The notes below the pieces were generated by a model. It ran no database searches, had not been told where the DNA came from, and was given only the letters and a program-made list of their open reading frames with translations. A stretch of 64,000 bases of DNA, from NCBI GenBank assembly GCA_016125095.1, contig WGMK01000010.1, positions 74,343 to 138,342 on the forward strand. The letters are read 5' to 3'. The translations under genes were made by a program, and so were the position numbers. This document shows positions 1-64,000 of the stretch, piece after piece (the first letter of the stretch is position 1; each line of letters opens with the position of its first letter). This stretch comes from Candidatus Hydrogenedens sp. (lineage in GTDB: Bacteria > Hydrogenedentota > Hydrogenedentia > Hydrogenedentales > JAEUWI01).

Positions 1-438
1 CCGCTGCTCGAGATTCCCGAGGACATCGACTTCCATCCGATAGTGTCCTACGAGCCGCTACTCATCACCGCGCCCGGGCATCCCTTGTCGAAGAAAGAAA
101 ACCTGAGCCTCAAGCAGATCAGTAAGTACCCCTTCATCCTGCCGCCGCGCCACCTCAGCACCTGGAGCACGGTCGATTCCGTGTTCAAGAAACAAGGCCT
201 GCCCTACGAAGTCGCGATGGAAGTGGGGGGCTGGGAAGTCATCAAGAAATACGTCGAACTCGGACTCGGCATCTCGGTGGTCATGAGCATCTGCATCACC
301 GGCGGCGAGAACCTTGCCGTCATCCCCGCCAACCAATGGTTCCCCAACCGCACCTACGGCGTCGTGCTCCGCAAAGGCAAAATCCTCACACCCCAGGCCA
401 AGCGCTTCATCACCATGATGCTGCCTGATTTCGTGTAG
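1..438 (+). CDS. LysR-family transcriptional regulator, C-terminal substrate-binding domain (5' partial; the frame is open from nt 1)
   Basis: Frame 1 is open from the window edge (PLLEIPEDIDFHPIVSYEPLLITAPGHPLS...) and continues into the 43..438 ORF. The sequence has typical LysR_substrate-domain features (ISKYPFILPPRHLSTW, EVIKKYVELGLGISVV, ENLAVIP). Stop TAG at 436-438. Confidence 0.7.
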   Translation, partial: PLLEIPEDIDFHPIVSYEPLLITAPGHPLSKKENLSLKQISKYPFILPPRHLSTWSTVDSVFKKQGLPYEVAMEVGGWEVIKKYVELGLGISVVMSICITGGENLAVIPANQWFPNRTYGVVLRKGKILTPQAKRFITMMLPDFV

Positions 439-443
439 TTGGT

Positions 444-509
444 GGCTCGCGGGTACGCTCGCCCTACCAAGTACGATCCGCTCCGGTAGGGCGAGCGTAC
501 CCGCGAGCC
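444..509. repeat. Perfect 25-bp inverted repeat (444-468 GGCTCGCGGGTACGCTCGCCCTACC / 485-509 GGTAGGGCGAGCGTACCCGCGAGCC) with a 16-nt spacer; a hairpin immediately after the LysR stop
   Basis: Read directly from the sequence. The 485-509 arm is the exact reverse complement of 444-468. Confidence 0.85.
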
Positions 510-857
510 ATCTCGGCGCGAATGACAACTCACGAAGCGTAGTCCCCGCTCCTACCGTCCTTTCGTCAAGGAGGTTGTCGCGTCGCTCGGGGACTCGCTT
601 CTCGCAATGACGATGTCGGTGAACTGGGCGAAAGGAAAACGCGTGCTCAGGTTGCGGGGACGGTTTGGAGCCCAGCCCGCTGCGGCGCAGCCGCCTTGGA
701 CTGCGGGAGCAAGCTCCCGCTTTTCGTAGGGAGCGGCCAGCTCCCGTCGCCGTAAGGCTGAACCCGCACCGACGTGCAAGCGACGGAAGCGCGCTTCCTG
801 AGTAAAGCGGCAGCCCGCTGCCGCACACCAAGGCAGTAAAGCTGCAGGATAATACCC

Positions 858-882
858 GGTAGGGCGAGCGTACCCGCGAGCC
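858..882. repeat. Third copy of the 25-bp element (direct repeat of 485-509, with identical CC..ATCT flanks), 27 nt beyond the stop of the 909..5150 minus-strand gene
   Basis: ccGGTAGGGCGAGCGTACCCGCGAGCCatct occurs at 483-513 and again at 856-886. Confidence 0.85.
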
Positions 883-908
883 ATCTTTGCGCGAGTTTCT
901 CATCCCCC

Positions 909-3900
909 TCACACCGGCGCGTCGGCGAGAATCCATGCGGAAATAATGTCGAGGTCTTCGCCTTCGATGGTGCCGCCAAGCGGCATCTGCTCTCCGCTGC
1001 CGCCAGTCACGAGCGCCTGCGTTCCTTCCAGCTTGCGCCAGAGGTAGCTGTTCTCCAGCGACCCCGGCGTGATGCGGAGCATCTCCGCGTTGCTTGACGG
1101 CTGGCTCACCACGGCATTCACATCCGTCAGGTCGAGGCCGCCGAAGGTGCTGCCGATGTGGCAGCCCGAACAGTAGTTGTTCATCACCACCTGCACGTCG
1201 GCCGACGTCGGCCCAACGCAGGGTGCATCGGTGCCCGGTCCCGCGGCGAACCCGTCTTCCGTGCCGCACTCGACATGGTAGCCCAGGTTATTGAAGAACT
1301 GGATCGCGCGCAGCAGTTCCGACAGCGACAGCATCCAGTCGCGCGGGTTGTAGTCGCCGGTGTGCGGGGTGCATTGCTGCGCGCTCTCGTCGAAACCGAT
1401 CACATAGCCATCCTCGCCGGGCAGTTGGGTTTCCGCGCAGGCGAAGCCATCGGCGTTGAAGAACTGGATGATACGCAGCAATTCCGACAGATCCAGCAGG
1501 CCGTCCTGGTTGATATCCGCCGAAGAGAACAGCACATCGCCGCTGCCCTCGCCATCCACCTGACCTTCACCGCCGCCCTGGCCTTCGCCGTCGGGGCTGC
1601 CCTCGCCTTCGCCCTCGATGGGCAGTGGCACCAGCACCTGGCCCGAGACTCCGGTGAGCGTGACCGTGCTACTCCCCGGAACAAAGCCGCTCGCGTTTTC
1701 GATGCCCAGCGTGTAGCTGTTGCCGGCGATGGCATTCGCGCCGGGGAGCATCGACACGAGACAAACCAGTCCATCGCCGATCAGGTTCGGCGTCTGGCTC
1801 GAGTCCGTGATGACGATGCCGATTCGTCCTGCCGACACCGGGAAGGATTGTATACCCTTGCCCTGGCCATTAAGTGTGGGAGAGATGGACGCTCCGCCGA
1901 ATTCAAGCACGTTGGGATCGAACACAAGGTCGAAGCCGAGGACTTGAATTTCCGCGCCTTGGAGGTCCGCATTGATCGCGATGCCGCCGTCGGTACTTCC
2001 GTTGGAAGCGATTAGCGACGGCAGCGCTCCGCCACCTTCGCCATCCATGGCGCCTTCTCCATCCACCATACCTTCGCCGTCCACGACGCCCTCGCCCTCG
2101 GGCTGTCCTTCACCATCGGTCAGGCCTTCTCCCTCGCCCTCGGTCGCGAGTCCGCAGTCGATGTTCACCGGACACGTGACGTTTTCCAAAACCGCATCAA
2201 TTTGGGCAAGCGTCGTCGCGTTAAACACCAGCGGCGTTGCGTCCGTGAAGCTCGACGCCATGATCGTATCGTCTTGGCCAGCCGTCGCACCCAGGTTGGT
2301 TGCGATCGACCGTGCGGCTGAGAGCACGTCGATCGAACCGCCGGACAGCGGGAAGGCGGCATCCTGACGTACGGTCACCATCGCGCTGCCGGTGCACGGC
2401 TGGCCTACAAAAGCGAGGCTTGCCGTTGCGCCGTAGCTTACAAGCGCGGGACTGAAGTCGTGGAAGAGATGCGTCGTGGCATCCGACCGCTCGCTGAGAT
2501 TGAAATTGCGGTACGCATCCAGCGTCGTACTCGCATCGGGCTCTGTTCCAGACGTCACTTCGAACGGCGAAGGCGTGCTCCACGCGACAATCTGGCAGAC
2601 GTTCACCTCGATGTTGAGATCGCGCAAGATGATGGCTGCGGCCTCGTCGAGCACCGCTGTTACATAAGTGCGCGCGGCGAGGGCATCGCCGCCGAATTCC
2701 GACGCTATGAGCCGGTTCTCGATATCCGCAATCAAGTCGACCCGGTAGGGCGCGCTTCCTTCGCCGTCCAATGCGCCTTCGCCCTCCGCGAGCGGGCACG
2801 TCGGGCTGCCCTCGCCTTCGCCTTCCACGGGCGGTGCGGCAGCAACATCGTAGATATACACGGCACCCGATCGTCGCCCGACGGTCTTGTGGTAGGGCGC
2901 GCCCATGGCCGCTTCGTCGGTCGTCAGCGCGACATCCCAGCCGGCCCGGTCCAGCGCCACGCCGTCGCTGGCGTCCAGTTCATCGCCGGGCGTCCAGGTT
3001 CCGGCGCTCCGCGAAAACACATACGCGGCGCCACTCGTGTTGTCGGCGCCGTCCGAACGGTACGCGCCCACCAGGGCGGTATCGCCCAGCAACGCGACGC
3101 TCGTGCCGAACTCAAAAACCTGCTTGCCGGCATCCGGCACGAGCTTCTGCTGCTGAATCCAGTTGCCGTTGCAGTTGACGAACACGTAGGCCGCGCCGCT
3201 GTTCACCCCGGTCGCTTCGGCATCCGTCGTCGTGAAGATCAGTGTATTCCCCGACAGCGCGACGTCTTGGCCCAGTTTCGTGCTGGTGGCCGGATCCTCG
3301 ATGATCGCCCGCTGAGACAGTGCCCAAGTGCCGCCTATCCGCTCGAAGATATACACACCGCCCGTGTCGAAAAACTCCTCGTCTCGGTTCGGTGCGCTGA
3401 TGGCTGCGATATCGCCCGCAAGCGCCACACGGAAGCCGAAGCCGTCCTGGAAGCCCGGCGAGTCCAGCGTCAGCTTCTGCTGTTCGGTCCATACGCCCGC
3501 GTCGCGCGTGAACACATAGGCCGCACCCGCATTCGGTTGGCCTGCGTCGGCGGCGTTGGCGCCCGCGATGAGGGTGTCGCCCTCCAGTGCAAGGCCCGTT
3601 CCGAGCAGATCGACTGCCGCGCCGTCAGAGGCCGTGAGCTTCTGCTCCAGCGACCAGGCCACCCCGCTGCGGGTATACACATAAACGGCCCCGGCGTTCT
3701 CGCCGTTGTCGTCGTCGGCGGTCGCGCCTATGGCGAGCGTATCGCCGGAGAGCGCGACGGAGCGGCCGAAGCCCTGTGCGTGGGTGGAATCCGCCGCAGC
3801 GATGCGGGCCTGGAAATCCCAAGACTCGCCGGAACGCAGGTAGACGTAAACCACGCCGCGGCTGGCCTCGCTCGGCGCCCCAATGGCCAGCGTATCCCCA

Positions 3901-5150
3901 TCGACGGCCAATGCGCTGCCCAGTTCGGCGGCGTTGTCCGCGGTCAGGCGCTCTTCGAGGTCCCAGTTGGAGCCGCTTCGCTTGAATACATGCGCGCTAC
4001 CGGAGGTATCGCCCAATAAGCCGGCGCGCGGCGCGCCTGCGATTATTGTGCTTTCGTCGAGCGAGACGGAAAAGCCCAAACGGTCGCCAATGGAAGCCCC
4101 GGGCGAAACTGCGCGCTGTTGAAGCTGCCAGCTATCCGTCAGGTAAATGAAAACCGATACCGAACCGGCGCCATCGAAGGGAGCTGCCACGGCAATGGTC
4201 GTGTCTGTAAGCGTGACGCTGCTGCCGAAGCGTGATGCGGCCTCGGTGCCGGTGGGCAAGAGGATTTGTTCTTCGGAAAAGACGCCGCCACTCCGGCGGA
4301 AAACGTACGCGGCACCACCATCGGAGTCATTGCCCGACGCTCCGATCACGGCAAGGTCATTGGACAGGTCCAGCGATTCACCGAAGAAATCGAACGTGTC
4401 TGCATCGCTCGCCGTAAGTTTCTGGTCTTCGCTCCAAGACGAGCCAGCGCCGGTGAACACATAAACATTGCCCTGCCGCACGTTCTTCTGGCTTGCCCCT
4501 GCGAGAATCGTGGTGCCGGAAAGGGCCACGCTGCCGCCAAAGGCATCGCTCACCGAACCGTCGGATGCCGTCAGTTTCTTTTGCTCTGTCCAGACACCGC
4601 CGCTTCGCGTGAATACATAGGCGGCGCCGCGCTGGCTGGCATCGCCGGAGGCGCCTGCGACGAGCGTATCGCCCTCAATGCTCACACTGATTCCGAACCG
4701 GTTTCCCCCGCTACCGTCGCTCGCGGTGAGCACTTGCTGGAGTACCCATTCAAAGCCATCCCGGATGTACACATACACCTGGCCCGGTGCCGTGGGAGTC
4801 CCAGCGGCTCCCACTACAATCGTGGTATCGGTAAGGGCGACGCTGGTACCAAGGGATGTCAGCGTATCGGCATCGGAATCGAAGAGCTTCTGCTCCAGCG
4901 CCCAACTCGCTCCAGTCCGCAGAAAAACGTATGCAGCCCCTTCGCCCGAGAGTACGCTATCCTCGAAGGGGGCCCCGACAACGGCCCGGTCGCCCGCAAT
5001 CGCCGTGCTATACCCGAATTGATCGAAAGCCCCCGGATAGATTCCGCCGATCGCTTGTGTCTCTGTTTGCGTCACCGCAAGTGCCGGTACTGCAAATGCC
5101 GCAATAGCAACCAGGACCATGCATGTGAATGAAGCGCGCGGGATTCTCAT
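909..5150 (-). CDS. Giant secreted FG-GAP (integrin-alpha-like) repeat protein, 1413 aa. N-terminal signal peptide, about 13 repeats ending in GAAYVF, EGEGEG linkers, a possible cohesin-like beta-sandwich, a dockerin/EF-hand-like pair, and a C-terminal CxxCH (PSCyt1-like) motif
   Basis: ATG at 5150 with GAGAGG upstream. Signal peptide MRIPRASFTCMVLVAIAAFAVPALA. Recurrent FGxSVAL..GDTL.IGA...GAAYVF units. Low-complexity EGEGEG runs. DINQDGLLDLSELLRIIQFFN and DWMLSLSELLRAIQFFN segments. YCSGCHIGSTFGGLDLTD near the C-terminus. Confidence 0.85.
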   Translation of the reverse strand: MRIPRASFTCMVLVAIAAFAVPALAVTQTETQAIGGIYPGAFDQFGYSTAIAGDRAVVGAPFEDSVLSGEGAAYVFLRTGASWALEQKLFDSDADTLTSLGTSVALTDTTIVVGAAGTPTAPGQVYVYIRDGFEWVLQQVLTASDGSGGNRFGISVSIEGDTLVAGASGDASQRGAAYVFTRSGGVWTEQKKLTASDGSVSDAFGGSVALSGTTILAGASQKNVRQGNVYVFTGAGSSWSEDQKLTASDADTFDFFGESLDLSNDLAVIGASGNDSDGGAAYVFRRSGGVFSEEQILLPTGTEAASRFGSSVTLTDTTIAVAAPFDGAGSVSVFIYLTDSWQLQQRAVSPGASIGDRLGFSVSLDESTIIAGAPRAGLLGDTSGSAHVFKRSGSNWDLEERLTADNAAELGSALAVDGDTLAIGAPSEASRGVVYVYLRSGESWDFQARIAAADSTHAQGFGRSVALSGDTLAIGATADDDNGENAGAVYVYTRSGVAWSLEQKLTASDGAAVDLLGTGLALEGDTLIAGANAADAGQPNAGAAYVFTRDAGVWTEQQKLTLDSPGFQDGFGFRVALAGDIAAISAPNRDEEFFDTGGVYIFERIGGTWALSQRAIIEDPATSTKLGQDVALSGNTLIFTTTDAEATGVNSGAAYVFVNCNGNWIQQQKLVPDAGKQVFEFGTSVALLGDTALVGAYRSDGADNTSGAAYVFSRSAGTWTPGDELDASDGVALDRAGWDVALTTDEAAMGAPYHKTVGRRSGAVYIYDVAAAPPVEGEGEGSPTCPLAEGEGALDGEGSAPYRVDLIADIENRLIASEFGGDALAARTYVTAVLDEAAAIILRDLNIEVNVCQIVAWSTPSPFEVTSGTEPDASTTLDAYRNFNLSERSDATTHLFHDFSPALVSYGATASLAFVGQPCTGSAMVTVRQDAAFPLSGGSIDVLSAARSIATNLGATAGQDDTIMASSFTDATPLVFNATTLAQIDAVLENVTCPVNIDCGLATEGEGEGLTDGEGQPEGEGVVDGEGMVDGEGAMDGEGGGALPSLIASNGSTDGGIAINADLQGAEIQVLGFDLVFDPNVLEFGGASISPTLNGQGKGIQSFPVSAGRIGIVITDSSQTPNLIGDGLVCLVSMLPGANAIAGNSYTLGIENASGFVPGSSTVTLTGVSGQVLVPLPIEGEGEGSPDGEGQGGGEGQVDGEGSGDVLFSSADINQDGLLDLSELLRIIQFFNADGFACAETQLPGEDGYVIGFDESAQQCTPHTGDYNPRDWMLSLSELLRAIQFFNNLGYHVECGTEDGFAAGPGTDAPCVGPTSADVQVVMNNYCSGCHIGSTFGGLDLTDVNAVVSQPSSNAEMLRITPGSLENSYLWRKLEGTQALVTGGSGEQMPLGGTIEGEDLDIISAWILADAPV

Positions 5151-5286
5151 TGGCGGTGTTCCTCTCGGTATACGGATGACGCGTACTATCTGTCATCCGC
5201 TTGCTGTCGGCGGCACGAAGAGCAGCCGACAGATTCCCCTGATACCCTGAAGCCTCTATCTATACCACATGCGGCGCGGCCTCACA

Positions 5287-5324
5287 ACCAAAAACAAGGC
5301 GGCGGCGCCAAGTGACGCCGCCGC
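5287..5324 (-). terminator. Rho-independent terminator for the 5349..5567 gene (GC stem GCGGCGGCG/CGCCGCCGC followed by a T-tract on the minus strand)
   Basis: Plus strand reads accaaaaacaaGGCGGCGGCGccaagtgaCGCCGCCGC. On the minus strand the hairpin is followed by TTGTTTTTGGTT. Confidence 0.6.
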
Positions 5325-5348
5325 ACGGAATCGACTATCAGACTATTC

Positions 5349-5567
5349 TCAGCTGGGGTCGATGGCGTTTCCGCATTGATTACAGGTACGCGTACGCGCG
5401 AAGCTCATCAGCAGCCACATGGGCAGCCAGATTCCGCAGGTGATTATCGTCCGCATCAATTCTTTCTTATGGTCTAGCGGTGCAACCGTGTAGGTCACCT
5501 CGCACTTGCAGCGGCTGCAATAGAGGGTCGGCGCATTTGATTCGAGAGGAAGCGTTTTTTCGCTCAT
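5349..5567 (-). CDS. Small zinc-ribbon membrane protein, LITAF-like (CxxC - hydrophobic hairpin - CxxC), 72 aa
   Basis: MSEKTLPLESNAPTLYCSRCKCEVTYTVAPLDHKKELMRTIITCGIWLPMWLLMSFARTRTCNQCGNAIDPS. The start is the internal ATG at 5567, preceded by GAAAGG. The two CxxC knuckles flank a hydrophobic stretch. Confidence 0.55.
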   Translation of the reverse strand: MSEKTLPLESNAPTLYCSRCKCEVTYTVAPLDHKKELMRTIITCGIWLPMWLLMSFARTRTCNQCGNAIDPS

Positions 5568-5685
5568 GGTTCTGCCTTTCATCACCGGTGCGCAACGATG
5601 GCGGCACCGGCACAGCGAGGGGCTTTCCGCAGGGAAAGCCAGGGGAAGGGGGAAGAAATCTACTGTGATTGCAAAAGGCGGAGCA

Positions 5686-6033
5686 TCACAGTCGCAGGCG
5701 TCGTTGCTGCTCGAGAATACCGCGGCCGGTAATCGAATACGAGGCGTCTCTCGTAACCGAGACACACAAGGCCACCGGGGCTTCGTCCAGCGCGGCGCGC
5801 ATCAGCGCCGGGCCGGCTACACCGGGCAGTCCGGAGCCGTCTCCAGAGCCGCCCGGAATGGGGGCCACGGCCGCCGTGCCCCCGATACCATCCGCCGCCC
5901 AGAAGGCGCCCTGCGTGTCGTATAGCGGTTGTCCGGCGACGGCAACGCCGCAGCTCGCCGCAACGACAATGACGGCAATAATGGCGCACGCCCGGCGAAA
6001 TCCCGGTACGCTCTGGCTACTTATGGCGAACAT
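5686..6033 (-). CDS. Possible small hypothetical protein (about 115 aa) in the divergent intergenic region. Low confidence; it may be a spurious GC-rich ORF
   Basis: Internal ATG of the 5686..6372 ORF (MFAISSQSVPGFRRACAIIAVIVVAASCGVAVAG...). There is no clear SD and the composition is typical of GC-rich noise. Confidence 0.2.
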   Translation of the reverse strand: MFAISSQSVPGFRRACAIIAVIVVAASCGVAVAGQPLYDTQGAFWAADGIGGTAAVAPIPGGSGDGSGLPGVAGPALMRAALDEAPVALCVSVTRDASYSITGRGILEQQRRLRL

Positions 6034-6184
6034 GCGCGGGATCATGCGCCTGTTCCGCTGGCGTTTGCAACGTGCCTGCATCGTCTCCACAGGTGCGATT
6101 ATTTCTGCTATACCACTGAAAAAGATAGACTTAGCAGGTGCTTGCTTGACAACGGACATCGGGTCAGGTACAGTTTGAAGCCGA

Positions 6185-7564
6185 ATGTCGAACGGTAATC
6201 CAATAAATTTCTGTGTACTCGGCGGCGGCGGCGAGATCGGCGCTAGCTGCTTCGAAGTTTCCTGCAACGGGCACAGTATTCTGCTCGATTCAGGCACCCA
6301 CCCGAAGAAAGAAGGCCTCGAATCGCTGCCGGCGTTCAGCCTGCTTTCGCGCGCCCCCGACGCGGCACTCATCTCTCACGCCCATGTGGATCACTGCGGC
6401 TCGCTGCCGTATCTGCTGCGGCAGTTTCCGGGAGTGCGGTCCTTCGCCACGGTACCTACGGTGCGCCTTGTAGATCGCATGCTGCACAACAGCGTGTCGG
6501 TGATGAATACCCTGCGCAAGGAACGCGGTATCGAAGAGTATCCGCTCTACGAACACGAGGACGTCAGTTACGCCATGCGCCTCATGCGCGGGCAGGGCTA
6601 TCAGGAATGGTTCGACTTGCCCACGCGCGGCATCGAGACGAAGGCCTGTTTCAATCACGCGGGCCACGTGCTCGGCAGCGCCAGCGTGCTGCTCAAGTTT
6701 CCCGGCCACACCCTCTTCTACACCAGCGACATCTGCGAGACCGATCAGGAACTCATGTCGCGCTATTGCCCGCTTGATCGATCAGTCGAGATCGACACGC
6801 TGGTGATCGAAAGCACGCACGGCGCGGTGGACGATGAGCACGCGCGCGTCTACGAAGCCGAGATTCCCAAGCTGGCCGACGCCGTGGCGGGCGTGCTGCG
6901 CGGCGGGGGCGTGGCGCTGATTCCCTGCTTCGCCCTCGGGCGCACCCAGGAGATCACCAACATCATTGCGCGCCACCAGGAAGCGGGTCTCATCCCGCGC
7001 GCACCCATTTACGCCTCGGGCCTCGGCCGCGCCATCTACGAGATTTATGAGAAGTTTCCCGAGTATCTCTCGCCGAACGCGGAACTGCGGCCGCTGAACG
7101 ACTTCAAGCGCATCGGCAACGTGTGGAACCACGAAACGATGGAGAAGCTGCTCCACGAGCCCGGCATCATTGTGGCCACCAGCGGCATGATGCTCGAAAA
7201 CACGCCGAGCGCGCTGATTGCCGAGGCCCTGACCCGCGCCAATCACCACGGCATTTTCTTCGTCGGTTATCTCGACCACGAGACGCTCGGCTACAAGCTG
7301 TTGCATTCGCAGATTGGCGACAAGCTGCGTTACGGCCTCGGCCGCCAGCCGGTGGAGCGCAAGCTCGAGAACATCAAGCGTTTCCATTTCAGCGCCCATG
7401 CGCCCCGCAAGGCGCTACAGCAAGTGATCCATCACATCCGTCCGAAGAACGTCGTGTTTGTGCATGGCGACGCAGAGGCCATCCGGTGGATGCAGGACAA
7501 CGCGGCCAACGGCTGCGCGAATTTTGCGCCGACCATCGGCCAGACGATCACCCTCGAAGCCTGA
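6185..7564 (+). CDS. MBL-fold metallo-hydrolase of the beta-CASP / RNA-metabolising (CPSF/RNase J-like) type
   Basis: HAHVDHCG (HxHxDH) motif, a beta-CASP-type middle region and a C-terminal H motif (HGDAEAI). 459 aa. Confidence 0.8.
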   Translation: MSNGNPINFCVLGGGGEIGASCFEVSCNGHSILLDSGTHPKKEGLESLPAFSLLSRAPDAALISHAHVDHCGSLPYLLRQFPGVRSFATVPTVRLVDRMLHNSVSVMNTLRKERGIEEYPLYEHEDVSYAMRLMRGQGYQEWFDLPTRGIETKACFNHAGHVLGSASVLLKFPGHTLFYTSDICETDQELMSRYCPLDRSVEIDTLVIESTHGAVDDEHARVYEAEIPKLADAVAGVLRGGGVALIPCFALGRTQEITNIIARHQEAGLIPRAPIYASGLGRAIYEIYEKFPEYLSPNAELRPLNDFKRIGNVWNHETMEKLLHEPGIIVATSGMMLENTPSALIAEALTRANHHGIFFVGYLDHETLGYKLLHSQIGDKLRYGLGRQPVERKLENIKRFHFSAHAPRKALQQVIHHIRPKNVVFVHGDAEAIRWMQDNAANGCANFAPTIGQTITLEA

Positions 7565-7567
7565 TTC

Positions 7568-8515
7568 ATGGCCAGCCAGCGCAATCCGCTCCTGCAAGCC
7601 CTGCTTTACAGCTTGACCCGCACCTACACGGGTATCATGGGGCTGCTGCAGATGCCCGCGGCGCGGGGCATCACCATTGCCATTGCGCGCGTGGCCCTGG
7701 CCCTGGTGCCAAGGCTGCACCGCGTGGGCATGGAGAACCTCGACCTTGCCTACGGCGACAGCCTCACGCTGGCGGAGAAGCGGCGCATTCTGCAGGACGC
7801 GATGGACAACCTGGCCATAGTGGCGGCCGAGTTCGCCCACGGGCCGCGGATGGCACGCAACGGTTTCAAGGACGTCGCCGAGGTCGAGGGGTGGGAACAC
7901 ATCGATCAATCCAAGGGCGCAATACTCATCTCGGGCCATCTTGGCAATTGGGAATGGTTCGCAGGGGCAATAGCGGTGTACTGCCCCAAGATGCTCGAAG
8001 TGGTGCGACCGCTCGATTTCCCGCCCATGAACCGCTATGTGGACAGCACGCGCCGCGCCACCGGCACGGAAACCCTCGACAAGTTCGCTGCCGCCAAGGA
8101 ATTGCTGACCCGCCTGAAAGAGGGCTGGTGCGTGGGCGTGCTGGTGGATCAGAGCCCCCGCGAGAGCGGCGCGCCCACGACGTACTTCGGGCGCGACTGC
8201 TGGACTACCGTGGCCCCGGCCATGCTGGCCGCCCGTACCGGATGTCCCGTGCATTTTGTTACGGTCGAGCGCCGCGCCGACAGCACCTATCACATCGTCG
8301 TGCAGCCGGCCATGCCCTTCCAGAAAACCCGCAACCTGATGGCCGACATGCAGGCCAACGCGCAGATGACGCAGGATACCCTCGAGGCCTTCGTGCGCCA
8401 GCATCCCGGTCACTGGCTCTGGTTCCACCGTCGTTGGAAACAGCGCCCCCGGCTCGCCGAGGAATGGAACAAGCGCCTCAAGCGCGTCGAAGAGAAGAAT
8501 AAGCCTGCGGAATAG
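7568..8515 (+). CDS. Lysophospholipid / lipid A biosynthesis acyltransferase family protein (LpxL/HtrB-like)
   Basis: The start lies 4 nt after the MBL stop. The HLGNWEW acyltransferase motif (HX4D-type region) is present, the protein is 315 aa, and the C-terminus is basic. Confidence 0.65.
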   Translation: MASQRNPLLQALLYSLTRTYTGIMGLLQMPAARGITIAIARVALALVPRLHRVGMENLDLAYGDSLTLAEKRRILQDAMDNLAIVAAEFAHGPRMARNGFKDVAEVEGWEHIDQSKGAILISGHLGNWEWFAGAIAVYCPKMLEVVRPLDFPPMNRYVDSTRRATGTETLDKFAAAKELLTRLKEGWCVGVLVDQSPRESGAPTTYFGRDCWTTVAPAMLAARTGCPVHFVTVERRADSTYHIVVQPAMPFQKTRNLMADMQANAQMTQDTLEAFVRQHPGHWLWFHRRWKQRPRLAEEWNKRLKRVEEKNKPAE

Positions 8516-8625
8516 CCCCAAACGCGATATCTTCCAAAAGATGTGCCCCGTCCCAGCTTGAGTGATTATGAAGAGATTAGGAAGTTTATCAGAATCTCGT
8601 AATCACGCTAAAGTTGTCATAAGAT

Positions 8626-8850
8626 TTGACCATGAACCCAATTACCAATCCCAATGCACCTAGTGCAGGCCCCCACCGGTCAGGCGATATCGCCGCCGTG
8701 CTTGGTACAAGGGTTACTTCGCTCGCGCCGATACGCGCTCACTTGATCGACAAGGGCATGATTTGGAGTCCCAGCTTTGGCGATACGGCTTTCACGGTGC
8801 CCCTATTCGATGAGTTCATGTGCCGGGTCATGCCCGGCACAGATTGGTAG
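8626..8850 (+). pseudogene. Truncated gene remnant: C-terminal winged-helix-like tail of an AAA-family ATP-binding protein, inside a 40%-GC island
   Basis: The frame opens only at 8623, right after an in-frame TAA, and starts at TTG. The ORF is 74 aa (...LIDKGMIWSPSFGDTAFTVPLFDEFM) with no upstream ATPase domain. The surrounding stretch 8521-8640 is conspicuously AT-rich compared with the 65% GC background. Confidence 0.4.
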
Positions 8851-8882
8851 GCTCTCGAGTCTGCGCGTACCGCTGCCGCTCC

Positions 8883-10928
8883 CTACGCCGTCTGGGGTTT
8901 TTTCGTCTTTCCGTGGTGGCCGGATTCCGGATTCGCCGCCGCGCGTTTGGGCAGCAGCGTATCGCCCATCAGCCACAGCGCGAATCCGGCCAGCAGCACG
9001 ATGCCCTCGAAGCCCCAGAAGAGGAAGAGGTTGAACCACACGCCCTTCACGAAGCCGTAGGAGTGCAGGCCCACGCCGAGGTTGTTCACGCCCCACCACG
9101 AGAAGGTGACGATGATGGCCATGATCACGGCGCCCATGTTGATGCCGAGCTCCTTGATGTAGCCGCCCATCTTGGCGTGCAGCACGCAGAGGCTCCACAG
9201 GCAGATCATCAGCGCGCCGTTCTCCTTGGGGTCCCAGCCCCAGAAGCGGCCCCAGCTGTCGTTGGCCCAGATGCCGCCGAGAATGGTGCCCACCACGGAG
9301 AACAGCAGCCCGAAGCAGAGCACGCCGTAGGTCATCTTGGTCACGTTCTGGTAGAACTTGCGGTCGGCAATCCGGATGCGCAGCACGCGTCCGATGATGT
9401 AGATGTGCGCGATCGCACCCGCCAGCATGCCCGCGGCGTAGCCGAAGGTCACGGTGGTCACGTGGGTCGACAACCAGAAGTTGGTGTCGAGCACGGCGAT
9501 AAGCGCGGGCATGGTATCCACGCCTTCCTTCATCTCGTAGCGGTTCGCGAGGAACATGCCCGCCGTGCCCAGCACGGCTGCCAGCGCAATTACGATGCGC
9601 TCCTTGTTCATCCATTCGATGATGAGCGCCGTCGCCACCGAGCACGCCGTGATGAACAGCACCGTCTCGTACAGCGTCGATACCGGCGGCCGCTCGCGGA
9701 TGATGCAGCGGATGGTGATACCGACGATGAGCAGGATGGTCGGAACCAGCACGGAGGCCTGCGTCGCATAGCGCCACCAGCGGTTGTACGGGAACACCCA
9801 CGAGAGCGCCACGATGAAGAAGGAAATCAGGTACAGCACCTGGCTGTTGGGAATCCACTTCATCCGGTAGAAGGAAACCTCCAGCGGCACCTTGTCGTAC
9901 TCGCCGCGCAGGCTGGCCGCGGCAGTCACCTTGCTGTGGAATTGCGCGGCCATCTTCTTGAACGCGTCGCGGTCGTTCACGAGCCCGGGCAGACGCTCGA
10001 GCAGACCAAGCATCTCGATGGGATTGTTCGAGGCCGCGTCGAGGTCCCGCACGTTGAAGGCGCGCGTGGCCATATCGGCCGGGGTCATCCAGGCCTGCTG
10101 GCTCGGCTCGGGGGGCGGAATCAGCGCCATGCCGTGGGTCGGGTTCAAGACGAATTCCAGCTCGTCCATCACACCGGCGATGGCCTTCGCTTCCTGGTTT
10201 ACCCGTTCCGGCGTCAGGCTGGTGCCCTCTTCGCGCAGCGCCTTCAACACTTCCGGCGCGCGCATCAGCAGCATGCTCAGGCTCGCGCCTCCGCGGTCGG
10301 TCAGTGCCGCGCCCATCGCAGAATCGGCCGGCGCCGTGTACGTGCGCCGCGCGAAATCGAAGTAATGCAGAATCTGATCGTACTGCAGGAAATTCTCGGC
10401 GAGATTGATGATCTGCTGCTCGACCGTCGTGCGGTCCGCCTGTTCCTTCTGGCGGTAGGCGTTGTCGAGCTCGAAGAGCTTCTGCGCGCCCTTTGCGATT
10501 TCGTTGTACGAATAGCGCGCGCGCTTCTTGTCGCCCGGGTCGATGCCGATGGCCGCCACGGCCTCGTAGTTGTCCACGATGAACTGGTGGTAATCCGCCG
10601 CGATTTCCGGGTAGAAGAGGCTGTACAGCAGCCAGGCAACCGGCTCTTTGATCTTGCCTTCCTCGCCCAGGTCGAGCGACCACTTGCCGTTGATCTTCAG
10701 CAGCGCGAAGCGGGCATAGGTATCCAGCGGCTTTACGCGGCCGCCGTCCTGCACCGGCAGCGTGGCGAACAGGTCCAGCGTCTCCTGGTCCCAGGGTTCG
10801 TAGGTAACGACCTTCGGGGCGGCATCGTCCGCGCTCGCGGCATCGTCCGCCGCCGGGGCGTCTTGCGCCAGAGCGCTGCCGGCGCAGAGCAGGCCCAGAA
10901 CTACAAGGGCGTGACTAAGCTTTTTCAT
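8883..10928 (-). CDS. ccsA: Cytochrome c biogenesis protein CcsA/ResC (System II) with an unusual N-terminal signal peptide plus a periplasmic domain of about 330 aa
   Basis: WGRFWGWDPKENGAL tryptophan-rich WWD motif and multiple TM helices. Signal peptide MKKLSHALVVLGLLCAGSALA. ATG at 10928 with AAGAGG upstream. Confidence 0.8.
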   Translation of the reverse strand: MKKLSHALVVLGLLCAGSALAQDAPAADDAASADDAAPKVVTYEPWDQETLDLFATLPVQDGGRVKPLDTYARFALLKINGKWSLDLGEEGKIKEPVAWLLYSLFYPEIAADYHQFIVDNYEAVAAIGIDPGDKKRARYSYNEIAKGAQKLFELDNAYRQKEQADRTTVEQQIINLAENFLQYDQILHYFDFARRTYTAPADSAMGAALTDRGGASLSMLLMRAPEVLKALREEGTSLTPERVNQEAKAIAGVMDELEFVLNPTHGMALIPPPEPSQQAWMTPADMATRAFNVRDLDAASNNPIEMLGLLERLPGLVNDRDAFKKMAAQFHSKVTAAASLRGEYDKVPLEVSFYRMKWIPNSQVLYLISFFIVALSWVFPYNRWWRYATQASVLVPTILLIVGITIRCIIRERPPVSTLYETVLFITACSVATALIIEWMNKERIVIALAAVLGTAGMFLANRYEMKEGVDTMPALIAVLDTNFWLSTHVTTVTFGYAAGMLAGAIAHIYIIGRVLRIRIADRKFYQNVTKMTYGVLCFGLLFSVVGTILGGIWANDSWGRFWGWDPKENGALMICLWSLCVLHAKMGGYIKELGINMGAVIMAIIVTFSWWGVNNLGVGLHSYGFVKGVWFNLFLFWGFEGIVLLAGFALWLMGDTLLPKRAAANPESGHHGKTKKPQTA

Positions 10929-12135
10929 GAGACTGCCTCTTCTTCTGCGCGCGCAGGTAAATCGCGAGCCGTTGCAGAAAGTGGATGGTAAGCCCGATAC
11001 CGATGATGTAGCAGGCGTACTTGGGCCATTGGTCCGCAGGGTTCTTCACCACGGAGAACACCGACGCGATCGGCGCGCGCGGATTGGTGGGGTCCTCCAC
11101 GAAGGAGGCCTGGAAGAAGGTGAATCCCTTGTGGCGGAGCGGTTCATTCATCTTGATTTCGACATCGCGCGAGGCATTGCCCTCGGTCATCGTCACGCGG
11201 CTTTCGAAATTGCTGGCCATGCCCGTGCGCGGGTGCTTCTGGTGGATGAACTTGTTCAGGGTAATCCGGAACGGCACGGGGAAGCGGTCATGCCGTAGGT
11301 CGATGGCGTAGCGCTGTCCCTGCACGGTCACGATCCACGGTGCCGCGGCCATGCCCCAGAGCAGGCCCACATGCGCGTCGCCGCCCTGCATCGTCGAAGC
11401 CGCGCCATGCGCCGAAGCCGCCGCGCCCGAGGCGTCCGCCGGGCGTTCCATCACCGTGGCGATCACGCCGGCCAGGTTGCGCTCGGCATCCTTCTGCATT
11501 TCCATCGGCTGCAGAATGACGCCGTCCACGCCCATCGCCATGATGGGCGGGGTCTGCTGCGGGGCGCAGTTGGGCATGTAGCCCTCAAGCAGCAGCGTGA
11601 AGGGCAGTTTTTCGGCGAAGAACGTACGGGTGTCCGAGGGGCCCATGTGCACGAATTCCTCGCCGGGAATCGTATAGGTCATCGGCGGGTCGGTGTCGAG
11701 CGAGACGATCTTGATGTTCCAGTCGTAGTAGCTCTGGAAGTGGTCGTCGCTTTCGCCCTCGTACAGGGTCATATGGCCGCTGGTCGAGAACTCATAGGTG
11801 ACGAAACCCGACACCAGCAGCAGCAGAATGCCGCCGTGGGCGATGAGCATGCCCGGCCGCGTCCAGCTCTTCGGCGCGCGCACAATGGCGCCGAGCGACA
11901 TGTTGATGAACAGCAGCACCATCAGCAGGTACACGCCGGGCAGCGGCAGGTGGAACCAGTCGTTGAATTCGTGAATCACGAACACCGACTCGAAGTACTT
12001 GCGCTGCACCTCGTAGAGGCCGGAGTCCACCTGCTCGATGGTACCGAAGAAGGTCAGCAACAAAAGGAAGAACAGCAGCACGCAGGCCAGGCCGTACGAG
12101 GCAAGGAAATTGACTACTCGTTTCAATATGTGCAC
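10915..12135 (-). CDS. ccsB: Cytochrome c biogenesis protein ResB/CcsB (System II)
   Basis: GTG start at 12135. N-terminal TM helix, large periplasmic domain and C-terminal TM helices, with ResB-like similarity. Overlaps ccsA by 14 nt. Confidence 0.75.
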   Translation of the reverse strand: MHILKRVVNFLASYGLACVLLFFLLLLTFFGTIEQVDSGLYEVQRKYFESVFVIHEFNDWFHLPLPGVYLLMVLLFINMSLGAIVRAPKSWTRPGMLIAHGGILLLLVSGFVTYEFSTSGHMTLYEGESDDHFQSYYDWNIKIVSLDTDPPMTYTIPGEEFVHMGPSDTRTFFAEKLPFTLLLEGYMPNCAPQQTPPIMAMGVDGVILQPMEMQKDAERNLAGVIATVMERPADASGAAASAHGAASTMQGGDAHVGLLWGMAAAPWIVTVQGQRYAIDLRHDRFPVPFRITLNKFIHQKHPRTGMASNFESRVTMTEGNASRDVEIKMNEPLRHKGFTFFQASFVEDPTNPRAPIASVFSVVKNPADQWPKYACYIIGIGLTIHFLQRLAIYLRAQKKRQSHEKA

Positions 12136-12168
12136 GTTAAACTTCTCAAGTACGGGCCGTCCGGCCGC

Positions 12169-13377
12169 TTAGTGTATCGAGGCGCAGAACGCGCGGAAAT
12201 TGTCCCGCTGCGCCGCAACTTCGGCTTCCGGTCCGACCATCTTCACAAAGAGCGCCTGCGCATCCGTCACGCGCGCGGTGCCCAACATCATATAGCCCGC
12301 CGAGGCGCCCCCGCTCATCCCGGTATATTCGCCTGTGATTTCGATAATCGGCGAGGGCACGCCCGCGATATCCACGGTTTCGAGGGCCGCGATGGCTGCG
12401 CTGTCCAGCGCGGGCTGCCCCATCTGGCCGCGCCAGCGGTTCAGATTTGATTCCAAGCCGCCGCCCGTGCCGCCCAGAACCGCCACATAGCACTCGGTGT
12501 TCGGGCTGATATTGAACGTAACCGAACGCATCGGGCGGTCGCCGGCATTTTCCCAGCCGGCTGGCACTTCGTATTGCACGTTCGATGCGTCGATGGAAGC
12601 GCCCGAGCCCGACGGTTCCATGCCCGCTTCCGGCACCGGGGGAGTAGTCGGCTCCACCGCCGGGGTCGCCGGCGACGCCGCGGCCGCTGTAGCGCTCAAT
12701 CCGCCGGATTCCATAATGGACTGACAGAACTCATTGAATTGCGCCAACTGGTCGGCGAGCACGGCCTTCGGGCCGGTCATCTTCACAAAATAGGCACGGC
12801 CCTGGTCGATAAGAATCAGGCCGTACATCATGTAATCCGGCGCGGCCTCGGTACCCATGCCGGTGTAGGCCCCCTCGTACATGAGGAACTTTGCGCTCTT
12901 GAGCAGCAGCGGCTTTTCGGGAATCGCTCCCACCTGATCGTCGGTAATCGGCTCCAAGCCGATCTGGCGTCGCCACCGGTTGATGTTTTCGGTCAGGCCG
13001 CCGCCATCACCAGGCAGCACGGTGAAGTAGCACTCCGCCTCGGGGTGTCCCGAAACCTGCAGGTTGGCCAGGCGCATGCTCGTGGGAGCAAGTTCTTCCC
13101 ATCCCGACGGTACCTGCCAGGTGAACTCCGGCGCGGAGGAATCCGCACTCATGTCGCCTCCGGCCATCGGCGCGGCGCCCATGCCGGGCTTCACGTCGCC
13201 CACCTGAATGGGCTGTAGCCGCATGCGGTCCATCGTGCTCATGTCGCGTGCGGCCGTTTCTTCGCCGTTGGCCGGCCGCACGTCGGTGATTTCCTGTGTC
13301 GGCGTGTATTCTTTGCTGCAGCCGAAGGGAAGCGCTGCGAGCAGAACAAGACTACAAATAATTCGGAATTGTCGCAT
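12169..13377 (-). CDS. Lipoprotein with an internal tandem duplication (two domains of about 110 aa), at the head of the ccsB-ccsA operon
   Basis: Internal ATG at 13377 (MRQFRIICSLVLLAALPFGC lipobox). The duplicated units are ..TWQVPSGWEELAPTSMRLANLQVSGHPEAECYFTVLPGDGGGLTENINRWRRQIG.. and ..QYEVPAGWENAGDRPMRSVTFNISPNTECYVAVLGGTGGGLESNLNRWRGQMG.. Confidence 0.65.
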   Translation of the reverse strand: MRQFRIICSLVLLAALPFGCSKEYTPTQEITDVRPANGEETAARDMSTMDRMRLQPIQVGDVKPGMGAAPMAGGDMSADSSAPEFTWQVPSGWEELAPTSMRLANLQVSGHPEAECYFTVLPGDGGGLTENINRWRRQIGLEPITDDQVGAIPEKPLLLKSAKFLMYEGAYTGMGTEAAPDYMMYGLILIDQGRAYFVKMTGPKAVLADQLAQFNEFCQSIMESGGLSATAAAASPATPAVEPTTPPVPEAGMEPSGSGASIDASNVQYEVPAGWENAGDRPMRSVTFNISPNTECYVAVLGGTGGGLESNLNRWRGQMGQPALDSAAIAALETVDIAGVPSPIIEITGEYTGMSGGASAGYMMLGTARVTDAQALFVKMVGPEAEVAAQRDNFRAFCASIH

Positions 13378-13634
13378 TACCAGACTCCTGACCCGGCGAG
13401 GGTATCCCGCTGAACAATGGCGGGTCTTCTGTAGATATTCGCCGCACATCTTTAATGGTGTCGCGGACACTCGGTAAGTCTACTCAGCGTCGGCGCTAGG
13501 GTGCAACGTAAACAGGCTTTTCAAGTGTTTACAGCGCGACGCATTCCTTCAAGGGCGTGATCCGCAGTTTCCATTAGACGCGGTCCGCTTTGGCGTGCTT
13601 ACAAGACCGCGTAACCCCGGCGAGGGTGTCGTTG

Positions 13635-13640
13635 TATACT
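13635..13640 (+). promoter_or_regulatory. Candidate -10 element (TATACT) for the graspetide precursor, about 22 nt upstream of the ATG; GGAGG SD at 13650-13654
   Basis: gttgTATACTgcaataaccGGAGGtaactgccATG. Confidence 0.35.
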
Positions 13641-13662
13641 GCAATAACCGGAGGTAACTGCC

Positions 13663-13836
13663 ATGAAGCGAACCAAACCGCTCACGAAACGCTTGTTCAT
13701 CGAGGAACTCGAGACCCCGCGACCGGCCGATTCGGGCATCGTGACGACGCTCGCCATCGGCGAAGAATGCGACAAGGGCGACAGCAAGGGCATCGTGACC
13801 ACGTTCGCGCTCGGCGAAGAGTCCGAACTCAGCTAG
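13663..13836 (+). CDS. Graspetide (omega-ester-containing RiPP) precursor peptide, plesiocin-like group 2: leader with an LFIEELE motif and two TTxxxxEE core repeats (57 aa)
   Basis: MKRTKPLTKRLFIEELETPRPADSGIVTTLAIGEECDKGDSKGIVTTFALGEESELS. Strong SD GGAGG 8 nt upstream. This ORF is absent from the ORF track because it is under 60 aa. Its stop lies 3 nt before the ATP-grasp start. Confidence 0.7.
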   Translation: MKRTKPLTKRLFIEELETPRPADSGIVTTLAIGEECDKGDSKGIVTTFALGEESELS

Positions 13837-13839
13837 CGC

Positions 13840-14769
13840 ATGCCGGGTTCAGATTCCGGCGCGGTATGGCTGTTCGGCGGCACGGGCGATGCGCAAGTGC
13901 TGCGCGTGGCGTCCGCGCTCAAAGCGCTGGGCAGCCGTCTGGTGCTGTTCGATACGGCCGCGTTTCCGGAGCAGGAACGCTGGAGCCTGTCGCTCGACGG
14001 ACTCCATGTTGCGGGTGCGCTGGTGCCGTGGCCGCGCTCGGTGTATGTGCGCGGCCTCGCCTGCCATGCCCTGATGCCGTCGCTGGAAGAAACGCTGTTG
14101 AAACATCCCCGGCGTGTGGTCGCAGCGATGGAAGAGAAGCGCGCGTTCTTGCATTCTCTGCTGCTGATAGCCCGGGACCGCGGGGCCCTGCTCGTGAATT
14201 CCCCGGAGGTCAATGCCCAGCACAGTCGCAAGCCTTACCAGCTGGCGCTGTTCCGGACCGCCCAATTGCCGGTGCCGGAAACCCTTTCGACGAACGACCC
14301 CGATCTCCTGAAGGCCTGGCTGCAGGACATTGGTGCGGCGGTTTACAAGCCGCTGGCCGGCGGCGCGACCGTGGTACGGGTGTCCCCGGAGGACGTGTGC
14401 GAGGAGCGGCTTTCAGCGCTCGACGCGGCCCCGGTGTTGTTTCAGCAATTGATTGAGGGCGTGCCGGTCCGCGTCTATGTTGTCGGGGGTGCTATTGTGG
14501 CGGCGGCCGAGATTCATTCAAAGGAACTGGATTACCGTCGCGGCGAGGAGGCCGTCGCACCGACGCAGCTTACGCCGGAAGAGACGGATATCGCAGTCCG
14601 GGCGGCGGCTGCAACGCACATGCCGTTCAGCGGGGTCGATTTGATACGGGCGGCAGGCAAGACCTGGCTGCTGGAGTGCAACCCCTCGCCGATGTTCGCG
14701 GCCTTTGAACTGAAGACCGGACTCGATGTGGCCGGACCGCTGGCCCGCCTATTGGCGGGCGCATCCTGA
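13840..14769 (+). CDS. RimK-type ATP-grasp ligase; predicted graspetide macrocyclase
   Basis: 309 aa with ATP-grasp fold features (VYKPLAGGATVVRV, LFQQLIEGVPVRVYVVGG, GVDLIR...WLLECNPSPMF). Directly follows the precursor. Confidence 0.75.
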   Translation: MPGSDSGAVWLFGGTGDAQVLRVASALKALGSRLVLFDTAAFPEQERWSLSLDGLHVAGALVPWPRSVYVRGLACHALMPSLEETLLKHPRRVVAAMEEKRAFLHSLLLIARDRGALLVNSPEVNAQHSRKPYQLALFRTAQLPVPETLSTNDPDLLKAWLQDIGAAVYKPLAGGATVVRVSPEDVCEERLSALDAAPVLFQQLIEGVPVRVYVVGGAIVAAAEIHSKELDYRRGEEAVAPTQLTPEETDIAVRAAAATHMPFSGVDLIRAAGKTWLLECNPSPMFAAFELKTGLDVAGPLARLLAGAS

Positions 14770-14831
14770 ACAAAGAGCGGGGCCGCCCCGCGAATCGGGA
14801 CGGCCCCGGCGTGGTCAATTATTCGGTCGCG

Positions 14832-15116
14832 TTATGCGCAGCAGGCCGCGTCGGCCGTGCAGCATTCAGCCTTCGGAGCGTCGCAGCAGGCCGAAGCCGG
14901 GGCGCAGCAAGCCGCGTCGGCAACACAGCAATCGGCGGCGCTGGCACTGCAGCAGGCCGTCGCGCAGGCATCGGCGCAGCAGTTACCCGTGCAGTTGCAT
15001 GCCGCACAGGCGCAGCTTGCGCCGCAGCAGTCGCAGCTGGCCGAACCGGCCCACGCAAAGCCACCCAATACGGCCACGGCCGCGAACACGATGGAGAGAG
15101 CTATCCACTTTTTCAT
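14832..15116 (-). CDS. Secreted Cys-rich mini-protein (94 aa; mature part about 71 aa with 22 Cys and CC/CxC motifs)
   Basis: Signal peptide MKKWIALSIVFAAVAVLGGFAWA followed by GSASCDCCGASCACAACNCTGNCCADACATACCSASAADCCVADAACCAPASACCDAPKAECCTADAACCA. Confidence 0.45.
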   Translation of the reverse strand: MKKWIALSIVFAAVAVLGGFAWAGSASCDCCGASCACAACNCTGNCCADACATACCSASAADCCVADAACCAPASACCDAPKAECCTADAACCA

Positions 15117-15240
15117 GGTAGGAACCTTTCGTCGTTCCGCATCGCAATGCGGGAGTTGTTGAAATCAAAGCCAGGTTTCGGTGGGGGATGCGCCGGAATT
15201 TCCGCAGTCGGAACAGCGGTCCGGGCGCATCAAGGCTTTG

Positions 15241-15690
15241 TCAACAACGGAAACGCGAAAGGACAGTACAGCGCTCGGCACTGGTGCAGCCGGACGTAAA
15301 GACCGGCATTACGACGGTACGTTCCGCCGGCAGCGCGATGGCAGGAGCAAGCGCGACCATGCTGAGCGGCGCGCTTTCCTGCGACACGATGCTGCGGTTG
15401 CGGTCGGGCAAGGTCGCCGGGTCCGCACCATCCGAGGATTTCATACTGCAATGGCAGGACGACGCGTGGGCGGTTTCGACACCCTGAGGGGCATCGCAGC
15501 AGGAGGAGGTGCGCGTTGCTTCCTCTGCAGGTGCAGAGCAACAGGAGCTTTCAGCAGAGGTGGCGCATCCGGAGCAACTGCTTTCGACCGCGCAGGCATC
15601 GCCGCAGGCGCACGCCGCTGCATGCAGCGGAGCGCCTACCATGGCCAGTACCATGGCGAGTGCAGCCATCCATCGGGTCGTGTTCAACAT
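15241..15690 (-). CDS. Secreted Cys-rich protein 2 (149 aa), tandem with the previous gene
   Basis: Internal ATG at 15690 with AGGAG upstream. MLNTTRWMAALAMVLAMVGAPLHAA signal peptide, then ACACGDACAVESSCSGCATSAESSCCSAPAEEATRTSSCCDAP...SSCHCS. Confidence 0.45.
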   Translation of the reverse strand: MLNTTRWMAALAMVLAMVGAPLHAAACACGDACAVESSCSGCATSAESSCCSAPAEEATRTSSCCDAPQGVETAHASSCHCSMKSSDGADPATLPDRNRSIVSQESAPLSMVALAPAIALPAERTVVMPVFTSGCTSAERCTVLSRFRC

Positions 15691-15859
15691 TACGAAACGT
15701 TTACTCCTGTCTGCATTGTACACCAGACCGGTAGAAACTGCACGGAAATTCTTCCGCGGCAGCAATTCATGTCGTCCGGCCTCAAAAAGCGCTTGGTTCA
15801 GTACGGCGCGCATCTGCTACTATCCAGCACGGTTTCGACTGCGGAGAAGGAAACGGACC

Positions 15860-16237
15860 ATGCCAACACGCAGAGCATTCTTGGCAGGTAGTCTCGGGGC
15901 GGCGGCACTGGCGGCCGTGCCGGGCATGGCTGCGGCGCAGCCGGCGGAAGCGCTGGGCGCCTGGCTGGGCGTGCAGGATATCGGCCCGGTTTACTACGTG
16001 CATGCGCGCGCCGCGGGCGCTTGCGCCCAGCCCTGGCGCGCGGCCATTTTCGAGGCCCTGGGCCGCCGCACGATGCACGCGGAGCTGTGCTACGGCGAGC
16101 GCGGCGGCGAGACGCTCTACACCACGGTCATGGACAACGGCACCAAGATGGACCTGACCGAACGTCCGGAGGCCGACGAGGCGGTTATCGAGATCACGTT
16201 CCGCGGCGCGAAGGGTACCGCGGTTTTCCACGCGTAA
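15860..16237 (+). CDS. Small Tat-signal protein of unknown function (125 aa)
   Basis: ATG at 15860 with GGAGAAGGA upstream. MPTRRAFLAGSLGAAALAAVPGMAAAQPAEA twin-arginine signal. Confidence 0.55.
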   Translation: MPTRRAFLAGSLGAAALAAVPGMAAAQPAEALGAWLGVQDIGPVYYVHARAAGACAQPWRAAIFEALGRRTMHAELCYGERGGETLYTTVMDNGTKMDLTERPEADEAVIEITFRGAKGTAVFHA

Positions 16238-16270
16238 GACGCGCGACACCAACGGGAAGGAAGCAGAACG

Positions 16271-17224
16271 ATGGGCATGGAAATGGGACGCCGCGGATTT
16301 CTGGGCGCTGCGGCTGCGGGCGCGGGATTGGCCGCCTTGCCGGGCGGCACCGCCGAGGCCGCGAAGCAGAAACAGAAGCGCTACCAGAATAAGGTCAGCC
16401 CGTTCCCCATCATCATGAACACGAGCACCATCCGGCCCGCGTCGCTGCAGGACAAGATCCGCGTGACGCAGGAAGCCGGCTACGATGGCATCGAGCTGTG
16501 GATCGACGACATCGCCAACTTCGAGAAAGACGGCGGCAATGTCGAGGACCTGGGTAAGGACATCCGCGACCGCGGCCTGTTCGTGCACGACGTAATCGGC
16601 CTGTGGAGCTGTATGCCGGCGACGCCCGAGGAGTTCGAAGCCTCGCTCGTCGAAACGCGCGAGCGTCTGCGGCTGATTTCGCTGGTGGGCTCCAAACACG
16701 CTGCGGCCATTCCCACGCCCGACCGCGAGGACTTCGACCTGGCCTGGGGCACGCATTGCTACAAGACGCTGCTCGACATCGGCATGAACGACTACAACGT
16801 GCATGTGGCCTTCGAGTTCATCGGCTTCCTCAAGGGCGTGCACCGGCTGGGCCAGGCGCTGGCCGTGGCCTTCGACACGAACGACGACCGCGCCTGCCTG
16901 ATTAACGACACGTTCCACCTGTTCCGCGGCGGCTCGGGCTTCAATTGCATGAAGCTGCTGCAGGGCAAGTTCACGGCGGACCTGCACTTCAACGATGTTC
17001 CCGGCGACATCCCGCGCGAACAGGCGGGCGACGAGCACCGCGTGATGCCGGGCGATGGCGTGCTGCCGCTCACCGGCATGCTGCAGGACATGGTCGCCAC
17101 GGGCTATACCGGCCCGCTGTCCCTCGAAATCTTCAACCGCACCTATTGGGAAATGGACCCCGGCGAAGTCGCCAAGATCGGCCTGGACAAAACCCTCGCT
17201 GTGGTCGACGCTGCGGGCGTGTAA
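16271..17224 (+). CDS. Sugar phosphate isomerase/epimerase (xylose-isomerase-like TIM barrel) with a Tat signal
   Basis: [21 protein letters not shown] Tat motif and AP-endonuclease-2/XylA-like TIM barrel features. SD GGAAGGA. Confidence 0.75.
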
Positions 17225-17256
17225 TTCCCGTTACCCCCAACAAGAGAGAGCAGTAC

Positions 17257-18003
17257 ATGCACAAGCTGATTTTACTGCGCCACGGCCAGAGCGCATGGAA
17301 CCTGGAGAACCGCTTTACCGGCTGGCACGACGTGGATCTGACCGATCAGGGACGCGCCGAGGCCGCCCAGGCCGGACGCGACCTGCGCGCCGAGGGCTTC
17401 GAGTTCGATCAGGTCTACACCAGCGTGCTCAAGCGCGCCATCCGCACCATGTGGATCGCCCTCGACGAGCTCGACCAGATGTGGCTGCCGGTCGTCCGCG
17501 ACTGGCATTTGAACGAGCGCCACTACGGCGCGCTGCAGGGACTGAACAAGGCCGAGACCGCCGAGAAGCACGGCGAAGACCAGGTAAAGATCTGGCGCCG
17601 TTCGTTCGACATTCCGCCGCCCGCGCTGGAGGAAAGCGACGAGCGCTACCCCGGACACGACCGCCGCTACGCGGGCCTGTCGAAGGATGAATTGCCGCTG
17701 ACCGAGAGCCTGAAGGACACCATCGCGCGCTTCGTTCCCTACTGGGAAAACGTGATCGCGCCCGATGTGAAAGCCGGCAAGCGCGTGCTTATCGTGGCGC
17801 ACGGCAACAGCCTGCGCGCCCTGGTCAAGCATCTCGACGGCATCAGCGACGAGGACATTATCGAGCTGAATATCCCCACCGGCATCCCGCTGCTGTACGA
17901 ACTCGATGAGAACCTGAAGCCGATCGCGAGCCGCTACCTCGGCGATCCCGAAGCAGCAAAAAAAGCCGCCGAGGCTGTCGCGAATCAGGCCAAGGCGAAG
18001 TAG
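17257..18003 (+). CDS. gpmA: 2,3-bisphosphoglycerate-dependent phosphoglycerate mutase
   Basis: [20 protein letters not shown] and RHYG motifs. 248 aa with the typical GpmA C-terminus. Confidence 0.9.
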
Positions 18004-18011
18004 GACAAAGC

Positions 18012-18899
18012 GTGCGAAAGAAGCTGCTGATAGGCATTCTGGCCGCCGCGCTGGTTGTGGTCGCGGTGCCGGGCGTCTATATCGCGCAGTTGCTCTGGCG
18101 GCACGATGTGTTCAAGACACCGACCTACGATCCGGCGCCGGTGGCCCTGCCCGATCTGGGGCCCGCGCCTCGGGTGCTGTTGTTTACCAAGACCAACGGC
18201 TACCGGCATATCGAGGGCATCCCGGCTTCGATTGCGATGTTCGAGGGTCTCGCGAAGGAACTCGGCTGGTCGCTCTACCACACCGAAGACGCGGGCGTAC
18301 ACACGCCGGAAAACCTCGCGCAGTTCGATCTGCTGGTCTGGAGCAACGTATCGGGCGATGTCTTGACCGAAGACCAGCGGGCCGCGTTCCGGGGCTATAT
18401 CGAGGGCGGGGGAGAGGTGCTGGGCATTCATGCCACCGGCGGCGATCCGAGCTACGTGTGGCCGTGGTATCCCCAGGAATTCATCCGCGCGCAGTTCCGC
18501 GGGCACCCGGGTTTCCCGCAGTTCCAGCAAGCCGACGTGGTGGTGGAAGACCGCGACCATCCGGCCATGAAGCACCTGGACGAGCGCTGGAAGTTCCGGG
18601 ACGAGTTGTATAGCTTCGTCGCCTCGCCCCGCGAACGCGTGCATGTGCTCGCCTCGCTCGACGAGTCCACCTATTCTCCGAATCTGGTGGGGCCCTTCGG
18701 TAGCCTGAGCATGGGAGACCACCCGATCATCTGGTGGCACGAACTGGGCGAAGGGACGGTGTTCTACTCCGCACTCGGACACCTGCCGGAAACGTACAGC
18801 AATCCCGAGTATCGCGAAGTACTCAAACAGGCCTGCCTGTGGCTGATGCAGCGGGGAGCGGCGAAGCCCGCCCCCGAAGAGGCGCCCGCCGCGAATTAA
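18012..18899 (+). CDS. ThuA-like (type-1 glutamine-amidotransferase-like fold) domain protein with an N-terminal membrane anchor
   Basis: GTG start. VLLFTKTNGYRHIEGIPAS, LLVWSNVSGDVLTEDQR and EVLGIHATGG are ThuA family features. Confidence 0.7.
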   Translation: MRKKLLIGILAAALVVVAVPGVYIAQLLWRHDVFKTPTYDPAPVALPDLGPAPRVLLFTKTNGYRHIEGIPASIAMFEGLAKELGWSLYHTEDAGVHTPENLAQFDLLVWSNVSGDVLTEDQRAAFRGYIEGGGEVLGIHATGGDPSYVWPWYPQEFIRAQFRGHPGFPQFQQADVVVEDRDHPAMKHLDERWKFRDELYSFVASPRERVHVLASLDESTYSPNLVGPFGSLSMGDHPIIWWHELGEGTVFYSALGHLPETYSNPEYREVLKQACLWLMQRGAAKPAPEEAPAAN

Positions 18900-20254
18900 T
18901 TCCCGAGGCCGATCAGGCTCTTGAGAATGCCGGGCTTCACGCTGTCGAGCGGCACCGAGTGTTCCTTGAGGTGCTCCCAAGTGAAAATGCCCGAGCTGTG
19001 TCCGTCGCTCCAGGTGATCGCCAGCGCGTAATTGCCCAGCGGCTGCACCTGTTCGGCGTGGATATCCGCAGGAATCGACGCGTCGTCCAGCGTCTTCACG
19101 CCCGTGTATTCGTTCACGCACAGCGCGCACTGGCACGAGGCACGGAGGGCTCGGTTCTCGGCGCGGCGGCGGGTGCCGTCCGGCCAGGTGATGATGATCG
19201 CCGAGTGCGAGGTCTCCACCTTCGGCAGGGCCTCTGCGTCCAGCCGGCGCATACCTACCGCGCGGTGCAATCCGTCGGCCAGCGCGGCGAATTCAGGGAT
19301 GTTCTCGCCCGAATTCCTCCGGGCGGCCGTCGGCAGGCCCTGCAGAATCGGCAGCTCGGCCAGGGTCTCGACGCCGAAGCGTTCGCGCAGGGTGCCCGCG
19401 TGCTGTCCGAAGGGATAGTGGCGCTTCGAGCAGCCGTCGCATTCGAACCAGGCGAGGTTCTCGACCACGCCGAGCACCGGCACGTTGACCGATTCGAACA
19501 TGAGGATGCCGCGGGCCACGTCGACCAGCGACAACTGATGCGGCGTCGTGACGATGATGGCGCCGTCCAGCGCCGCCTGCTGCACCAGGGTCAGCTGGAT
19601 ATCGCCCGTGCCGGGCGGCATGTCGATGATGAGGTAGTCCAGCACGCCCCAGTCGGTCTGCTTGAGGATCTGCATCGTGTAGTTCGACACCATCGGCCCG
19701 CGCATCACGGCGGGCTTGTCACCCATCATGTAGCCCAGCGACATGGTCAGCAGGCCATCCACGGCGACCGGCTGAATGAGCTGCTGGCGCATGAGCACCT
19801 CGGGCTGGCGGGTCTCCATCAGCGTGGGCAGCGAGGGACCATAAATGTCCACGTCGAGCAGGCCGACCTTGTGTCCCTCGCGCTGAATGGCGCGCGCCAG
19901 GTGCGCCGCCACCGTCGATTTGCCCACGCCTCCCTTGCAGCTGGACACGGCAATCACGTTGGCGACGCCCTTGAGCGTATCGATGGACGGCCCCTGCGGC
20001 CGTTGCTTCGCTTGCATCGCCGTCATCGTCACCTCAACGCTGCTCACGCCCGGCAGCGCCTTGACGGCGGCCTCGGCGCTGCTGCGGAATTGTTCTTTCA
20101 CCGGACAGGCGGGCGTGGTCAGTTCGATCGTAAACTTTACCGTACCGCCCTCGATCACCAGATTCTTCACGAAGCCCAATGACACGATGTCTTTGCCGAA
20201 GTCGGGGTCGATGATTTGGCTCAGTGCGGCCAATACATCCGTCTTTTCCGCCAT
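18896..20254 (-). CDS. apbC: Fe-S cluster carrier ATPase Mrp/ApbC (NBP35 family) with an N-terminal DUF59-like region and a C-terminal DUF971-like extension
   Basis: Start taken as the internal Met (MAEKTDVLAALSQIIDPDFGKDIV) in the ORF-track frame. Walker A CKGGVGKST, the CxxC pair ECDGCSKR, and a C-terminal DUF971-like stretch of about 100 aa (WPDG...CQCALC...WSDGH). Its stop overlaps the ThuA stop on the opposite strand. Confidence 0.8.
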   Translation of the reverse strand: MAEKTDVLAALSQIIDPDFGKDIVSLGFVKNLVIEGGTVKFTIELTTPACPVKEQFRSSAEAAVKALPGVSSVEVTMTAMQAKQRPQGPSIDTLKGVANVIAVSSCKGGVGKSTVAAHLARAIQREGHKVGLLDVDIYGPSLPTLMETRQPEVLMRQQLIQPVAVDGLLTMSLGYMMGDKPAVMRGPMVSNYTMQILKQTDWGVLDYLIIDMPPGTGDIQLTLVQQAALDGAIIVTTPHQLSLVDVARGILMFESVNVPVLGVVENLAWFECDGCSKRHYPFGQHAGTLRERFGVETLAELPILQGLPTAARRNSGENIPEFAALADGLHRAVGMRRLDAEALPKVETSHSAIIITWPDGTRRRAENRALRASCQCALCVNEYTGVKTLDDASIPADIHAEQVQPLGNYALAITWSDGHSSGIFTWEHLKEHSVPLDSVKPGILKSLIGLGN

Positions 20255-20334
20255 GAGATTCTCCCTGCCTTGTGCGCGTGGTGAGGATAACACGCCGCGG
20301 ACCTGCGAATATGCCTTGGCCGGTATTGCCGGGC

Positions 20335-23300
20335 TCAGGCGGAGGGCGTGTCGGCGTCGGCGCGGCCCCGGTTCAAGATGCCCCCGAAGAAATTGAAGCA
20401 CCAGCGCTGGAAATCGTCGAGGAAGGTGTAGAACACCGGCACGATGACCAGCGTGAGCACGGTGCCCACGGTCAGGCCGCCGATCAACGCGCGGCCCAGC
20501 CCCGCGAAGGTGGCCGCGCCGCCCGTCGTCGCGAGCGCCAGCGGCACCAGGCCGAGAATGGTGGTGATAGCGGTCATCATCACGGGGCGGAAGCGGTTAC
20601 AGCCCGCCTCGATGATCGCGGGATTGCGTGTGCCGGTCTCGCGCCGCACCTGGTTGATGTGGTCGATAATCACAATGCCGTTGTTCACGATGATGCCGGC
20701 CATGAGAATGCAGCCGATAAGCGTCACGCTGTCGAATTGCGTGTTCGTGAAATACAGCGCCCATACCGCGCCCGCCAGCGCGATCGGCACAGTCGTCAAG
20801 ATGGACAATGGGAAGAAGTACGACTCGAAGAGCGCGGCCATCACGAGGTAGATGAGGATGACCGCCATCAGCATGGTCGAGAGGAAGCTGAACGCATTCT
20901 CGTCCAGTTCCATCAGCGAATCGCCGAGGTCGATGCCATAGCCTACCGGCAGGTCGAAGGACTTCGCCGCCACCTCCAGGTCGCGCTTGATCTGGCCCAT
21001 GTCGTCGGACTCTGCGCGCGCCGTGATGTTGACGATGTTCTTGCCGTCCACGCGCTGTATGGTCGCGGCGGCCGGGGCCTTGCCGTATTCCACCAGCTGG
21101 TTCACGGGCACCAGTTCCCCCGTGGCCGAGAGCACCTTCACATTGTCGAGGTTGGCCTTCGATTCGCGGTCTTCTTCGCGGAACTGCGCCCACACGGGAA
21201 TCTCGCGTCCGCCCTGCTTCAGGAAGGGCAGGCGCGAGCCGCGCAGCGCGGACTGCACCGTCATCGCCAGCGCTTCGGGATTCACGCCGCGGCCTTCGGC
21301 CAGCGCCCCGTCGATATGCAGCTGTATCTCCGTCTGGTCCTTTTCCGTGTCGAGCTCGACGCCGTTGATGTTCTCGATATTGCTGAGTACCGTCTTGAAC
21401 CGGTTGGCGTAGTCCTCGAGCATCGCCGTGTCGTCGCCCCGCATGCGCAGCGACACCGCCGATTCATTGCCCGACTCGCTCGTGTCCGTCAACTCGAAGT
21501 TCAGCGTCGCGCCCGGCACCAGGTTGGGCAGCCGCTGCGCCAGAATCTTCATCACGTCCTCGGTCACGAACGGCGGATTGGCGCCATAGGGGTGGGGATC
21601 TTCCGGCGCGTAGAGATAGATATCGATGACACCGCCGCCGAGTTCGTAGAACGTCAGGATGCTCTTGATGCCAAGTTCGTCTCGCCAGTTATCGAGGTTC
21701 TCCTCGACCGTGCCGAACAAGTCCTGGGCCATCGCCATGTCGTAGTTCTGTTCGAGCGCCACGTCGACTTTGATTTCGCGCGTGTCCAGCTTGGGCAATT
21801 CCCGCATGCCCACGCTCTGGAAAGGGATGTAGTAGGTGATGGCGCCGAAGGCGGCCAAGGCGCACATCGTCGCAAGGCGGTTGTGCAGCGACCAGTCGAG
21901 CAGTTTGCCGTAGCCCTGCACCACCCACTCCACCGGCTGGAACCAGGAAGACGCGGACTTGCCTTGGGCGGCGGCCTTTTCGCCGCGGCTGCCCGCCATG
22001 CGCGCCAGCAGGCGCTGGAACAGGTTCTCCTTCGAGGAGGCCATGCGGCTCATCGCAAGCGGCACAAGGGTCAGGGCGATGACCAGGCTGCCGCCCAGCG
22101 CGACGATAAGCGGCAGGCCGAGCTGTTCCATGAACACCGACATCTGCCCGGTTTCCATGTAGAACATGGGCACGAACACCACCCAGGTGGTGGCGGTGGC
22201 GGCAAAGATAGCCAGGCCCACTTCGGCCGCGCCGTTGATGGCGCTCCGTTTGGCGGTTTCGCCCAGTTCCCGGTGCCGGATGATGTTCTCCACGACGACG
22301 ATGGCGTTGTCGACGAGCATGCCTACGGCGATGATCATCGACACCATGGTCACCAGATTCAGGCTCATGTCCATGAAGAACATGAACACGAAGGCGACCA
22401 GCAGCGAGGTGGGGATGGACAGCGCCACGATGATGGTGGGGCGGAAGCGGTGGAGGAAGAAGAACAGCACGCCCAGCGCCATGACGCCGCCGTACACGCC
22501 CTGCTTGAAGAGGTTGTTCAGCGCCGAGAGAATCAGTTCGGACTGGTCGAAAAAGATGCGCAACTGCACATCCTTGAACATCTGCGTGCCGAGCAGCCGG
22601 TTGATTTCCTTGTTCACACGGCGGCACACGTCCACCGTGTTGGCCTCCGATTCCTTGACGATGAGCAGTACCGCGCCGCCCTTGCCGTCCAGCGCCACAT
22701 GCGCCTGCGGGTCGCGGTCGCTGTAGGTCACGTCTGCGATCTCTTTCAACCGAAGCCCATTCGGCGACACGATCAGGTTTTGGATGTCCTCGATGCGCCG
22801 GTATTCGCCCACGGATCGGACGTAGTATTTGGTGTCCTCGTCCTGAATCTGACCGAGACTCAGGTTCATGCTGCTTTCGCCGATCGCCGTGATGACCTGC
22901 CCTAGGGCGAGGTTTTGGCTCTCCAGCCGGTCCTGGTCGAACTCGATCAGGATTTCGTTTTCCTGGATAGGCGTAATGATTTCGATATTGGCCACACCCT
23001 CGAGCCGTCGCAGCTGCGGCTCGATGAACGTACGCACCTCGTGGATGAACTGCTCCTCGTCGCCGCTGCGGAACACGCCGAGCGCCACTACGGGTATCGA
23101 GCGCGAACTGAACCGCTGCAGCAGCATCTTGTCCGCCTCGGCAGGCAGTTTCAGTTTCAGGCGCTCCATGCGGTCGCGCACCTCGGCCGACACCTGCGTG
23201 ATGTTCGTGTCGAGCGAGAACTGCAAGCTCGCGAAACAGCCGTCGGCATCGGAGATGGTGCGGATACGGCGCAGCCCTGGTATGGTGCGCATCTCGCCCT

Positions 23301-23508
23301 CGAGCGGAATCGCGATTTGCTGTTCCACCTGTTGCGGCGAGGCGTTGGGGTAGGGCACCGAGACGCCGATGAAGGGGCGGTCCACATCCGGCAGGAACTT
23401 CAGCGGCATGCGGTACCAGGCAATGCCGCCCAGCGCCAGCATGCTGATGGACAGCATCACCACGGTGACCGGCTTGCGGAGGGCGAATTCAGGGAGCGAG
23501 AACTTCAC
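20335..23508 (-). CDS. Efflux RND transporter permease subunit (HAE1/MdtC-like), second permease of the operon
   Basis: GTG start at 23508 forms a GTGA overlap with the upstream gene's stop, giving MKFSLPEFALRKPVTVV... About 1057 aa with 12 TM helices and two large periplasmic loops. Confidence 0.85.
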   Translation of the reverse strand: MKFSLPEFALRKPVTVVMLSISMLALGGIAWYRMPLKFLPDVDRPFIGVSVPYPNASPQQVEQQIAIPLEGEMRTIPGLRRIRTISDADGCFASLQFSLDTNITQVSAEVRDRMERLKLKLPAEADKMLLQRFSSRSIPVVALGVFRSGDEEQFIHEVRTFIEPQLRRLEGVANIEIITPIQENEILIEFDQDRLESQNLALGQVITAIGESSMNLSLGQIQDEDTKYYVRSVGEYRRIEDIQNLIVSPNGLRLKEIADVTYSDRDPQAHVALDGKGGAVLLIVKESEANTVDVCRRVNKEINRLLGTQMFKDVQLRIFFDQSELILSALNNLFKQGVYGGVMALGVLFFFLHRFRPTIIVALSIPTSLLVAFVFMFFMDMSLNLVTMVSMIIAVGMLVDNAIVVVENIIRHRELGETAKRSAINGAAEVGLAIFAATATTWVVFVPMFYMETGQMSVFMEQLGLPLIVALGGSLVIALTLVPLAMSRMASSKENLFQRLLARMAGSRGEKAAAQGKSASSWFQPVEWVVQGYGKLLDWSLHNRLATMCALAAFGAITYYIPFQSVGMRELPKLDTREIKVDVALEQNYDMAMAQDLFGTVEENLDNWRDELGIKSILTFYELGGGVIDIYLYAPEDPHPYGANPPFVTEDVMKILAQRLPNLVPGATLNFELTDTSESGNESAVSLRMRGDDTAMLEDYANRFKTVLSNIENINGVELDTEKDQTEIQLHIDGALAEGRGVNPEALAMTVQSALRGSRLPFLKQGGREIPVWAQFREEDRESKANLDNVKVLSATGELVPVNQLVEYGKAPAAATIQRVDGKNIVNITARAESDDMGQIKRDLEVAAKSFDLPVGYGIDLGDSLMELDENAFSFLSTMLMAVILIYLVMAALFESYFFPLSILTTVPIALAGAVWALYFTNTQFDSVTLIGCILMAGIIVNNGIVIIDHINQVRRETGTRNPAIIEAGCNRFRPVMMTAITTILGLVPLALATTGGAATFAGLGRALIGGLTVGTVLTLVIVPVFYTFLDDFQRWCFNFFGGILNRGRADADTPSA

Positions 23509-26500
23509 TCGGTTACTTCCGACTCGCCCCACTTCCCGAACAGATAATAGGCCATCGGAATCACGAGCAGGGTAAGAATGGTGGCGCAGGAGAGGCCCGA
23601 CATGACCGTGATGGCCATGGGATAGCGCAGTTCAGAACCGTCGCCGGTGCTTTCCAGCATGGGCAGCAGGCCCAGCACCGTGGTCACGGTGGTCATGATG
23701 ATGGGCCGAAGGCGCGCCTGGCCGGCCTCGACCACCGCGCGTTCCATGTCGTAGCCGCGGCGGCGCAGCTGGTTGATGTAGTCGACCAGCACGATCGCGT
23801 TGTTCACCACGATACCCGCCAGCACGATGCCGCCGAGGAAGACCATGATACTGACGTCGGTGTGCGTGTACTCGAGCGCGTAAATCACGCCCACGAAGGC
23901 GAGCGGCACGGAGAACATCACCAGCACCGGGTGCCAGACAGACTCGAACTGGCAGGCCATGACGACGTACACGAGGAAGATCGCCAGCGCGAGCGCGAAC
24001 TGCAGGCTCGCGTACGAGGTCTCCAGTTCGCGGAACTGGCCGCCGGGCAGGAAGTAGTAGTCCTTGGGACGCGGCACGGTTTCAACCGCCGCGAGGATTT
24101 CATTGGACACGGCCCCCAGGTCGCGGCCCGACACGTTGGCCGTAATCAACACCACCTGGCGCTGGTCGATGCGGCGGATTTCGCTGGGCCCTTCCTGCAC
24201 GATGATGCTCGCCACGGCTTCCAGCGGAATCGGGCTGGCGCCCGTGCTGACCGACATCTTCTTCAGGTCTTCCACGCTCTGCAGGAACCGTTGGTCGGTG
24301 CGCACGCGGATCGGAATTTTTTCGCCGTAGCTGCTGAACTGGGTGGGCACGTCGCCCTGTACCTCGGCGCGGAGGCGCTGGGCCACCTGGCCGGAGGTGA
24401 TACCCTTCGCGGCAAGCAGCTCGCGGTCGAGCTCGATGACGACTTCCGGATAGCCGGGCTTCACGCTCAGCTCGGCGTCCTCGACGCCGGGAATCTTCTG
24501 CACCTCGGCCAGCGCCAGACCGCCCACGTCGCGGAGGATATTCAGATCCTCGCCGACCAGCTGCAGCTCGATGGCGGTCTTGAAGCTGAACATGGAAGGC
24601 AGCGTAAAGCTGATTTCCGAGGTGGCGAACTGAATGATCTTCTCGCGCAGTTCGTCGATGATCGTGCCCTGCCGTTCCGCGTTTTCTTCCGGGTTCTTCA
24701 GCAGCACGGTAAACTGCGCGATGTTCTCGCCGCGGTCCTCGCTCGAGCTGGTGTCTTCCTGGCCGATCTCCACGGTCACGGTGTCGATGTCGTCGCGTTG
24801 CAGCACGAGCGATTCGATACGCGAGGCGCGCTCCTCGGTCTCTTCCAGGCGCGTGCCGGGACGCGCTTCCATGCGGATGCCGAACTCGCCCTGCTGCATG
24901 GGCGGAATCAACTCGGAGCCCAGTTCGGTCGCGGTATAGAAGGCGTGCGCGGAAATCGCCGTCATCGCCAGCAGGATAATCGGACTGAAGCGCAGCGAAT
25001 GCGTAAGCAGTATCCGGTAGCCTTCGCGGAATCCCTCGAAAAAGAAATCGAAGATGCGCAGCGGCAGCCACAGGATAACCCAGAAAACCTTGCCCGCGAC
25101 GAACCACGCCAAGCCGAGCAGGGCGACAATCACGAACAGCGCCGTGACGAAGATCGCCTGCGCCAGCTTGAGAACGAGCTGCAGCAGGTAGACCGGCAGC
25201 AGCAGCGGCAGCGAGACGATTCCGAACAACCCGCCAACCACCCCGCCCACGGAGCGCGAGGCAACCATGCCGCGCGCTGCGCGCAGGCTGGGACCAAAGG
25301 TGTCGCCGCTGGATTCGCGCAGGTAGTCCCACACGTAGCGCAGGGCATTTGCCGGAGCCGCCAGAACCGCGCCCGCCATACCCATGCCCTTTTCGTCGCG
25401 GTTCTCGCGATAGGCGCGCAGCATCCAGATGACCTGCCGGTCGGCGTGCACGGCCACGCTCCGGCGCGACACGACCAGCGGAATCAGGTAGAGCGCGGTG
25501 AGCAGCGAGGCCAGCAGAGAGAAGGTTACAGTGAGTGCCAGGTCGCCGAAAATCTGGCCGGCGATACCCTCGACGAAAGCAATGGGGAAGAATACGGCCA
25601 CCGTGGTCAGGGTCGATGCGGTAACGGCGCTGGCCACTTCGCTCGTGCCGCGCTCGGCCGCGTCCAGCACGCCGTCGCCTTCCTCGCGGCAGCGGAATAC
25701 ACTCTCGAGCACCACGATGGAGTTGTCCACCAGCATGCCGACGCCCAGCGCGAGGCCGCCGAGCGACATGATGTTCAGCGAGATCACATCGCCGAAGATG
25801 CCGCCCATGTACATGGGAACAAAGGTCGCGATGACGGAAATCGGAATCGCGACGCCGATGATCATCGTGGACTTGAGTTCCTTCAGGAACAGGAAGAGCA
25901 CGATAAGCGCGAGCAGGCCGCCCATCAGCGTGGCGTTCTGCACTTCATCGATGGCACCCACAATAAAGCGGGATTGGTCGCTGATCAGCGTCTGGTGAAT
26001 CCCCGGGGGAAGCCGGTCGAGCAGGTTGTCGGGCTTGGTATCCACGGGTGCGTCGGAAGCTGCGCCGGTGTTTCCTCCGTCCGCCTGCTTCTGCTTCATC
26101 CGAGCCATGATCTGCTGCTGAAGTTTTTCCACGGGGCCGAGTTCGCGCTCGAAGCCCAGTAGTTCCTTCACCTCCGAGCAGACCTCGACCGTGTTGGCGT
26201 CGCCCTCTTTGTAGATGTCCAGCGCCACCGCCTCGCGGCCATTGATGCGCACGACGGACTCGCGTTCCTTGGTGCCCATGAACACGTCGGCCACGTCGCG
26301 CAGGCGGAATTGCGCTCCGGCCGGCGTCGAGATGATGCTGTCGCCGATCTCGTCGACCGACTGGAATTCGTTGAGCGTGCGCACGAGGTACTCGGTGCGG
26401 CCTTCCTGCAGGCGGCCGCCGGAAAGATTGATGTTCTGCTGCGCCAGGCTCTGCGAAAGGTTCTCCAGCGTGAGGCCCAAGTTCTTGATCTTCTGGGCGT

Positions 26501-27149
26501 CGACGAGGATCTGGATTTCTTCTTCCTGACCACCCTTGAGCTGTACCTGTGCGATGCCGTTTTTGGCCTCGAGATCGCTCTTGAGGTGGCGTTCCGCAGC
26601 GTCGCGGATGGCAGTGAGCTGCACGCGCTCCAGCTTCATGATTTCTGCCGGTGTCGCTGCGCCGTCGGAATTGTCGATAGGCGGCGCGGTGATGGCCACG
26701 CGGATGACCGGATCGAGCGTGGGGTCGTAGCGCAGAATCACCGGTTTCTCGGTCACGCCCTCGGGCGCGCTGAACAGGTCGATGCGGTCGCGCACGTCCT
26801 GCTGCGCCACGTTCATATCCGTGGACCAGGTGAACTCGAGCACGATTTCAGACAGGCCGGGCGAGGAAATGCTGCTGATCTGCACCATGCCGCTTACGAT
26901 GGAGAGAAACTCTTCCAGCGGCCGGGTGACCAGTTTCTCCACGTCTTCCGGGGCCGCCCCTTCGTATTCGGTGCGCACCGTGAGCGTGGGGTAGGAGATA
27001 TCCGGCATCAGGTTGACTGGCAGCTGCTGATAGGAGCGCCAGCCGAACACGATGATGGTCAGGAAAAGCATCGCCATCGTGACCGGCCGCCGGATGGCGA
27101 GACGGTAACGCTGCGGATCGAGTTGTTCGGGGGCCGAAGGTTCGCTCAT
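23505..27149 (-). CDS. Efflux RND transporter permease subunit (MdtB-like) carrying an extra insertion of roughly 170 aa in its mid region
   Basis: ATG at 27149. 1214 aa with RND features throughout. The inserted hydrophobic and charged segment (..HADRQVIWMLRAYRENRDEKGMGMAGAV...LPLRIFDFFFEGFREGYRILL..) lies between the two pseudo-repeats. Confidence 0.85.
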   Translation of the reverse strand: MSEPSAPEQLDPQRYRLAIRRPVTMAMLFLTIIVFGWRSYQQLPVNLMPDISYPTLTVRTEYEGAAPEDVEKLVTRPLEEFLSIVSGMVQISSISSPGLSEIVLEFTWSTDMNVAQQDVRDRIDLFSAPEGVTEKPVILRYDPTLDPVIRVAITAPPIDNSDGAATPAEIMKLERVQLTAIRDAAERHLKSDLEAKNGIAQVQLKGGQEEEIQILVDAQKIKNLGLTLENLSQSLAQQNINLSGGRLQEGRTEYLVRTLNEFQSVDEIGDSIISTPAGAQFRLRDVADVFMGTKERESVVRINGREAVALDIYKEGDANTVEVCSEVKELLGFERELGPVEKLQQQIMARMKQKQADGGNTGAASDAPVDTKPDNLLDRLPPGIHQTLISDQSRFIVGAIDEVQNATLMGGLLALIVLFLFLKELKSTMIIGVAIPISVIATFVPMYMGGIFGDVISLNIMSLGGLALGVGMLVDNSIVVLESVFRCREEGDGVLDAAERGTSEVASAVTASTLTTVAVFFPIAFVEGIAGQIFGDLALTVTFSLLASLLTALYLIPLVVSRRSVAVHADRQVIWMLRAYRENRDEKGMGMAGAVLAAPANALRYVWDYLRESSGDTFGPSLRAARGMVASRSVGGVVGGLFGIVSLPLLLPVYLLQLVLKLAQAIFVTALFVIVALLGLAWFVAGKVFWVILWLPLRIFDFFFEGFREGYRILLTHSLRFSPIILLAMTAISAHAFYTATELGSELIPPMQQGEFGIRMEARPGTRLEETEERASRIESLVLQRDDIDTVTVEIGQEDTSSSEDRGENIAQFTVLLKNPEENAERQGTIIDELREKIIQFATSEISFTLPSMFSFKTAIELQLVGEDLNILRDVGGLALAEVQKIPGVEDAELSVKPGYPEVVIELDRELLAAKGITSGQVAQRLRAEVQGDVPTQFSSYGEKIPIRVRTDQRFLQSVEDLKKMSVSTGASPIPLEAVASIIVQEGPSEIRRIDQRQVVLITANVSGRDLGAVSNEILAAVETVPRPKDYYFLPGGQFRELETSYASLQFALALAIFLVYVVMACQFESVWHPVLVMFSVPLAFVGVIYALEYTHTDVSIMVFLGGIVLAGIVVNNAIVLVDYINQLRRRGYDMERAVVEAGQARLRPIIMTTVTTVLGLLPMLESTGDGSELRYPMAITVMSGLSCATILTLLVIPMAYYLFGKWGESEVTE

Positions 27150-27176
27150 GAGTTTACTCGCCGCATGCCGGGCCGC

Positions 27177-28442
27177 TTAGCGCAGCATCTTTTCGCGGCG
27201 GTCTTCTTTCGGCTCGATCTTGAAGCGCTGTTCCTTCGCCCGCGCCAGCGCTTCCTCCGCCGTCATGTTCACGTTCGCCAGCACCGCGTCGCGCAGGTTG
27301 GTCAGCTCCACCGGCGAACCAGGCTTGAGCGTGTGCTGGCCCAAGGTGACCAGCAGCGTGTTCTCGTCGATGCCCGAGACCACCTCGACATACTCGCTGT
27401 CTTCCAGGCCGGTCTCGATTTCAACCTTACGTGCCACCAAGGCGGGCTTGTCGGTGCCGGGCGTCTCGGCCGGCTGCGCCGCCTCGACCTGCTCCTGCTC
27501 GACTGCCTCCGGCTTGTCCGCATTCTCCACCACCATTACATAGGAACGCCCGTTTTCTTCCAGCATCGAGTCCTTCTCGATTGCCAGGGCGTTCTCGCGG
27601 ATGTCCATCACCAGCTTCACGCGGGCGAAAGCCGAGTCCTTCAGCTTCTCCTTGTCGGCCTCGTTGAAGTCCAGCAGCACGCGTACCGTGCCACTCGCGG
27701 GGTCGACCGCCGGGCTGATGCGCCGCACCACCGCTTCAAATTCCTCGCCGGGCGCGGAATCGACCGTCACGTTGGCCTTTTGGCCTTCCTTCAGGTTGCG
27801 GAGTTCTTTCTCCGGCGGCGTAATGGGCAGTACGTAGGAATCGGGATTGACGATCGAGAATGCCGGCATGCCGTTGGCGACCATCATGCCGCGCTGAATC
27901 GCGCGCTGGGTGATGACGCCATCGATAGGCGCCAGGATGGTCTGGTTCTCCAGCTGGAACTGCTGCAACTTGAGCGTCGCCACGGCCTGATCGTAGGCGA
28001 ACTTGGCGTTGTCGGCCTCGAAGGGGCTCAGGATACCGCGATCGGACTGCTCCCGAGCCTTGTCCAGCTGGTATTTGTTCATCTCGACCGAGACGCGCGT
28101 CTGCTGAATCTGCGCCTCGAGTTCGTCGCGATCGAGTTTGGCGAGAACCTGGCCTTCCTTGACCTTATCGCCCTCTTCCACCATCACCTCGAGGCATTCG
28201 CCCATGCCCTTCGAAATAACCTCCACGCGTTCCTCGGCCATGATACGGCTGGTGGTCTCGAAATACGCCGCGATGTCGCGGTGGGTAGGCAGCCCGGCCT
28301 CGACCGGAATCCGCACCTCGACCTCGGTCTTGCTCTTCGGATCCTTCTCAGGGTCGTTCACCTCCCCCGATACCGGCGAGTCGCAAGCCGTCACGCTGAC
28401 GAGAATCAGCCCAGTCGCCAGTAGAAGAAAGAGTCGGGTCAT
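27177..28442 (-). CDS. Efflux RND transporter periplasmic adaptor subunit (membrane fusion protein) lipoprotein
   Basis: Internal ATG at 28442 with GGAGGGG upstream. MTRLFLLLATGLILVSVTAC lipobox. HlyD/AcrA-like coiled-coil and beta-barrel regions. Confidence 0.85.
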   Translation of the reverse strand: MTRLFLLLATGLILVSVTACDSPVSGEVNDPEKDPKSKTEVEVRIPVEAGLPTHRDIAAYFETTSRIMAEERVEVISKGMGECLEVMVEEGDKVKEGQVLAKLDRDELEAQIQQTRVSVEMNKYQLDKAREQSDRGILSPFEADNAKFAYDQAVATLKLQQFQLENQTILAPIDGVITQRAIQRGMMVANGMPAFSIVNPDSYVLPITPPEKELRNLKEGQKANVTVDSAPGEEFEAVVRRISPAVDPASGTVRVLLDFNEADKEKLKDSAFARVKLVMDIRENALAIEKDSMLEENGRSYVMVVENADKPEAVEQEQVEAAQPAETPGTDKPALVARKVEIETGLEDSEYVEVVSGIDENTLLVTLGQHTLKPGSPVELTNLRDAVLANVNMTAEEALARAKEQRFKIEPKEDRREKMLR

Positions 28443-28796
28443 GGCCCCTCCGGAAAAGTTCGGCACCGTGCCAGCCGGGTCGGAATGTTGGTGTTGTGGG
28501 GAGTCCAGCGGTGTAACCACGTAATGTTTACCTACGATTCGACCGGGGTGCAATTCCCCCGGTTTCAGGGATTGGGATTCGGTATGCCGCGGCAAATTGT
28601 ACGGAAACCGCGATCAATAGTACCGCAGGGGCCGGAATCAGTTACAGGGGAGTTTAATCTTGCTCCAGTATTCGCGCCGGGCTTACCACGCAATAACCCA
28701 CGCGCCGCAGACCTTCAGTATACCCCACTCCACCCGCCGTATTAAACGTTGGCCGCCCGCGGTAGATTCCAAAGAAGGCAGTCAGAAGCTATATTA

Positions 28797-28825
28797 TTGA
28801 CAAGTTACAAGGAAATTGGCATCAT
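28797..28825 (+). promoter_or_regulatory. Candidate sigma70-like promoter (TTGACA, 17-nt spacer, CATCAT) in the 540-nt lower-GC divergent intergenic region
   Basis: tatattaTTGACAagttacaaggaaattggCATCATgcc. This would give a 5' UTR of about 150 nt before the 28981 ATG. The -10 element is weak. Confidence 0.25.
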
Positions 28826-28980
28826 GCCGGTAAGTTCGGAGCAGTGTGCTTGTGGCATTGAGTGGGCGTCCGGCGGGTCGAACGCGCTGGACGGGTGGAT
28901 TATCCTGCACAGGCTTCCGGGGCGCGTCGCGATGAGGGACCGTGGCCCCGCCGGGCAGCTTAATTTTTAGGAGTGACTTC

Positions 28981-31900
28981 ATGCACCAGGGATTCAAGGG
29001 GTTGCGCGGGGCGGCCATGCTGCTGCTTTGCACGGCACTCGCGGGCATACTGAGCGGCTGTCCTACGGCCAACGTGGGCTTGGCCTTGCTGCCCAGTCCG
29101 CAGCAGCTTGATTTCGGCACGGGGTCGACCACGATTACCCTCTCGGTGAAAACGAACTTCAGCACCTCCACGCCGGAGCCGCTCGTTATCAAGGCCAGCG
29201 ATCCGTGGATCGTGGTGGCCCGATGCACCGACCCCGCCGAGAACTGCCTATCGGGCTCTCTCACGGAAATGACGCTGGTCTCCATCAGCGTGGACCGGAC
29301 CAAGACGGCCGCCGGCACCAACCGCGGCTCGGTGCGTCTCGAGTGCGGCGGCGCTACCCCCGTGATTGTGCCGGTGATCGCCGAAGATATCCTGCAGGCG
29401 GACTTCGAACTGAGCCGACGGCAGGTCGGCGTGGGCGAAGCCGTCAATTTCAGCAATACCAGCGTAGGCACTGCGCAGTCGGGTCCCATCACCGCCTATC
29501 TCTGGAATTTTGGCGACGGTACGACCAGCACGCAGCGCACGCCCTCGCACGTGTACGGTCGCCCGGGTGTGTACGACGTGACCCTGACGGTGACGGCCGC
29601 CAACGGCACTGAGACCATTGTCCGCGAAGACTTCGTGGTGGTAGGCGATCCGCAGCCCGCTCCCGATTTCAGCGGCACGCCCCGCGAAATCTTTGTGGGC
29701 GATGTGGTGGCTTTTACCGATAAGACCGCGACGGATGCCGGACGCGTTATCAGCCGCCTCTGGGACTTCGGCGACGGCAAGACCTCGACCGCGCTGAACC
29801 CCACGCATCGCTACGACAGCCCCGGTCTGAAGACCGTGGCGTTGACCGTGAGCACCGAATTCGCCACCGCGAGCGGCTCGAAGCCGGGCTATGTGCTGGT
29901 GAAGCGCAAGGTGCCGCCGGTGGCGGCCATTGCCGTCAGCACGGTGAACCCGCTCGTGGGCGAGGCCATCCAGTTCAACGACGCCAGCGAGCCGGGCACC
30001 AAGCCGGCTTCCGCCTGGATTTGGGACTTCGGTGATGGCACGGTGAGTACCAAGCAGAATCCGACGCACGTGTATTCGCGCGCCGGCACCTACACGGTGA
30101 AACTCACAGTGAGCACGCCGCACGGTTCCGACTCCACAACCATTTCGCTTTCCCTGAACTTCCAGGCGCCCAGCGTGAACTTCGAGGCGCTCAACGTCAA
30201 TCCGTCCACCTGTTCCGATCCCATCGCCTGCCCCGAGGCCGTGCAGTTTGTCGATCGCACGAATCCGGGCAGCGGCACAATCGTGAGTTGGGCGTGGGAT
30301 TTCGGCGACGGCGGCACCAGCAATCAGCGCAACCCGAAGCACGGCTACAAGGCGGTCGGCACGTACACTGTCAGCCTGACCGTGAAGACCACGGCGCCGC
30401 AGAACAACCTGGGCACCGAGACGAAGCAGAACTACATCGTTGCCGTGAACCCGCCGCGTCCGGGCTTCCGTATCGGCCAGCGCAGCCCCTTCACCTCGAG
30501 CCCCGTTTCATTTATTAACGAGACCCTCATCGGCACCGAGACTGACGTGAGCTACGCCTGGGATTTCGACGGTCTCGACACGACCACGACCGACCGCAGC
30601 ACCGATGTGAACCCGACCTATCAATACACGCAGGCGGGCACCTACAACGCGCGCCTGACGGTCTCCACGGCCACGCGCAGTGAGGTCTTCTCGATGCCGG
30701 TGATCGTGGATGGCGTCACCACGCCGAAGTTCACGGCTGCGCCCCGCGCCGCGACCACGGCGACCATCGTGCAATTCACTGATACGACCGAGGCAGGCCG
30801 CTCGGGCGCCGGCTCCGGCAATGTGCCGATTTCGGCCTACCGCTGGGAATTCGGCGATGGCACCATCGCCACCACGCGTAATCCCACGCACCAGTATCAG
30901 GAGCCGGGCACCTACAACGTGAAACTCACGGTGACCTACAAGCACTCGGGTTCGGGCGACACCTTCACCGCGAACAAGGTCGAGACCGGATTCATCACGG
31001 TGACCTTCCCGACGCCGCCGACGGCCGACTTCTCGATTACGAACAGCGACTGCATCTTTACGGGCGACACCGTGAATTTCGCCGCCGTGACTGCGCCGGA
31101 AATCGATAGCTACGAATGGAACTTCGGCGATCCGGGCAGCCCGAACAACACCGACAGTGCCAGTTCGCCGAGCCACACCTACTCTGGCCCGGGCGTGTAC
31201 ACGGTGACCCTGACGGTCACCGACCTCGACCTGCGTGCTCCGTTCAATACCGACACCACGCAATTCGACCTGGTGGTCGCGGACTTCACCGACCTCGATA
31301 TGTACGTGCGCACGCCGGACCCGCGCTTCACGTTCAACCAGGTAGGGAATTCGATCCCGATTACCATCGGCCTGACGACGGCCGGCACGGCCTTCAACCT
31401 GTACATGGTTTCGGGCACCTGGCGCACGAACGCGGATATTACCGTCGGCGCCGGTATTCAGGACTACATCGCCTGGAAGCACAACCTCACCATCTTCGAG
31501 CCGGTGAATCGCACTGAAGACACGGCGCTCCTGTTTGTCAGCGGCGGCAGCCGTACCGACGACCCGCCGACGGAAGCCGACCTGCGCGACCTGAGCCTGG
31601 CCGAGATCGCCGTCGCGACCGCGTCCCCGATGGTCATCCTGGACGACGTGCCCGCGCAGCCCATCGATTTCATCGGCGATACGGGCGGCGCTAAGGTCGA
31701 AGACGCCATCATCGCGTGGAGCTTCAACAAGTACCTGACCGATTTCCGCGCGGGTCGCCCGGTTTACCCGGCGGCGGCGGAACCCTGGCCGGTCGTGCAG
31801 ACCATGGCCCGCGCGGCCGTACGTGCCATGGATGTGGCGCAGGCGTTCTCGGCCTCGCAGGGCAATCGCATCGAAGACTTCGTGGTCACGGGCGCGTCCA

Positions 31901-32757
31901 AGCGCGGTTGGACGACCTGGCTGACGGGTATCACCGACTGCCGCGTGAAGGCCATGGTGCCCATCGTCATCGATGTGCTTAACATGGACCAGAACCTGGC
32001 GCACCACAAGGCGGTCTACCGCACGCAGCCGACGGGCACCTCGGGCGGCTTTTCGACCGCCGTGCAGGATTACACCGACCTCGGCGTGTTCGACCGCTTG
32101 GTGCCGGACGCCAATGGGAACCTGCCCGCCGACGCACTTGGTCTGCTCGCGCAGGTCGACCCCTACGAATACCGCAACCGGGTGATCATTCCGAAGTACC
32201 TGATCAATGCCAGCGGCGATGAGTTCTTCCCGAGCGATTCGTCGCAGTATTATCTCGACGATCTGCTCGGCGAGACGAACATCAGCTACATACCGAATGT
32301 CGGCCATAGCTTGGGCAATGACGCGGCGGATCCGTTCAACGAGGACAGCGCCTCGTTCATGCTCGCAAGCTGGTACCTCGCCATCCTGCAAGACGTGCCG
32401 CGTCCGAGCATCAGCTCGGCCTTCCCGGACGACAACACGATCGTCGTCAGCCTCGACAACCCGGCGGCGGGCACGCCCACGGTGCGCCTGTGGAGCATCA
32501 CCAACCCGACCCACCGCGATTTCCGCAAGGCCATTACGGATTCGCTGGGCCGCAGCTGGACCTCGACGCAGTTGGCGCGCCAGGACGACGGCACCTACAT
32601 CGGCACGGTCAATACACCGGTTTCCGGTTGGACCGCGTTCTACATTCAGGTGCGCTTCCCCAACCCGGTCATTCCGGCGGTTATCGTGCCCGATGCGCCC
32701 ACGCCCGAGTTTGTTTTCTCGACACCAATCCGGGTGGTGCCCGACGTGCTGCCCTAG
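28981..32757 (+). CDS. Lipoprotein with about 8 PKD domains fused to a C-terminal PhoPQ-activated-pathogenicity-related (PqaA-like) alpha/beta hydrolase domain
   Basis: ATG at 28981 with TAGGAG upstream. MHQGFKGLRGAAMLLLCTALAGILSGC lipobox. Repeated WxFGDGT.S....P.H.Y...G.Y.V.LTV units. C-terminal GASKRGWTTW (GxSxG) region with PhoPQ_related-like similarity. Confidence 0.8.
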   Translation: MHQGFKGLRGAAMLLLCTALAGILSGCPTANVGLALLPSPQQLDFGTGSTTITLSVKTNFSTSTPEPLVIKASDPWIVVARCTDPAENCLSGSLTEMTLVSISVDRTKTAAGTNRGSVRLECGGATPVIVPVIAEDILQADFELSRRQVGVGEAVNFSNTSVGTAQSGPITAYLWNFGDGTTSTQRTPSHVYGRPGVYDVTLTVTAANGTETIVREDFVVVGDPQPAPDFSGTPREIFVGDVVAFTDKTATDAGRVISRLWDFGDGKTSTALNPTHRYDSPGLKTVALTVSTEFATASGSKPGYVLVKRKVPPVAAIAVSTVNPLVGEAIQFNDASEPGTKPASAWIWDFGDGTVSTKQNPTHVYSRAGTYTVKLTVSTPHGSDSTTISLSLNFQAPSVNFEALNVNPSTCSDPIACPEAVQFVDRTNPGSGTIVSWAWDFGDGGTSNQRNPKHGYKAVGTYTVSLTVKTTAPQNNLGTETKQNYIVAVNPPRPGFRIGQRSPFTSSPVSFINETLIGTETDVSYAWDFDGLDTTTTDRSTDVNPTYQYTQAGTYNARLTVSTATRSEVFSMPVIVDGVTTPKFTAAPRAATTATIVQFTDTTEAGRSGAGSGNVPISAYRWEFGDGTIATTRNPTHQYQEPGTYNVKLTVTYKHSGSGDTFTANKVETGFITVTFPTPPTADFSITNSDCIFTGDTVNFAAVTAPEIDSYEWNFGDPGSPNNTDSASSPSHTYSGPGVYTVTLTVTDLDLRAPFNTDTTQFDLVVADFTDLDMYVRTPDPRFTFNQVGNSIPITIGLTTAGTAFNLYMVSGTWRTNADITVGAGIQDYIAWKHNLTIFEPVNRTEDTALLFVSGGSRTDDPPTEADLRDLSLAEIAVATASPMVILDDVPAQPIDFIGDTGGAKVEDAIIAWSFNKYLTDFRAGRPVYPAAAEPWPVVQTMARAAVRAMDVAQAFSASQGNRIEDFVVTGASKRGWTTWLTGITDCRVKAMVPIVIDVLNMDQNLAHHKAVYRTQPTGTSGGFSTAVQDYTDLGVFDRLVPDANGNLPADALGLLAQVDPYEYRNRVIIPKYLINASGDEFFPSDSSQYYLDDLLGETNISYIPNVGHSLGNDAADPFNEDSASFMLASWYLAILQDVPRPSISSAFPDDNTIVVSLDNPAAGTPTVRLWSITNPTHRDFRKAITDSLGRSWTSTQLARQDDGTYIGTVNTPVSGWTAFYIQVRFPNPVIPAVIVPDAPTPEFVFSTPIRVVPDVLP

Positions 32758-32777
32758 TTATTGAATCCAATCTGCAC

Positions 32778-32808
32778 GCGCCCGGCGCATAGCGCGCCGG
32801 GCGCTTTC
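32778..32808 (+). terminator. Hairpin terminator after the PKD/hydrolase gene (11-bp GC stem GCGCCCGGCGC/GCGCCGGGCGC followed by TTTCAC)
   Basis: Perfect inverted repeat with a 5-nt loop. The U-tract is short. Confidence 0.5.
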
Positions 32809-32828
32809 ACTTGCGCGGAGATTCCATC

Positions 32829-33824
32829 ATGTATGTAGCCCCCCGAATTGAATCGGGCGCGAATGCCGCCGCTGCCTTGAAGGACCTCAAAGGGCGTGTG
32901 CTCGTGTGCACCATGGACCTGCCCTGGAAACTCCTGCAGGAGCAGATTGCCTGGCAGCCCGACGCCGTTCACTTCGTTCAGGACATGGACCTCGATACAC
33001 TCGAATCGCTCGACGAGACGCTGCCCGCATGCGATATCGTGGTGGGGGTCGGCGGGGGCTCGAGCGTCGATACGGCCAAATACCTCGCCTGGAAGCGCGG
33101 CGCACGCATGGTGCTCGTGCCGTCCATCATCTCGGTCGATGCGCCGCTCACCAATACCATCGGCGTCCGGGTAGACAAGACCGTCCGCTACGTGGGCGAT
33201 ATCTTTCCCGAGGAACTGATCATCGATCATACGCTCATCCAGCGGGCGCCGAAGGAACTGAACCGCGCGGGCGCCTGCGATATCGCCAGCATCCATACGG
33301 CGCTCTACGACTGGAAGCTGGCGCACGAAGAGAAGGGCGAGCCCTACGATGCGGATATCGCCGCAGAAGCGCAGGCCTGCCTCGACGAACTCGACCGGAA
33401 TGCCGAGGAGGTGTACAACGTCACCGCCAAGGGCATCGACACCGTGGTGGAGCTTTACCGCCGCGAGGTGAAATTCTGTGCGGAACTGGGCAGCAGCCGG
33501 CCGGAAGAGGGCGCCGAGCACATCGTTGCCTACAACATGGAGCACATCACCCGCCGCCACTTCCTTCACGGCGATCTGGTGGGCCTCGGGATTTACGTCA
33601 TCAGCCACTTACAGCAGAACGACCCGGAATACGCGGTCGAACTGATGGAACGCTGCGGACTGCGGTATCTGTGCCAAGATGCCACCCCCGACGAAATCCG
33701 GCAGACCATCCGCACCCTGCGCCCCTTCAAGGAACAGGCCGGATTGTTCTATTCGGTCGTCGATGAGCGCCCTATTGACGAGGAATTTGTCGAATCCATG
33801 CTGTCCGGACTGGGCCGATCCTGA
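32829..33824 (+). CDS. Iron-containing alcohol dehydrogenase / glycerol-1-phosphate dehydrogenase-like (DHQS-like fold) protein
   Basis: ATG at 32829 with GGAG upstream. GVGGGSSVDTAKY glycine-rich NAD(P)-binding motif and an overall Gro1PDH/AraM-like layout. Confidence 0.65.
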   Translation: MYVAPRIESGANAAAALKDLKGRVLVCTMDLPWKLLQEQIAWQPDAVHFVQDMDLDTLESLDETLPACDIVVGVGGGSSVDTAKYLAWKRGARMVLVPSIISVDAPLTNTIGVRVDKTVRYVGDIFPEELIIDHTLIQRAPKELNRAGACDIASIHTALYDWKLAHEEKGEPYDADIAAEAQACLDELDRNAEEVYNVTAKGIDTVVELYRREVKFCAELGSSRPEEGAEHIVAYNMEHITRRHFLHGDLVGLGIYVISHLQQNDPEYAVELMERCGLRYLCQDATPDEIRQTIRTLRPFKEQAGLFYSVVDERPIDEEFVESMLSGLGRS

Positions 33825-33875
33825 CCCGGAATGAATAGATTGACTCAGGACGGAGGAATTCGCTATGCTACGTGG

Positions 33876-33908
33876 CCCCGTGTGTACGCACACGGGCTTC
33901 TTGTGATT
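33876..33908 (+). terminator. Hairpin (GCCCGTGTG-tacg-CACACGGGC) followed by a T-rich tail, after the 32829..33824 gene
   Basis: 9-bp stem, 4-nt loop, then CTTCTTGTGATT. Confidence 0.45.
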
Positions 33909-33965
33909 ACATTTACAGCGTTTGGCTGCGGCCGCGCGTAAAGATAGGCGAAAGGCGCCAAGGCG

Positions 33966-34781
33966 ATGATGCGCATCGGGCTGGTGGGGTGCGGCAATAT
34001 CGGGGCCGATATCTGTATCGCGCTGCAGCGCGGCGGGATTCCGGCCGAGATCGCGGCGCTCGTGGATTTGGACCCCGAGCGGGCGGCGCTGGTCAAGCGC
34101 TCGTTCCAGCTGGCGGCGGAGATTGTCTCGCTCGACGAGGCGGCGGAACGCGCGGATTTCTTGATTGAGTGCGCGGGTTCGGCGGCCGCGCCGGTGGTGG
34201 CGGAGAAGGCGATTGAGACGGGCACGGATTGCTTGATTATGAGCGTGGGCGGGCTGATGGCCCACCCCGAGATTCTGGAGAAGGCGGCGGCGGCGAATGT
34301 GCAGGTGCGGATTCCTTCGGGCGCCCTTTGCGGGCTCGACGGCATCCGCGCGGCCATGGAGGCGGGACTGCACCAGGTGACGCTGACGACGCGGAAGCCC
34401 CCGAAAGGGCTCACCGGCGCGCCTTATCTGGTGGAGCAGGGCATCGATGTACTCGCCCTGACGGAGCCGACGGTGGTGTTCGAGGGCAATGCGCTCGAGG
34501 CGGTGAAGGCGTTTCCGGCGAATGTGAATGTGGCGGCGGCGCTCAGCCTCGCGGGTATCGGCCCGAAGGCGACGCGCGTCCGGGTCATTGCCGACCCCCG
34601 GGCCACGGAGAATTCGCATGAGGTGACGGCGGAGGGAGCGTTCGGGCGGTTGCAGACGACGACAGTCAACCTGCCGTCGCCGCGGAATGCGAAGTCGAGC
34701 TATCTCGCCTCGCTGAGCGCGGTGGCGGAATTGCGCGCAGCGGCCGAGGCATTTGCCTCGCGCAAGCGCGCGGCACAGTAA
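33966..34781 (+). CDS. nadX: L-aspartate dehydrogenase (NadX-like)
   Basis: MMRIGLVGCGNIGADI Rossmann motif and the aspartate dehydrogenase C-terminal domain. 271 aa. Confidence 0.75.
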   Translation: MMRIGLVGCGNIGADICIALQRGGIPAEIAALVDLDPERAALVKRSFQLAAEIVSLDEAAERADFLIECAGSAAAPVVAEKAIETGTDCLIMSVGGLMAHPEILEKAAAANVQVRIPSGALCGLDGIRAAMEAGLHQVTLTTRKPPKGLTGAPYLVEQGIDVLALTEPTVVFEGNALEAVKAFPANVNVAAALSLAGIGPKATRVRVIADPRATENSHEVTAEGAFGRLQTTTVNLPSPRNAKSSYLASLSAVAELRAAAEAFASRKRAAQ

Positions 34782-34837
34782 GAGTACGACCCCGCCGGGC
34801 GGATAAGCGCAGCGGCACGAAGGACGGAGACAGAGCA

Positions 34838-35149
34838 ATGTACGCAGTGGTGACGACGGGCGGCAAGCAATACCGGGTATCGGAAGGCGATGTGCTGCGC
34901 GTGGAAAAGATCGATCAGGAAGTCGGCGCGACCGTCGAATTCGCCAAGGTCAACATGGTGTCCACCGAGGGCGGCGTGGTCGTCGACCCGGCGGCGCTTG
35001 AGTCCGCCAAGGTGCAGGCCCAGGTGCTCGAACATGGTCGCCGCAAGAAGATCCGCGTGTTCAAGTACAAGCGCCGGAAAAACTTCCGCAAGACCATCGG
35101 TCACCGTCAGTATTACACGCAGATCAAGATTACGGCCATCCAGGCCTGA
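34838..35149 (+). CDS. rplU: 50S ribosomal protein L21
   Basis: MYAVVTTGGKQYRVSEGDVLRVEKI... Canonical L21. Confidence 0.95.
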   Translation: MYAVVTTGGKQYRVSEGDVLRVEKIDQEVGATVEFAKVNMVSTEGGVVVDPAALESAKVQAQVLEHGRRKKIRVFKYKRRKNFRKTIGHRQYYTQIKITAIQA

Positions 35150-35162
35150 GGAGTAGCGAGAC

Positions 35163-35426
35163 ATGGCGCACAAAAAGGCAGGCGGTAGTTCACGCAACGG
35201 CCGCGACAGTCAGAGCAAACGGTTGGGCGTAAAGCGTTCGGGCGGACAAGAAGTCCTCGCGGGCAACATTCTCCTGCGCCAGCGCGGCAGCAAGTTCTAC
35301 CCCGGCAAGAATGTCGGCATGGGCAAGGACTACACCCTGTTCGCGACGGCCGATGGCATCGTCAGCTTCCGTTACGTCACCAAGGCGAAGCGCGTAATCG
35401 ACGTGCTGCCGGCCGCGGCCGAGTAG
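35163..35426 (+). CDS. rpmA: 50S ribosomal protein L27
   Basis: [24 protein letters not shown]... Canonical L27. Confidence 0.95.
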
Positions 35427-35472
35427 CACTTCTTTTCTGCCACCCCGCCCCCGGCGCTGGAATCCCTGAGTC

Positions 35473-36726
35473 ATGTTTGTCGATCGCGTTCGGGTAAAGC
35501 TTACAGCGGGGGGCGGCGGCAACGGCTGCCGCAGTTTCCGGCGTGAGAAGTATGTGCCCTTCGGCGGCCCCGACGGGGGCGACGGGGGCAATGGCGGCGA
35601 CGTCGTGCTCCGCGCCGATCGGCAGCTCACTTCCCTGCTCGACGCCCGCTACCGCTCCCACATCGTGGGTACGCGCGGCGTGCACGGCAAGGGCAAGGAC
35701 ATGCACGGCAAGTGCTCCGAGCCCACCATCGTGCGCGTCCCCTGCGGCACCGTCGTCAAGGATTTCGAAACCGGCGAGGAAGTGGCCGACCTGACCGAGG
35801 ATGGGCAGGAATTCATCGGCGCGCGCGGGGGCAAGGGCGGCCGCGGCAATGCCCGCTTTGTTTCCGCCAACAACCGGCTGCCCAACTTCGCGGAAAAGGG
35901 CGAGCCCGGGGAAGAGGTCGAGTACACGCTTGAGCTCAAGCTCATTGCCGATGTCGGTATCGTCGGCATGCCCAACGCGGGCAAGAGCACGCTGACCGCG
36001 AAGATCAGCGAGGCCACCCCGAAGATTGGGGCCTATCCCTTCACCACCCTCACGCCGAACCTGGCGGTGGTACCCTTGCCGGGCTTCCGCAGCCTGACCA
36101 TCGCCGATATCCCCGGCATCATCGAGGGTGCGGCCGAGGGCAAGGGCCTGGGCCACCAGTTCCTGCGCCATATCGAACGCACGCGTGTGCTGCTTTTCCT
36201 CATCGATCTGGGCGACGAGGACCCGGCCGGCACGCGCGATATCCTGCTCAATGAGCTCCGGCAATACAGCGACGCCTTCGACGAGAAGCCGCACGTCTTC
36301 GCGCTCAACAAGGCCGATTTGCCCGAGAACCGCGAACGCTTCGAGGAGTTCAAGAAGCGCTTCGAGCACGTCTACTGCATCTCCGGCGCCACGGGCGAGG
36401 GCGTGATCGATCTCATCGAGCAGCTTTGGCAGCTGGTCGATAAGGTGCGCAAGGCCGAAGAAGGCAAGGTTATCATCGAGCCGGACAAGGTCTATACCTT
36501 CGAGCCGCCGTACAATATTTTCAAGGAGCGCGGCGAGTACCACATCGAGGGCAAGCGCGTGCTGCGCGCCGTCCGCATGACCGACTTCGAAAACGAAGAA
36601 GCCGTCCGTCACCTGCAGGACACCTTCCGCCACATGGGTATTTTCGAGGCGCTCCGCCGTCTCGGCGCGGTTCCCGGCGATACCATCGTCATCGGCGGGG
36701 TCGAAATGGAATACACCCCCGAGTGA
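35473..36726 (+). CDS. obg: GTPase Obg/CgtA
   Basis: MFVDRVRVKLTAGGGGNGCRSFRREKYVPFGGPDGGDGGNGG Obg fold. G1 GMPNAGKST. The C-terminal OCT domain is present. Confidence 0.95.
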   Translation: MFVDRVRVKLTAGGGGNGCRSFRREKYVPFGGPDGGDGGNGGDVVLRADRQLTSLLDARYRSHIVGTRGVHGKGKDMHGKCSEPTIVRVPCGTVVKDFETGEEVADLTEDGQEFIGARGGKGGRGNARFVSANNRLPNFAEKGEPGEEVEYTLELKLIADVGIVGMPNAGKSTLTAKISEATPKIGAYPFTTLTPNLAVVPLPGFRSLTIADIPGIIEGAAEGKGLGHQFLRHIERTRVLLFLIDLGDEDPAGTRDILLNELRQYSDAFDEKPHVFALNKADLPENRERFEEFKKRFEHVYCISGATGEGVIDLIEQLWQLVDKVRKAEEGKVIIEPDKVYTFEPPYNIFKERGEYHIEGKRVLRAVRMTDFENEEAVRHLQDTFRHMGIFEALRRLGAVPGDTIVIGGVEMEYTPE

Positions 36727-36735
36727 CGGAGTAGA

Positions 36736-37896
36736 ATGCCCCGCATTATTCCCGGGGTGGATTCTTTCATGCGATTCGATCCGTCACAACTGCAAACACT
36801 GGTCGTCAAGATCGGCACCAATCTCCTGCGCGGCAAGCTCGCCTTCACCGGCGAAGTCATGGAACTCGTCGTGAAGGATCTCTGCGCGCTAAAAAAGGAG
36901 CACGACATCAACATCGTGCTGGTGAGTTCCGGCGCCGTGGGCTGCGGCATGAATACCCTGGGCATTGCCGAGCGCCCAACCGTGCTCTCCATCAAGCAGG
37001 CCGTGGCCGCCGTGGGCCAGGCGACGCTCGTGCACTACTACGAGACGCTCTTCCGCCACTACGGCGAGCATTTGAGCGCGGCGCAGATTCTGCTTACGCG
37101 GCAGGACCTCGACAACCGCGAGAGCTACCTCAATATCCGCAACACCTTCAATGCGCTTTTCGACCTGAAGTGCGTGGTGCCCGTGGTGAACGAAAACGAC
37201 ACGACGGCGGTGGAGCAGCTGCGCTTCGGCGACAACGACACGCTCGCCGCGCGCGTCTCGGCCAAGATCAACGCGGGCCTGCTGATCATCCTCAGCGATG
37301 TCGACGGCCTCTACGACAAGAACCCCGCGGAACATCCCGATGCCAAGCTGCTGGAGGTGGTCGAGGCGTTGACGCCCGAAATCCGCGCCTGCGCTGCGGG
37401 TCCGGGCACGGCGACCTCGGTGGGCGGCATGCACACCAAGCTCGACGGCGCGGCCATCGCTACCTCAGCCGGGGTGCCCGTGGTCATCGCCAATGGCCAC
37501 CGGCCCAACGTCATCCGCGAAGTGCTCGACGGCACCGCGCCCTGCACCACCTTTCTCCCTTCGGGCGAGGCGCTCTCGCACCGCAAGCGCTGGATTGCGC
37601 ACGGGCGTGCGGTGAAAGGCCGCATTACCATCGACAGCGGTGCCTTGAGCGCCGTGGTCGACAAGGGCCGGAGCCTGCTGCCCGCGGGCATTGTCGCCGT
37701 TCAGGGCGAGTTCGATCCGGGCGCTGCGGTCGAAATTGCCGACGAGTCCGGCCGGGTCATCGCCCGCGCGCTCGTGAACTACTCCAGCGCCGAGGTCCGT
37801 GCTATCATCGGCCGGAAGAGCAACGAAATCGCCGGCGTGCTCGGGCACAAGGGCGTCGACGAGGTGGTCCACCGGGATAACCTCGTACTGGTCTAG
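36736..37896 (+). CDS. proB: Glutamate 5-kinase with a C-terminal PUA domain
   Basis: Amino-acid kinase fold (VVKIGTNLL, VLVSSGAV) plus a PUA domain (GRITIDSGA). An alternative start exists at 36769. Confidence 0.9.
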   Translation: MPRIIPGVDSFMRFDPSQLQTLVVKIGTNLLRGKLAFTGEVMELVVKDLCALKKEHDINIVLVSSGAVGCGMNTLGIAERPTVLSIKQAVAAVGQATLVHYYETLFRHYGEHLSAAQILLTRQDLDNRESYLNIRNTFNALFDLKCVVPVVNENDTTAVEQLRFGDNDTLAARVSAKINAGLLIILSDVDGLYDKNPAEHPDAKLLEVVEALTPEIRACAAGPGTATSVGGMHTKLDGAAIATSAGVPVVIANGHRPNVIREVLDGTAPCTTFLPSGEALSHRKRWIAHGRAVKGRITIDSGALSAVVDKGRSLLPAGIVAVQGEFDPGAAVEIADESGRVIARALVNYSSAEVRAIIGRKSNEIAGVLGHKGVDEVVHRDNLVLV

Positions 37897-37922
37897 CCGC
37901 CGCAACCTCAGGAGATGCGGGT

Positions 37923-38720
37923 ATGAGCAAGACGTTGAGCGAACGCTATCCGGGCGCGGCCCTGATTACCGGGGCCAGCGCGGGCCTGGGCGAGGCCTTC
38001 GCCCGCCGCTGCGCCGCCGAGGGGATGGACCTGATTCTCGTGGCCCGGCGCGCCGAGCGGCTGGAAGAACTGGCCGCGGAACTCCAGAAGGCGCACGGCA
38101 TCCGCGCGCACGCCGTGCCGCAAGACCTGCAGGAACCGGATTGCCACGAGAAGCTCAAGGCCTCCTGCGACGAACTCGGCCTGCGGGTGAGCATGCTCAT
38201 CAACAATGCGGGATTCGGCAGCCACGACTTGTTTCACAAGGTCGATATCGAAACCCAGCTGCGGATGATCGACGTGAACTGCCGCGCGCCCGTGGCGCTT
38301 ACCGGCGTGTTCCTGCCCTCCATGCTCGAGCGGGGCAACGGCGCGGTTGTCTTTCTCGCCAGCACGGCGGCCTATCAGCCCACGCCATGGTTCGCCACCT
38401 ACGGCGCCACCAAGACCTTCGACCTCATGTTGGGCGAAGCGCTCTGGGCGGAAACCCGCGGCACGGGCGTGGACGTCATTGCCGTATCGCCGGGCTACAC
38501 GCTCACCGAGTTCCAGGCCGTGGCCGACGTGCGCGCGCTGCCGCCGAAAGCCCTGTGGGCCAAGCCCGAGGCGGTCGTGAACACCTGTTTCGCCAACCTG
38601 GGGAAAAAGCCCTCGGCCATCGACGGTACCTTGAACGCCATCGCCGCATTCCTGCCGCGCATCAATTCGCGCAAGACGGTCGCCGCACTCGCCAAGGGCA
38701 TGCTTAAGCCGGAGCGTTAA
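37923..38720 (+). CDS. SDR-family short-chain dehydrogenase/reductase
   Basis: TGASAGLGEAF (TGxxxGxG) and the YGATK catalytic motif. SD AGGAG. Confidence 0.85.
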   Translation: MSKTLSERYPGAALITGASAGLGEAFARRCAAEGMDLILVARRAERLEELAAELQKAHGIRAHAVPQDLQEPDCHEKLKASCDELGLRVSMLINNAGFGSHDLFHKVDIETQLRMIDVNCRAPVALTGVFLPSMLERGNGAVVFLASTAAYQPTPWFATYGATKTFDLMLGEALWAETRGTGVDVIAVSPGYTLTEFQAVADVRALPPKALWAKPEAVVNTCFANLGKKPSAIDGTLNAIAAFLPRINSRKTVAALAKGMLKPER

Positions 38721-38727
38721 ACGCCGC

Positions 38728-40896
38728 CTAACGCCGCCAGAGCAGCCGGAGCGCGTTGAACACCACCAGCAGCGAGGTGCCCATGTCGGCTGCGATGGCC
38801 ATCCAGAGCGTCGCGCTGCCCAGTGCGGCCAGCAGCAGGAAAAGCGCCTTGATGCCCAGCGCGAAGGCGATGTTCTGCTGCACCACGCGGCGTACGCGCC
38901 GCGCGTGCTCCACCAGCCACGGCAGCCGGCGCAGATCGTCGCGCATGAGCGCGATGTCGGCGGTCTCCAGGGCAGCATCGCTGCCCGCGGCTCCCATCGC
39001 GATACCGAGGCTCGACGCCGCCAGCGCGGGCGCGTCGTTCACGCCGTCGCCCACCATTGCGACCGTGCCATAGCGGTCTGCCAGTTCCCGCACGGCATCG
39101 ACTTTTCCCTCGGGCAGGCACTCGGCCAACACGTCGGTAATCCCCAAGGTTCCGGCCAGTGCATCCGCCACGGCCTGCCGATCCCCGGTCACCATGCCCA
39201 GGTGGTCGATGCCCAGCGCGCGCAGCCGGGCGAGCGTCTCGCGGGCCTGCGGCCTCGGCTGGTCCTGAAGCGCGATGACGCCGAGGACCTGCGCTCCGCA
39301 CCCCACCACCACAGGGGTGCGTCCGCCCGCGGCGGCACGTTGAAGGATGTCATCGAGGGGCTTGCGCATTGCTCCCGCAACCTCCGGCATCGCCGCGCTC
39401 CCGAGCCAGCAGGATTCGCCATCGAGCGTGCCGCGCACGCCCCGTCCGTGGTCGGCCGTATGGCCCTCAATCTCGACGGCCTCAATGTCCTCGCGGCGGG
39501 CTGCCTCGAGAATGGCGGACGCCATCGGGTGATGCGCGCCCTGCTCGAGCGCCAAAGCCACCCGCAAGACGTCGCCGCGCGAGCCCTCCAGCAGCACGAC
39601 ATCGACCACCTCCGGTCGGCCCAGCGTCAGGGTGCCGGTCTTGTCGAAGGCGATCGCCTTCAACTGCGCGGCCGTATCCAGATAGGCGCCCCCTTTTATC
39701 AGCACGCCCGAACGCGCCGCCCGCGTCAGCCCGGCGACCATGGCCACCGGCGTCGATATCACGAGGGCGCACGGACAGCCGATGACCAGCACCACCAGTC
39801 CGCGGTAAAACCAATCGGCGAAGCCGCCGAATTGCAGTAACGGCGGAAGCAGCATGATGGCCAACGCGATACCCAAGACGACCGGTGTGTAGTAGCGGGC
39901 GAAGACCTCGACCCATTGCTCCGCAGCGGCCTTGCGCCCGCGCGCCTCCTCGATCATCCGGAGCATGCGCGCAAGCAAGGTCTCGCCGGCGGATTCCGTC
40001 ACCTCGGCCTCGACCAGACCGGTCTGATTGATCGTGCCCGCGAGGATGCTGTCTCCCGGTCCTCGCGGCTCGGGTATCGATTCGCCGGTGATGGGGGATT
40101 GGTCGACGAGGGTTTCGCCGCGGACGATACGCGCGTCCAAAGGCACCCGCTCGCCCGGCTTGATGACGATGCACGCGCCCGGCTGCACGGCGTCGACTGG
40201 TTTCTCGGAGAGGCAGCCATCGTTCGGACAGCGCACGCGTGCGGTTTCGGGGGCGAGTTCCATTAACGCGGCCACCGACCGGCGCGCGCGGTCCACGCTC
40301 CAGGCCTCCAGCAGCAAGGAAAAAGAAAACAGCGCCGTCACCGTGCCCGCCTCGAAATATTCTCCCAACAGCACCGCGCCGATGACCGCCCCCGACATAA
40401 GCAGGTACATGTCGGGTCGCGCGAATCGGATGGCCGTCATAGCCTTGCGCGCGATGTGCAGACCGCCCAACACAATGCCGACGCCATAGGCCGCGATTGC
40501 GGCAGTGGGGGCCGCGCCGCTGCCGGTAAGCGCTTCGTGCCATCCAGACGCCGTGGCATGCAGCAATAGGCCTACGAGGACCCCGCCGCACGCCGCCGTT
40601 GTCGCCACAATCAGGCTTCGGTCGGCCCAGGCATTGGCGCGCGGCGCGGGAGCATCCGTACCCAGCAGATGGCCCCGCATCCCCGTGGTGGCAATGGCAC
40701 GCAAAAGGGCCTCCGGCTCAGCCTCTGCCGCGCCGGCGCGCACCGTGAGCGTGCCGCGGATCAGGTCGAAGGCCAGCAAGTCTTCCCCGCCCGCCACGGG
40801 GCCCACCGCCCGCTTCAGCAGCGCCACCTCTTCCGCGCAGTCCAGGCCGCGCACTTGGAACGTGAGGGAGGAAGTGTCTGGGGAATTCGTAGGCAT
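38728..40896 (-). CDS. Heavy-metal translocating P1B-type ATPase (Zn/Cd/Pb or Cu type) with an N-terminal HMA domain
   Basis: HMA-like TFQVRGLDCAEE; CPC motif VIGCPCALVIS; DKTGTLT; GDGVNDAPALA. The chosen start (ATG 40896) is uncertain; alternatives are 40917 and 40929. Confidence 0.85.
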   Translation of the reverse strand: MPTNSPDTSSLTFQVRGLDCAEEVALLKRAVGPVAGGEDLLAFDLIRGTLTVRAGAAEAEPEALLRAIATTGMRGHLLGTDAPAPRANAWADRSLIVATTAACGGVLVGLLLHATASGWHEALTGSGAAPTAAIAAYGVGIVLGGLHIARKAMTAIRFARPDMYLLMSGAVIGAVLLGEYFEAGTVTALFSFSLLLEAWSVDRARRSVAALMELAPETARVRCPNDGCLSEKPVDAVQPGACIVIKPGERVPLDARIVRGETLVDQSPITGESIPEPRGPGDSILAGTINQTGLVEAEVTESAGETLLARMLRMIEEARGRKAAAEQWVEVFARYYTPVVLGIALAIMLLPPLLQFGGFADWFYRGLVVLVIGCPCALVISTPVAMVAGLTRAARSGVLIKGGAYLDTAAQLKAIAFDKTGTLTLGRPEVVDVVLLEGSRGDVLRVALALEQGAHHPMASAILEAARREDIEAVEIEGHTADHGRGVRGTLDGESCWLGSAAMPEVAGAMRKPLDDILQRAAAGGRTPVVVGCGAQVLGVIALQDQPRPQARETLARLRALGIDHLGMVTGDRQAVADALAGTLGITDVLAECLPEGKVDAVRELADRYGTVAMVGDGVNDAPALAASSLGIAMGAAGSDAALETADIALMRDDLRRLPWLVEHARRVRRVVQQNIAFALGIKALFLLLAALGSATLWMAIAADMGTSLLVVFNALRLLWRR

Positions 40897-41155
40897 AGTC
40901 ACCAAAGTATAAAACATCCGCGCGAACACTATCCGACATGCAAAGTCACGCGGCGCGGAGCGCCGTGCGGGGGCGTTACACCGCAGAGCGTTGTAACGAG
41001 GGTAGGAGCGGTGTAACGAGAATCAAAATCATATTCGCAACTTCCGGATTCGTAGGTAGTTAGGGGCGCGTGTCGTGGCATTCTTGCCTCGGAAAATGCT
41101 ACGCTCGGGGGCCGCGTTGGTTGGCACGCGGGCGATTTGCACCGGCCGGAGCATT

Positions 41156-43456
41156 ATGTACGAAGCGTTTTACGGACTGCGGGAACGGCCCTTTAATCTG
41201 ACGCCGGATCCCAAGTTTGTCTACCTGAGCGAAAAGCACAAGGAGGCGTTCGCGCACCTCCTGTTCGGCATCCAGAACCGCAGCGGATTCGTGATGCTTA
41301 CGGGCGAAATCGGCACCGGCAAGACGACTATCTGCCGCAACCTGATTCATCAGCTCGATCCCAAAATCGACCTCGCGCTCATCTTCAATCCGGCGCTGAA
41401 TCCCGTCGAGCTGATCCAAAAGATTAACGACGAATTCGGCATCAGTTCCGACTCCGACAACATCCGCGTGCTGGTGGATCATCTCAATGAGTTCTTGCTG
41501 AATTCCTTCGCCGACGGGCGCAGCAGCGTGCTGATTATCGACGAGGCGCAGAACCTGTCGCCCGCCGTACTCGAGCAGATCCGGCTGCTGTCCAATCTCG
41601 AGACCGAGACCGAGAAGCTGCTGCAGATCATCCTCATCGGCCAGCCCGAACTGGGCGAGAAGCTGGCGCTGCACGAACTCCGCCAGCTCAACCAGCGCAT
41701 AACCGCGCGTTATCACCTCGCCGAGCTCTCCGAGAAAGAGACGCTGCAGTACATCAATTACCGGCTGCACGTGGCAGGCGGCCGCCGTCGCGTACGATTC
41801 GACAAGCGCGCGGTCAAGGCCATCTTCAAGTTCAGCGGCGGCACGCCTCGCGTCATTAACGCCGTGTGCGACCGCTGCCTGCTGATTGGCTACACCAAGG
41901 AACTTCACACCATCGACGCGGCCGTGGCCAAGCAGGCCATCCGTGAGATTCGCGGCGCCTACGTCAGTTCGCAGCCCCGCGGCTGGAAGCGCTGGGGCCA
42001 GTTGCTGCCCGGGGCGCGTCTTGTCACGGCTGCCGTCCTGTTTTTCGTTGTTGCCGCCGGGGCGGGCGCGTTTCTCTCGCAGCCCATCCGCGACCTCGCT
42101 AAGGAACTGAGCGACTTCAATCATTTGTTGGCCGACGACGGTCCCGAGGAAGTGGTGGGACTCTCTCCGGAACGCAAGACCCCGGCGCCCGGCACGGTGT
42201 CCTCCGAGGCCGAGCCCAGCCCGGTGGTCAGGAAACTGGCGGAGAAGATTGTCGAGCGTTCCGAGCCGAATGCTGAACCGGTGCCTCCGTCCGAGCCGAG
42301 CCTCAGCGAGAGGCTTGTAACGGCGGCGCCCGACGAATCGCTCCGTGCCGCGAGCGCGGCCATGCTGGCGGCCTGGGGCCGCACCCTCGATGGCGAGTAT
42401 CCCCAGGAAGACTCCGTTGAGGTCATCGCTGCCTTTGCCGACCGGCACGACCTCGCTCACGAACTGCTCAAACCCGCGCTCGACCAGTTGCTCGCGCTCG
42501 ATCTGCCTGCCCTCATCCGCGTCCGCACCGGAGACGAAACCCGGTGGGCCGGCCTGATCGGCTACAGCGGCGGCAATGTCCGGCTGACGGGCGGCATGGG
42601 CGAGAGCATCGAGGCCAGCCGCGACGCCTTGCGCGATGTGTATGCCTCGGAAGCGCTCGTGCTGTGGGCGGATCCCACGCCCGGTGCGGGGGCGCTGCTT
42701 CAAGGACGCCGCAGCCCGGCGGTCGCGAAGTTCAAGGCGCAGCTGCGCAAACTCGGCCGCCTCCGTCCCGCGAATACCTCCGACGAATACGACACCGAGA
42801 CGGCCACGGCCGTATCCCGACTGCAATCGGAAACGGGGCTGCTACTCGACGGCATGGCCGGGCGTCAGGTGCGTATGGTGCTGACCAGCTGGCTGCCGTC
42901 TTCCGGCGCGCCCAGCCTGTCCGATGGAAACCTGGTGGTACCGGGTGACGAGGCGCTTTCGACGGCGGCCGTAAGCGTCAAGGATACCGTCCCGGCCGCC
43001 GTCGCAGAGCCGACGCCTCCGCCCGCGCCAGCAGCGCCGCTCGCATCGCAGGCCACCGAACCTGCTACCGTTGAACCACCCGTCGAGGCTCAGGCTGAAC
43101 CGGAGCCTCCCGCGATGCCCGAGCCCCCGGCAGAAGCATCCGAAGCGACCGCCGATGCTCCGGCCGCCCCGACCGCGGAAGAGGGTAATCCGCTTCCCTC
43201 GGCCATTGCTGCGGAAGAAACGCCGTCCGTCCCCGAGAGCGAGCCGGCGCCAGAACCCCAGGCCGAACCGCAGCCGGAGCCGGAAGCGCCAGCAATCGAA
43301 GAGGGGGCCGTGGACGATGGGGCACTCGTAAGCGTGCAGGAATTGCCGAAGCCCTTCGCGGCCGGTGAATCGTTTGAGCCGAGTGAACTGGACGCGCGGA
43401 AGGAAGTAACGCCGCCGCTGGATGGGAATTCGCCGCTGGTACCGGCGGCAGAATAG
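41156..43456 (+). CDS. exeA: ExeA/GspA-like AAA ATPase with a long Pro/Ala/Glu-rich linker and a C-terminal peptidoglycan-binding domain
   Basis: ATG at 41156 with GGAG upstream. MYEAFYGLRERPFNLTPDPKFVYLSEKHKEAFAHLLFGI...LTGEIGTGKTT closely resembles the ExeA N-terminus. One TM segment. PG_binding-like DEYDTETATAVSRLQSETGLLLDGMAGRQV. Confidence 0.85.
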   Translation: MYEAFYGLRERPFNLTPDPKFVYLSEKHKEAFAHLLFGIQNRSGFVMLTGEIGTGKTTICRNLIHQLDPKIDLALIFNPALNPVELIQKINDEFGISSDSDNIRVLVDHLNEFLLNSFADGRSSVLIIDEAQNLSPAVLEQIRLLSNLETETEKLLQIILIGQPELGEKLALHELRQLNQRITARYHLAELSEKETLQYINYRLHVAGGRRRVRFDKRAVKAIFKFSGGTPRVINAVCDRCLLIGYTKELHTIDAAVAKQAIREIRGAYVSSQPRGWKRWGQLLPGARLVTAAVLFFVVAAGAGAFLSQPIRDLAKELSDFNHLLADDGPEEVVGLSPERKTPAPGTVSSEAEPSPVVRKLAEKIVERSEPNAEPVPPSEPSLSERLVTAAPDESLRAASAAMLAAWGRTLDGEYPQEDSVEVIAAFADRHDLAHELLKPALDQLLALDLPALIRVRTGDETRWAGLIGYSGGNVRLTGGMGESIEASRDALRDVYASEALVLWADPTPGAGALLQGRRSPAVAKFKAQLRKLGRLRPANTSDEYDTETATAVSRLQSETGLLLDGMAGRQVRMVLTSWLPSSGAPSLSDGNLVVPGDEALSTAAVSVKDTVPAAVAEPTPPPAPAAPLASQATEPATVEPPVEAQAEPEPPAMPEPPAEASEATADAPAAPTAEEGNPLPSAIAAEETPSVPESEPAPEPQAEPQPEPEAPAIEEGAVDDGALVSVQELPKPFAAGESFEPSELDARKEVTPPLDGNSPLVPAAE

Positions 43457-43474
43457 CGGGAGCGGGAGATTCCG

Positions 43475-44422
43475 ATGAGTTCGATTCTGGATGCCCTGAA
43501 GAAGCTCGAGGAGGAGAAGGCGAAGCGCGCGAAGGAAGGGGGCGCCAAGCCGCCGATGGACCCTATGACGCCGGTGCCGGAGTATCATCCGCGCACGGCC
43601 GCGCCCCACGCGCCCGCACTCAGCCCGCGTACCCTCATGCTGGGCATCGGCATCATGTCCGTTGCGCTTATCGCCGTCTCGGTTTCCGTCTCGGTGGTCT
43701 TGCTTCGCAATACCGCCCCCGCGAACGTCGCCCATAATGCGCCCGCTGCGCCCGTAGCGCCCCCGGCCGCGCCGAAGGAAGAAGCCGTTCCGGTGGAATC
43801 CGCCACGGAGCCCGTGGCGGAACCCGCCAACACCACGCCGCCCCCCGATGCCGTGGTCCCTGAACCGGTAACCCAGCCGCCGCCGCCTCTGGCACCGGTT
43901 GCAGCGAAGCCCGTGCAGGAGGAAGCTCCCGCGCCTTCGCCGAAGCCCGAAGCCCCAGCCCCCGCGAAGCCGGCCCCCGTACCCGCCCCGGCCCCGGAGC
44001 CCGTGAAGGTGGCCGCTGCGCCAGTGCCGCTGCCCAAGCCTGAACCGGAACCCGCGCCGGCGCCGGCACCCGCTCCTGAACCCGAGCCCGTGGCCGTAGC
44101 TCCAGAGCCTGCGCCGGCTCCTGCGCCGAACGAAGAACCCATGACGCTCCGCGCGAAGGATGTCGCGCCGGTCGAAGATTTGCGGTCGCTGCCGGAACTC
44201 CGCAGCACCGAGCGCATGCGCTTCGGCCTCGAGGGCATGCGGATCAATTTCCTGCGCGAGTCCGCGCCGCAGCGACCGGCCGCGATGGCGGTCATTAATC
44301 TCAACAAGATCCACATCGGCGAAGTCATTCCCGGCACCAAGGCCCGGCTCATTGCGGTCGAGCGGCACGGTATCGGTATCGAAATCGCCACGACCGGCGA
44401 TCGGTTCTACGTGCCGCTCTAG
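43475..44422 (+). CDS. gspB: GspB/ExeB-like protein (single TM, extended Pro/Ala/Glu-rich periplasmic region)
   Basis: The N-terminus MSSILDALKKLEEEKAKR matches the characteristic GspB start. One TM helix, then a PAPEPEP-type low-complexity region. Confidence 0.7.
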   Translation: MSSILDALKKLEEEKAKRAKEGGAKPPMDPMTPVPEYHPRTAAPHAPALSPRTLMLGIGIMSVALIAVSVSVSVVLLRNTAPANVAHNAPAAPVAPPAAPKEEAVPVESATEPVAEPANTTPPPDAVVPEPVTQPPPPLAPVAAKPVQEEAPAPSPKPEAPAPAKPAPVPAPAPEPVKVAAAPVPLPKPEPEPAPAPAPAPEPEPVAVAPEPAPAPAPNEEPMTLRAKDVAPVEDLRSLPELRSTERMRFGLEGMRINFLRESAPQRPAAMAVINLNKIHIGEVIPGTKARLIAVERHGIGIEIATTGDRFYVPL

Positions 44423-44449
44423 GCGGCGCGCCCAAGGGAGGAAAGCGAT

Positions 44450-45427
44450 ATGTTGAAGCGATGGATGGGAGCGGCGCTGGTAGCCGCCATGCTCGGCGCG
44501 TGCAGCGGTCAACCGGCAAGTGCGCCTGCCCCCGAGGCGGGCGCGGAAAAATCGGGCAAGCCGGTAATCGCCGTGGTGCCCAAGGGCTTGGCGCAGCAAT
44601 TCTGGCTGACCGTGAAACAGGGCGCGGATACGGCAGGCGCGGAACTCGGCGCCGACATCGTCTGGCAGGGCCCCGCCAAGGAAACCGAGATCGCCAAGCA
44701 GATCGGCATCCTCGAGGACATGATCAACCGCGGCGTCGATGCGATCGTCATGGCCGCCTGCGACGAGAACGCGCTAGTGCCCACCATCCAGAAGGCGGTC
44801 GACAAGGGCATTCCGGTCATCACCATCGACTCCGGCGTGAAGTCCGAGCTGCCGCTGTCGTTCGTGGCTACCGACAACGTGGCGGGTGCCAAGGCGGGGG
44901 CGGAGGAACTGGCCCGGCTTGTCGGCGGCGCGGGCCAGGTCGCGCAGATTCCGATTGTGCCCGGCGCGGCCACGTCGGAAATGCGCCAGAGCGGATTCGA
45001 GGAAGGGATCGCCGCGCACCCGGATATCGCCATCGTCGGCACGCAGTTCTGCAACAGCGACGTGGCCAAGGCGATGGACGTGACGCGCGACATGCTGACG
45101 GCGAATCCGGAATTGAAAGGCGTGTTCGCCGCGTGCGAAGCCGCCGCCATCGGCGCGGCCCAGGCGCTCAAGACCGCCGGGCGCGCGGGCGTGGTGAAGC
45201 TGGTCGGCTTCGACGCCGCCGAAGAGCAGGTCGCCCTGCTGAAGGACGGCACCATCCACGCGCTCATCGTGCAGAACCCCTTCCAGATGGGTTTCCAGGG
45301 CGTGCAAGCCGCGCTCGATACCCTGGCCGGCAAGCCCGTGGAAAAGCGCATCGACACCGGCGTGGTTGTGGTCACGCTCGATAACCTCGATACGCCCGAA
45401 GTGCAGAAGCTGCTGAACCCGGCGTAA
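44450..45427 (+). CDS. Periplasmic sugar-binding (ribose/galactose-type, PBP family 1) ABC-transporter substrate-binding lipoprotein
   Basis: MLKRWMGAALVAAMLGAC lipobox. Periplasmic_binding_protein_1-like layout (IAVVPKGLAQQFW...DAIVMAACD...VKLVGFD). Confidence 0.75.
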   Translation: MLKRWMGAALVAAMLGACSGQPASAPAPEAGAEKSGKPVIAVVPKGLAQQFWLTVKQGADTAGAELGADIVWQGPAKETEIAKQIGILEDMINRGVDAIVMAACDENALVPTIQKAVDKGIPVITIDSGVKSELPLSFVATDNVAGAKAGAEELARLVGGAGQVAQIPIVPGAATSEMRQSGFEEGIAAHPDIAIVGTQFCNSDVAKAMDVTRDMLTANPELKGVFAACEAAAIGAAQALKTAGRAGVVKLVGFDAAEEQVALLKDGTIHALIVQNPFQMGFQGVQAALDTLAGKPVEKRIDTGVVVVTLDNLDTPEVQKLLNPA

Positions 45428-45432
45428 GGGCG

Positions 45433-46401
45433 ATGTCGGCTGCGGCGACCATCCTGATACCGGCGCACAACCAGTTCGCCTACTGCCGGGATTGCGTCGC
45501 CTCGATTCAGCGCAACACGCGCGCGCCGTACAAGCTCGTCGTCGTCGACAATGGTTCGACTGACGGCGTGGCGGATTATTTCGATTCGCTCGACGGCGTG
45601 ACGGTGCTCCATGCGCCGCGCAATCTCGGCTTCGCGGGCGGTGTGAACCTGGGCTGGCCGGAGGCCGAAGGGCACCTGATCGTCCTCAACTCCGACACCC
45701 TCGTGCCGCCGGGCTGGCTCGGACGGCTCGTCGCCGCGCTCGAATCCGCGCCGCGTTGGGGCATGCTCGGTCCGCGCACCAACAACGCCGCAGGGCCGCA
45801 GTGCATCGAGGGCCTCGAACTGGACTCGGAGGAGGCCGTGGCCGCGCTTTCCAATGCCTTGTGGGAACAGCACGGTGCGGCCGTAGAACCGCTGCACAGA
45901 GTCGTGGGTTTTTGCATGGTCATTCGCGACGGCGTTTGGCAACAGGTCGGGCCGTTCGACGAGCGCTTCGGCATCGGTAATTACGAAGACGACGACTACG
46001 GCACCCGCGTGCGCCGCGCGGGCTTCGAGCTCGGCATGGCGTCCGGATGCTTCGTCTTCCACCACGGCGGCAAAACCTTCGCAGGACTCGGGCTCACCGG
46101 CACGCACTACGACGACCTCATGCGCGAGAACCGCCAGCGCTACATGGACAAGTGGAACGTGTTCCTGCCCGAGCCGGGGCAGGCCGCCAAGCGCGATGCC
46201 GCAGCGCACGCCGCCCAAGCACGCGAGGCACTCAGCGCAGGCCGCACCGCCGAGGCCTTGCAGCATTGGAAGCAGGCCATCGCCGCGCAGCCGCAGGCGT
46301 CGGAAAACTATCTTGGCATGGCCGATACCCTCGAAGCGGCAGGGCAAGCGGCGCTCGCCGAGAAATTCCGCGCGCAGGCGGAGGGGCTGGGACGCAGCTA
46401 A
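45433..46401 (+). CDS. Glycosyltransferase family 2 protein with a C-terminal TPR-like tail
   Basis: [19 protein letters not shown]...[10 protein letters not shown] (GT2 DxD region) and the [20 protein letters not shown] motif. Confidence 0.8.
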
Positions 46402-46928
46402 GCCTCCAACGCTTTCCGCGCCGCTTGAAACACCGCCAGCACTTCCGTGCTGAACAGCACGAACCGCACCCGCTCGATCCCGTCGTGTCGCTCCAGCGCG
46501 GTGGCGGTCTCCCGCAGCGCAATGGCAGCGGCTGCACCGTGCGGATACCCGTAGACCCCGCAGCTGATGGCAGGAAACGCGAGGGTGCGCAGGCCGTGCT
46601 CGGCCGCCACCTCGATGCTGCGGCGGTAGCAGCTGGCGAGCAATTCCGGTTCGCCGCTTTCGCCGCCGCGATAGATGGGGCCGACGGTGTGGATCACATG
46701 CCGCGCGGGCAGGTTGCCGCCGTTGGTGATCTTCGCGTCGCCCGTGCGGCATCCGCCCAGCGCGCGGCATTCTTCGAGGATGGCAGGTCCGCCCGCCCGA
46801 TGGATTGCACCATCAACGCCGCCACCGCCCAGCAGCGTCTCGTTCGCCGCGTTGATGATCGCGTCGACCGCCTCCAGCGTAATGTCGCCCCGGGTGATTT
46901 CAATGCGGTTAGCGATTGACTTCGTCAT
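46398..46928 (-). CDS. Macro-domain protein (O-acetyl-ADP-ribose deacetylase, YmdB/MacroD-like)
   Basis: Internal Met start ([47 protein letters not shown]). Its stop overlaps the GT2 stop on the opposite strand. Confidence 0.8.
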
Positions 46929-48304
46929 GGCGTCGTGACCGATTCCGTGTCCGCATCCAGCGTCCCGTTGCACACGCCGCGCAGGCCCGGCTCGAAATGA
47001 TTGCCGGTGGCGGTGATGCCGCGGATGGCGGTGGGGTTCAGGCGCTTGTCACCGTCCCAGCCTTCCATGTACACGGCGTAGCGGTAGCGCTGCGCTGCGC
47101 CGGGCTCCACATCGCGACCACCCGCCAGCACACTATTGCCGCTCAGCACGACACCCGTTACCGGGGGATTGCTCGCAAGCTGCCCATTGAGAAACGCGAT
47201 GGCATAACTGCTGGGAGCGTCCGCCTCGCGTCCGCCCCAATTCCAATACTCGTTGCCGTAGCCGTATTCCGCGACCAGGTTATTGGAGATGACGAGACCC
47301 GCGTCGCCATTCCAGGCGCGCGGTTCTCCGCCGACTTCGGCTGGGGCTGTGCCGTGCGATGCCGCGCCGGGGTTGAACAGGATGCCCCACAGGTCGGCTC
47401 CCGTGATGGTGTTCCCGTCCACGACCAAACCAAAGCAGCCATGCGTGCCCTTGATACCGATCATGCAGCGGTCAATCACGTTGCCGGATACGTTCGCGTA
47501 GTCGCAGTGCAGGTCGATGCCCTGCGCGGCATTCACAATCAGATTACCCTGGATAAGCGTATGCCGCGTCTCCTCCGGACCGGTCACCACCATGGCCGAG
47601 CCCTGGTGCCAGTTATCCACATAGCCGCGCTCGGCCACGCCCTTGGCCAGTTCGCCGGGGTGCATCGGCTCGCGTCCATCGGTCAGCGTGCCCAGCTGAT
47701 GCGCCTCCTTCGTCTCGGGTGTCGGCAGCAGCCGCTCTTCGATGATGCAATTGTTGGCGATAGTCGTCTGCACGCAGCGGTTTACCACCAACCCGGTCCC
47801 ATCGATGCATTGGAAGGCGTAGCCGTAGAGCGGAGAAGTCGTCCTATCGTCGATGCCGATGGTCTTGTAGTTGATGATCTCGCAACCGCTAATCACCGTC
47901 CGCGCGCAATGCTCGAGTCGGACGCTACCCGACTGCGAATGGTTGTCGAGCACGCGTACGTTCCGTACAATCAAGCCGGTGGCATTGTCCGCACGCAAGG
48001 CCGATTCCGCGGCGTCCTGCGCGCCCTCGGGCCGCGTAAGCGTGACACCCTCGATACGGACGTCCCGTGCGCCGTCGACCCGCACCACCGGGACCGCCGG
48101 ATTCGTCTGCACGATGGTGCCCGGGCCATAGAGCCCGCCGCCGTCCGCCGTAAATATAAGCGGCGCATCGATTTCATGGCGTCCCGGGGGAACCTCAATC
48201 AACTCGCCCTGCCGCGCCGCCACCTCGTCTACCAGCGACGCTGCTGCTGATAGGTTCCAGATGCACACCAGCGACATTGCCACGCCGAAACTCTTTCCAA
48301 TCAT
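46925..48304 (-). CDS. Secreted right-handed parallel beta-helix repeat protein (pectate-lyase-fold)
   Basis: ATG at 48304 with GAGGAGG upstream. [23 protein letters not shown] signal peptide. Repeated NN..G.D..H..N beta-helix rungs. 4-nt overlap with the macro gene. Confidence 0.7.
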
Positions 48305-48491
48305 CGGTTCCTCCTCGTGTGTCCGAAGCCCCAGTGTAACGGCTGAGCGCAGTTCTCGCACCCGTGGCCGCGCTGGAAAATCGTCGTATTCTTGCACTTA
48401 CGGGGGATCGAACGGCACAATACCCGGCTAATCCCCTTGCGGCCGCAAGGCGGCTTGCGCGTTCCCGTTACTTTCTCTGGAGGTTTACACC

Positions 48492-50252
48492 ATGGCGGTC
48501 GATGAAGCAATCCGGCAAGAACAAATCGAAATGGCGGAGGAACTGCTGTTTTCCGGCAAGCCGCTGCCCAGTTTCGCCAAGGGCTTCTATGCCGGCCTGT
48601 TCGATGCCAAGCGCGTGCTGCCCTTTCCGGAGCCGACGGCCGCGCAGGATGCGGAACTGGACGCGTATCTCGCCAAGCTGAACGCCTGGATGGATGCGAA
48701 CCTGGACCCCGACAAGATCGATCGCGACGCCGACATCGGCGACGAGGTCATCCGCGGACTGGGCGAACTCGGCGTGCTGAGCTGCACCATCGGCAAGGAG
48801 CACGGCGGCCTCGAGTTTACCCAGCACATGTACTGCAAGGTGGTGGAAGATATCGCCAAGCGCTGCGCGTCCACCGGCCTGTTTGTAAACGCGCACCAGA
48901 GCATCGGCCTCAAGGCGCTGCTGCTGTACGGCACGCCCGAGCAGCAGGCGCAGTTTTTGGTGCCCGTGGCCAAGGGCGAAATGCTCGCCGCTTTCGCGCT
49001 CACGGAAGAGAACGCGGGTTCCGACGCGGCAGGCGTTGAAACGCGCGCCGAGTACGATGCCGAGCGCGATGTCTATGTCATCAATGGCAAGAAGCAGTGG
49101 ATCACCAACGGCGGCGTGGCGGGCGTGCTTACGCTGATGGCCCGCACCATGGTGGACGGCAAGGACAAGATTTCCGCCTTTCTGGTCACGCCGGACATGC
49201 CGGGTTTCGAAGTGACCGACGTGGCCCTGGAAAAGTGCGGCATGCGCGGCACCAAGACCGCCAAGCTGAAGTTCACCAACCTCGAAGTACCCGCGAAGAA
49301 CATGCTGGGCGAGCCCGGCCGCGGCCTGCATCTGGCGCTGCATGTGCTCGATTTCGGCCGTACCACCTTCGGCGCCACCTGCACTGGCTCGGCCAAGTAC
49401 TGCGTCGAGCGCGCGCTGGCGCACGTGAAGGCGCGCCGCCAGTTCAAGCAGCCCATCGGCAATTTCCAGTCCGTGAAGGACAAGATTGCCCGCATGGCGG
49501 CCTACACCTACGCGATGGACGCCATGACCCAGCTGACTGCGGGTCTGGTGGACAAGGGCGAAGACGACTACATGCTCGAAACCGCCATGCTCAAGGTCTT
49601 CGCGAGTGACCACCAGTGGCAGATTCTTTTCGACACGATGCAGATCTTCGGCGGCCGCTCGTTCTTTACCGACGAGCCCTTCGAGCGCATGATGCGCGAC
49701 GCGCGCCTGAACACCATCGGCGAAGGATCGAACGACGTGCTGCGCACCTTCATCGGCCTTGTCGGCATGCGCGATGTGGGCATGAAGTTCAAGGACGTGG
49801 CCGACGGCATCAAGACCCCGAGCCTCGGCATTGGCAAGATGTTCGGCCTCGGCAAGGACGTGCTCCGCAAGTTCTTCGTCACGCCTGAAGTGCCCGTGCA
49901 TTCCGAGAAGCTGAAGGAAGAGGCCCAGCACCTGGGCGAGCGCGTGCGCCAGTTCGGCCTCGCCGTACAGAAGCTCATTCTTCACTACAAGGAAGACGTG
50001 CTCGACGCCCACGCCGAGCTCGACCGCATCGGCAACGCCGCGATGAACGTCTACGGCATGACGGCGGTGCTGGGCAAGCTGGACGCCAAGCTCGGCCGCG
50101 GCGAATGCAGCGCCGAAGAACTCGCCACGGGCAAGTTCTACTGCACGCTGGCCCTCCAGACCATCGACGCCAACCTCAACGCCCTCGTCGGCAGCAACAA
50201 CGACAAAGACATGATCGCCCTCGCCGACCAGCTGATGAAGCTGGAAGGCTAG
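48492..50252 (+). CDS. Long-type acyl-CoA dehydrogenase family protein
   Basis: 586 aa. ACAD N, middle and C domains (AFALTEENAGSDA, QWITNGG, IFGGRSFFTDEPFERMMRDARLNTIGEGSND). Confidence 0.85.
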   Translation: MAVDEAIRQEQIEMAEELLFSGKPLPSFAKGFYAGLFDAKRVLPFPEPTAAQDAELDAYLAKLNAWMDANLDPDKIDRDADIGDEVIRGLGELGVLSCTIGKEHGGLEFTQHMYCKVVEDIAKRCASTGLFVNAHQSIGLKALLLYGTPEQQAQFLVPVAKGEMLAAFALTEENAGSDAAGVETRAEYDAERDVYVINGKKQWITNGGVAGVLTLMARTMVDGKDKISAFLVTPDMPGFEVTDVALEKCGMRGTKTAKLKFTNLEVPAKNMLGEPGRGLHLALHVLDFGRTTFGATCTGSAKYCVERALAHVKARRQFKQPIGNFQSVKDKIARMAAYTYAMDAMTQLTAGLVDKGEDDYMLETAMLKVFASDHQWQILFDTMQIFGGRSFFTDEPFERMMRDARLNTIGEGSNDVLRTFIGLVGMRDVGMKFKDVADGIKTPSLGIGKMFGLGKDVLRKFFVTPEVPVHSEKLKEEAQHLGERVRQFGLAVQKLILHYKEDVLDAHAELDRIGNAAMNVYGMTAVLGKLDAKLGRGECSAEELATGKFYCTLALQTIDANLNALVGSNNDKDMIALADQLMKLEG

Positions 50253-50280
50253 GGGCCGGAAACAGGAATCGGAAATCACA

Positions 50281-50310
50281 GGGCGGGCAAATGCCCGCCC
50301 TTGTGTTCGC
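50281..50310 (+). terminator. GC hairpin (GGGCGGGC-aaat-GCCCGCCC) followed by TTGTGTT, between the ACAD and carboxyltransferase genes; a possible terminator or attenuator
   Basis: Perfect 8-bp stem. The T-tract is weak. It is followed by AGGAG and the 50326 ATG. Confidence 0.35.
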
Positions 50311-50325
50311 ATAGGAGATTCGGAC

Positions 50326-51966
50326 ATGGCGACCACCCCGACCGACCGCCCCCATAACCTGAAGACGTTGACCGAGGCCACGTTGGCTGAGGAGGCCGTG
50401 CTGCAACAGGGCGGCGGGCCGAAGGGGCAGGAGCGCCAGCATAAGCTGGGCCGCCTGTTTGCGCGGGAGCGCATCGATCAGCTGTTCGATAAGGATGAAT
50501 TCCGCATCGAGCTGGGGCTGTGGGCCGGGCACAACATGTATCCCGAAGTGGGGGATGTGCCGGGCGCGGGCGTCGTCGCAATGATCGGGCTCGTGCACAA
50601 CCGCCCGTGCATGGTGGTGGCGAACGACGCAACGGTGAAGGCGGGCGCGTTCTTTCCGGCCACGTGCAAGAAGGTCCTCCGTGCGCAGCGCATCGCCTTC
50701 GAGTGCAACCTGCCGCTGCTGTACCTGGTGGATTCCGCAGGCGCCTATCTCCCGATGCAGGATGAAATCTTCCCGGACGAGGACGACTTCGGCCGTATCT
50801 TCCGCAACAATTCCGTGCTCTCCGCCGCGGGCGTACCGCAATACTCCGCCATCATGGGCAACTGCATCGCAGGCGGCGCGTATCTGCCTGTGCTGAGCGA
50901 CAAGATTCTCATGACCGAAGGCAGCGGACTCTATCTCGCGGGACCGTCGCTGGTGAAGGCGGCCATCGGCCAGGATATCGACAGCGAGGCGCTCGGCGGC
51001 GCGAAGATGCACGCCGAAATCAGCGGCACCGTCGACTTCCGCGAGAAGGATGATCCCTCGTGTCTTGAACGCCTGCGCCGCCTGGTCGAATTGCTGCCTG
51101 CGGATAAGTGGAGCTGGCCGCATGGCGCCGCGAACTCCATAGAGCCCGCTCGCAATCCGAACGATCTTTACGACATCGTCGATGCTCAGGGCCGCAAGGA
51201 ATACGACGTGCACGACGTCATCGACTGCGTGGTGGATAAGGACTCGTGGGACGAGTTCCGCGCGGAACACGGCAAGACGATTGTCACGGGATTCGCGCGT
51301 ATCGGCGGACACGCCTGCGGCATCGTGGCGAATCAGCGCAAGCGCCAGACCAGCGGCAAGGGCGAAGTGCAGATTGGCGGCGTGATCTACGCCGAGGCCG
51401 CCGACAAGGCCGCCCGCTTCGTGATGGACTGCAACCAGACCGGGCTGCCCATTGTCTTCTTGCAGGACGTCGTCGGCTTCATGGTCGGGCGCGATGCCGA
51501 GCAATCGGGCATCATCCGCAGCGGCGCGAAGCTGGTGAACGCGCTGAGCAACGCCATCGTGCCGAAAATCACCATCATCACCGGGGGTAGCTTCGGCGCG
51601 GGCAACTACGCCATGTGCGGGAAGGCATACGACCCGCGCTTTATCTTCGGCTGGCCCAATGCGAAGTACGCGGTGATGGGCGCGGCCCAGGCCAGCGGCG
51701 TGATTTTCTCCATCAAGAAGCGCGCGGCCGAGCAGGAAGCCGCCGAGAAGGGCGTCGAGCTGGATCACGACGAACTCGAGCGGCTGCGCAAGCAGGTGCA
51801 CTCGGATTACGAAGAGCGCATGGACGTGCGCTGGGCGGCCTCTCGCGGCTGGGTCGATGGCATCATCGCGCCGCACACTACCCGCGAAGTGCTGATTACC
51901 GCCCTCGGCCTCACCGCGCGGCCGACGCCGCAATCGCACTACAAGACCGGCGTGCTGCAGACCTGA
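50326..51966 (+). CDS. Acyl-CoA carboxylase carboxyltransferase (beta) subunit (propionyl-/methylcrotonyl-CoA carboxylase beta type)
   Basis: Carboxyl_trans domain duplicated halves. 546 aa (GGAKMHAEISG, ITIITGGSFGAGNYAMCG). Confidence 0.85.
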   Translation: MATTPTDRPHNLKTLTEATLAEEAVLQQGGGPKGQERQHKLGRLFARERIDQLFDKDEFRIELGLWAGHNMYPEVGDVPGAGVVAMIGLVHNRPCMVVANDATVKAGAFFPATCKKVLRAQRIAFECNLPLLYLVDSAGAYLPMQDEIFPDEDDFGRIFRNNSVLSAAGVPQYSAIMGNCIAGGAYLPVLSDKILMTEGSGLYLAGPSLVKAAIGQDIDSEALGGAKMHAEISGTVDFREKDDPSCLERLRRLVELLPADKWSWPHGAANSIEPARNPNDLYDIVDAQGRKEYDVHDVIDCVVDKDSWDEFRAEHGKTIVTGFARIGGHACGIVANQRKRQTSGKGEVQIGGVIYAEAADKAARFVMDCNQTGLPIVFLQDVVGFMVGRDAEQSGIIRSGAKLVNALSNAIVPKITIITGGSFGAGNYAMCGKAYDPRFIFGWPNAKYAVMGAAQASGVIFSIKKRAAEQEAAEKGVELDHDELERLRKQVHSDYEERMDVRWAASRGWVDGIIAPHTTREVLITALGLTARPTPQSHYKTGVLQT

Positions 51967-51990
51967 TAGTTCCTTGCGGCAAGGTCGCAA

Positions 51991-52851
51991 TCAGTCGATA
52001 CGCTCCAGAAATGCCCGGACGAACCGCTCCGGCGATCCTTTGTCCATGCGGAAGTAGAGCGAGGGTTCGATGAGTTCGATCTCGATCACCTGCCATTCGC
52101 CTTCAGGACTCTCCAACAGGTCTACGCGGGCGTAGAGGCAGTCCTCCGGCACGGCGGCGAGGGCCGCATCGCCCGCGGCGCGGAGCGCTGCCGAAGGCTG
52201 CACCGGCGAGATGATGCCGCCATGCTCTTCCTGCACGCGGAAATCGCCGGGCGTCGGCTGTTTCACCACGGCATGCGAATACGCGCCGTTGAAGTAGAAG
52301 AGCGAGTATTCGCCTTGGGAAAGCAGGCTGGCGACAAAGGGCTGCGCCATCAAGTCGGCTTCGCCCATCGGCCCCCGTAGCTTCGCCTCGATTTCCGGCA
52401 CCGCGTCGCGTGTGAACCGGAAGGTGTTGTAGGCCCCGGCGCTCACCATCGGCTTGATGACCAGTTCGTCCACGCTGAAAGTGTCGAAGAGCCCGCGCAG
52501 GTTCGTTTCGCGGTCAACCACCCGTGTCGGCACGATGGGGACGCCCTGCGCTTCTAGTTCCAGCAGATACCCCTTGTGCGCATTCCACGCGGCCACCCGC
52601 CAGGGATTGAACAGCGGCACGCCCAGCGACTCGATCCGTTGCAGCGTGTCGAGAAAGTCCGGCAGGTGGAAGGTATAGTCCCAGGTTGCGCGGATGATGG
52701 CGGCGTCATAGCGGGACCAGTCCACGTCCGGCGCGTTCCACGGCACGAACTCGGCCTGCCATCCCTGTGCGGCGAAAGGCTCGAGGAGCAGATCGTCGTC
52801 CACCGTGAAATCAGTCAGGTCGTCGCAGGATAACAACACGCACCGCAGCAT
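51991..52851 (-). CDS. ATP-grasp domain protein (RimK/YheC-like), last gene of a three-gene minus-strand operon
   Basis: Internal ATG at 52851 with GAAAGG upstream. ATP-grasp C-terminal features (LIEPSLYF, YARVDLL...WQVIEIE). Confidence 0.6.
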   Translation of the reverse strand: MLRCVLLSCDDLTDFTVDDDLLLEPFAAQGWQAEFVPWNAPDVDWSRYDAAIIRATWDYTFHLPDFLDTLQRIESLGVPLFNPWRVAAWNAHKGYLLELEAQGVPIVPTRVVDRETNLRGLFDTFSVDELVIKPMVSAGAYNTFRFTRDAVPEIEAKLRGPMGEADLMAQPFVASLLSQGEYSLFYFNGAYSHAVVKQPTPGDFRVQEEHGGIISPVQPSAALRAAGDAALAAVPEDCLYARVDLLESPEGEWQVIEIELIEPSLYFRMDKGSPERFVRAFLERID

Positions 52852-52928
52852 CGAATCGGGCCTTTCCAAGTTGCCGAAAGGCCGCGATTATGCGATGCGG
52901 CAGGGGCGCGTTGCGAGATTCCCCGGCG

Positions 52929-54335
52929 CTACTCGCTGTCGTAGCCGAAGAGCCGCCGCTCAACGATGGCCGTATAGACGCTTTCCGGCACGCCGTCCTT
53001 CCAGTCGCCGTCGCCCTGCCGCAACTGGCCGAGAATCTCGCGCGAGAAGTGCCCCATAACGGACTCATCGCAGCCATCGAGCGGCTCGATAAAGCCGTTC
53101 TGCCGCAGGTGCAGGAAGAGATGGCGGAGGTGGGCCGGGAGTTCCAGATCGTCCACGGTAATCAGGCCATGCCCATTGTTGCCGCGCTTGGGATATACGT
53201 ACATCTTCGAGTGGCCGGGGAACAGCTTGCCGAAGGCCTCGAGGATGCCGCCCTCGAGCTCGCCGTAGTACTCCTCGTTGAAGATGTCGGTGATGTTGTC
53301 GACGCCCAGCACGATGCCGATCTGCCGGTTCGTGGCGCGGCTGAGGTAGGCGCGCAGCCGGAAGAAGCGGCCGTAGTTCGAGATGAGCACGAGGTAGCCC
53401 AGCTCGCCCAGCATGTCCACGCGGTCCAGGAAATCCCGCGTGTCGATATGGCCGCCGGTCATCAGCTTCGCCATGGTCAGCTCCATAAGCGTGATCATGC
53501 CGTCGGCCTTCACGCTGGGCTCGGCCGCGAAGCGTACTTCGGCGCAGCGTACCATGTCCATGTTTACCAGCGTGGGGGGGCGGAAGCTGCCGCGGCTCAC
53601 CAGGATGTTCTTGCGGTGCAGCACATCGCCCGCGCGCACCACCTCGCCCTTGGGCGTGAACAGCGCGGCATGCGTCAGCCCGGCCTTCACCAGGTGCAGC
53701 GCCAGCAGGCGGTTGTCCACCTCCTCGAAGTACGGCCCCGACAGGTGCACCATGTCGATTTCGAGCCGTTGCGCCCCAATGTTGTCGATGAACGACTCGA
53801 TCATTTTCTCGGGTTCGCGGTAGCCGAAGAAGGCGCCGTGGATGACATTCACGCCGAGCATGCCCAGCGCTTCCTGCTGCTGGCGGTTTTCATCGTCCAG
53901 CATGCGGACATGCACGATGATGTCGCTCGGCTCGGCCTTGGGATACAACTGCACCCGCACGCCGCACCAGCCGTGGCATTCCCGCTTGCTCTGGTATCCC
54001 CGCGCCGCCACGGTATCGGCATAGACAAAAAAGGTGGAGTTCTTCGGCCGGATATCGCCGATGCGTTGCACCAGCAGATTGAACTCGTGGCCGAGCATGG
54101 CCTCTAGCCGCTTGCGGCTCACGTACCGCCGGTCTTCCGATACGCCGTAAATGGCGTCGCTCACCTGCATGTCGTAGGCCGAAATCGTCTTGGCAATGCT
54201 GCCCGCCGCGCCGCCCGCCTGAAAGAAAAAGCGGGCCACTTCCTGGCCCGCTCCGATTTCCGCTATCGTGCCGTACTTGCAGGGATCGAGGTTGAGTTCC
54301 AGCGCCTTCTGTATGGTGGTCGACTGCGCCTGCAT
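52929..54335 (-). CDS. Conserved hypothetical protein (468 aa), no family recognised by eye
   Basis: Long clean ORF with balanced composition. Internal ATG at 54335 (MQAQSTTIQKALELNLDPCKYGTIAEIGAGQE...). Sits between the P-loop kinase and the ATP-grasp gene. Confidence 0.5.
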   Translation of the reverse strand: MQAQSTTIQKALELNLDPCKYGTIAEIGAGQEVARFFFQAGGAAGSIAKTISAYDMQVSDAIYGVSEDRRYVSRKRLEAMLGHEFNLLVQRIGDIRPKNSTFFVYADTVAARGYQSKRECHGWCGVRVQLYPKAEPSDIIVHVRMLDDENRQQQEALGMLGVNVIHGAFFGYREPEKMIESFIDNIGAQRLEIDMVHLSGPYFEEVDNRLLALHLVKAGLTHAALFTPKGEVVRAGDVLHRKNILVSRGSFRPPTLVNMDMVRCAEVRFAAEPSVKADGMITLMELTMAKLMTGGHIDTRDFLDRVDMLGELGYLVLISNYGRFFRLRAYLSRATNRQIGIVLGVDNITDIFNEEYYGELEGGILEAFGKLFPGHSKMYVYPKRGNNGHGLITVDDLELPAHLRHLFLHLRQNGFIEPLDGCDESVMGHFSREILGQLRQGDGDWKDGVPESVYTAIVERRLFGYDSE

Positions 54336-54349
54336 ACCGCGGCCCTGCC

Positions 54350-54883
54350 CTACTGGTGCACCGGAATCCGCGATTCCCACCGCGCCAGACGGTCGGCCAC
54401 ATGGTTCATCACCTCGTAGGCATTCATGTGCGAGGTGTCGATCAGCATGTCGGTCTTCAGCTTCAGCGTGGATTCGTGCAGCAGTTCCAGCCAGCGCTGC
54501 GTGTCGGGGTCGAAATTATGGGCGCGATCCCGCTTTTGCAGCCGGTCATCGCGCGCCTTGGTCGATGCGCAAAGCGACACCACCATCACACCGATGTCCT
54601 GTTCGACGAGGCGATCCACGAAGTGGTCCAGCCGGCCCTGCCGGGCGAAGATCCACGCCATGAAGAGATACTCGGCACCCCAGTCGCGGAAGTTCTGCGC
54701 GCAGGAGAACAGGTTCTCTTCCACGAGGTTGAGCCGGCCGGTACTGGTGCCCCCGGGATAGGTCATGGAAAGCGCATCGCCATCCAGCACGGCGGCCTTG
54801 CGGCGCGAGTAGATGCGCCCCAGCCCTTCAATCAACGTGGACTTACCGACCCCCAAGGGGCCTGTCACCAGTACGACTCGCAT
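54350..54883 (-). CDS. P-loop NTPase / small-molecule kinase-like protein (177 aa)
   Basis: ATG at 54883 with AAGAGGA upstream. MRVVLVTGPLGVGKSTLIEGL Walker A. The protein is small, like a nucleoside/metabolite kinase. Confidence 0.6.
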   Translation of the reverse strand: MRVVLVTGPLGVGKSTLIEGLGRIYSRRKAAVLDGDALSMTYPGGTSTGRLNLVEENLFSCAQNFRDWGAEYLFMAWIFARQGRLDHFVDRLVEQDIGVMVVSLCASTKARDDRLQKRDRAHNFDPDTQRWLELLHESTLKLKTDMLIDTSHMNAYEVMNHVADRLARWESRIPVHQ

Positions 54884-55101
54884 GGCCTGCTGTCCTCTTC
54901 TTGCGGGTCCGGATTGCTGCTCCATTTCCAGACCACCTTGCGCCATGTAAAGCGTAAATCGTGCCAAGTCTCGGGAATGGCAAATGTCTCACAACTTGAT
55001 GGAGTGTATGTACTTACAAATAAAATGCGGACCATTCCGAGAAATGGTCCGCATACAAGGTGGTCAGAGGGAGGTGCAATTCCCTACCGATTCGTAACTT
55101 T

Positions 55102-57576
55102 TTAGTCGAGGCAGGCCCCGTCTTCCGTATCGGTACAGGCCGTGTAGCCGCCGATGTTGTAGATCTGAATCGCCCGGAGCAGCTCCGAGAGATTGATGTT
55201 CCAGTCTTCAGGCGAGGTGTCGGCCGAGTGCGGCGCGCAGTCTTGGCCAGTCAGGTTGAGCGCGAAGCCGTCTTCCGTATCGCCTGGCAGCAGCGCGCAG
55301 CCGAAGCCGTTGGCATTGGCCAGCTGAATCACGCGCAGCAGTTCCGACAGCTCGAAGCGGAAGTCGGCGTTGGTATCCGCCGCATGCACTGCGCCTTCCA
55401 CTGCCTGGCGCAACTCGCCCACCGTAAGTCCGTTCGACGTCGTTACGTTCAGGTCGTTGTAGAGGGACTCCCCATCCAGATAGAAGGAGGTTCCCTTCTG
55501 GGCAAACAGATTGTCGAGGTAGTTGCTGCATTCGCCGAACGAAAGCTCGCGGTCCTCATTGCCGTCCAGCGAGAAGAACGCGACCAGCAGGGCGCGCGCA
55601 CCTTCCGACAAGGTAAGGAACACGTCTCCTTCGCCGCCGCCTTCGCCGCCGCCATCACCCTCGCCTTCCGTCTGGCCTTCGCCATCCTGCGCGCCTTCTA
55701 TCGCGCCCTCGCCCTCGGCCGCGCCGTCCGGCTGGCCTTCGCCATCGACGACGCCCTCGCCATCCGCCGCACCCTCGCTGGCGCCTTCACCCTCGACTGC
55801 GCCCTCCAGGGTGCCTTCGTGGGAACCTTCGCCCTCTACCGCGCCCTCGCCTTCGGAGACGCCTTCGGGGTTGCCCTCGATAGCGCCTTCACCTTCCGAG
55901 ATGCCCTCGGTCGAGCCTTCGACGATACCCTCGTGGCTGCCTTCGCCTTCGGCCACGCCTTCCGTCGAGCCTTCTACGGTACCCTCGCCGTCGGTGGCGC
56001 CTTCAATCGTTCCCTCGATAGCGCCTTCGCCATCGACCGTACCTTCGACTACACCTTCCGTCGATCCCTCGCCGTCAGCGCTTCCCTCGACCACGCCTTC
56101 CGTGTTGCCTTCACCATCTGTGCTGCCTTCGAAGGTTCCCTCGACCACACCTTCGCCTTCACCCTCGGCCGGCGTGTCTACCGTCACCACAATGTCGTTG
56201 CTAATCAGCGTCGTCGCCGCCTTGGCTCCGTTGGTGTTGCCGGATATTTCACAGCGGTAGGTGCCCGCGTCTCCCGCGGTAAACGACGGAATGCTCAGCA
56301 CCCGTCCGGTCTGGCTGCCCAGCAGCACGTTGTCCTTGAACCAGGCATAGGTAGGCACCTGGTTGCCGCCCGCGAGTACGACCTCCAGCACCAGCGGCTG
56401 CCCTTCCGCCACGGCGCCGTCTGTCGACTGCGCGGTGATGCGGAAGTTCGTGTCGAGATTCACGGTCAGATTGACGATCGAAGACGAGCGCTTCCACACG
56501 TCGTCCTCGACGGCCGCATAGAAGGCCCAGTCGTACGTGCTGTTGCCCGCAGGGATTGTTAAATAGTCGATGGTATAGGGCAACGCCGTGCTGAAGGCGC
56601 GCACAATGGTGGTCACCGCCGGGTCGACATTGCTGTCGGTGCGGCTCCACTGCGCGCGGGCGTCGCCCTTGCCCAGCGCCTGCAGGCCACCCGCGACACC
56701 GAGGTCGAAAAACTTCGAGAGGCCCGTGCTGGTCGTTCCGCCCACGGGGTCCGTGCTCACGCGCAGGGGCGGCGTAATGTGGCAGGCGTTCAGCCAGGCC
56801 TCGCGGTCCGCTGCGGCGGTGTATTCCGCACCGTTGTTCTGGCCACCGGGAATGTTGCTGTCGATATCGCCCGCCGCGCCGATATAGTTGGTGCCCGCGC
56901 TGCCGAAGCGTTGATAGTTGCTAGGGTTGAAGGAAATGCTGCTGTTCACCGTATTGACGATGCTCGCGTTCGATGTGCCGCGCGCGCCGAGTTCCAGCAG
57001 CTTCTTGAAATAGAACTCGGGGAAGTCCTGCCCGGTGCTTGAGCCGTTGTAATTGAAGTTCAGCAGCCCCGCTTCGCCGAGCGTGTAGTATCCGGCAAAG
57101 AAATTCAGTAGGCCCTGGCCCAGCGCTTCGTTGCCGTCCGCCGATACCAAGTCGATCAGATTGCACGAATAACCCGCGATCTGCATCAGCGTGCAGTTGA
57201 ACCCGGTGATCGTGAGGTCGGTATTCGCGCGGGCCTTGTTCGCCTGAAAGCCGGCCTGAATTGCGGCCACGGTGGCCGGCGTCAGCTGGTTCGTGCCGTA
57301 GGTTTGCGCGTCCGCCGTGTAATTGCCCATCAGGATCGCCGAAAGCATCGCGAATTGCTCCTGATCGGGAATGCCGTTCGCATCGCGGTCCTGGCCGTAG
57401 AGCAGGATAATTTCGTTCTGGCTCACCTCCGCGTTGGTATCGGCGATGGCCTGCATCGCGATGTCGAGCACGCGGAGCAGTCCATCGAAGTCCACGTCCA
57501 CGCCATCCGCACGGGCGGCAGTGCCGCTGAAAAAAAATGTTCCTGCTAGTAACCACGACCCCAAGAATCGACGCAT
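55102..57576 (-). CDS. Large secreted protein (824 aa): signal peptide, beta-rich N-terminal region, Ig-like domain, an (EGxxEGxxEG)n low-complexity array of about 180 aa, and a C-terminal dockerin/EF-hand-like Cys module paralogous to that of the 909..5150 protein
   Basis: ATG at 57576. MRRFLGSWLLAGTFFFSGTAARA signal peptide. Ig-like TYRCEISGNTNGA. The EGEGEG.VEGT repeat array. C-terminus ...DTNADFRFELSELLRVIQLANANGFGCALLPGDTEDGF...DWNINLSELLRAIQIYNIGGYTACTDTEDGACLD. Confidence 0.8.
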   Translation of the reverse strand: MRRFLGSWLLAGTFFFSGTAARADGVDVDFDGLLRVLDIAMQAIADTNAEVSQNEIILLYGQDRDANGIPDQEQFAMLSAILMGNYTADAQTYGTNQLTPATVAAIQAGFQANKARANTDLTITGFNCTLMQIAGYSCNLIDLVSADGNEALGQGLLNFFAGYYTLGEAGLLNFNYNGSSTGQDFPEFYFKKLLELGARGTSNASIVNTVNSSISFNPSNYQRFGSAGTNYIGAAGDIDSNIPGGQNNGAEYTAAADREAWLNACHITPPLRVSTDPVGGTTSTGLSKFFDLGVAGGLQALGKGDARAQWSRTDSNVDPAVTTIVRAFSTALPYTIDYLTIPAGNSTYDWAFYAAVEDDVWKRSSSIVNLTVNLDTNFRITAQSTDGAVAEGQPLVLEVVLAGGNQVPTYAWFKDNVLLGSQTGRVLSIPSFTAGDAGTYRCEISGNTNGAKAATTLISNDIVVTVDTPAEGEGEGVVEGTFEGSTDGEGNTEGVVEGSADGEGSTEGVVEGTVDGEGAIEGTIEGATDGEGTVEGSTEGVAEGEGSHEGIVEGSTEGISEGEGAIEGNPEGVSEGEGAVEGEGSHEGTLEGAVEGEGASEGAADGEGVVDGEGQPDGAAEGEGAIEGAQDGEGQTEGEGDGGGEGGGEGDVFLTLSEGARALLVAFFSLDGNEDRELSFGECSNYLDNLFAQKGTSFYLDGESLYNDLNVTTSNGLTVGELRQAVEGAVHAADTNADFRFELSELLRVIQLANANGFGCALLPGDTEDGFALNLTGQDCAPHSADTSPEDWNINLSELLRAIQIYNIGGYTACTDTEDGACLD
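55620..56170. repeat. Coding tandem low-complexity repeat (degenerate 9-12 nt units encoding EG/VEG/TEG)
   Basis: Repeated ggcgccttcgcc / ctcgccttc type units. It reads as PSPS repeats on the opposite strand, which are rejected ORFs. Confidence 0.8.
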
Positions 57577-57696
57577 ACGTGAACCTGCCCTGTGTTGTGC
57601 GCGCCAGACCGGCGCGCGGATTCCCCTGTGCCCGGCGCCGACCACCGCACCCCCGGCGTTCAACGCTTTTCACACTATACCACGATTCCGGTTCCC

Positions 57697-57739
57697 ACAA
57701 AAAACGAAGCGCCCGGCAGGGAAAAACCCTGCCGGGCGC
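57697..57739 (-). terminator. Strong rho-independent terminator for ppdK (13-bp stem GCGCCCGGCAGGG/CCCTGCCGGGCGC, then a U-tract on the minus strand)
   Basis: Plus strand reads cacaaaaaacgaaGCGCCCGGCAGGGaaaaaCCCTGCCGGGCGC. On the minus strand the hairpin is followed by TTCGTTTTTTGTG. Confidence 0.8.
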
Positions 57740-57757
57740 CGGCAATAGGGGGAACGT

Positions 57758-60514
57758 TTACTTCTTGCGCGCCTTCTTGGCGACCTTCTTCGCGGCGGCC
57801 TTGCGGGGCCAATTCAGCGCGGCGTGGGCGGCGGCCAGGCGCGCGATCGGCACGCGGAAGGGGCTGCAGCTCACGTAGTTAAAGCCCGCGCGGTGGCAGA
57901 ACATGACCGAGCTCGGCTCGCCGCCGTGCTCGCCGCAGATGCCGACCTTCAGGTCGGGGCGGGTCTTGCGGCCGCGCTCGATGCCCAGCTCGATAAGCTG
58001 GCCGATGCCTTCCTGGTCGAGCACCTGGAAGGGGTCGTTCGGCAGGATGTCGTTCGACAGGTACATCGGCAGGAAACCGCCGATGTCGTCGCGCGAGAAG
58101 CCGAAGCCCATCTGCGTCAGGTCGTTCGTGCCGAAGGAGAAGAACTCGGCCGTCTCGGCAATCTTGTCCGCCACGAGCGTCGCGCGCGGGATCTCGATCA
58201 TCGTGCCGACCATGTAGTCCAGCTTCTTGAGCTTCTTTTCCTTCATGACCTCGGCGGCCACGCGGCGCACGATGGCTTCCTGGTTCTTCAGTTCGTTCTG
58301 GTGGCCCACCAGCGGAATCATGATTTCCGGCAACACCTTCACCTTCTTGGCGGTCAGTTCAGCGGCCGCTTCGAGGATGGCGCGTGCCTGCATCTCGGTG
58401 ATTTCCGGGTAGGCGATGCCCAGGCGGCAGCCGCGGTGGCCGAGCATGGGGTTGAGTTCGTGCAGCGAATGCACGCGATCTTTCACGGTCTGCGCGGGGA
58501 TGCCCATGCTCGCCGCGAGTTCCTTGATCTGCGCGTCGTCGAGCGTCACGAACTCGTGCAGCGGCGGATCCAGCAGGCGCACCGTCACCGGCATACCGGC
58601 CATCGCCTTGAAGATGCCGAGGAAGTCCTTCTTCTGGAAGGGGAGGAGCTTCATCACGGCGGCGCGGCGGTCGGCTTCGGTCTCCGACAGAATCATCTCG
58701 CGCATGTGGATGATGCGTTCCGGCTCGAAGAACATGTGCTCGGTACGCGCCAGGCCGATGCCCTCCGCGCCGAACGCCACCGCCTGTTCGGCATCTTTCG
58801 GCGTTTCGCAGTTGGTGCGCACGTTGATCTGGCGGGTCTGGTCGGCCCAGCCCATCAGCTTCTTGTACCACTTGTTCTTGTCGGGCTGTGCCGGCAGCAC
58901 GGCCACTTGGCCGTCGAACACGTTGCCCGTGGTGCCGTTCAGCGACACCCAGTCGCCCTCGGCAACCGTCTTGCCGCCGACGGTCAGCTTCTTGCCGCGC
59001 GCGTCGATGTTCAGGGCGCCGCAGCCCACGATGCAGCACTTGCCCCAGCCGCGCGCCACGAGCGCCGCGTGCGAGGTCATGCCGCCCTTGGCCGTCAGGA
59101 TGGCCTGGGCCACGTGCATGCCGTGCACGTCTTCCGGCGAGGTCTCATTGCGGACCAGCACCACCTTCTTGCCCTGCGCGGCCCATTCTTCGGCGGCCTC
59201 GCTGGTGAACACCACCTGGCCCACGCCGCCGCCGGGACCCGCCGGCAGGCCCTTGGCCAGCACGGGAGCCGTCTTCTCGGCCGCGGGGTCGAGCATCGGG
59301 TGCAGCAGTTCGTCCAGCTGCTGCGGCTTCACGCGCAGTAGCGCCTCGGCCTGGGTAATCAGCTTCTTCTCGGCCATTTCCACCGCCATGCGGATGGCGG
59401 CCACGCCGGTGCGCTTGCCCACGCGCGTCTGCAGCATCCACAGCTCGCCATCCTCGATGGTGAACTCGATGTCCTGCATGTCGCGGTAATGCTTTTCCAG
59501 CTTCTGGCGGATCTTGTCCAGCTGCTTGTAGACCTTCGGGTTGGCTTCCTCGAGCGAAACCACGTTCTTCTGGTCGGGGGTCTTCGAAGCCTTGTTCAGC
59601 GGGCTCGGGGTGCGGGTACCCGCCACCACGTCCTCGCCCTGCGCATTCACCAGCCACTCGCCGTAGAACAGGTCTTCGCCGGTGGCCGGGTTGCGGGTGA
59701 AGGCCACGCCCGTGGCCGAGGTGTCGCCCATGTTGCCGAACACCATCGCCTGCACGTTCACCGCGGTGCCCCACTCGTGCGGGATGCCCTCAATGCGGCG
59801 GTAGGCGATGGCGCGCTTGCCGTTCCACGACTGGAACACGGCCTTGATGCCGCCCCACAGCTGCTCGCGGGCGTCGTCCGGGAAGGGCTTGCCCAAGGTC
59901 TTCTTCACGATGGCCTTGAACTCTTCGCAGAGTTCCTTCAGGTCATCGGCGGTCAGGTGCGTGTCTTCGGTGACGCCGCGCGCCTTCTTCTTCGCATCCA
60001 TCGCGTGCTCGAGCTTCTCGCGCACGGTGTCGTCGCCCGGACGCTCAACGCCAGCGGCCTTTTCCATCACCACGTCGGCGTACATCATGATCAGGCGGCG
60101 GTAGGCGTCATACGCGAAGCGCGCGTCGCCGCTCTTCTTGATCAGCCCCTCGATGGTCTTGCTGCTCAGGCCGATGTTGAGCACGGTGTCCATCATGCCC
60201 GGCATCGACTGGCGGGCGCCCGAGCGCACCGACATCAGCAGCGGGTTCTTGGGGTCGTCGAACTTCTTCCCCATGATCTTCTCGACCTTCTTCAGCGCCT
60301 TCTCCACCTCGTCGTTCACCGGCTTGGGCAGCTTGCCCTTGTTCTTGTAGTACTCGGTGCAGACTTCCGTCGTGATGGTGAAGCCCGCCGGAACCGGGAT
60401 GCCGGCGCTCGCCATGTCGGCGAGATTGGCGCCCTTGCCCCCGAGCAGGTTCTTCATGGTGGCATTGCCTTCGCCCTTGCCCCCGCCAAACGAATACACA
60501 TTCTTCTTCGCCAT
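57758..60514 (-). CDS. ppdK: Pyruvate, phosphate dikinase
   Basis: ATG at 60514 with AAGGAG upstream. MAKKNVYSFGGGKGEGNATMKNLLGGKGANLADM. The catalytic His region GGMTSHAALVARGWGKCCIVGCG. A C-terminal PEP-utilising TIM barrel. 918 aa. Confidence 0.95.
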   Translation of the reverse strand: MAKKNVYSFGGGKGEGNATMKNLLGGKGANLADMASAGIPVPAGFTITTEVCTEYYKNKGKLPKPVNDEVEKALKKVEKIMGKKFDDPKNPLLMSVRSGARQSMPGMMDTVLNIGLSSKTIEGLIKKSGDARFAYDAYRRLIMMYADVVMEKAAGVERPGDDTVREKLEHAMDAKKKARGVTEDTHLTADDLKELCEEFKAIVKKTLGKPFPDDAREQLWGGIKAVFQSWNGKRAIAYRRIEGIPHEWGTAVNVQAMVFGNMGDTSATGVAFTRNPATGEDLFYGEWLVNAQGEDVVAGTRTPSPLNKASKTPDQKNVVSLEEANPKVYKQLDKIRQKLEKHYRDMQDIEFTIEDGELWMLQTRVGKRTGVAAIRMAVEMAEKKLITQAEALLRVKPQQLDELLHPMLDPAAEKTAPVLAKGLPAGPGGGVGQVVFTSEAAEEWAAQGKKVVLVRNETSPEDVHGMHVAQAILTAKGGMTSHAALVARGWGKCCIVGCGALNIDARGKKLTVGGKTVAEGDWVSLNGTTGNVFDGQVAVLPAQPDKNKWYKKLMGWADQTRQINVRTNCETPKDAEQAVAFGAEGIGLARTEHMFFEPERIIHMREMILSETEADRRAAVMKLLPFQKKDFLGIFKAMAGMPVTVRLLDPPLHEFVTLDDAQIKELAASMGIPAQTVKDRVHSLHELNPMLGHRGCRLGIAYPEITEMQARAILEAAAELTAKKVKVLPEIMIPLVGHQNELKNQEAIVRRVAAEVMKEKKLKKLDYMVGTMIEIPRATLVADKIAETAEFFSFGTNDLTQMGFGFSRDDIGGFLPMYLSNDILPNDPFQVLDQEGIGQLIELGIERGRKTRPDLKVGICGEHGGEPSSVMFCHRAGFNYVSCSPFRVPIARLAAAHAALNWPRKAAAKKVAKKARKK

Positions 60515-60705
60515 CGAATCGTTTCTCCTTGTAGACCCGCTCGTTGCGTGTAGGTCGGATTGGATTTGCGCTCGCGCCCATCGGCCGCTCCGCAGGCGCA
60601 ATCAGCCGGCAGGCGGACACACTTCTCCCTGCTGAGGCGGCAAACGGGACAGAGTATAGTTTACCGGCACCAGACATTCAAGGATTTCACGCGGGCCTGC
60701 GCCGT

Positions 60706-60741
60706 AAAAACACAAAAAGGGCGCGGCCCACGGCCGCGCCC
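60706..60741 (-). terminator. Rho-independent terminator after the 60772..61218 gene (10-bp stem GGGCGCGGCC/GGCCGCGCCC, then a U-tract on the minus strand)
   Basis: Plus strand reads aaaaacacaaaaaGGGCGCGGCCcacGGCCGCGCCC. The minus strand reads the hairpin followed by TTTTTGTGTTTTT. Confidence 0.75.
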
Positions 60742-60771
60742 TCGCAATATTGTCTGTAGTAGCCGGGGTGC

Positions 60772-61218
60772 TTAGAGCACCTGCTGGCCGCTCAGGGTAT
60801 TCAGGTCCAGCTCGCTCCAGTCGTCGTCGCCGCCGGCAGCCGCCTCGAAGCTCTCCACGAGCACCGTGTTGGCATCCGCGAACAGCTTGCCCTTCACGGT
60901 GACCTTCTTGCCCTTCTGCTCGTCGCCCGACAGCAGCGCCGCCGCGGCCGCGCTCGGCACGTAGTGGACGGTCTTGCCCTTCAGGCCCTCAATCGCCTTG
61001 CCTTCCGCGTCCTTGGCGTCTGACACCTTGAGCGCGTTGATCTTCGCCAGCTCCGCCGGGGCGTCCGCCTTGGCGTCGGCCGCGAGCGTGTCGAGCAGGT
61101 TGTAGTTCGTCCCGGTCAGCGTCACCGCGACCGAAGCCGCTTCTTCCGCCATCACGGCCGGGGCCATTGCCAGCGCCGCCATGGCGCACAGAATCGTCCA
61201 GGTAATCAGCTTCGTCAT
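60772..61218 (-). CDS. Secreted hypothetical protein (148 aa)
   Basis: ATG at 61218 with AGGAG upstream. MTKLITWTILCAMAALAMAPAVMA signal peptide. No recognisable domain. Confidence 0.55.
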   Translation of the reverse strand: MTKLITWTILCAMAALAMAPAVMAEEAASVAVTLTGTNYNLLDTLAADAKADAPAELAKINALKVSDAKDAEGKAIEGLKGKTVHYVPSAAAAALLSGDEQKGKKVTVKGKLFADANTVLVESFEAAAGGDDDWSELDLNTLSGQQVL

Positions 61219-61398
61219 TCCCAATATCTCCTGCGTTGCTTCTCGTTCGGGTGGTTTCCACGAAAGGGCCGTGTCCGGCCGCATATCTCCTGAGTATACT
61301 TTCCAGACGAAAGACCCTGCAATCTATTCAACGGTTTCGGAATGCCGGAACGCTGACAAGCGTTTCACGGCACCGAATCCGAACCTGGGAGACCACGC

Positions 61399-62301
61399 AT
61401 GCAAGTAGCCATTACGGGAGCCTCCGGGCTGGTGGGAACGGCCTTGCAAAAGGCCCTCGCAGCACGAGGCGACACGCCCCGGCCGCTCGTACGGTCGGGT
61501 ATGCCCGCCGAAGGCGAGATTTCCTGGGACCCATCCTCTGGGCGCTTGAATCCGCGGGACCTCGAGGGCATCGACGCCATCGTGAACCTGAGCGGGGAGA
61601 GCGTGGCGGGCGGACGCTGGACCGCCGCGCGCAAGGAGCGCATCCTCCAGAGCCGTATCGATTCGACCCGCACGCTGTGCAACGCGCTGGCGTCGATGCC
61701 CCTGCCCCCGAAGGTGCTCGTATCCGCCTCGGCCATGGGGTTTTACGGCGATACCGGGGACGCCGCGGTCGACGAAGCGGCGGGTCCGGGCGACGGCTTT
61801 CTGGCCGAGGTCTGCCAGGCTTGGGAGGCCGAGACGCAGCCGGCCGCTGCGGCGGGCATCCGGGTGGTGCATTACCGCATCGGCCTCGTGCTCAGCACGC
61901 GCGGCGGGGCATTGACCCAGATGCTGCCCGCCTTCCGCTTGGGGCTGGGCGGTGTTCTCGGCAGCGGCAAGCAGTACATGAGCTGGATTACACTGGACGA
62001 TCTGGTGGCCGGCATCCTCCATTGTATCGATACCCATTCGGTAAGCGGACCGGTGAATGCGGTCGCGCCGCACCCGGTGACCAATGCCGAATTCACCCGC
62101 ACGCTGGCGCGAACGCTCCGCCGTCCGGCCCTGTTGCCGGTACCCCGATTCGGACTCAAACTGGCTGCAGGGGAAATGGCGGATGAGTTACTGCTTCCCA
62201 GCATCCGCCTGACACCGGGCAAGCTGACCGCGTCGGGATTCCGATTCCAATCCGAAACCCTCGAAGCGGCGCTCGATACGCTCCTGAGCGGCAAGGCCTG
62301 A
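61399..62301 (+). CDS. TIGR01777/YfcH-family NAD-dependent epimerase/dehydratase-like protein (DUF1731 C-terminus)
   Basis: MQVAITGASGLVGTAL Rossmann start. 300 aa with a YfcH-like layout. Confidence 0.8.
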   Translation: MQVAITGASGLVGTALQKALAARGDTPRPLVRSGMPAEGEISWDPSSGRLNPRDLEGIDAIVNLSGESVAGGRWTAARKERILQSRIDSTRTLCNALASMPLPPKVLVSASAMGFYGDTGDAAVDEAAGPGDGFLAEVCQAWEAETQPAAAAGIRVVHYRIGLVLSTRGGALTQMLPAFRLGLGGVLGSGKQYMSWITLDDLVAGILHCIDTHSVSGPVNAVAPHPVTNAEFTRTLARTLRRPALLPVPRFGLKLAAGEMADELLLPSIRLTPGKLTASGFRFQSETLEAALDTLLSGKA

Positions 62302-62391
62302 ATCCGCGCGGCGTCAAAAAAATACTTGTCATAGATCGCGCTATCTGCGTATACTCGCGGCGGTCGATCCAACCGGAGGAGAGTTACGCAG

Positions 62392-63603
62392 ATGCCGACG
62401 TTTAACTATGTCGCGCGCACGCGCTCGGGGAGCAAGAAGCAGGGGTCTATTACGGCCGAAAGCAAACAGCTTGCGACCACGCAGTTGATCCAGCAGGGCC
62501 TCAAGGTCGATTCGATCTCGGAGAAGGGATCTGCGGCCCGGGGCGGCGGCAACCTGAACAAGCGCGTCAAGACGCCCGATCTCCTGATCTTTACGCGTCA
62601 GTTGAGCACGATCGTCAGCGCGGGTCTTCCGCTCATGCAGGGTCTGGATATTCTGGCCGAGCAGACGGACGATCCGAATTTCGCCAAGATTATCGACGCC
62701 GTGGGCCAGGAAGTGGAATCCGGCGAGACCTTCTCCGACGCGCTCCGCAAGTACAGCAAGGCCTTCCCGGACCTGTACATCAGCATGGTGCGTTCGGGCG
62801 AGGCGAGCGGCGACCTCGATGGCGTGCTGATTCAGCTGGCCGATTATCTCGAGGCCTCCGAAGAGCTGAAGCGCCGCATCAAGTCCGCCATGACCTACCC
62901 TGTCGTGGCGTTCAGCATGATCATTCTTATTGCGGCGGCCCTGATTATCTGGGTGGTGCCGCAGTTCGCCAATATCTTCCAGGCGCTGGGCGGCACGCTT
63001 CCCGCGCCGACGCGCATCCTGATTGCGGTCAGCGAATTCTTGCGCAGCTGGTACGGCGCCCCGCTCATTGTGGTGGCGATTATTGGCATTTACTTCGGCA
63101 TCCGGGCCTACGGACAGACCGAGGCGGGACGCTTCCATCTGGACACGCTGCGGCTGCGGATGCCGGTATTCGGCCAGCTGCTGCGCAAGGTCGCCATCAG
63201 CCGGTTCACCCGCACGCTGAGCACGCTCACGCGCAGCGGTGTGAACATTCTGCAGGCGCTGGAAATCGTGGAGCGCACGGCGGGCAATGAAGTGTACGCC
63301 AAGGCCATCCGCGAGGCGGCCGACAGCGTGCGCAACGGCGATACGCTGGCCGACCCGCTGGCCCGCGCCGAGGTGTTTCCCGCCATGGTGACCCGCATGA
63401 TCGCGGTCGGCGAGAAGACTGGCGCGCTTGAAATTATGCTCATGAAGATCTCCGATTTCTACGACTCCGAGGTGCGCGCGCTGGTGGACAGCCTGACCTC
63501 GCTCATCGAGCCCATCCTCATTGGCCTCATGGGTATCGTCGTGGGCGGTATCGTTATCGCGCTCTTCATGCCGATCCTGATGCTTTCCAGCCTCGTATCC
63601 TGA
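62392..63603 (+). CDS. gspF: Type II secretion / type IV pilus platform protein, GspF/PilC family
   Basis: Two T2SSF domains (LSTIVSAGLPLMQGLDIL, ...LSTLTRSGVNILQALEIV) and three TM segments. 403 aa. Confidence 0.85.
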   Translation: MPTFNYVARTRSGSKKQGSITAESKQLATTQLIQQGLKVDSISEKGSAARGGGNLNKRVKTPDLLIFTRQLSTIVSAGLPLMQGLDILAEQTDDPNFAKIIDAVGQEVESGETFSDALRKYSKAFPDLYISMVRSGEASGDLDGVLIQLADYLEASEELKRRIKSAMTYPVVAFSMIILIAAALIIWVVPQFANIFQALGGTLPAPTRILIAVSEFLRSWYGAPLIVVAIIGIYFGIRAYGQTEAGRFHLDTLRLRMPVFGQLLRKVAISRFTRTLSTLTRSGVNILQALEIVERTAGNEVYAKAIREAADSVRNGDTLADPLARAEVFPAMVTRMIAVGEKTGALEIMLMKISDFYDSEVRALVDSLTSLIEPILIGLMGIVVGGIVIALFMPILMLSSLVS

Positions 63604-63622
63604 TACACCACAGAGACTTATC

Positions 63623-63661
63623 CGCACGCGGGCCCAACCGGGTCCGCGTGCGTTGTTTTTT
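63623..63661 (+). terminator. Rho-independent terminator after gspF (about 13-bp stem CGCACGCGGGCCC..GGGTCCGCGTGCG followed by TTGTTTTTTACG)
   Basis: Read directly from the sequence. Confidence 0.75.
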
Positions 63662-63745
63662 ACGCGAATACTGAAACCCTTCCGTCCTGTTGCCTGTCTA
63701 AGCTCCAGATGTTGGAAGTCCAGTAAAATCAGAGGTTAGCGTCCC

Positions 63746-64000
63746 ATGAGCAGAAGCGTGATTGTGCAGTACGTTCTTCTCCTTGCCGTGACGGCCGCGT
63801 GTTCGGCCGGCGCGGTGCAGCCCACGGGAACTCACCCCGCCCCCGAGGCGCCCACCCAGGTCGAGAATTTCCGCCTCATCGACCATCAGGGGGTTTCGCG
63901 CGAGTTCTATCACCTTGAGGATGCCAAGGGCGTCATTCTCTTCGCGTTCGATGCCGAGAGTCCCGTGGCGATGGAAACCGCGGCCACCCTGCAGCAGCAC
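63746..64000 (+). CDS. Thioredoxin-fold redoxin (SCO1/TlpA-like) lipoprotein, 3' partial
   Basis: ATG at 63746 with AGAGG upstream. MSRSVIVQYVLLLAVTAAC lipobox. FRLIDHQGVSREFYHLEDAKGVILFAF is typical of the redoxin N-terminus. The ORF runs off the window end. Confidence 0.6.
   Translation, partial: MSRSVIVQYVLLLAVTAACSAGAVQPTGTHPAPEAPTQVENFRLIDHQGVSREFYHLEDAKGVILFAFDAESPVAMETAATLQQH

Follow-up and report, generated by a model that had tools for sequence, protein, structure and literature searches.

The question raised by this locus is what a heme-attachment motif is doing in a giant secreted beta-propeller protein that also carries dockerin-like repeats. Within the 64,000-nucleotide stretch of DNA analysed here (the window), the ORF list and translation confirmed an uninterrupted frame with an ATG start that encodes 1413 amino acids (Table 1), and the identical product was also called on an independent Logan contig. 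Homologues were found for every part of the protein, so that no segment is an orphan and the feature is not a chance one. From the N- to the C-terminus it comprises a signal peptide, 14 FG-GAP_2 blades, a zinc-less metzincin-like domain, a divergent cohesin, a two-repeat Ca-loop/helix module and a class I cytochrome c. These parts are of known kinds; their combination is new and rare. Judged from its sequence, this product of a 'Candidatus Hydrogenedens sp.' MAG is a Sec-exported, extracytoplasmic protein, probably located at the cell surface.

Table 1. Features of the gene and its surroundings, in window coordinates.
Feature	Residues	Position	Strand	Basis
Whole gene, 1413 aa plus stop		909..5150	minus	ORF list, translation
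Sec-type signal peptide, MRIPRASFTCMVLVAIAAFAVPALA	1-25	5076..5150	minus	read directly from sequence
14 FG-GAP_2 repeats	27-767	2850..5072	minus	Pfam PF14312, E 9.4e-150, 14 stretches
EGEG-type linker 1	768-799	2754..2849	minus	sequence
Reprolysin/M12B-like metzincin domain, active site destroyed	800-1003	2142..2753	minus	Reprolysin_5, acutolysin A alignment
Degenerate zinc-site stretch, RSIATNLGATA for HExxHxxGxxH	947-957	2280..2312	minus	acutolysin A alignment
EGEG-type linker 2	1004-1041	2028..2141	minus	sequence
Divergent cohesin-type beta-sandwich	1042-1175	1626..2027	minus	hhalign, BLASTP
EGEG-type linker 3	1176-1202	1545..1625	minus	sequence
Hydrogenedentota 'dockerin-like' module, two ~48-aa repeats	1203-1312	1215..1544	minus	
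Canonical EF-hand-type Ca2+ loop, DINQDGLLDLSE	1212-1223	1482..1517	minus	D-x-N-x-D-G-x-x-D-x-x-E pattern in sequence
Class I (PSCyt1/FoxE-like) monoheme cytochrome c domain, 101 aa	1313-1413	912..1214	minus	
Heme-attachment motif CSGCH (Cys thioethers, His proximal ligand)	1327-1331	1158..1172	minus	C, C, H invariant in A1
Met1389, predicted distal heme ligand, invariant Met-Pro	1389	984..986	minus	alignment A1, cytochrome c6
Terminator-like hairpin		5299..5324	minus	
ccsA-like, System II cytochrome c maturation		8883-10928	minus	Pfam Cytochrom_C_asm
resB-like, System II cytochrome c maturation		10915-12135	minus	Pfam ResB

Architecture of the exported protein

The signal peptide named in the original prediction could be read directly from the sequence; MRIPRASFTCMVLVAIAAFAVPALA is followed by VT, and a basic n-region, a hydrophobic core and a cleavage site between ALA and V were recognized by eye. 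The region behind it matches FG-GAP_2 (PF14312) in tandem and above the gathering threshold (487.2 bits against 23), which bears out the predicted FG-GAP repeats. There are 14 of these rather than about 13, each 48-55 aa long and ending in G-x-[AVS]-[YSH]-[VI]-[FY], but the exact GAAYVF ending that had been attributed to all of them occurs in only six. We infer that the 14 blades form two 7-bladed beta-propellers (2x7); in a related protein at locus L072, an Ig domain lies between two sets of seven blades (7+7). The protein resembles integrin-alpha-like FG-GAP_2 propeller proteins in having 14 strong repeats, and its sister Hydrogenedentota proteins contain the same 7- or 14-blade FG-GAP_2 units and end in the same Ca-loop/helix module. 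In contrast, the zinc-less metzincin, cohesin and cytochrome domains are absent from all other FG-GAP_2 proteins examined. Glu/Gly-rich linkers part the domains, as had been described, except where the dockerin-like module meets the cytochrome, so that three are present in all. The sole tandem repeat in the DNA (18 bp x3.4, 2035-2096) falls within linker 2.

Between linkers 1 and 2 lies a reprolysin-like domain that had previously been missed. Its Reprolysin_5 score (cut-off 27) was 32.8 bits for the domain in isolation and 27.1 bits for the whole protein, it is 57% identical in P0053, a relative from a different metagenome, and about 170 residues, including the zinc-motif NLG and the Met-turn, align with the reprolysin/adamalysin (M12B) protein acutolysin A (1BSW). 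Where M12B metzincins have the zinc-binding HExxHxxGxxH, this alignment did not recover the motif in the target domain, which instead reads R-S-I-A-T-N-L-G: R947, S948 and T951 stand opposite H142, E143 and H146 of acutolysin A, and a deletion removes the third His. TIM (M964) of the target is aligned with CIM, the Met-turn of acutolysin A, and the zinc site of P0053 is degenerate alike (ARGIAFNLGATS). Because the motif is replaced and its third His deleted, the metzincin-like domain should be catalytically inactive in both proteins.

The cohesin-like beta-sandwich that had been proposed, with IQVLGFDLVFDPNVLEF located at aa 1068-1084, held up even though aa 1038-1178 gave no direct Pfam match to the PF00963 cohesin at E<=10. 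An hhalign comparison with A6, an alignment of 11 Hydrogenedentota segments of which eight match PF00963 over their full length (best E 1.4e-9), gave 97.2% (E 3.6e-11, 129 columns), and BLASTP of the segment matched P0007 at E 5e-4. These matches argue for homology to bona fide cohesin domains.

Each repeat of the following module is made up of a loop, a helix (SELLR.IQFFN) and a beta-hairpin (GTEDG[FY]A), and Cys pairs are found at 1238/1260 and 1295/1311. Of the two predicted dockerin/EF-hand segments with the pattern D.N.DG..D.SELLR.IQFFN, the helix motif is present twice (aa 1222-1231 and 1275-1284), but a canonical loop precedes the first copy only; the second is preceded by DYNPRDWMLSLSE, a loop one residue longer and without the central Asp/Gly pattern. 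Type I dockerins (PF00404), which pair with cohesins (PF00963) in cellulosomes, have a duplicated Ca2+-loop and helix; the module has two clear repeats, of which loop 1 is canonical (DxNxDGxxDxxE) and loop 2 deviates. The Dockerin_1 scan that had been suggested as a check returned no Pfam match to the module at E<=10, EF-hand_6/5/1 reached 18.6-19.8 bits, under their cut-offs, NCBIfam contained nothing matching the module, and PDB matches of the module profile A3 were sub-significant and largely EF-hand proteins. In the tail of the second repeat there are two Cys in 14 rows, none in 12 and one in three. This occurrence in pairs or not at all fits a disulfide and, together with the signal peptide and the lipobox-like leaders of 34 of the 59 small members of the cytochrome family, supports an extracytoplasmic location.

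The module is typical of Hydrogenedentota secreted proteins, in which it is joined to very diverse passenger domains, and it has expanded to at least 226 confirmed stretches, one MAG alone having at least 21 loci. In 88 of the 103 ORFs scanned (two of these being the target itself) it forms the C-terminus, in about 10 ORFs it is N-terminal straight after the leader, and in the target and P0053 it is located before the cytochrome. Many proteins of ~260 aa consist of a cohesin and the module and nothing else. No cohesin was detectable in the other module-bearing ORFs of 79 genome loci, a search in which the A6 profile also missed the target's own cohesin-like domain.

The C-terminal cytochrome domain and its genomic setting

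The protein contains a single CxxCH, which had been described as its very end and in fact lies 83 residues ahead of the C-terminus. In an alignment of 42 relatives with 37-49% identity (A1), C16, C19, H20, M78 and P79, corresponding to C1327, C1330, H1331 and M1389-P1390, are invariant, and M1389-P1390 aligns with 'AMPAF', the segment of cytochrome c6 that bears the ligand. The predicted model has helices at residues 5-15 and 86-97 of the domain, the CxxCH following the N-terminal helix and the predicted distal Met lying in the loop that leads to the C-terminal helix. The CxxCH thus stands at the beginning of a cytochrome c fold, which upholds the predicted PSCyt1-like heme c site. The suggested PSCyt1 scan gave a divided answer: the target stayed below the Pfam gathering thresholds of PSCyt1 (16.7 against 22) and Cytochrome_CBB3 (21.5 against 27), but 26 of the 42 relatives match PSCyt1 and 20 match Cytochrome_CBB3 at E<=0.01. 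PDB matches of the family profile were nearly all c-type cytochromes, including FoxE, and a Foldseek search of the PDB gave no significant match (best E 0.14), the matches listed being nearly all cytochromes c.

In common with PSCyt1 (PF07635), a planctomycete cytochrome c, the domain has CxxCH followed by GGL.L, PG...SYL..K..G and MP...L....I..WI..GA. Its nearest relatives (e.g. P0049, E 3e-40) reside in classical PSCyt1-PSD-PSCyt3 proteins; in contrast, the PSD, PSCyt2 and PSCyt3 partners of PSCyt1 proteins are absent from the target, in which the domain forms the C-terminus of a Hydrogenedentota FG-GAP/cohesin protein. FoxE (diheme and Fe(II)-oxidising, PDB 5MAB) and the Geobacter monoheme PccH (PDB 4RLR) are small soluble periplasmic proteins, whereas the target is a six-module protein of 1413 aa that ends in a single heme domain. 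No foxYZ-like genes were found among the neighbours of the target.

The claim of an unusual architecture can be narrowed, since FG-GAP_2, EGEG linker and module recur together in Hydrogenedentota, and PSCyt1-type domains elsewhere are fused to many extracellular domains. What is rare is a cytochrome after the module, seen only in the target and P0053 among the proteins found. P0053, which comes from an independent JGI metagenome, carries the degenerate metzincin, cohesin, module and cytochrome in the same order at 57-67% identity, without propellers, and because of this we regard the four-domain C-terminal cassette as real.

Just upstream of the gene start, a terminator-like hairpin (11 bp, 10 G-C, T-run) suggests that transcription covers this gene alone. 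System II genes (ccsA/ccsB) had been placed downstream; instead, the ccsA-like and resB-like genes lie 3.7 kb off on the same strand, upstream in the target gene's own orientation, and two plus-strand genes (6185-7564 and 7568-8515) stand between. They lie outside the operon of the target and do not share its transcript. Hydrogenedentota commonly encode caa3-type oxidases (PMC11406978).

Proposed role and competing explanations

Taken as a whole, the findings are probably best explained by an exported modular surface protein with Ca2+-dependent attachment and a terminal heme domain, the module behaving as a putative position-independent binding module. After Sec export, the nearby-encoded System II machinery (CcsA/ResB) would attach one heme covalently to Cys1327/Cys1330, with His1331 and Met1389 as axial ligands. 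The two propellers and the dead protease-like domain would provide non-catalytic, adhesin-like ligand-binding surfaces. The cohesin domain and dockerin-like module would mediate Ca2+-dependent attachment to other Hydrogenedentota proteins bearing such modules and so keep the protein in a surface assembly, where the heme domain, abutting the attachment module, may relay single electrons or serve in redox sensing. This last role is proposed by analogy with soluble FoxE and PccH and with the tethered single-domain lipoproteins of the target's own cytochrome family. The explanation is weakened by the sub-cut-off PSCyt1 and Cytochrome_CBB3 scores, the non-significant Foldseek result, the missing Dockerin_1 match and the deviant loop 2, as well as by the lack of a detectable cohesin in the other module-bearing ORFs of the 79 loci and by the separate transcription of ccsA/resB. 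An unlikely extension is a lineage-wide, non-cellulosomal Hydrogenedentota assembly in which an EF-hand-derived 'pseudo-dockerin' plugs into divergent cohesins to form a cell-surface network, by means of which the target and P0053 would hold a redox-active c-type heme at the cell exterior. If true, this previously unmodelled 'pseudo-dockerin' would be borne by large secreted proteins, dozens in each genome, and the target and P0053 would serve extracellularly as a relay for electrons or a redox sensor mounted on a scaffold.

The module could instead be a tag, specific to this lineage, for sorting or anchoring (it would address a dedicated export pathway or bind a polymer of the cell envelope) and not an analogue of cohesin-binding dockerins. 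The protein would then be one cargo among many, with the cytochrome as an unrelated add-on. Its mostly C-terminal position behind low-complexity linkers, its lineage-restricted and massive expansion, its diverse passengers and the module-bearing ORFs in genome loci without detectable cohesin all agree with such a tag. We nevertheless consider it somewhat unlikely: a strictly terminal signal would not tolerate the N-terminal copies after leaders or the internal copies in the target and P0053, the module contains a loop of the canonical EF-hand type and lacks a hydrophobic anchor, and many small proteins are exactly cohesin plus module.

Beta-propellers joined to a C-terminal class I cytochrome c are a well-known enzyme architecture, and the protein might be a redox enzyme on the plan of quinohemoprotein dehydrogenases or cytochrome cd1, its propeller active site passing electrons to the covalently linked cytochrome. 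One A1 relative bears a TrAA12-like domain, and FoxE, the closest solved structure, has as its partner FoxY, a propeller protein that contains PQQ (PMC10654088). An enzyme is very improbable, however, given that the blades are FG-GAP_2 and had no Pfam match to PQQ or other catalytic propeller families, that the stretch from the propellers to the cytochrome spans more than 540 residues, in which three folded domains alternate with as many flexible linkers, that the phylum's sister proteins have the same propellers without a cytochrome and that P0053 has the cassette without propellers. A cytochrome fold that has degenerated, that holds no heme or a non-redox one and is of structural or binding use only, would account for the sub-threshold Pfam scores and for the domain's occurrence in numerous multidomain proteins that do not look redox-active (MopE repeats, Big_7, CHRD), and very little literature was found on the function of PSCyt1-type domains; we judge this reading very improbable in view of the invariance of the two Cys, the His and the Met-Pro, all heme-contacting, and of the System II maturation genes in the genome. 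Finally, the exact protein occurs only in the Logan assembly and is absent from the MAG's NCBI proteins, though its neighbours are present, as might be expected of an assembly chimera or pseudogene. That origin is extremely improbable for a 4.2 kb uninterrupted frame with a GC3 of 0.75 like its neighbours, no long repeats able to mis-join, family-conserved residues in every domain and a C-terminal cassette that recurs in the independent JGI metagenome.

Propeller repeats, a degenerate reprolysin-like domain and a divergent cohesin

The product of the gene, a single long ORF in the ORF list and on translation, is a new combination of known kinds of parts, and we consider its domain assignments very likely to be correct. 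The protein belongs to FG-GAP_2, with 14 repeats rather than the approximately 13 of the original prediction, and the exact ending GAAYVF, thought to close every repeat, is found in six only. From the repeat number we infer two 7-bladed propellers. The predicted EGEG linkers are present, three of them being of this type. Since the sole DNA-level tandem repeat is an 18-bp x3.4 array within one linker, the protein repeats are old and diverged and not an assembly artefact. GC3 is 0.75, near that of the adjacent genes.

Features of the protein and its surroundings (nucleotide positions in the window; aa, residues of the 1413-aa protein)
Feature	Position	Strand	Remark
Gene for the 1413-aa protein	909-5150	minus	ATG start
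Sec-type signal peptide	aa 1-25		judged by inspection
FG-GAP_2 repeats, 14	aa 27-767		Pfam PF14312, E 9.4e-150
Reprolysin-like domain	aa 800-1003		
Divergent cohesin	aa 1042-1175		
Dockerin-like module	aa 1203-1312		two repeats of ~48 aa
Cytochrome domain	aa 1313-1413		CxxCH at aa 1327-1331
Terminator-like hairpin, strong	5299-5324	minus	just upstream of the start codon at the head of the 1413-aa protein's gene
Two small ORFs	5349-5567, 5686-6045	minus	called in Logan assembly
ccsA-like and resB-like genes	8883-12135	minus	
433-aa ORF	12169-13470	minus	directly upstream of resB/ccsA
1271-aa protein	28942-32757	plus	
AAA_22 + PG_binding_1 gene	41075-43456	plus	
ORF with rejected CxxCH	44509-46770		
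853-aa module protein	55102-57663	minus	

The reprolysin-like domain, which had gone unnoticed, scores 32.8 bits against Reprolysin_5 in isolation and, within the whole protein, 27.1 bits (cut-off 27). In contrast to reprolysins it fails the catalytic-motif test. In an alignment obtained from a single-sequence search, rather than from the profile built with the relative P0053 of another metagenome, the HExxHxxGxxH of acutolysin A falls on R947-S948-x-x-T951-N-L-G, with the third His deleted, and the Met-turn is retained (TIM, compared to CIM in acutolysin A). P0053 keeps the same degenerate zinc motif. Judged from these alignments, the domain looks like a maintained pseudoprotease, and would be a further bacterial example of one. 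A search for homologues of residues 800-1178, including an EGEG linker, gave 8000 low-complexity candidates, none of which scored, and one with the reprolysin-like domain alone found none; both also missed the protein itself and P0053. The only PDB match of the two-sequence profile, a galectin, was rejected as spurious.

The following domain has no direct Pfam match. A comparison of its two-sequence profile with one built from 11 Hydrogenedentota segments gave a probability of 97.2% (E 3.6e-11) over 129 columns, and 8 of these segments match Pfam Cohesin over full length. By this transitive evidence the domain is a divergent cohesin and the protein a member of the cohesin superfamily. An HMM of the same segments detected no cohesin in the ORFs of 80 fetched loci and the window, and missed even the domain described here, indicating that it is too weak for a census.

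A dockerin-like module expanded in Hydrogenedentota

Without an existing model and massively expanded, the module is the most original element of the protein. Its repeats share the consensus H.AD.[DN].[DN]..I.LSELLR.IQFFN.GG.HC..GTEDG[YF]APG. Of the motif D.N.DG..D.SELLR.IQFFN predicted for two segments, SELLR.IQFFN does occur twice, while the canonical D.N.DG..D..E loop precedes the first copy only. No Pfam or NCBIfam model matches the module apart from sub-threshold EF-hand matches, the PDB matches of its family profile are largely EF-hand proteins and sub-significant, and the protein is not a Dockerin_1 member.

Homologues of residues 1203-1413 form two disjoint sets. The first matches the module alone and is mostly from Candidatus Hydrogenedentes; the N-terminal domains of its members vary widely, with cohesin, DUF5011, P-domain, Ig and GDSL lipase among them. 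When a single genome of each GTDB species was scanned with two narrow peptide patterns, 226 module stretches were confirmed, the best 80 of which come from ~15 MAGs, with at least 21 loci in a single MAG. Among 103 module ORFs, two of which represent the protein itself, the module ends no more than 20 residues from the C-terminus in 88 and stands straight after the N-terminal leader in ~10; only in the protein described here does a cytochrome follow. The second repeat's tail has a pair of Cys residues in 14 rows of the alignment, none in 12 and a single one in 3, and this paired-or-absent pattern fits a disulfide and hence an extracytoplasmic protein.

The alternative, that the module is a tag for sorting or anchoring and no counterpart of dockerin, we consider rather unlikely. 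Three observations favour a dockerin-like binding module over a terminal sorting signal: the module is position-independent, it has a Ca-type loop, and many ~260-aa proteins are made of cohesin + module. The chances are about even that it serves as a cohesin-type or other protein-protein attachment device. If the module binds cohesin, cohesin + module proteins could self-associate head to tail. Whatever holds for heme, a great many secreted proteins of Hydrogenedentota are marked by this ~100-aa module, and modelling it would lead to better annotation of the genomes and offer a way into the secretome. We know of no cultured, characterised surface biology in this phylum.

Dozens of large secreted module carriers are found per Hydrogenedentota MAG. 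Passengers in loci L002-L080 (e.g. L072:893-4621, L023:3-2033, L034:3598-6297) include FG-GAP_2, beta-helix, PhoPQ_related+PASTA and Ig-like domains, and a recurrent Hydrogenedentota type of ~250-280 aa consists of a signal peptide, one cohesin and the module (P0007, P0010, P0014, P0015, P0017, P0022, P0024 and P0026). The label 'uncultured Nitrospirales' on several of the source MAGs may be a matter of labelling or may point to a wider distribution. The 853-aa protein is a second secreted module protein in the window, with an Ig_3 domain, a ~190-aa Glu/Gly-rich linker and the module at the very C-terminus (hmmsearch E 3e-34), and resembles an ORF of locus L025. Besides 7 PKD domains, the 1271-aa protein carries a PhoPQ-activated pathogenicity-related domain (PF10142), which in another Hydrogenedentota genome (L034) is fused to the dockerin-like module.

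The cytochrome domain and its architecture

The heme motif was predicted to end the protein; the single CxxCH in fact lies 83 residues before the end. On its own the domain stays below the thresholds of Cytochrome_CBB3 (21.5 versus 27) and PSCyt1 (16.7 versus 22). Exhaustive searching with HMMER yielded 2194 cluster representatives at E<=0.001, 307 of them at E<=1e-10. An alignment of 42 of these (37-49% identity to the domain), 26 of which match PSCyt1 and 20 Cytochrome_CBB3, shows no variation in a Met-Pro pair or in the Cys and His residues of CxxCH, and Met-Pro falls on the ligand-bearing segment of cytochrome c6. Some family members, e.g. P0105 and P0110, have CxxxxCH in place of CxxCH. 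Almost every PDB match of the family profile is a c-type cytochrome, hydrazine synthase alpha, c6, c-552 and FoxE among them, and AF2 modelled the domain with very high confidence (pLDDT 95.2, pTM 0.87), in the class I order of N-terminal helix, CxxCH, loops and C-terminal helix. Module and cytochrome were modelled separately because MAFFT put the module repeats onto the cytochrome in a joint three-domain MSA, even when homologues were split into single-domain fragments. Given the invariant residues of the relatives, the PDB matches and the class I model, CxxCH is part of a true cytochrome c fold, the opposite of the finding that was to refute the original proposal. Transitive sequence evidence assigns the protein to the PSCyt1/class I cytochrome c family, and the domain probably binds heme, with attachment itself predicted; that it is a hemeless structural domain is very unlikely.

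Single-domain relatives have lipobox-like leaders in 34/59 cases. Others are multi-copy chains, classical PSCyt1-PSD-PSCyt3 proteins or fusions to MopE, CHRD, Big_7 and other extracellular repeats, and the joining of this domain to a non-redox extracellular module is therefore common. Small lipoprotein-like cytochromes at L083:659-1396 and 1487-2005, with a PSCyt1-like and/or second class I domain on long (Asp-Thr)n linkers, illustrate the frequent tethering of this family by low-complexity spacers. A CxxCH at aa 79 of the ORF at 44509-46770 was discarded, as the Arg-rich N-terminus in which it lies has the look of an artefact read out of frame.

The architecture had been called unusual, which holds for one part of it. 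FG-GAP_2 propellers, linkers and then the module recur in the phylum, as in L072 (14 blades, Ig/PKD, module) and L023 (7 blades, Ig-like, module). The cassette of apparently dead metzincin, cohesin, module and cytochrome is rare, and was found in one other protein, P0053 (844 aa, JGI metagenome 3300013132; 57-67% identity across the cassette), which has Cys-rich Ephrin-receptor-like repeats where ours has propellers. Genome and metagenome scans revealed no module + cytochrome fusion beyond this protein and the contig of P0053; since the patterns were narrow, this rarity is a lower-bound statement. A small diheme lipoprotein from the metagenome scan was unrelated and not such a fusion. Literature on PSCyt1 and on Hydrogenedentes with dockerin or cohesin yielded no description of the module or architecture, and the module goes unmentioned in genomic surveys of the phylum; one survey reports a caa3-type or cytochrome bd oxidase in nearly 70% of genomes (PMC11406978).

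Domain identities and order, heme-ligand conservation, signs of an extracytoplasmic location and the occurrence of maturation genes are established. Beyond these, we propose that the protein would be exported via Sec and that CcsA/ResB would attach heme to C1327/C1330, its ligands being H1331 and M1389. The two propellers and the pseudoprotease would offer ligand-binding surfaces, the cohesin and Ca-loop module could fasten the protein to other Hydrogenedentota module/cohesin proteins, and the heme domain, which abuts the attachment module without a linker, may be a one-electron relay or sensor. Any specific redox partner is clearly doubtful. Should the heme be attached and the module serve in assembly, a cohesin/dockerin-like system would bring a c-type cytochrome to a surface complex, tying cellulosome-type assembly to extracellular electron transfer; known principles stand, every part being of a known kind.

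A quinohemoprotein-like enzyme would likewise combine propeller and heme, but the blades are of non-catalytic type, three domains separate the cytochrome from the propellers, and relatives have either part without the other, making this reading highly improbable. The exact sequence is recorded solely in Logan assembly SRR10063241. NCBI lists no such protein for the MAG 'Candidatus Hydrogenedens sp.', while the neighbours MBI1318497-99 are present; the MAG annotation may have used another start or treated the gene as a pseudogene. The neighbours' products match NCBI proteins of this MAG at 100% (locus tags GC168_06070 etc.). We regard the probability of a chimera or pseudogene as close to negligible.

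Genes around the locus

The ccsA-like and resB-like genes indicate that System II cytochrome c maturation is available in the genome. They are neither downstream of the gene, as had been stated, nor part of its operon. Between them and the gene stand two genes on the plus strand, one for a beta-CASP hydrolase and one for a lipid A acyltransferase. The 433-aa ORF shows a lipoprotein-like leader and is internally duplicated, its two ~150-aa halves sharing WE..........N.......EC...VL.G.GGGL..N.NRWR.Q.G, with no Pfam match and no CxxCH. Neither small ORF upstream of the gene has a Pfam match; one, of 72 aa, has a hydrophobic segment flanked by two CxxC pairs, the other, of 119 aa, a signal-like N-terminus, and the strong hairpin stands between them and the gene. 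Finally, the AAA_22 + PG_binding_1 gene recalls ExeA/GspA-type secretion-system assembly factors and, by this analogy, may bear on the exit of large surface proteins from the periplasm.

Follow-up and report, generated by a model that had tools for sequence, protein, structure and literature searches.

The two adjacent genes described here, located in the window (the whole 64-kb stretch of DNA that was analysed), belong to a Candidatus Hydrogenedens MAG and very probably constitute a cassette for the biosynthesis of a plesiocin-type graspetide (group 2). Those features of a group 2 system that can be tested are all present: the TTxxxxEE core motif, the leader motif, an adjacent PsnB-type ligase, the leader-binding pocket of this ligase and the equivalents of PsnB Arg72 and Arg213. 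By analogy with plesiocin, the product is most likely a peptide carrying two bicyclic Thr-Glu ester hairpins with a total of four esters, corresponding to a mass change of -72 Da. The locus is an ordinary further example of a known graspetide family.

The first gene is a small ORF that runs on the plus strand from an ATG at 13663 to a TAG at 13834-13836 and encodes a 57-aa peptide, MKRTKPLTKRLFIEELETPRPADSGIVTTLAIGEECDKGDSKGIVTTFALGEESELS, as read from the sequence. A GGAGG element at 13650-13654 lies 8 nt 5' of its start codon. Only the trinucleotide CGC separates its stop codon from the ATG of the second gene, a 309-aa ATP-grasp ORF on the same strand (13840 to 14769), and given this 3-nt spacer the ligase is probably translationally coupled to the precursor. 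The ORF, its distance of 3 nt from the ATP-grasp gene and the Shine-Dalgarno element had all been described in an earlier, sequence-only reading of this DNA and could be read back from the sequence without change. The same reading had proposed TATACT as a -10 element; the hexamer is indeed found at 13635-13640, but its role as a promoter was not borne out, since a sigma-70 consensus scan of positions 13300-15300 returned neither a promoter-like site nor a -35/-10 pair, with a consensus that may not suit this phylum. On the 3' side, a scan for terminator-like structures detected a hairpin of 13 pairs, 12 of them G-C, at 14778-14808, with its T-tail on the minus strand, and the ORF beyond it is convergent, on the minus strand. 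The hairpin and the convergent ORF 3' of the ligase thus delimit a unit of two genes. In NCBI, the record of the MAG seems to lack an annotation for the precursor; the identical 57-aa peptide was found only in a Logan assembly, the ligase being present in NCBI. The ligase matches a protein of a "Candidatus Hydrogenedens sp." MAG with 100% identity. The elements of the locus are as follows.

13635..13640, plus strand: TATACT, weak candidate -10 element (from the sequence)
13650..13654, plus strand: GGAGG ribosome-binding site (from the sequence)
13663..13836, plus strand: graspetide precursor gene, 57 aa, with a leader of approximately residues 1-27 followed by two cores (ORF, homologues, coding pattern)
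13693..13710, plus strand: leader recognition motif LFIEEL, residues 11-16, counterpart of PsnA2 LFIEDL at residues 14-19 (motif scan)
13744..13767, plus strand: core 1, TTLAIGEE, with T28, T29, E34 and E35; predicted esters T29-E34 (inner) and T28-E35 (outer) (motif scan, PsnA2 analogy)
13798..13821, plus strand: core 2, TTFALGEE, with T46, T47, E52 and E53; predicted esters T47-E52 (inner) and T46-E53 (outer) (motif scan)
13840..14769, plus strand: PsnB-like ATP-grasp macrocyclase, 309 aa (PDB phmmer, AF2, Foldseek, NCBIfam)
14778..14808, no strand assigned: GC-rich hairpin between the ligase stop and the convergent gene, 3' end of the two-gene unit (terminator-like scan)

When all six frames of the 64-kb window are searched, TTxxxxEE is matched exactly twice and LFIE[DE]L once, in each case within the 57-aa ORF. 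Chance occurrence was assessed with 200 first-order Markov simulations of the window, which contained on average 0.2 TTxxxxEE motifs and in no case (0/200) two of them in one ORF. The two cores and the LFIE(D/E)L-like leader singled out by the sequence-only reading are therefore the only such motifs in the window, and the literature confirms their roles: in PsnA2 the LFIEDL segment is the leader recognition element needed for PsnB binding and TTxxxxEE constitutes the core (bioRxiv 10.1101/2021.03.09.434688). Neither Pfam nor NCBIfam gave a meaningful match for the precursor, and no GG site is found ahead of its cores.

A protein search with the 57-mer retrieved 14 homologous peptides of 51-79 aa, six of which probably share contigs with ligase homologues, as judged from coinciding "longest contig" lengths (6901, 10812, 35922, 45044, 1367 and 3235). 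In the alignment of these peptides (A1), residues L11, I13, L16, E17 and P19 of the leader are invariant, as are T28, T29, G33, E34 and E35 in core 1 and T46, T47, G51, E52 and E53 in core 2, while the spacers and the C-terminus are variable. A comparison of 11 orthologous small ORFs yielded 1584, 909 and 747 differences at codon positions 3, 1 and 2, respectively, together with 899 synonymously differing codon pairs; judged from these alignments, the excess at position 3 is what a translated gene evolving under purifying selection would show.

Conservation of the pair was followed in 80 loci obtained from a scan of one genome per species, 29 of which are of the Hydrogenedentota type. The sequence-only reading had made its case dependent on whether the small ORF is conserved beside ATP-grasp homologues, and this is what was found: in 25 of the 29 Hydrogenedentota loci a small ORF with the signature K(R)LFIEELERP...TTxxxxEE is present just 5' of the ligase gene. 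No precursor was found in the remaining four, namely within 1.5 kb in L011, L019 and L023, and in L003 within the mere 238 nt of upstream sequence that this locus offers. Most loci from other phyla likewise contain a TTxxxxEE ORF directly 5' of the ligase, with 1-8 cores, and the pair occurs in Streptosporangium and Pseudonocardia (Actinomycetota), Paenibacillus, Planctomycetota, Omnitrophota, Melainabacteria-type and other genomes. In a neighbour-joining (NJ) tree, the ligases of the Hydrogenedentota form a monophyletic group whose members share 40-60% identity with the window ligase, compared to 29-46% for ligases of other phyla and 35% for PsnB.

These data also speak against the earlier suggestion that the presence of only two cores, a Cys residue and a short overall length make the precursor a distinct variant. 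Among the 25 Hydrogenedentota precursors, 19 have two cores and six have one; Paenibacillus and Streptosporangium loci, too, commonly encode precursors of 47-70 aa with two cores, and the Cys that follows core 1 in the window peptide is Ser in most relatives.

The minus strand upstream of the pair carries the gene of a 433-aa protein without Pfam match and the ResB/CcsA cytochrome c biogenesis genes; downstream follow two Cys-rich ORFs, a xylose-isomerase-like TIM barrel and a ThuA-like protein, the latter two being separated by an ORF which, from its sequence, is presumably a phosphoglycerate mutase. A ferredoxin-like ORF is seen near the pair in six related loci of the clade.

When ten neighbours from the window were compared by tblastn with the 80 loci, the precursor alone recurred. 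All-against-all clustering of the flanking ORFs in the 29 clade loci recovered only the ligase, antisense shadow ORFs, the precursor and the ferredoxin-like ORF as recurrent elements. No NHLM-type or peptidase-containing transporter is encoded within +/-4 kb in the 29 clade loci, and a crude regex screen of the ORFs of at least 150 aa in the 64-kb window did not detect the ABC signature LSGGQ. Since no neighbour recurs and the window lacks an ABC signature, the minimal two-gene system is real, and it holds across the clade. The absence of an adjacent protease, transporter or acetyltransferase, as initially noted for this locus, thus extends to its relatives. Group 2 clusters often, but not obligatorily, co-occur with NHLM-type peptidase transporters.

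The way the cassette would operate can be proposed from the plesiocin system. The 57-aa precursor would be translated from its own strong ribosome-binding site and the ligase probably by coupling. The LFIEEL motif of the leader would then dock into a hydrophobic pocket of the ATP-grasp enzyme, and this binding would activate the ligase. On each TTxxxxEE core, ATP would serve to phosphorylate a Glu side chain, the phosphate being subsequently displaced by a Thr hydroxyl. In PsnA2, ring formation follows the pattern T32-E37, then T31-E38 (bioRxiv 10.1101/2021.03.09.434688). By the same rule the inner esters, linking the first Glu of the EE pair to the second Thr (T29-E34 and T47-E52), would form first and the outer ones (T28-E35 and T46-E53) second, so that the final product would contain two ring-within-ring hairpins with all four esters.

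The constrained loops, with Leu30 and Phe48 at the variable third core position, may, by analogy with plesiocin, serve as bait to serine proteases of the chymotrypsin or elastase type; plesiocin inhibits elastase with a Ki of 16 nM and chymotrypsin with a Ki of 7.5 nM. An engineered plesiocin variant, named LLLR after its core residues, gains trypsin inhibition, which implies that the variable third core residue would set protease specificity; on this analogy Leu30 and Phe48 would suit chymotrypsin- or elastase-like enzymes. What the analysis itself establishes is the structure of the two genes, their motifs, the conservation of the pair and the homology and fold of the enzyme; the chemistry of the cross-links, the order in which the rings close and the role as a protease inhibitor are inferred from plesiocin.

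For this last role an alternative has to be considered. The peptide might be made as described without serving as an exported inhibitor; it could remain intracellular with the leader uncleaved and target endogenous proteases, or fulfil some other function. Such an outcome, which we consider possible but unlikely, would fit with the pair being the sole conserved feature in the 29 clade loci, with no peptidase or exporter linked to it, and with the lack of an ABC signature in the regex screen. The N-terminus of the leader, MKRTK, is moreover nearly invariant in the Hydrogenedentota clade, whereas PsnA2 can do without its first 12-13 residues (bioRxiv 10.1101/2021.03.09.434688). Against this, the characterised graspetides in the literature covered are protease inhibitors, plesiocin fragments inhibit without further tailoring, and exporter or peptidase genes may reside elsewhere in the genome.

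The enzyme can be compared with PsnB residue by residue. To this end the numbering offset of the PsnB chain in the PDB was set to 20, upon which 10/10 named residues match. In PsnB, a pocket formed by Tyr171, Ile193, Leu196, Val201 and Phe203, together with Arg192, takes up leader Phe15, Arg181 pairs with leader Asp18, and the core is held by Arg72, Arg213 and Arg101 of the neighbouring subunit (bioRxiv 10.1101/2021.03.09.434688). In the window ligase, the counterparts of R72, Y171, R192, I193, L196, V201, F203 and R213 are R71, Y169, R190, L191, L194, V199, F201 and R211, respectively; seven of these leader-pocket and core/catalytic residues are therefore identical and one is an Ile to Leu exchange (L191). 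With the exception of L191 they are all invariant in a 33-sequence alignment (A2), and so are the ATP-grasp hallmarks YKPxxGG, GVD and ExN.

The match is not complete, since Arg181 of PsnB is replaced by Val179 and Arg101 by Glu98. Arg101 reaches the outer-ring Glu from the neighbouring subunit and is described as a conserved residue of group 2a enzymes alone (bioRxiv 10.1101/2021.03.09.434688), so that this group 2a marker is missing from the window ligase. Within the Hydrogenedentota clade the Arg101 position is occupied by Asp or Glu in 22/28 sequences and by Arg in 2/28, whereas 47 of 49 relatives from other phyla keep it as part of an R-E-R motif. In PsnB, the R101A exchange makes core binding weaker, yet ATP consumption and macrocyclisation can largely do without Arg101 (bioRxiv 10.1101/2021.03.09.434688). 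Because turnover thus largely survives this exchange, we read the loss of Arg101 as a minor divergence and not as evidence against activity.

It could be argued that the Hydrogenedentota pairs form a functionally distinct subgroup within group 2, either as leader-bearing intracellular protease regulators or with a core recognition altered with respect to PsnB. The traits that would suggest such a subgroup are the monophyly of the ligases, the loss of Arg101, the conserved MKRTK...LFIEELERP leader and the absence of a linked peptidase or exporter; even so, we regard this reading as rather improbable. The true clade-specific differences are small and come down to the lost Arg101 and the missing transporter or peptidase.

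One possible consequence of the lost Arg101 contact would be that the same pair yields something other than the plesiocin pattern, i.e., a single ester per core, another ring order, or links between the cores. The clade-wide replacement of Arg101 by acidic residues, at a position kept in nearly all relatives from other phyla, and the weaker core binding of PsnB R101A would be in line with such an outcome. However, PsnB R101A still consumes ATP and macrocyclises, the core TTLAIGEE shares its AIGEE segment with the core bound in the PsnB paper, and neither the two Thr nor the two Glu of either core vary among the clade precursors, which argues that all four are used. A deviating connectivity is accordingly very improbable, and two bicyclic hairpins per peptide remain the preferred prediction.

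PsnB also emerges as the closest relative when the ligase is considered as a whole. Pfam assigns to it the generic RimK-like ATP-grasp domain PF08443 alone, and in public databases the protein is named "ATP-grasp domain-containing protein" or "glutathione synthase/RimK-type ligase-like". Its best and sole full-length match in NCBIfam is TIGR04187, ATP-grasp ribosomal peptide maturase (SAV_5884 family), for which residues 21-305 align to positions 14-311 of the 312 of the model with 99.8 bits, a score that does not reach the curated cut-off of 350 bits. The RimK models score below their cut-offs and on the C-terminal part only (TIGR00768, 83.5 vs 143.4; NF007764, 52.6 vs 331), and the microviridin ligase models are also below theirs (TIGR04185, 44.6 vs 425; TIGR04184, 38.5 vs 475). 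Among PDB entries, phmmer places PsnB (7DRM) at the top with E=1.2e-51 over ligase residues 9-305, RimK reaching E=1.3e-14 over residues 138-304 only and MdnC E=5.5e-5.

The predicted fold leads to the same assignment. An AlphaFold2 model of the ligase, computed with an input alignment of 33 homologues, has a pLDDT of 93.8 and a pTM of 0.90. In a Foldseek search of the PDB, PsnB chains occupy all of the first 15 places, with TM values of 0.81-0.90 and E-values down to 1e-32 (TM 0.89 and E ~1e-32 for PsnB, compared to TM 0.70 and E ~1e-17 for RimK). The graspetide macrocyclases PruB, AMdnB, MdnC and CdnC follow as a second tier with E ~1e-20, and RimK and LysX come only after them, with TM values of ~0.70. 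The sequence-only reading had asked whether the ATP-grasp protein would group with RimK or with graspetide macrocyclases and had called the locus plesiocin-like; with PsnB as the closest solved relative by both sequence and predicted fold, both points are settled in favour of the latter enzymes. The view that the ATP-grasp protein, like RimK, ligates glutamate to the C-terminus of a protein and that the small ORF is a chance frame would account for the Pfam assignment and the generic public names, but can be rejected as extremely improbable in view of RimK models that stay under their cut-offs, a RimK alignment confined to the C-terminal half, the far greater closeness of PsnB in sequence and fold, and a small ORF that is conserved, motif-bearing and under coding constraint. 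A microviridin-type system was likewise rejected on account of the low scores with TIGR04185 and TIGR04184, the MdnC E-value and a precursor devoid of a TxRxPSDxDE core.

With this locus, Hydrogenedentota, to our knowledge a candidate phylum without known cultured representatives, are added to the hosts of plesiocin-type graspetides. No mention of Hydrogenedentota together with graspetides was found in the searchable literature or in the available supplements of two large graspetide surveys, a body of text with incomplete coverage. The cassette opens no new question, as the chemistry, the enzyme mechanism and the family have already been described. It is, however, short enough for direct synthesis and co-expression, and it would offer a compact two-hairpin scaffold for the engineering of protease inhibitors.

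Among known systems, the pair most resembles PsnA2/PsnB of Plesiocystis pacifica (7DRM/7DRN/7DRO/7DRP). Common to both are TTxxxxEE cores with the AIGEE segment, the LFIE(D/E)L leader and a single PsnB-like ATP-grasp gene that adjoins the precursor. Over its full length the window ligase is 34-35% identical to PsnB, its predicted fold matches that enzyme with a TM of 0.89, and it keeps both the leader-pocket residues (Y, R, L, V, F) and the equivalents of Arg72/Arg213. In contrast, PsnA2 has four cores and the window precursor two, and the leader carries Glu where PsnA2 has Asp18, the partner of this residue, PsnB Arg181, being Val, and Arg101 being Glu. Furthermore, the window pair comes from another phylum, where its ligase belongs to a monophyletic clade of its own in the NJ tree.

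The Rheinheimera RcpA/RcpB pair, a group 2 graspetide system verified by co-expression, provides a second point of reference, as it likewise combines a TTxxxxEE precursor with a single ATP-grasp ligase, which is sufficient there for all dehydrations (PMC11626197). It differs in that RcpA/RcpB lie inside a multi-BGC locus and are accompanied by RcpC, a transporter whose peptidase domain cuts at a GG site (PMC11626197), no such gene being found near the window pair. More distant are the group 1 microviridins (MdnA/MdnB/MdnC), which share the enzyme superfamily, leader-guided side-chain macrocyclisation and, for MdnC, a similar fold (TM ~0.8), but which use a TxRxPSDxDE core, two ligases, and a lactam in addition to lactones (bioRxiv 10.1101/2021.03.09.434688). 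No core of that kind exists in the window precursor, and at the sequence level the similarity of MdnC to the window ligase is weak. Finally, RimK, the poly-glutamate ligase of ribosomal protein S6, has the C-terminal ATP-grasp domain PF08443 in common with the window ligase, but its N-terminal domain is unmatched there and we know of no precursor peptide encoded next to it.

On either side of the PsnB-like ATP-grasp macrocyclase gene and its TTxxxxEE precursor, the following minus-strand ORFs are found, none of which gave a match in the Pfam scan:

12169-13470, minus strand: 433-aa ORF with two internally similar halves
14832-15116, minus strand: Cys-rich ORF of 94 aa
15241-15813, minus strand: second Cys-rich ORF, with stretches such as AACACGDACAVESSCSGCATSAESSCCSAP

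The halves of the 433-aa ORF read ...VPSGWEELAP...ECYFTVLPGDGGGLTENINRWRRQIG... and ...VPAGWENAGD...ECYVAVLGGTGGGLESNLNRWRGQMG..., and this ORF is directly adjoined by ResB/CcsA cytochrome c biogenesis genes (8883-12135). The 94-aa ORF has an N-terminus resembling a signal peptide; the roughly 70 residues after it consist almost entirely of Cys, Ala, Asp, Ser and Thr, with some 25 Cys among them. The product may be a secreted protein, either metal-binding or disulfide-rich. This ORF was not seen adjoining graspetide loci elsewhere (80 loci, tblastn). The second Cys-rich ORF lies directly upstream of it.

Among the ligase loci of our scan, which used one genome per species, six related ones (L010, L012, L013, L014, L018 and L041) carry, at a distance of about 1 kb on the downstream side of the ligase, a small ferredoxin-like ORF with CxxCxxCxxxCP motifs. 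This ORF is absent from the window locus. Three Hydrogenedentota ligase homologues (L011, L019 and L023, the ligase match at position 4001 in each) lack any ORF for a TTxxxxEE precursor within 1.5 kb; their precursors may be located elsewhere, or these ligases may be orphan enzymes.

Residue mapping onto PsnB, the plesiocin macrocyclase of Plesiocystis pacifica, places one position of the window ligase opposite Arg101 of the R-E-R motif:

about 14131-14133, plus strand: Glu98 of the window ligase, counterpart of PsnB Arg101

Across the Hydrogenedentota ligase clade (loci L001-L028 and L041) this position is mostly Asp or Glu (22 of 28 sequences), and the Arg of PsnB is kept in nearly all ligase relatives of other phyla.

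Follow-up and report, generated by a model that had tools for sequence, protein, structure and literature searches.

SmtA and MymT are bacterial metallothioneins (review: PMC7558416). SmtA/BmtA and MymT are small and modular, with about 30% Cys in CC, CxC and CxxC motifs and few or no aromatic residues, and metallothioneins fold only on metal binding (PMC7558416). Csp1-type copper storage proteins are exported and Cys-lined, and serve as extracytoplasmic stores for many Cu(I) ions (PMC7558416). Csp1 has a Tat signal and a rigid, pre-folded four-helix bundle with ~13 Cys in ~120 residues. Bufferins, oxazolins and other MNIO precursors are small, contain Cys and bear Sec signal peptides. The precursor genes known so far lie directly 5′ of the MNIO and partner genes (PMC12452194), and bufferins and related products end as periplasmic copper chelators (PMC12452194, PMC11626156). 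MNIO precursors are found upstream of DUF692 and DUF2063-type genes and fall into the DUF2282, Buf_6/12_Cys, EGKCG and CxxxxC families. The chlamydial Cys-rich proteins OmcA and OmcB, one small and one larger, are exported and encoded in tandem, and may have an N-terminal Cys where the signal peptide is cleaved.

ORF1 and ORF2 are adjacent small genes on the minus strand of a 64,000 nucleotide stretch of DNA (the window) from an uncultured hot-spring bacterium of the phylum Hydrogenedentota; the source sample is a metagenome of a New Zealand thermal spring (PMC7692377). ORF1 is like SmtA/BmtA and MymT in composition, however neither ORF has a sequence relationship to them (Pfam/NCBIfam at E ≤ 1, PDB), and His ligands belong to the zinc-finger fold of SmtA whereas ORF1 has no His. 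Membership in the bacterial metallothionein family (SmtA/BmtA, Metallothio_Pro) is rejected on account of the missing profile match and the absence of His from mature ORF1. To our knowledge, the bacterial metallothioneins SmtA and MymT carry no export signal, unlike ORF1 and ORF2, which carry predicted Sec-type signal peptides. The likeness to Csp1 lies in predicted export and Cys; however the signals here are Sec-type (KK or a single R, no RR), Pro occurs within the repeats and no fold is predicted. Membership in the Csp family is likewise rejected, as there is no Pfam match and no confident bundle (pLDDT 56 and 40). ORF1 and ORF2 resemble MNIO precursors in being small and in combining a Sec signal peptide with conserved Cys motifs, a trait common to many unrelated exported proteins, but none of the genes or families associated with MNIO precursors is found at ORF1/ORF2. 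The tandem arrangement and a possible N-terminal Cys after cleavage are as in OmcA/OmcB, however there is no sequence similarity, the Cys content is two to three times higher here, the phylum is different and the lipobox is non-canonical.

Structure of the gene pair

The features of the locus, and its counterparts in metagenome contigs from close relatives (L083, L084 and the partial L082), are as follows.

14768..14808, minus strand: predicted intrinsic terminator hairpin 3′ of ORF1, a 13-bp GC-rich stem followed by CTCTTTGTTC
14832..15116, minus strand: ORF1 coding sequence, 94 aa plus stop
14835..14981, minus strand: ORF1 repeat region of CC-X5/6 units, a CC doublet each 7–9 residues, conserved end CCT[AT]DAACCA
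14982..15035, minus strand: ORF1 N-terminal Cys cluster CDCCGAxCACxxCxC, aa 28–45, all Cys invariant in 3 sequences
15048..15116, minus strand: predicted ORF1 signal peptide, aa 1–23, MKKWIALSIVFAAVAVLGGFAWA, AxA site conserved as AWA↓G / ATA↓N
15117..15162, minus strand: ORF1 leader TCAACAACnCCCGC ... GAAAGGTTCCTACC, which includes the ribosome-binding site GAAAGG at 15130..15125
15166..15240, minus strand: stable stem-loop right after the ORF2 stop, no convincing U-run
15241..15282, minus strand: ORF2 C-terminal motif SAxRCxxLSRFRC and stop codon; LSRFRC and stop identical in the window, L083 and L084; DNA block conserved
15241..15690, minus strand: ORF2 coding sequence, 149 aa plus stop
15442..15612, minus strand: ORF2 Cys-rich acidic domain, aa 27–83, from ACACGDAC to SSCHCSM
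15613..15690, minus strand: predicted ORF2 signal peptide, aa 1–26, MLNTTRWMAALAMVLAMVGAPLHAAA, likely cleaved just before Cys27
15691..15813, minus strand: N-terminal extension of the public 190-aa ORF2 call (P0001), start not conserved
15704..15708, minus strand: ORF2 ribosome-binding site AGGAG, 13 nt 5′ of the ATG at 15690; in relatives AAGGA, 9 nt before the ATG
L083:10537-10779 and L084:1652-1894, same strand as the ORF2 copy: ORF1 homologues, 80 aa each, 58–59% identity
L083:10001-10447, L084:1118-1561 and L082:1-141 (partial), same strand as the ORF1 homologue: syntenic ORF2 homologues

The original prediction, made from the DNA letters, had described both ORFs with these coordinates, strand and sequences, and all are as it said. 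Its count for ORF1 agrees with ours: the 71 aa after AWA contain 22 Cys (31%) as eight CC, three CxC and one CxxC. The ORF2 motifs it listed (ACACGDAC, SSCCSAP, SSCCDAP and SSCHCS) are present in the translation, and its AGGAG Shine-Dalgarno sequence is found at 15708..15704. It had also assigned Sec-type signal peptides to both proteins, which is borne out by the Lys/Arg of the n-region, the hydrophobic core and an AxA conserved in position, and had recognised no family. Here too no family is found for either protein in Pfam-A and NCBIfam (hmmscan, E ≤ 1), and there is no match among PDB sequences (phmmer, E ≤ 10, SmtA 1JJD included). An Rfam scan gave sub-threshold chance matches only.

The signal-peptide calls are heuristic and use charge, Kyte-Doolittle hydropathy over 12 residues and small residues at −1/−3. 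By this heuristic ORF1, ORF2 and all homologues have the properties of Sec/signal peptidase I substrates and none has a twin-arginine RR; we infer that both proteins are exported by Sec and cleaved. ORF1 begins with MKKWIALSIVFAAVAVLGGFAWA followed by GS, with a KK n-region and a 12-residue hydrophobic core of 2.8–2.9. Compared with its relatives this segment shows 11 replacements, all of which exchange one hydrophobic residue for another (mean BLOSUM62 +0.36). The ORF2 signal peptide and those of all its homologues have R or K in the n-region and a 12-residue core of 2.4–2.9.

The mature part of ORF1 has no aromatic residues, no His and a net charge of −6. Counted from the first Cys, ORF1 and its homologues have 33–35% Cys, 6–8 CC, 3 CxC, 1–2 CxxC and no Phe, Trp, Tyr or His. 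The spacers between Cys are small or acidic, the sole aliphatic residue being one Val, and the repeats contain Pro. The CC doublets start at positions 19, 28, 36, 43, 50, 58 and 65 from the first Cys, and a 21-nt tandem DNA repeat (14838–14921) lies inside the repeat region. A 45-nt in-frame deletion leaves the relatives with two fewer CC doublets. Cys totals are even in all three ORF1 sequences (22, 18 and 18); the one Cys lost is offset by one gained four residues away, so that the total stays 18.

ORF2 consists of a signal peptide, a Cys-rich acidic N-terminal half, a variable Ala/Pro-rich linker and a conserved C-terminal RCxxLSRFRC. A homologue, P0122 (148 aa), displays 42% identity (E 2.5e-15). 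Invariant columns are C27, C29, C39, C50, C51, C64, C65, C79 and C81 together with the motif CSMxSxD, and the motifs LPDRxR and LSRFRC plus stop are also kept in homologues. AxA↓C is present in every homologue (AAA↓C / ATA↓C / AMA↓C), and APLxAxAC is kept in L082, L083 and L084. A non-canonical lipobox at Cys27 is conceivable from this pattern, A[ATM]AC, which has no Leu, Val or Ile at −3 and, in the window, His at −4. The corresponding ORF1 sequence, SA[SA]C, also has no Leu, Val or Ile at −3 when compared with the pattern [LVI][ASTVI][GAS]C. The extension in the public ORF2 call is probably not translated: it has a weak coding score, the alignment with relatives shows gaps of 9–10 and 26 nt, some of which break the frame, and AAG stands in place of the ATG at 15813.

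ORF2 and ORF1 are probably co-transcribed. The stem-loop between them may modulate read-through into ORF1 or transcript stability; folding z-scores of the intergenic RNA are −3.5 in the window, −3.0 in L083 and −4.1 in L084, and the structure is retained though the sequences differ. A hairpin with a U-rich tail equivalent to the ORF1 terminator is found on the ORF1 strand 3′ of the homologue in L083 and L084 (z-scores −3.0 to −4.0).

Possible functions of the exported proteins

Composition points, tentatively, to ORF1 and ORF2 as exported metallothionein-like thiolate binders of soft metals or metalloids. Each would be made with a cleavable Sec-type signal peptide and would cross the inner membrane unfolded. 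The mature products would be acidic poly-cysteine chains without a hydrophobic core: about 70 residues for ORF1 (33–35% Cys), in which CC-X5/6 repeats, variable in number, come after the CDCCGAxCACxxCxC cluster, and about 120 residues for ORF2, with a Cys-rich head, a variable linker and the conserved RCxxLSRFRC tail. The CC, CxC and CxxC thiolates would enclose Cu(I), Zn/Cd, Hg or As(III)/Sb(III) as clusters, the polypeptide folding only around the bound ions, and these clusters, sited in the periplasm or on the cell surface, would serve in buffering or sequestration.

ORF1 has the properties by which metallothioneins are broadly defined (small size, ~15–35% Cys, CC/CxC/CxxC motifs, few or no aromatic residues). 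Among the 18 alignable Cys of ORF1, 17 are kept while roughly half of the remaining mature residues have changed, and this favors the metallothionein-like reading. Also in its favor are a repeat number that varies, as in modular metallothioneins, the thermal-spring source, the lack of a predicted fold, and the odd Cys total (15) of the L083 homologue of ORF2, which makes pairing of every Cys by within-chain disulfides impossible. AlphaFold2 gives pLDDT values of 56 and 40 for the two proteins, with only the signal-peptide helix at a block-mean of ~65; no autonomous fold is thus predicted, though the low values may reflect the near-absence of an alignment. Against the reading, SmtA and MymT are not known to be exported, an oxidising periplasm would push thiols toward disulfides, the even ORF1 Cys counts fit full disulfide pairing, and no metal gene or metal-sensing regulator is linked. 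Acidic spacers, less typical of metallothioneins than Lys or Ser, also count against it.

The main alternative, judged less likely, is that ORF1 and ORF2 are disulfide-rich exported proteins. Their Cys would be oxidised after Sec export to intra- or intermolecular disulfides, and the products would be cross-linked envelope or matrix components, or a compact secreted toxin, bacteriocin or signal peptide. Models for an envelope cross-linker are the keratin-associated proteins and the chlamydial envelope proteins rich in cysteine, both the small and the large. The Sec-type signal peptides on both ORFs and the compensated, even Cys counts of ORF1 are consistent with this alternative, as is the tandem layout, with one small and one larger Cys-rich protein, both exported, which recalls the chlamydial omcA/omcB arrangement. 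The Cys at or near the predicted cleavage site of both ORFs (ORF2 AxA↓C, ORF1 SA[SA]C) makes a lipoprotein anchor conceivable, however the lipobox is non-canonical: position −3 is not Leu, and position −4 of the window ORF2 is His. In a chain with 33–35% Cys, one Val and no aromatics, only cystines could build the ORF1 fold, and the 15 Cys of the L083 ORF2 homologue also argue against the alternative. Repeats that vary by two CC units are hard to accommodate in a defined disulfide knot, though tolerable in a cross-linker, and Pfam at E ≤ 1 gives no chlamydial cysteine-rich protein or toxin family.

The reading frame of ORF1

From their sequences, ORF2 is very probably a real gene, and good confidence is also placed in ORF1. 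The original prediction had taken both for genuine genes of the minus strand, as opposed to antisense noise from GC-rich DNA, and this stands on syntenic conservation, in-frame indels and dN/dS, which is 0.30–0.55 for ORF1 and 0.17–0.32 for ORF2. L083 and L084 each carry both ORFs on one strand, and L082 has part of the pair. Starts, stops, ribosome-binding sites and the ORF1 terminator are conserved in these relatives, and length differences are in frame. A failure to find homologues with conserved Cys spacing, which would have spoken against the genes, did not occur, as the 17 retained Cys of ORF1 show.

Over the confident genes of the window (16,405 codons), Cys accounts for 1.0%. In a six-frame scan of the window and of 1.13 Mb of related Hydrogenedentota loci, a density of 14 Cys per 40 aa recurs only in a (CCP)n DNA tandem repeat, and the remaining Cys-rich ORFs of the scan are off-frame noise rich in Arg, Cys and Pro.

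It is improbable that ORF1 is non-coding and that ORF2 is the sole gene, the real feature being either an antisense Gln/Ala-rich ORF (14857–15162, plus strand) or a conserved GCTGC-rich repeat. No gene caller has called ORF1, and it is absent from all gene sets retrieved for these contigs (three independent assemblies): no gene is called at its position on the Logan contig, and the JGI annotation of L083 has the antisense frame instead. All six frames are open over ORF1 and the antisense frame shares its wobble positions, thus codon statistics alone cannot pick the frame. The antisense frame has more typical GC1/GC2/GC3 values and a slightly better codon log-odds score (+6.8 versus −24), a test made indecisive by the rarity of Cys, which penalises the true frame, and by the shared wobble positions. 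For the same reason the synonymous/non-synonymous counts are also equal in effect (13/32 sense, 12/34 antisense) and cannot exclude the antisense. The L083–L084 dS of 0.12 over ORF1, below the 0.22–0.44 of its neighbors, also leans toward this alternative.

Other evidence separates the strands. The antisense ORF has no conserved start (GTG, at a place that varies by locus), a TAG in L083 is Tyr in L084, and its C-terminus varies among loci. Its openness appears from the genetic code to be an automatic outcome of a sense sequence without Tyr, His and Gln codons. ORF1 has an ATG, a conserved ribosome-binding-site block, an exact stop, conservative signal-peptide changes and a terminator U-run on its own strand. 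About 25 nt 5′ of its ATG are near-identical across the three loci, whereas the neighboring intergenic DNA diverges. The mean BLOSUM62 of replacements is −0.06 in the ORF1 frame versus −0.9 to −1.4 in the five other frames. In addition ORF2, which is unambiguously coding and has the same architecture, is directly upstream on the same strand.

Neighborhood and distribution

A graspetide precursor gene (13663–13836) and an ATP-grasp gene (13840–14769) are convergent with the ORF2/ORF1 pair, as the original prediction had noted and as the ORF map and family searches bear out. The precursor is directly 5′ of the ATP-grasp gene and co-oriented with it, and has an LFIEELE leader and TTLAIGEE / TTFALGEE cores; leader and TTLAxGEE cores are conserved across loci (dN/dS 0.07–0.14). 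The graspetide locus adjoins the pair in all three lineage members, but the clade is so narrow that this adjacency reflects shared ancestry only and does not demonstrate a functional link.

The alternative that ORF1 and ORF2 are RiPP-type precursors, with Cys converted by an MNIO (as in bufferins and oxazolins), a radical-SAM thioether enzyme or the neighboring ATP-grasp, is very improbable, and the "RiPP-like" option of the original prediction is weakened accordingly. Small Cys-rich proteins with Sec signal peptides are a hallmark of MNIO substrates (PMC12452194), and at all three loci the convergent neighbor is itself a RiPP enzyme, the graspetide ATP-grasp. However no DUF692/MNIO, DUF2063, radical-SAM, YcaO or lanthipeptide enzyme is present among the genes examined within ~10 kb in the window (its short ORFs set aside) and L083, neither ORF matches DUF2282 or other bufferin families, and the ATP-grasp has its own typical, conserved precursor transcribed from the strand opposite ORF1/ORF2. 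That the ORFs are themselves graspetide precursors is rejected, given the opposite strand, the signal peptides and the lack of any motif in common with the real precursor.

ORF1 and ORF2 have no metal-sensing regulator, no efflux gene and no chaperone beside them. A P-type ATPase with a CPC motif, 23 kb from the pair, is the sole gene of heavy-metal type seen. We also considered whether the pair is linked to the ResB/CcsA genes for cytochrome c maturation and rejected this, as neither ORF has CxxCH and the oppositely oriented graspetide locus lies between.

The original prediction had proposed that conservation of the pair be checked in relatives, and the pair is syntenic in L083 and L084 and partial in L082. 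The family comprises 2 clusters among 1.84 billion representative proteins. A word-indexed protein search with ORF1 gave no match, itself included, and with ORF2 gave itself only. ORF1 as a single query found no match in a scan of metagenome contigs, and a two-sequence alignment query gave one new locus, L084; a scan of viral contigs gave no match. A genome contig scan with the neighboring AP_endonuc_2 protein as single query also gave no match, and an AP_endonuc_2 alignment as query detected 80 Hydrogenedentota loci (≤64% identity). ORF1, ORF2, the Tat 125-aa gene and the ATP-grasp are near none of the 80, thus synteny is lost at that distance. ORF2 and ORF1 are specific to a small Hydrogenedentota clade, and this very narrow distribution limits their interest.

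If the metallothionein-like function holds, this would be a bacterial protein of metallothionein type with an extracytoplasmic role, brought there by the general secretion pathway; no exported bacterial metallothionein was found in the literature searched. It would provide a compact thiolate scaffold, tunable through its repeats, that might be put to use in capturing metals or arsenic. A more far-reaching proposal, which on sequence grounds we consider possible but doubtful, is that ORF1 and ORF2 found an unseen class of Sec-exported "exo-metallothioneins", disordered poly-cysteine proteins with CC-X5 heptad repeats. In an anaerobe's periplasm these would trap soft metals or metalloids, e.g. 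As(III)/Sb(III), Hg or Cu(I) of geothermal water. On this view the family would have escaped notice since its composition is rejected by gene callers, which choose the antisense frame instead. Whatever its function, ORF1 is a conserved 33%-Cys gene that is missing from the gene sets of three assemblies, with the antisense annotated in one. This represents a systematic blind spot, and similar poly-Cys genes may be widely missed.

The gene pair and its surroundings

ORF2 and ORF1 are two conserved genes that encode small Cys-rich proteins. ORF2 is directly upstream of ORF1 on the same strand and shows the same architecture. The region has the following features, L083 and L084 being syntenic metagenome contigs of close relatives.

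15690..15241, minus: ORF2, 149 aa
13 nt 5′ of the ORF2 ATG, minus: ribosome-binding site AGGAG
15166-15240, minus: stable stem-loop directly 3′ of the ORF2 stop (also L083:10445-10495 and L084:1559-1610), z −3.0 to −4.1
15116..14832, minus: ORF1, 94 aa
8 nt 5′ of the ORF1 ATG, minus: ribosome-binding site GAAAGG
14808..14768, minus: terminator hairpin 3′ of the ORF1 stop, 13-bp GC-rich stem, tail CTCTTTGTTC
14857-15162, plus: ORF antisense to ORF1, 101 aa, Gln/Ala-rich
13663-14769, plus: graspetide precursor and ATP-grasp ligase, convergent with the ORF2-ORF1 pair

The ORF1 protein consists of MKKWIALSIVFAAVAVLGGFAWA, which ends in AWA, followed by GSASCDCCGASCACAACNCTGNCCADACATACCSASAADCCVADAACCAPASACCDAPKAECCTADAACCA. 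The 71 residues C-terminal to AWA contain 22 Cys, with eight CC, three CxC and one CxxC motifs, no aromatic residue, no His and a net charge of −6. From mid-chain on, the CC doublets are spaced 7–9 residues apart (starts 19, 28, 36, 43, 50, 58 and 65, with the first Cys as origin), a periodicity that is underlain by a 21-nt tandem DNA repeat at 14838-14921. The ORF2 protein begins with MLNTTRWMAALAMVLAMVGAPLHAAA and continues as CACGDAC...SSCCSAP...SSCCDAP...SSCHCSM...; a stretch rich in Ala, Pro and Ser then leads to the C-terminus, ...ERCTVLSRFRC. By heuristic criteria, both N-termini qualify in all respects as Sec signal peptides. The coordinates, strand, lengths and Cys counts in the original prediction were re-derived from the window and are accurate.

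ORF2 is unambiguously coding. In public collections it is represented solely by P0001, a “hypothetical protein” of 190 aa from a metagenome-assembled genome of Candidatus Hydrogenedens sp. The 149-aa start is preferred because the 41-codon N-terminal extension of this entry is not conserved, has frame-breaking gaps among those relative to the related sequences, and has AAG in relatives at the place of its ATG. The stem-loops after the ORF2 stop have a conserved structure in the three loci but differ in sequence and have no clear U-run; they could terminate transcription in part, or affect mRNA stability, and in this way set the ORF2:ORF1 ratio. There is no terminator between the two genes, and the single strong terminator of the pair is after ORF1; ORF2 and ORF1 would be co-transcribed.

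On the other flank of the pair are the divergent Tat-signal 125-aa gene, a xylose-isomerase-like TIM-barrel gene and gpmA. A 13-nt block, GGATAGTAGCAGA, at 15813-15825 between ORF2 and the Tat-signal gene is identical in the window, L083, L084 and L082 (a partial locus on a 2-kb Logan contig), in otherwise diverged and indel-rich intergenic DNA. Both divergent transcription units may share it as an operator or promoter. The graspetide locus is present in all three full loci (window 13663-14769, plus; L083:11105-12242, minus; L084:1959-3134, minus). Its 57-aa precursor has an LFIEELE leader and two cores, TTLAIGEE and TTFALGEE, and is under strong purifying selection (dN/dS 0.07–0.14); the maturase matches TIGR04187 (E 1.6e-28). 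L083 has about 250–280 nt of extra DNA (10850-11104) between the ORF1 homologue's terminator and the ATP-grasp gene end, which is absent from the window and L084.

Further away, a 402-aa protein (12169-13377, minus; counterpart L083:12439-13668) has a lipoprotein-like N-terminus, LAALPFGC, no Pfam match, and two halves that are homologous to each other (36% identity, E 1.5e-25). It is kept in L083 (59%) and partly in L011, and its gene is directly upstream of ResB and CcsA of system II cytochrome c maturation. A tie of the Cys-rich pair to cytochrome c was rejected, as neither ORF has a CxxCH haem-attachment motif. Tandem AcrB-family RND transporters of 1040 and 1214 aa, the second unusually long, are at 20335-28442 (minus) and are preceded by a membrane-fusion protein (HlyD_D23). 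A 729-aa P-type ATPase (38728-40917, minus), 23 kb from the pair, displays CPC (residue 381), DKTGT and HP motifs and an N-terminal metal-binding-like GLDCAEE segment, and is thus a heavy-metal (P1B) pump.

Homologues in related loci

An exhaustive HMMER scan of ORF2 against 1.84 billion representative proteins gave one other cluster, P0122 (148 aa, 42% identity, E 2.5e-15). Its contig, L083 (JGI 3300050184), shares complete synteny with the window: after gpmA, TIM-barrel gene, Tat-signal gene and ORF2 homologue come the ATP-grasp and precursor genes, which are oppositely oriented, and lastly a 409-aa gene, ResB and CcsA. The interval from the ORF2 homologue to the ATP-grasp gene contains an 80-aa ORF, MKKWIAITLMMLLMVAVGGFATANASAACDCCGADCACTVCGCADGACGDCCDAPCCDAEAASCCAPGAACCTADAACCA, which runs in the ORF2 direction and was not called. 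A JGI metagenome scan with the two-sequence ORF1 alignment gave L084, which has both genes and the convergent ATP-grasp gene. L082 holds the first 47 codons of a further ORF2 homologue adjoining the Tat-signal gene, and its TIM-barrel protein is 89% identical to that of the window. Conservation of the pair, which the original prediction had left to be checked, is thus found for both genes in L083 and L084 and for part of ORF2 in L082. ORF1 is absent from public protein collections, and no gene is called over it on the Logan contig. The Logan twin of the window comes from the metagenome of a thermal spring at 30 °C in New Zealand (PMC7692377).

ORF1 of the window is 58–59% identical to its homologues in L083 and L084, with 17 of 18 alignable Cys kept and the lost one offset by a Cys gained four residues away. 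A single large indel, of 45 nt, keeps the frame and gives the relatives two CC doublets fewer. ORF2 is 45% identical; 9 of the 11 Cys of its N-terminal half are invariant, as are the motifs CSMxSxD, LPDRxR and the terminal RCxxLSRFRC. The dN/dS values of ORF1 (0.30–0.55) and ORF2 (0.17–0.32) indicate purifying selection but fast evolution; those of the Tat-signal gene and the ATP-grasp gene are 0.24–0.33 and 0.14–0.18. The cysteines are under selection, while spacers and repeat number drift. Both ORFs are missing from 80 more distantly related Hydrogenedentota loci (TIM-barrel anchor, at most 64% identity), and so is the local gene order. The family is therefore limited to a very small clade.

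The coding strand at ORF1

Confident genes of the window comprise 16,405 codons, of which 1.0% are for Cys. Six-frame translation of the window, together with 1.13 Mb of related loci, gives just one further ORF that reaches 14 Cys per 40 residues, and this is a (CCP)n tandem-repeat artefact; the remaining Cys-rich ORFs are Arg/Cys/Pro-rich off-frames of real genes. The artefact comes from L010, a locus of a distant relative, where a long, probably non-coding tandem DNA repeat of (CCP)n/(SDE)n type (9177-9998, minus) adjoins the TIM-barrel gene on its upstream side.

The ORF1 region is open in all six frames; compared with ORF1, the antisense ORF is the more ordinary in its GC1/2/3 profile and scores slightly better on codon usage. 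Its open frame would be automatic, because by the genetic code the ORF1 sense sequence has no Tyr, His or Gln codons. Synonymous/non-synonymous counts (window versus L083, ORF1 13/32 and antisense 12/34; L083 versus L084, ORF1 4/5 within coding sequence and antisense 4/8) cannot tell the two apart because both frames share third-codon positions. The ATG, ribosome-binding-site block and stop of ORF1 are exactly conserved in relatives, whereas the antisense ORF has differing GTG starts, locus-specific ends and a TAG codon in L083 at a Tyr position of L084. Codons 1 to 23–25 of ORF1, the signal peptide, show 11 differences from relatives and all 11 are hydrophobic-for-hydrophobic. Mean BLOSUM62 of substitutions is +0.36 for the signal peptide and −0.06 for the whole of ORF1, against −0.9 to −1.4 for the other five frames. 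In each of the three loci the terminator has its U-run on the strand of ORF1. The position of ORF2, a clearly coding gene of like architecture just upstream on that strand, also speaks for ORF1.

ORF1 is thus very probably a real minus-strand gene, and a non-coding or antisense origin is quite improbable. The original prediction of real genes rather than antisense noise is upheld by the conserved starts and stops, in-frame indel, dN/dS, conservative replacements and terminator strand. A JGI annotation at L083:10506-10754 (minus), an 82-aa Gln/Ala-rich ORF, is antisense to the conserved ORF1 homologue; the equivalent frame is open in the window and L084. It is probably a systematic mis-call from the shared wobble positions.

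Possible function and relation to known families

The original prediction had recognised no family, and here again Pfam and NCBIfam give no match at E≤1 for either ORF. The sole PDB sequence match, to an antibody loop, is due to chance; Rfam gives nothing above threshold and IMG/VR no match. AlphaFold2 mean pLDDT is 56 for ORF1 (single sequence) and 40 for ORF2 (two sequences); only the signal-peptide helix has a block-mean of about 65.

The mature parts are extremely Cys-rich and acidic and are without core-forming residues. The predicted products would be exported and cleaved, and the free chains would act via their thiols. A chain in which a third of the residues are Cys, which has CC/CxC/CxxC motifs and modular repeats, and which lacks both aromatic residues and an autonomous fold, fits the operational definition of metallothioneins. 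The reading chosen, tentatively, is therefore that soft metals or metalloids are bound outside the cytoplasm. Vicinal Cys pairs with a third Cys are the classical As(III)/Sb(III) ligand set; with the geothermal source, metalloids are speculative candidate ligands. Metallothioneins fold only around metal clusters (PMC7558416).

The main rival, which is rather unlikely, is that the Cys are oxidised to disulfides in cross-linked envelope or secreted proteins. The even Cys counts of the ORF1 sequences (22, 18 and 18) agree with this reading. The 15 Cys of one ORF2 homologue and the lack of fold-building residues argue against a defined disulfide knot. RiPP precursors are very improbable, since no MNIO/DUF692, DUF2063, radical-SAM or other peptide maturase gene is among the genes examined within about 10 kb in the window or L083, and the neighbouring ATP-grasp is served by a typical and highly conserved precursor that is encoded with it on the same strand. 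Bufferins and similar precursors, which are directly upstream of their own MNIO gene (PMC12452194), have only a signal peptide and cysteines in common with the ORFs.

As putative metal-binding proteins, ORF1 and ORF2 resemble metallothioneins in proposed mode of action, but with no profile match and no His ligands they are outside the SmtA/BmtA family. We know of no export signal in SmtA or MymT, whereas the ORFs carry predicted ones. SmtA and MymT are reviewed as bacterial metallothioneins (PMC7558416). The exported copper store Csp1 differs in having a Tat signal and a helical bundle; the ORFs have Sec-type signals, no bundle and no profile match. An exported metallothionein is an attractive idea suggested by composition; the distribution of the pair is tiny. 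The reality of the genes and the failure of annotation are well supported, and the pair forms a lineage-restricted orphan family of poly-cysteine, putative binding proteins, one member of which is unannotated.

Follow-up and report, generated by a model that had tools for sequence, protein, structure and literature searches.

A P-loop gene, an ATP-grasp gene and a widely conserved protein with predicted PncC-like and NadD-like domains in Candidatus Hydrogenedens

Arrangement of the three genes

The window (the whole 64,000-nucleotide stretch of Candidatus Hydrogenedens sp. DNA that was analysed) contains three genes in series on the minus strand. Gene 1 (54350–54883; ATG at 54883, stop at 54350) encodes a P-loop protein of 177 aa, gene 2 (52929–54335; ATG at 54335, stop at 52929) a middle protein of 468 aa, and gene 3 (51991–52851; ATG at 52851, stop at 51991) an ATP-grasp protein of 286 aa. 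The coordinates and the tight spacing reported previously hold, with gaps of 14 nt (genes 1 and 2) and 77 nt (genes 2 and 3), and purine-rich, SD-like motifs are found upstream of genes 1 and 3, the two genes for which such sites had been proposed. The start codons match database homologues of 177, 468 and 286 aa, and the homologue set includes 100%-identical proteins from Candidatus Hydrogenedens sp. MAGs. The three genes are real, as the homologues of each are under purifying selection. Long antisense ORFs in the region, such as 52890–54107 on the plus strand, are high-GC shadow ORFs.

The 5' boundary of the cluster is formed by a strong terminator-like hairpin of the upstream gene (55025–55054, minus strand), a 13-bp stem followed by a T-run. 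At the 3' boundary, gene 3 is abutted by a convergent carboxyltransferase gene on the plus strand (50326–51966; Pfam Carboxyl_trans, E 1.3e-139). No terminator-like site is predicted in either the 14-nt or the 77-nt gap. The region 51800–55300 contains no match to any Rfam family (E ≤ 1). A riboswitch or leader RNA ahead of gene 1 was rejected, as there is no match at this threshold and the upstream terminator hairpin dominates the predicted fold of the 177-nt upstream region.

Because the gaps are short and no internal terminator is predicted, the three genes could be carried on one transcript in the window genome. Together with their shared direction, the upstream terminator and the convergent downstream gene, these features favour the original prediction of a single operon, in which a kinase, an unknown enzyme and an ATP-grasp enzyme would build or tailor an amide-linked small molecule or peptide. 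However, neither a precursor peptide, a transporter nor any other tailoring gene was found near the three genes in the window.

The P-loop and ATP-grasp proteins

The product of gene 1 contains a Walker A motif (GPLGVGKS), an LDGD motif and an Arg-rich, lid-like segment RLQKRDRAHNFD, in agreement with its earlier description as a Walker-A kinase-like protein. Its Pfam matches are weak and sub-threshold (AAA_33, 23.7 bits with a cutoff of 27; AAA_18, 23.7 bits with a cutoff of 29.4), and AAA_28, the signature of NadR-type ribosylnicotinamide kinases, is absent among them. The top NCBIfam match, to Gar/GrdA, scores 40.6 bits where the cutoff is 170. The protein resembles the small P-loop kinases of the Gar/GrdA and AAA_33 types in its Walker A motif, its length (~170–180 aa) and its weak profile similarity. 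However, it lies far under the family cutoffs in a separate tiny clade, and its locus lacks any resistance or integron context. Word-based searches identified three homologues, while a profile search of 1.84 billion representatives gave 285 matches at E ≤ 1e-3, eight of them at E ≤ 1e-30. The product is a kinase-like protein belonging to a tiny, fast-evolving clade. A zeta-toxin reading was rejected, since the Pfam match is sub-threshold (19.6 bits) and the gene lacks an antitoxin-like partner.

Gene 3 had been described as an ATP-grasp ligase of the RimK/YheC type. The ATP-grasp assignment stands, but the protein is DcsG-like instead, and against the RimK family TIGR00768 it scores 12.9 bits (E 0.05, cutoff 143.4). 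It aligns end to end with DcsG, the D-cycloserine synthetase (PDB 6jil; E 1.2e-27, residues 11–285), and PF27100 (DcsG_N) is precomputed on an identical protein (P0121) and on all 120 homologues listed. Gene 3 was nevertheless rejected as DcsG itself, because the score against the NCBIfam DcsG equivalog (E 2.9e-56, 190.8 bits) does not reach the cutoff of 360 and there are no dcs cluster genes nearby. Unlike DcsG, it belongs to a widespread family of stand-alone genes, represented in Alteromonas, Paraglaciecola, Rhodothermales and Acidobacteriota among others. In the window it is surrounded by the carboxyltransferase gene, a gene for an acyl-CoA dehydrogenase (ACAD) and the middle gene. The gene 3 product is a stand-alone ATP-grasp enzyme of the DcsG-like family (PF27100) other than DcsG. 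DcsG, the nearest characterised relative, is a natural-product enzyme, a second point in favour of the three-gene pathway.

Gene order in related bacteria

In the closest relative (middle protein 88% identical) the P-loop and middle genes occur as a pair on one contig (L083), and the ATP-grasp gene lies on another (L085) beside the orthologous carboxyltransferase (91%) and ACAD (95%) genes as in the window; the two contigs come from the same two samples and may belong to different genomes. In tblastx comparisons L085 is colinear with window positions 47054–52851, where its colinearity ends, and L083 is colinear with 52926–54883. Since the ATP-grasp gene is found on a separate contig with the same carboxyltransferase and ACAD neighbours, the 77-nt gap between genes 2 and 3 (52852–52928) is a point where synteny with the closest related genome breaks. 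In L083 the middle gene is followed by a gene of 260 aa, which proved not to be an ATP-grasp homologue.

In none of 80 genomes from many phyla does an ATP-grasp or P-loop homologue lie within ±8 kb of the middle gene. Nor is a P-loop gene or a middle gene found within 6 kb of the ATP-grasp homologues that share 74% and 65% identity. The middle gene itself has no constant neighbour. In BLAST clustering no neighbour family exceeded 12 of the 80 loci, the orientation of the upstream neighbour is random (38 minus, 37 plus), and Pfam assignments for 75 genes upstream and 77 genes downstream revealed no shared family. The commonest neighbour families, S49 peptidase (12 loci) and DapF (6 loci), are both lineage-specific; neighbours of this kind include SppA in Opitutaceae, DapF, and ruvC/ruvAB in relatives of ~60% identity.

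The pair of P-loop and middle genes is found in the window and in L083/L084, L097 and L081/L082. The flanking genes differ each time, and the gap within the pair is 12–54 nt across three differently flanked contexts. The pair is missing in L096 (67% identity), L095, L090 and L091, as well as in the 80 genomes, and three close relatives of the P-loop gene (L093, L098 and L099) have no middle gene beside them. A metagenome scan for further P-loop relatives identified a single short contig, which carries the pair. On the contigs compared, the pairing appears to be limited to a few from Hydrogenedentota. Of the synteny that the original prediction would have led one to expect, this two-gene portion is kept and the three-gene adjacency is not.

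As genes 1–3 do not stay together in related bacteria, they do not represent a dedicated pathway. A single three-gene modification pathway fails on synteny. The gene 2/gene 3 junction is broken in a relative whose proteins are 88–95% identical, the more distant ATP-grasp homologues stand without either partner, and none of the 80 middle-gene loci has one. Despite the operon-like layout and the natural-product role of DcsG, such a pathway is considered highly improbable. It seems probable instead that the three genes are a local juxtaposition, in which a rearrangement in the window genome would have brought the module of genes 1 and 2 beside gene 3; the possible co-transcription leaves room for strain-specific coupling and weighs somewhat against this explanation. 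Gene 3 would then be an independent, widely distributed gene that belongs with the carboxyltransferase/ACAD block. By analogy with related enzymes, its product presumably converts a carboxylate into an activated acyl-phosphate, which is then coupled to an N or O nucleophile. Genes 1 and 2 would form a two-gene module in only some Hydrogenedentota, while gene 2 would normally stand alone on the chromosome, in about ten bacterial phyla. As a pathway the locus would be ordinary, three adjacent genes joined by rearrangement.

The family of the 468-aa protein

The locus points to a very large conserved family that is uncurated and appears in public databases under two wrong names. The family of the middle protein consists of more than 8000 clusters, with at least 48% identity across about ten bacterial phyla. 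Cultivable bacteria with a family member include Shewanella algicola, Thauera aminoaromatica and Paraglaciecola marina. The protein had been reported as unassignable by sequence, and this is borne out: nothing significant was found in Pfam, NCBIfam or PADLOC, or in phmmer and profile searches of the PDB, where the best sub-significant matches were PPAT and MJ1010 (E 0.05–1). Even at E ≤ 10, neither the protein nor any of 33 relatives matches a Pfam or NCBIfam family. An anti-phage defence reading was rejected on the PADLOC result, and a mobile-element reading on 0 tblastn matches in 50,697 phage and 72,556 plasmid records. A literature search for PncC/NadD fusions or PncC-like/NadD-like proteins found none. 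The 468-aa protein is uncharacterised and widely conserved, and resolves to no known housekeeping enzyme. The original prediction was to be abandoned if this protein proved to be a common housekeeping enzyme and the three genes were not syntenic elsewhere; the lack of synteny was observed, and the housekeeping enzyme was not.

The predicted structure of the protein consists of two domains. The N-terminal domain (aa 1–235; nt 53631–54335) is PncC/CinA-like, and in the model adopts the CinA-type alpha/beta fold, although its most conserved loops have pLDDT values below 50. The C-terminal domain (aa ~241–468; nt 52929–53615) is NadD/NMNAT-like, with a modelled Rossmann-like fold of the NadD nucleotidyltransferase type. 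The NadD profile is colinear with the protein (NadD 2–213 on residues 241–464), a match that is weak alone (E 0.027, probability 1.8%). Comparison of a small PncC alignment with the family by hhalign gave no signal (probability 0.1), so the PncC link rests on structure and motif spacing.

Residue conservation was counted over 122 family sequences from many phyla. The catalytic Ser/Lys dyad of AtCinA is S31/K63 (PMC5384747). The matching positions of the family are Ile27 (120 of 122 sequences) and Ser59 (all 122), in a register inferred from motifs of identical spacing and from the predicted secondary structure rather than from a residue-level superposition. E26, G42 and Y54, which match AtCinA E30, G46 and Y58, are conserved. 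The protein therefore differs from the PncC/CinA C-terminal domain (NMN deamidase; PDB 6l19, 2a9s, 4ct8) in having Ile for the catalytic Ser and Ser for the Lys. It also carries an extra insertion of ~95 residues with invariant His and Asp, and has no similarity to that domain detectable at the sequence or profile level. In the second domain, the equivalent of the HxGH ((H/T)xGH) motif of NadD is T255-x-V257-N258, where T255 is found in 118 of 122 sequences and N258 in 86, with His at position 258 in 11. In the region of ISxTxxR, the C-terminal phosphate-binding motif of NadD, S431 (104/122) and R432 (85/122) align with S-A/S, and the Thr and trailing Arg are not conserved. Relative to NadD/NMNAT (E. 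coli NadD, PDB 1k4k) the identity is 13–18%, the Pfam CTP_transf_like and NCBIfam NadD matches are missing, and a 235-aa N-terminal domain is fused. Taken together, the phosphate- and nucleotide-binding elements of both parent folds appear to be retained across the family, while the catalytic dyad of PncC and the histidines of the NadD motif HxGH are replaced.

Based on the modelled folds, gene 2 would encode a fusion of a domain like PncC (NMN deamidase) with one like NadD (NaMN adenylyltransferase), and we infer that it most likely binds a pyridine or related mononucleotide or dinucleotide. The bound nucleotide would then be the substrate of a non-canonical reaction, or the protein would be a sensor or chaperone without catalytic activity. 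Gene 1 encodes a small-molecule-kinase-like protein, which may supply or modify this ligand in the Hydrogenedentota that carry the pair.

A more specific version of such coupling would make genes 1 and 2 a NAD-salvage-like module similar to NadR, the kinase phosphorylating a riboside and the product of gene 2 deamidating and/or adenylylating the mononucleotide non-canonically. The folds of the two gene 2 domains are those of enzymes that handle NMN or NaMN, phosphate-binding elements are conserved, and the pair is kept with short gaps in three contexts. NadR likewise consists of a P-loop ribosylnicotinamide kinase plus an NMNAT-fold partner. However, this is an analogy only. Genes 1 and 2 are separate and paired only in a few Hydrogenedentota, the middle gene stands alone in 80 genomes, and gene 1 lacks the AAA_28/RNK signature. 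The catalytic residues of PncC and the HxGH histidines are replaced family-wide, and neither a NAD riboswitch nor any other Rfam element lies upstream of gene 1. A salvage module of this kind is regarded as distinctly unlikely.

Slightly less unlikely is that the product of gene 2 is a pseudoenzyme, serving as a non-catalytic nucleotide sensor, scaffold or chaperone, with neighbours that are functionally irrelevant. The loss of the canonical catalytic residues of both parent folds alongside invariant ligand-binding loops is consistent with this, as is the absence of a conserved operon partner in any phylum sampled. However, conservation is very high, with 74 of the 468 columns at least 97% conserved. 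The highly conserved residues include His121, His142, Asp147, Arg190, Glu192 and Asp194, which lie within the insertion that PncC lacks, and the overall pattern suggests a new active site more than the decay of an old one.

A more novel reading of gene 2, judged less likely than not, is that of an undescribed, ancient and widespread family, found in at least ten phyla, with PncC-like and NadD-like nucleotide-binding folds around new invariant residues (E26, Q31, R35, Y54, D55, S59, H121, H142, D147, R190 and R248). It could perform a new kind of reaction on a pyridine or related nucleotide, or sense one, and in some Hydrogenedentota would cooperate with a dedicated small kinase. Should the family truly act in pyridine-nucleotide or other nucleotide-cofactor metabolism, bacterial NAD biology would gain a missing component of wide distribution.

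The names attached to the family in databases are "TonB-dependent receptor" and "nicotinate-nucleotide adenylyltransferase". The latter is not justified. The former is a misannotation: a TonB-dependent receptor consists of a plug domain and a 22-strand beta-barrel in the outer membrane, whereas the model of the 468-aa protein is alpha/beta with two domains, and there is no TonB_dep_Rec or Plug match. Correcting this label would clean thousands of annotations.

Gene arrangement and synteny

The first of the three genes encodes a P-loop kinase-like protein of 177 aa (54883 to 54350, minus strand; Walker A GPLGVGKS), the second a protein of 468 aa, here the middle protein (54335 to 52929, minus), and the third an ATP-grasp protein of 286 aa (52851 to 51991, minus). 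These co-directional positions were correctly predicted, with intergenic spacings of 14 and 77 nt. The chosen starts are consistent with same-length database proteins, including 100%-identical entries from a Candidatus Hydrogenedens sp. MAG. The upstream gene ends in a strong terminator-like hairpin with a 13-bp stem (55054-55025, minus), the ATP-grasp gene is abutted by a convergent carboxyltransferase gene (50326-51966, plus), and no terminator-like sites are predicted in the 14-nt and 77-nt gaps. With this layout, one transcript spanning all three genes is possible. Neither the region as a whole nor the 140-nt leader of the P-loop gene matches an Rfam family.

The original prediction also proposed the three genes as a candidate modification pathway. 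The gene types it named hold, while the pathway is refuted by synteny, both across phyla and in the closest relative. In 80 genome loci of the middle gene, tblastn of the flanks (±8 kb) finds no ATP-grasp or P-loop homologue nearby, and all-against-all clustering of 940 neighbouring ORFs places each neighbour family in at most 12 of the 80. Pfam censuses of the nearest ORFs (75 upstream, 77 downstream) show lineage-specific neighbours only, with no P-loop kinase among them. The neighbours are randomly oriented, with gap sizes typical of a monocistronic gene. In relatives of ~57–63% identity (Lentisphaeraceae and others) the homologue adjoins ruvC or ruvA-ruvB (contigs L090:126-3724 and L091:3267-3764, and the place of database protein P0038), and in other phyla, too, it has housekeeping genes beside it (lgt, tsaD, dnaN, dapF, sppA). 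Such neighbours fit a core, monocistronic gene.

Among close relatives, three more contexts have the P-loop gene immediately upstream of the middle gene, each with different flanking genes. These are the closest relative's contigs L083/L084 (middle protein 88% identity, P-loop protein 77%, gap 12 nt), L081/L082 (69% and 38%, gap 54 nt) and L097. The pair is absent in relatives with 67%, 61–63% and 57% identity, and the middle gene is absent downstream of the P-loop relatives on L093, L098 and L099. The first two genes form a pair seen only in some Hydrogenedentota.

The ATP-grasp orthologue in the samples of L083/L084 lies on a separate contig (L085/L086). By tblastx, L085 is colinear with 47054-52851 of the window, ending at the start of the ATP-grasp gene (identities: ATP-grasp 72%, carboxyltransferase 91%, acyl-CoA dehydrogenase 95%, beta-helix protein 79%). 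L083 is colinear with 52926-54883, then jumps to an Mrp/ParA-type ATPase gene (L083:8395-9795) whose 86%-identical orthologue occupies 18899-20300 in the window. This gene is ~1 kb from the pair in L083 and ~33 kb away in the window, which points to a rearrangement within the chromosome among closely related Hydrogenedentota. Both contigs lose colinearity with the window at the 77-nt gap, which is therefore a breakpoint of rearrangement between close relatives. ATP-grasp homologues with 65% identity are likewise unlinked from the pair.

The middle protein

The middle protein belongs to a family of at least 8000 homologous clusters; among the best 120, every one is full-length, shares at least 52% identity and lacks a Pfam domain. 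Scanning a single genome for each GTDB species gave at least 583 confirmed relatives (48–55% identical) in Verrucomicrobiota, Planctomycetota, Acidobacteriota, Gamma- and Betaproteobacteria, Myxococcota, Deinococcota, Armatimonadota and Nitrospirota. No copies were found on phages or plasmids, nor any defence signature; taken alone, this is a core-like chromosomal gene. It is recognised by no sequence method among Pfam (33 members, E≤10), NCBIfam, PADLOC and PDB searches. Of the names given to homologues in public records, 'TonB-dependent receptor' is wrong, the protein being cytoplasmic alpha/beta, and 'nicotinate-nucleotide adenylyltransferase' overstates a fold-level resemblance.

From an alignment of 33 sequences, AlphaFold2 gives a confident model (pLDDT 83.7, pTM 0.86), which indicates a PncC-like (NMN deamidase) N-domain fused to a NadD-like (adenylyltransferase) C-domain: known folds in a new combination. 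No description of such a fusion was found in the literature. Both parent folds bind pyridine mononucleotides.

A NadD profile is colinear with residues 241-464 (E 0.027), pairing NadD GGTFDPVHYGH with RGSFRPxTxVN and the NadD tail (..GLY) with FSRE(I/V)L...G.G.W...VPE.V...I...LFGY. Over 122 family sequences, R248, G249 and P253 are invariant, F251 occurs in 121 and T255 in 118, and the second catalytic His of NadD is replaced by Asn in 86 and Thr in 17, with His in 11.

In Agrobacterium CinA the conserved residues are E30, S31, G46, S48, Y58 and K63, with S31 and K63 as the catalytic dyad (PMC5384747). Their putative counterparts here, at identical spacing, are E26, I27, G42, A44, Y54 and S59; the strand-loop-helix pattern predicted for this stretch agrees with CinA. 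Since profile-profile comparison of the family with PncC gave no signal, this register is inferred from the spacing; on it the dyad sites hold Ile (120/122) and Ser (122/122).

Conservation reaches 97% or more in 74 of the 468 columns. An insertion of ~95 residues, absent from PncC, holds His142, Asp147 and Arg190 (each 122/122) and Glu192 and Asp194 (each 119/122), all in such columns, together with His121 (117/122), slightly under the threshold. The most conserved segment, residues 19-47 (EIGAGQEVARFFFQAGGAAG), is nearly invariant over the 122 sequences, and is the least confident part of both AlphaFold models (pLDDT <50). Conserved loops of low pLDDT would fit segments that become ordered when a ligand binds or where subunits meet in an oligomer.

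The best mechanistic reading is of a nucleotide-binding protein, whose ligand is probably a pyridine nucleotide and in which the canonical chemistry of PncC and of NadD has been lost; it may be a pseudoenzyme or have acquired a new active site. The protein is well defined as a target for biochemical work and for re-annotation. The finding as a whole is of modest significance, which would grow if nucleotide-cofactor metabolism proves to involve the family in a new role.

The P-loop and ATP-grasp proteins

All matches of the P-loop protein are sub-threshold (AAA_33 and AAA_18 in Pfam; Gar/GrdA in NCBIfam, 40.6 bits where the cutoff is 170), and a PDB search gave nothing significant. Its clade is very small: a word-based search found 3 homologues, and of 1.84 billion representatives searched by profile, 285 matched at E≤1e-3 and just 8 at E≤1e-30. 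A kinase beside a NadD-like protein could be analogous to NadR, which combines kinase and NMNAT. This analogy is possible but weak, because the pairing is rare and the P-loop protein lacks the ribosylnicotinamide-kinase signature.

The ATP-grasp protein has no match in the local Pfam copy, and its MptN and RimK matches (NCBIfam) are marginal only. The NCBIfam model for DcsG (D-cycloserine synthetase) scores 190.8 bits, far under the equivalog cutoff of 360, while alignment to the DcsG structure 6jil runs end to end (E 1.2e-27). There are >5000 homologues, in Alteromonas, Paraglaciecola, Rhodothermales and Acidobacteriota among others, and PF27100 (DcsG_N) is present on all 120 listed. Together, the sub-equivalog score, full-length alignment and shared domain mark it as a DcsG-like enzyme that is not DcsG itself. 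Its gene is part of the carboxyltransferase/acyl-CoA dehydrogenase neighbourhood, or simply stands alone.

Surrounding genes

Ordinary-metabolism genes lie at 57758-60601 (minus) and 48492-51966 (plus); neighbours encode pyruvate phosphate dikinase, a long-chain-type acyl-CoA dehydrogenase (ACAD9/ACADV C-terminal domain) and an acyl-CoA carboxylase carboxyltransferase subunit. Scanning the neighbouring genes (about 46.9–51.9 kb and 55.1–63.6 kb) turned up none of the NAD pathway. Long ORFs of 405–668 aa antisense to real genes, at 52890-54107 (plus), 50176-51990 (minus) and 48468-50474 (minus), were rejected as genes, being typical high-GC shadow ORFs; ORF clustering shows the same artefact in 14 related loci. 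The gene that ends with the strong hairpin at 55054-55025 (55102-57663, minus) encodes a putative secreted protein of 853 aa. It has an Ig-like domain (Pfam Ig_3) and a low-complexity tract that is long, acidic and rich in Gly and Glu (EGEG.. repeats), and the motif SELLR(V/A)IQ..N..G(F/Y)..C occurs twice in its C-terminal part.
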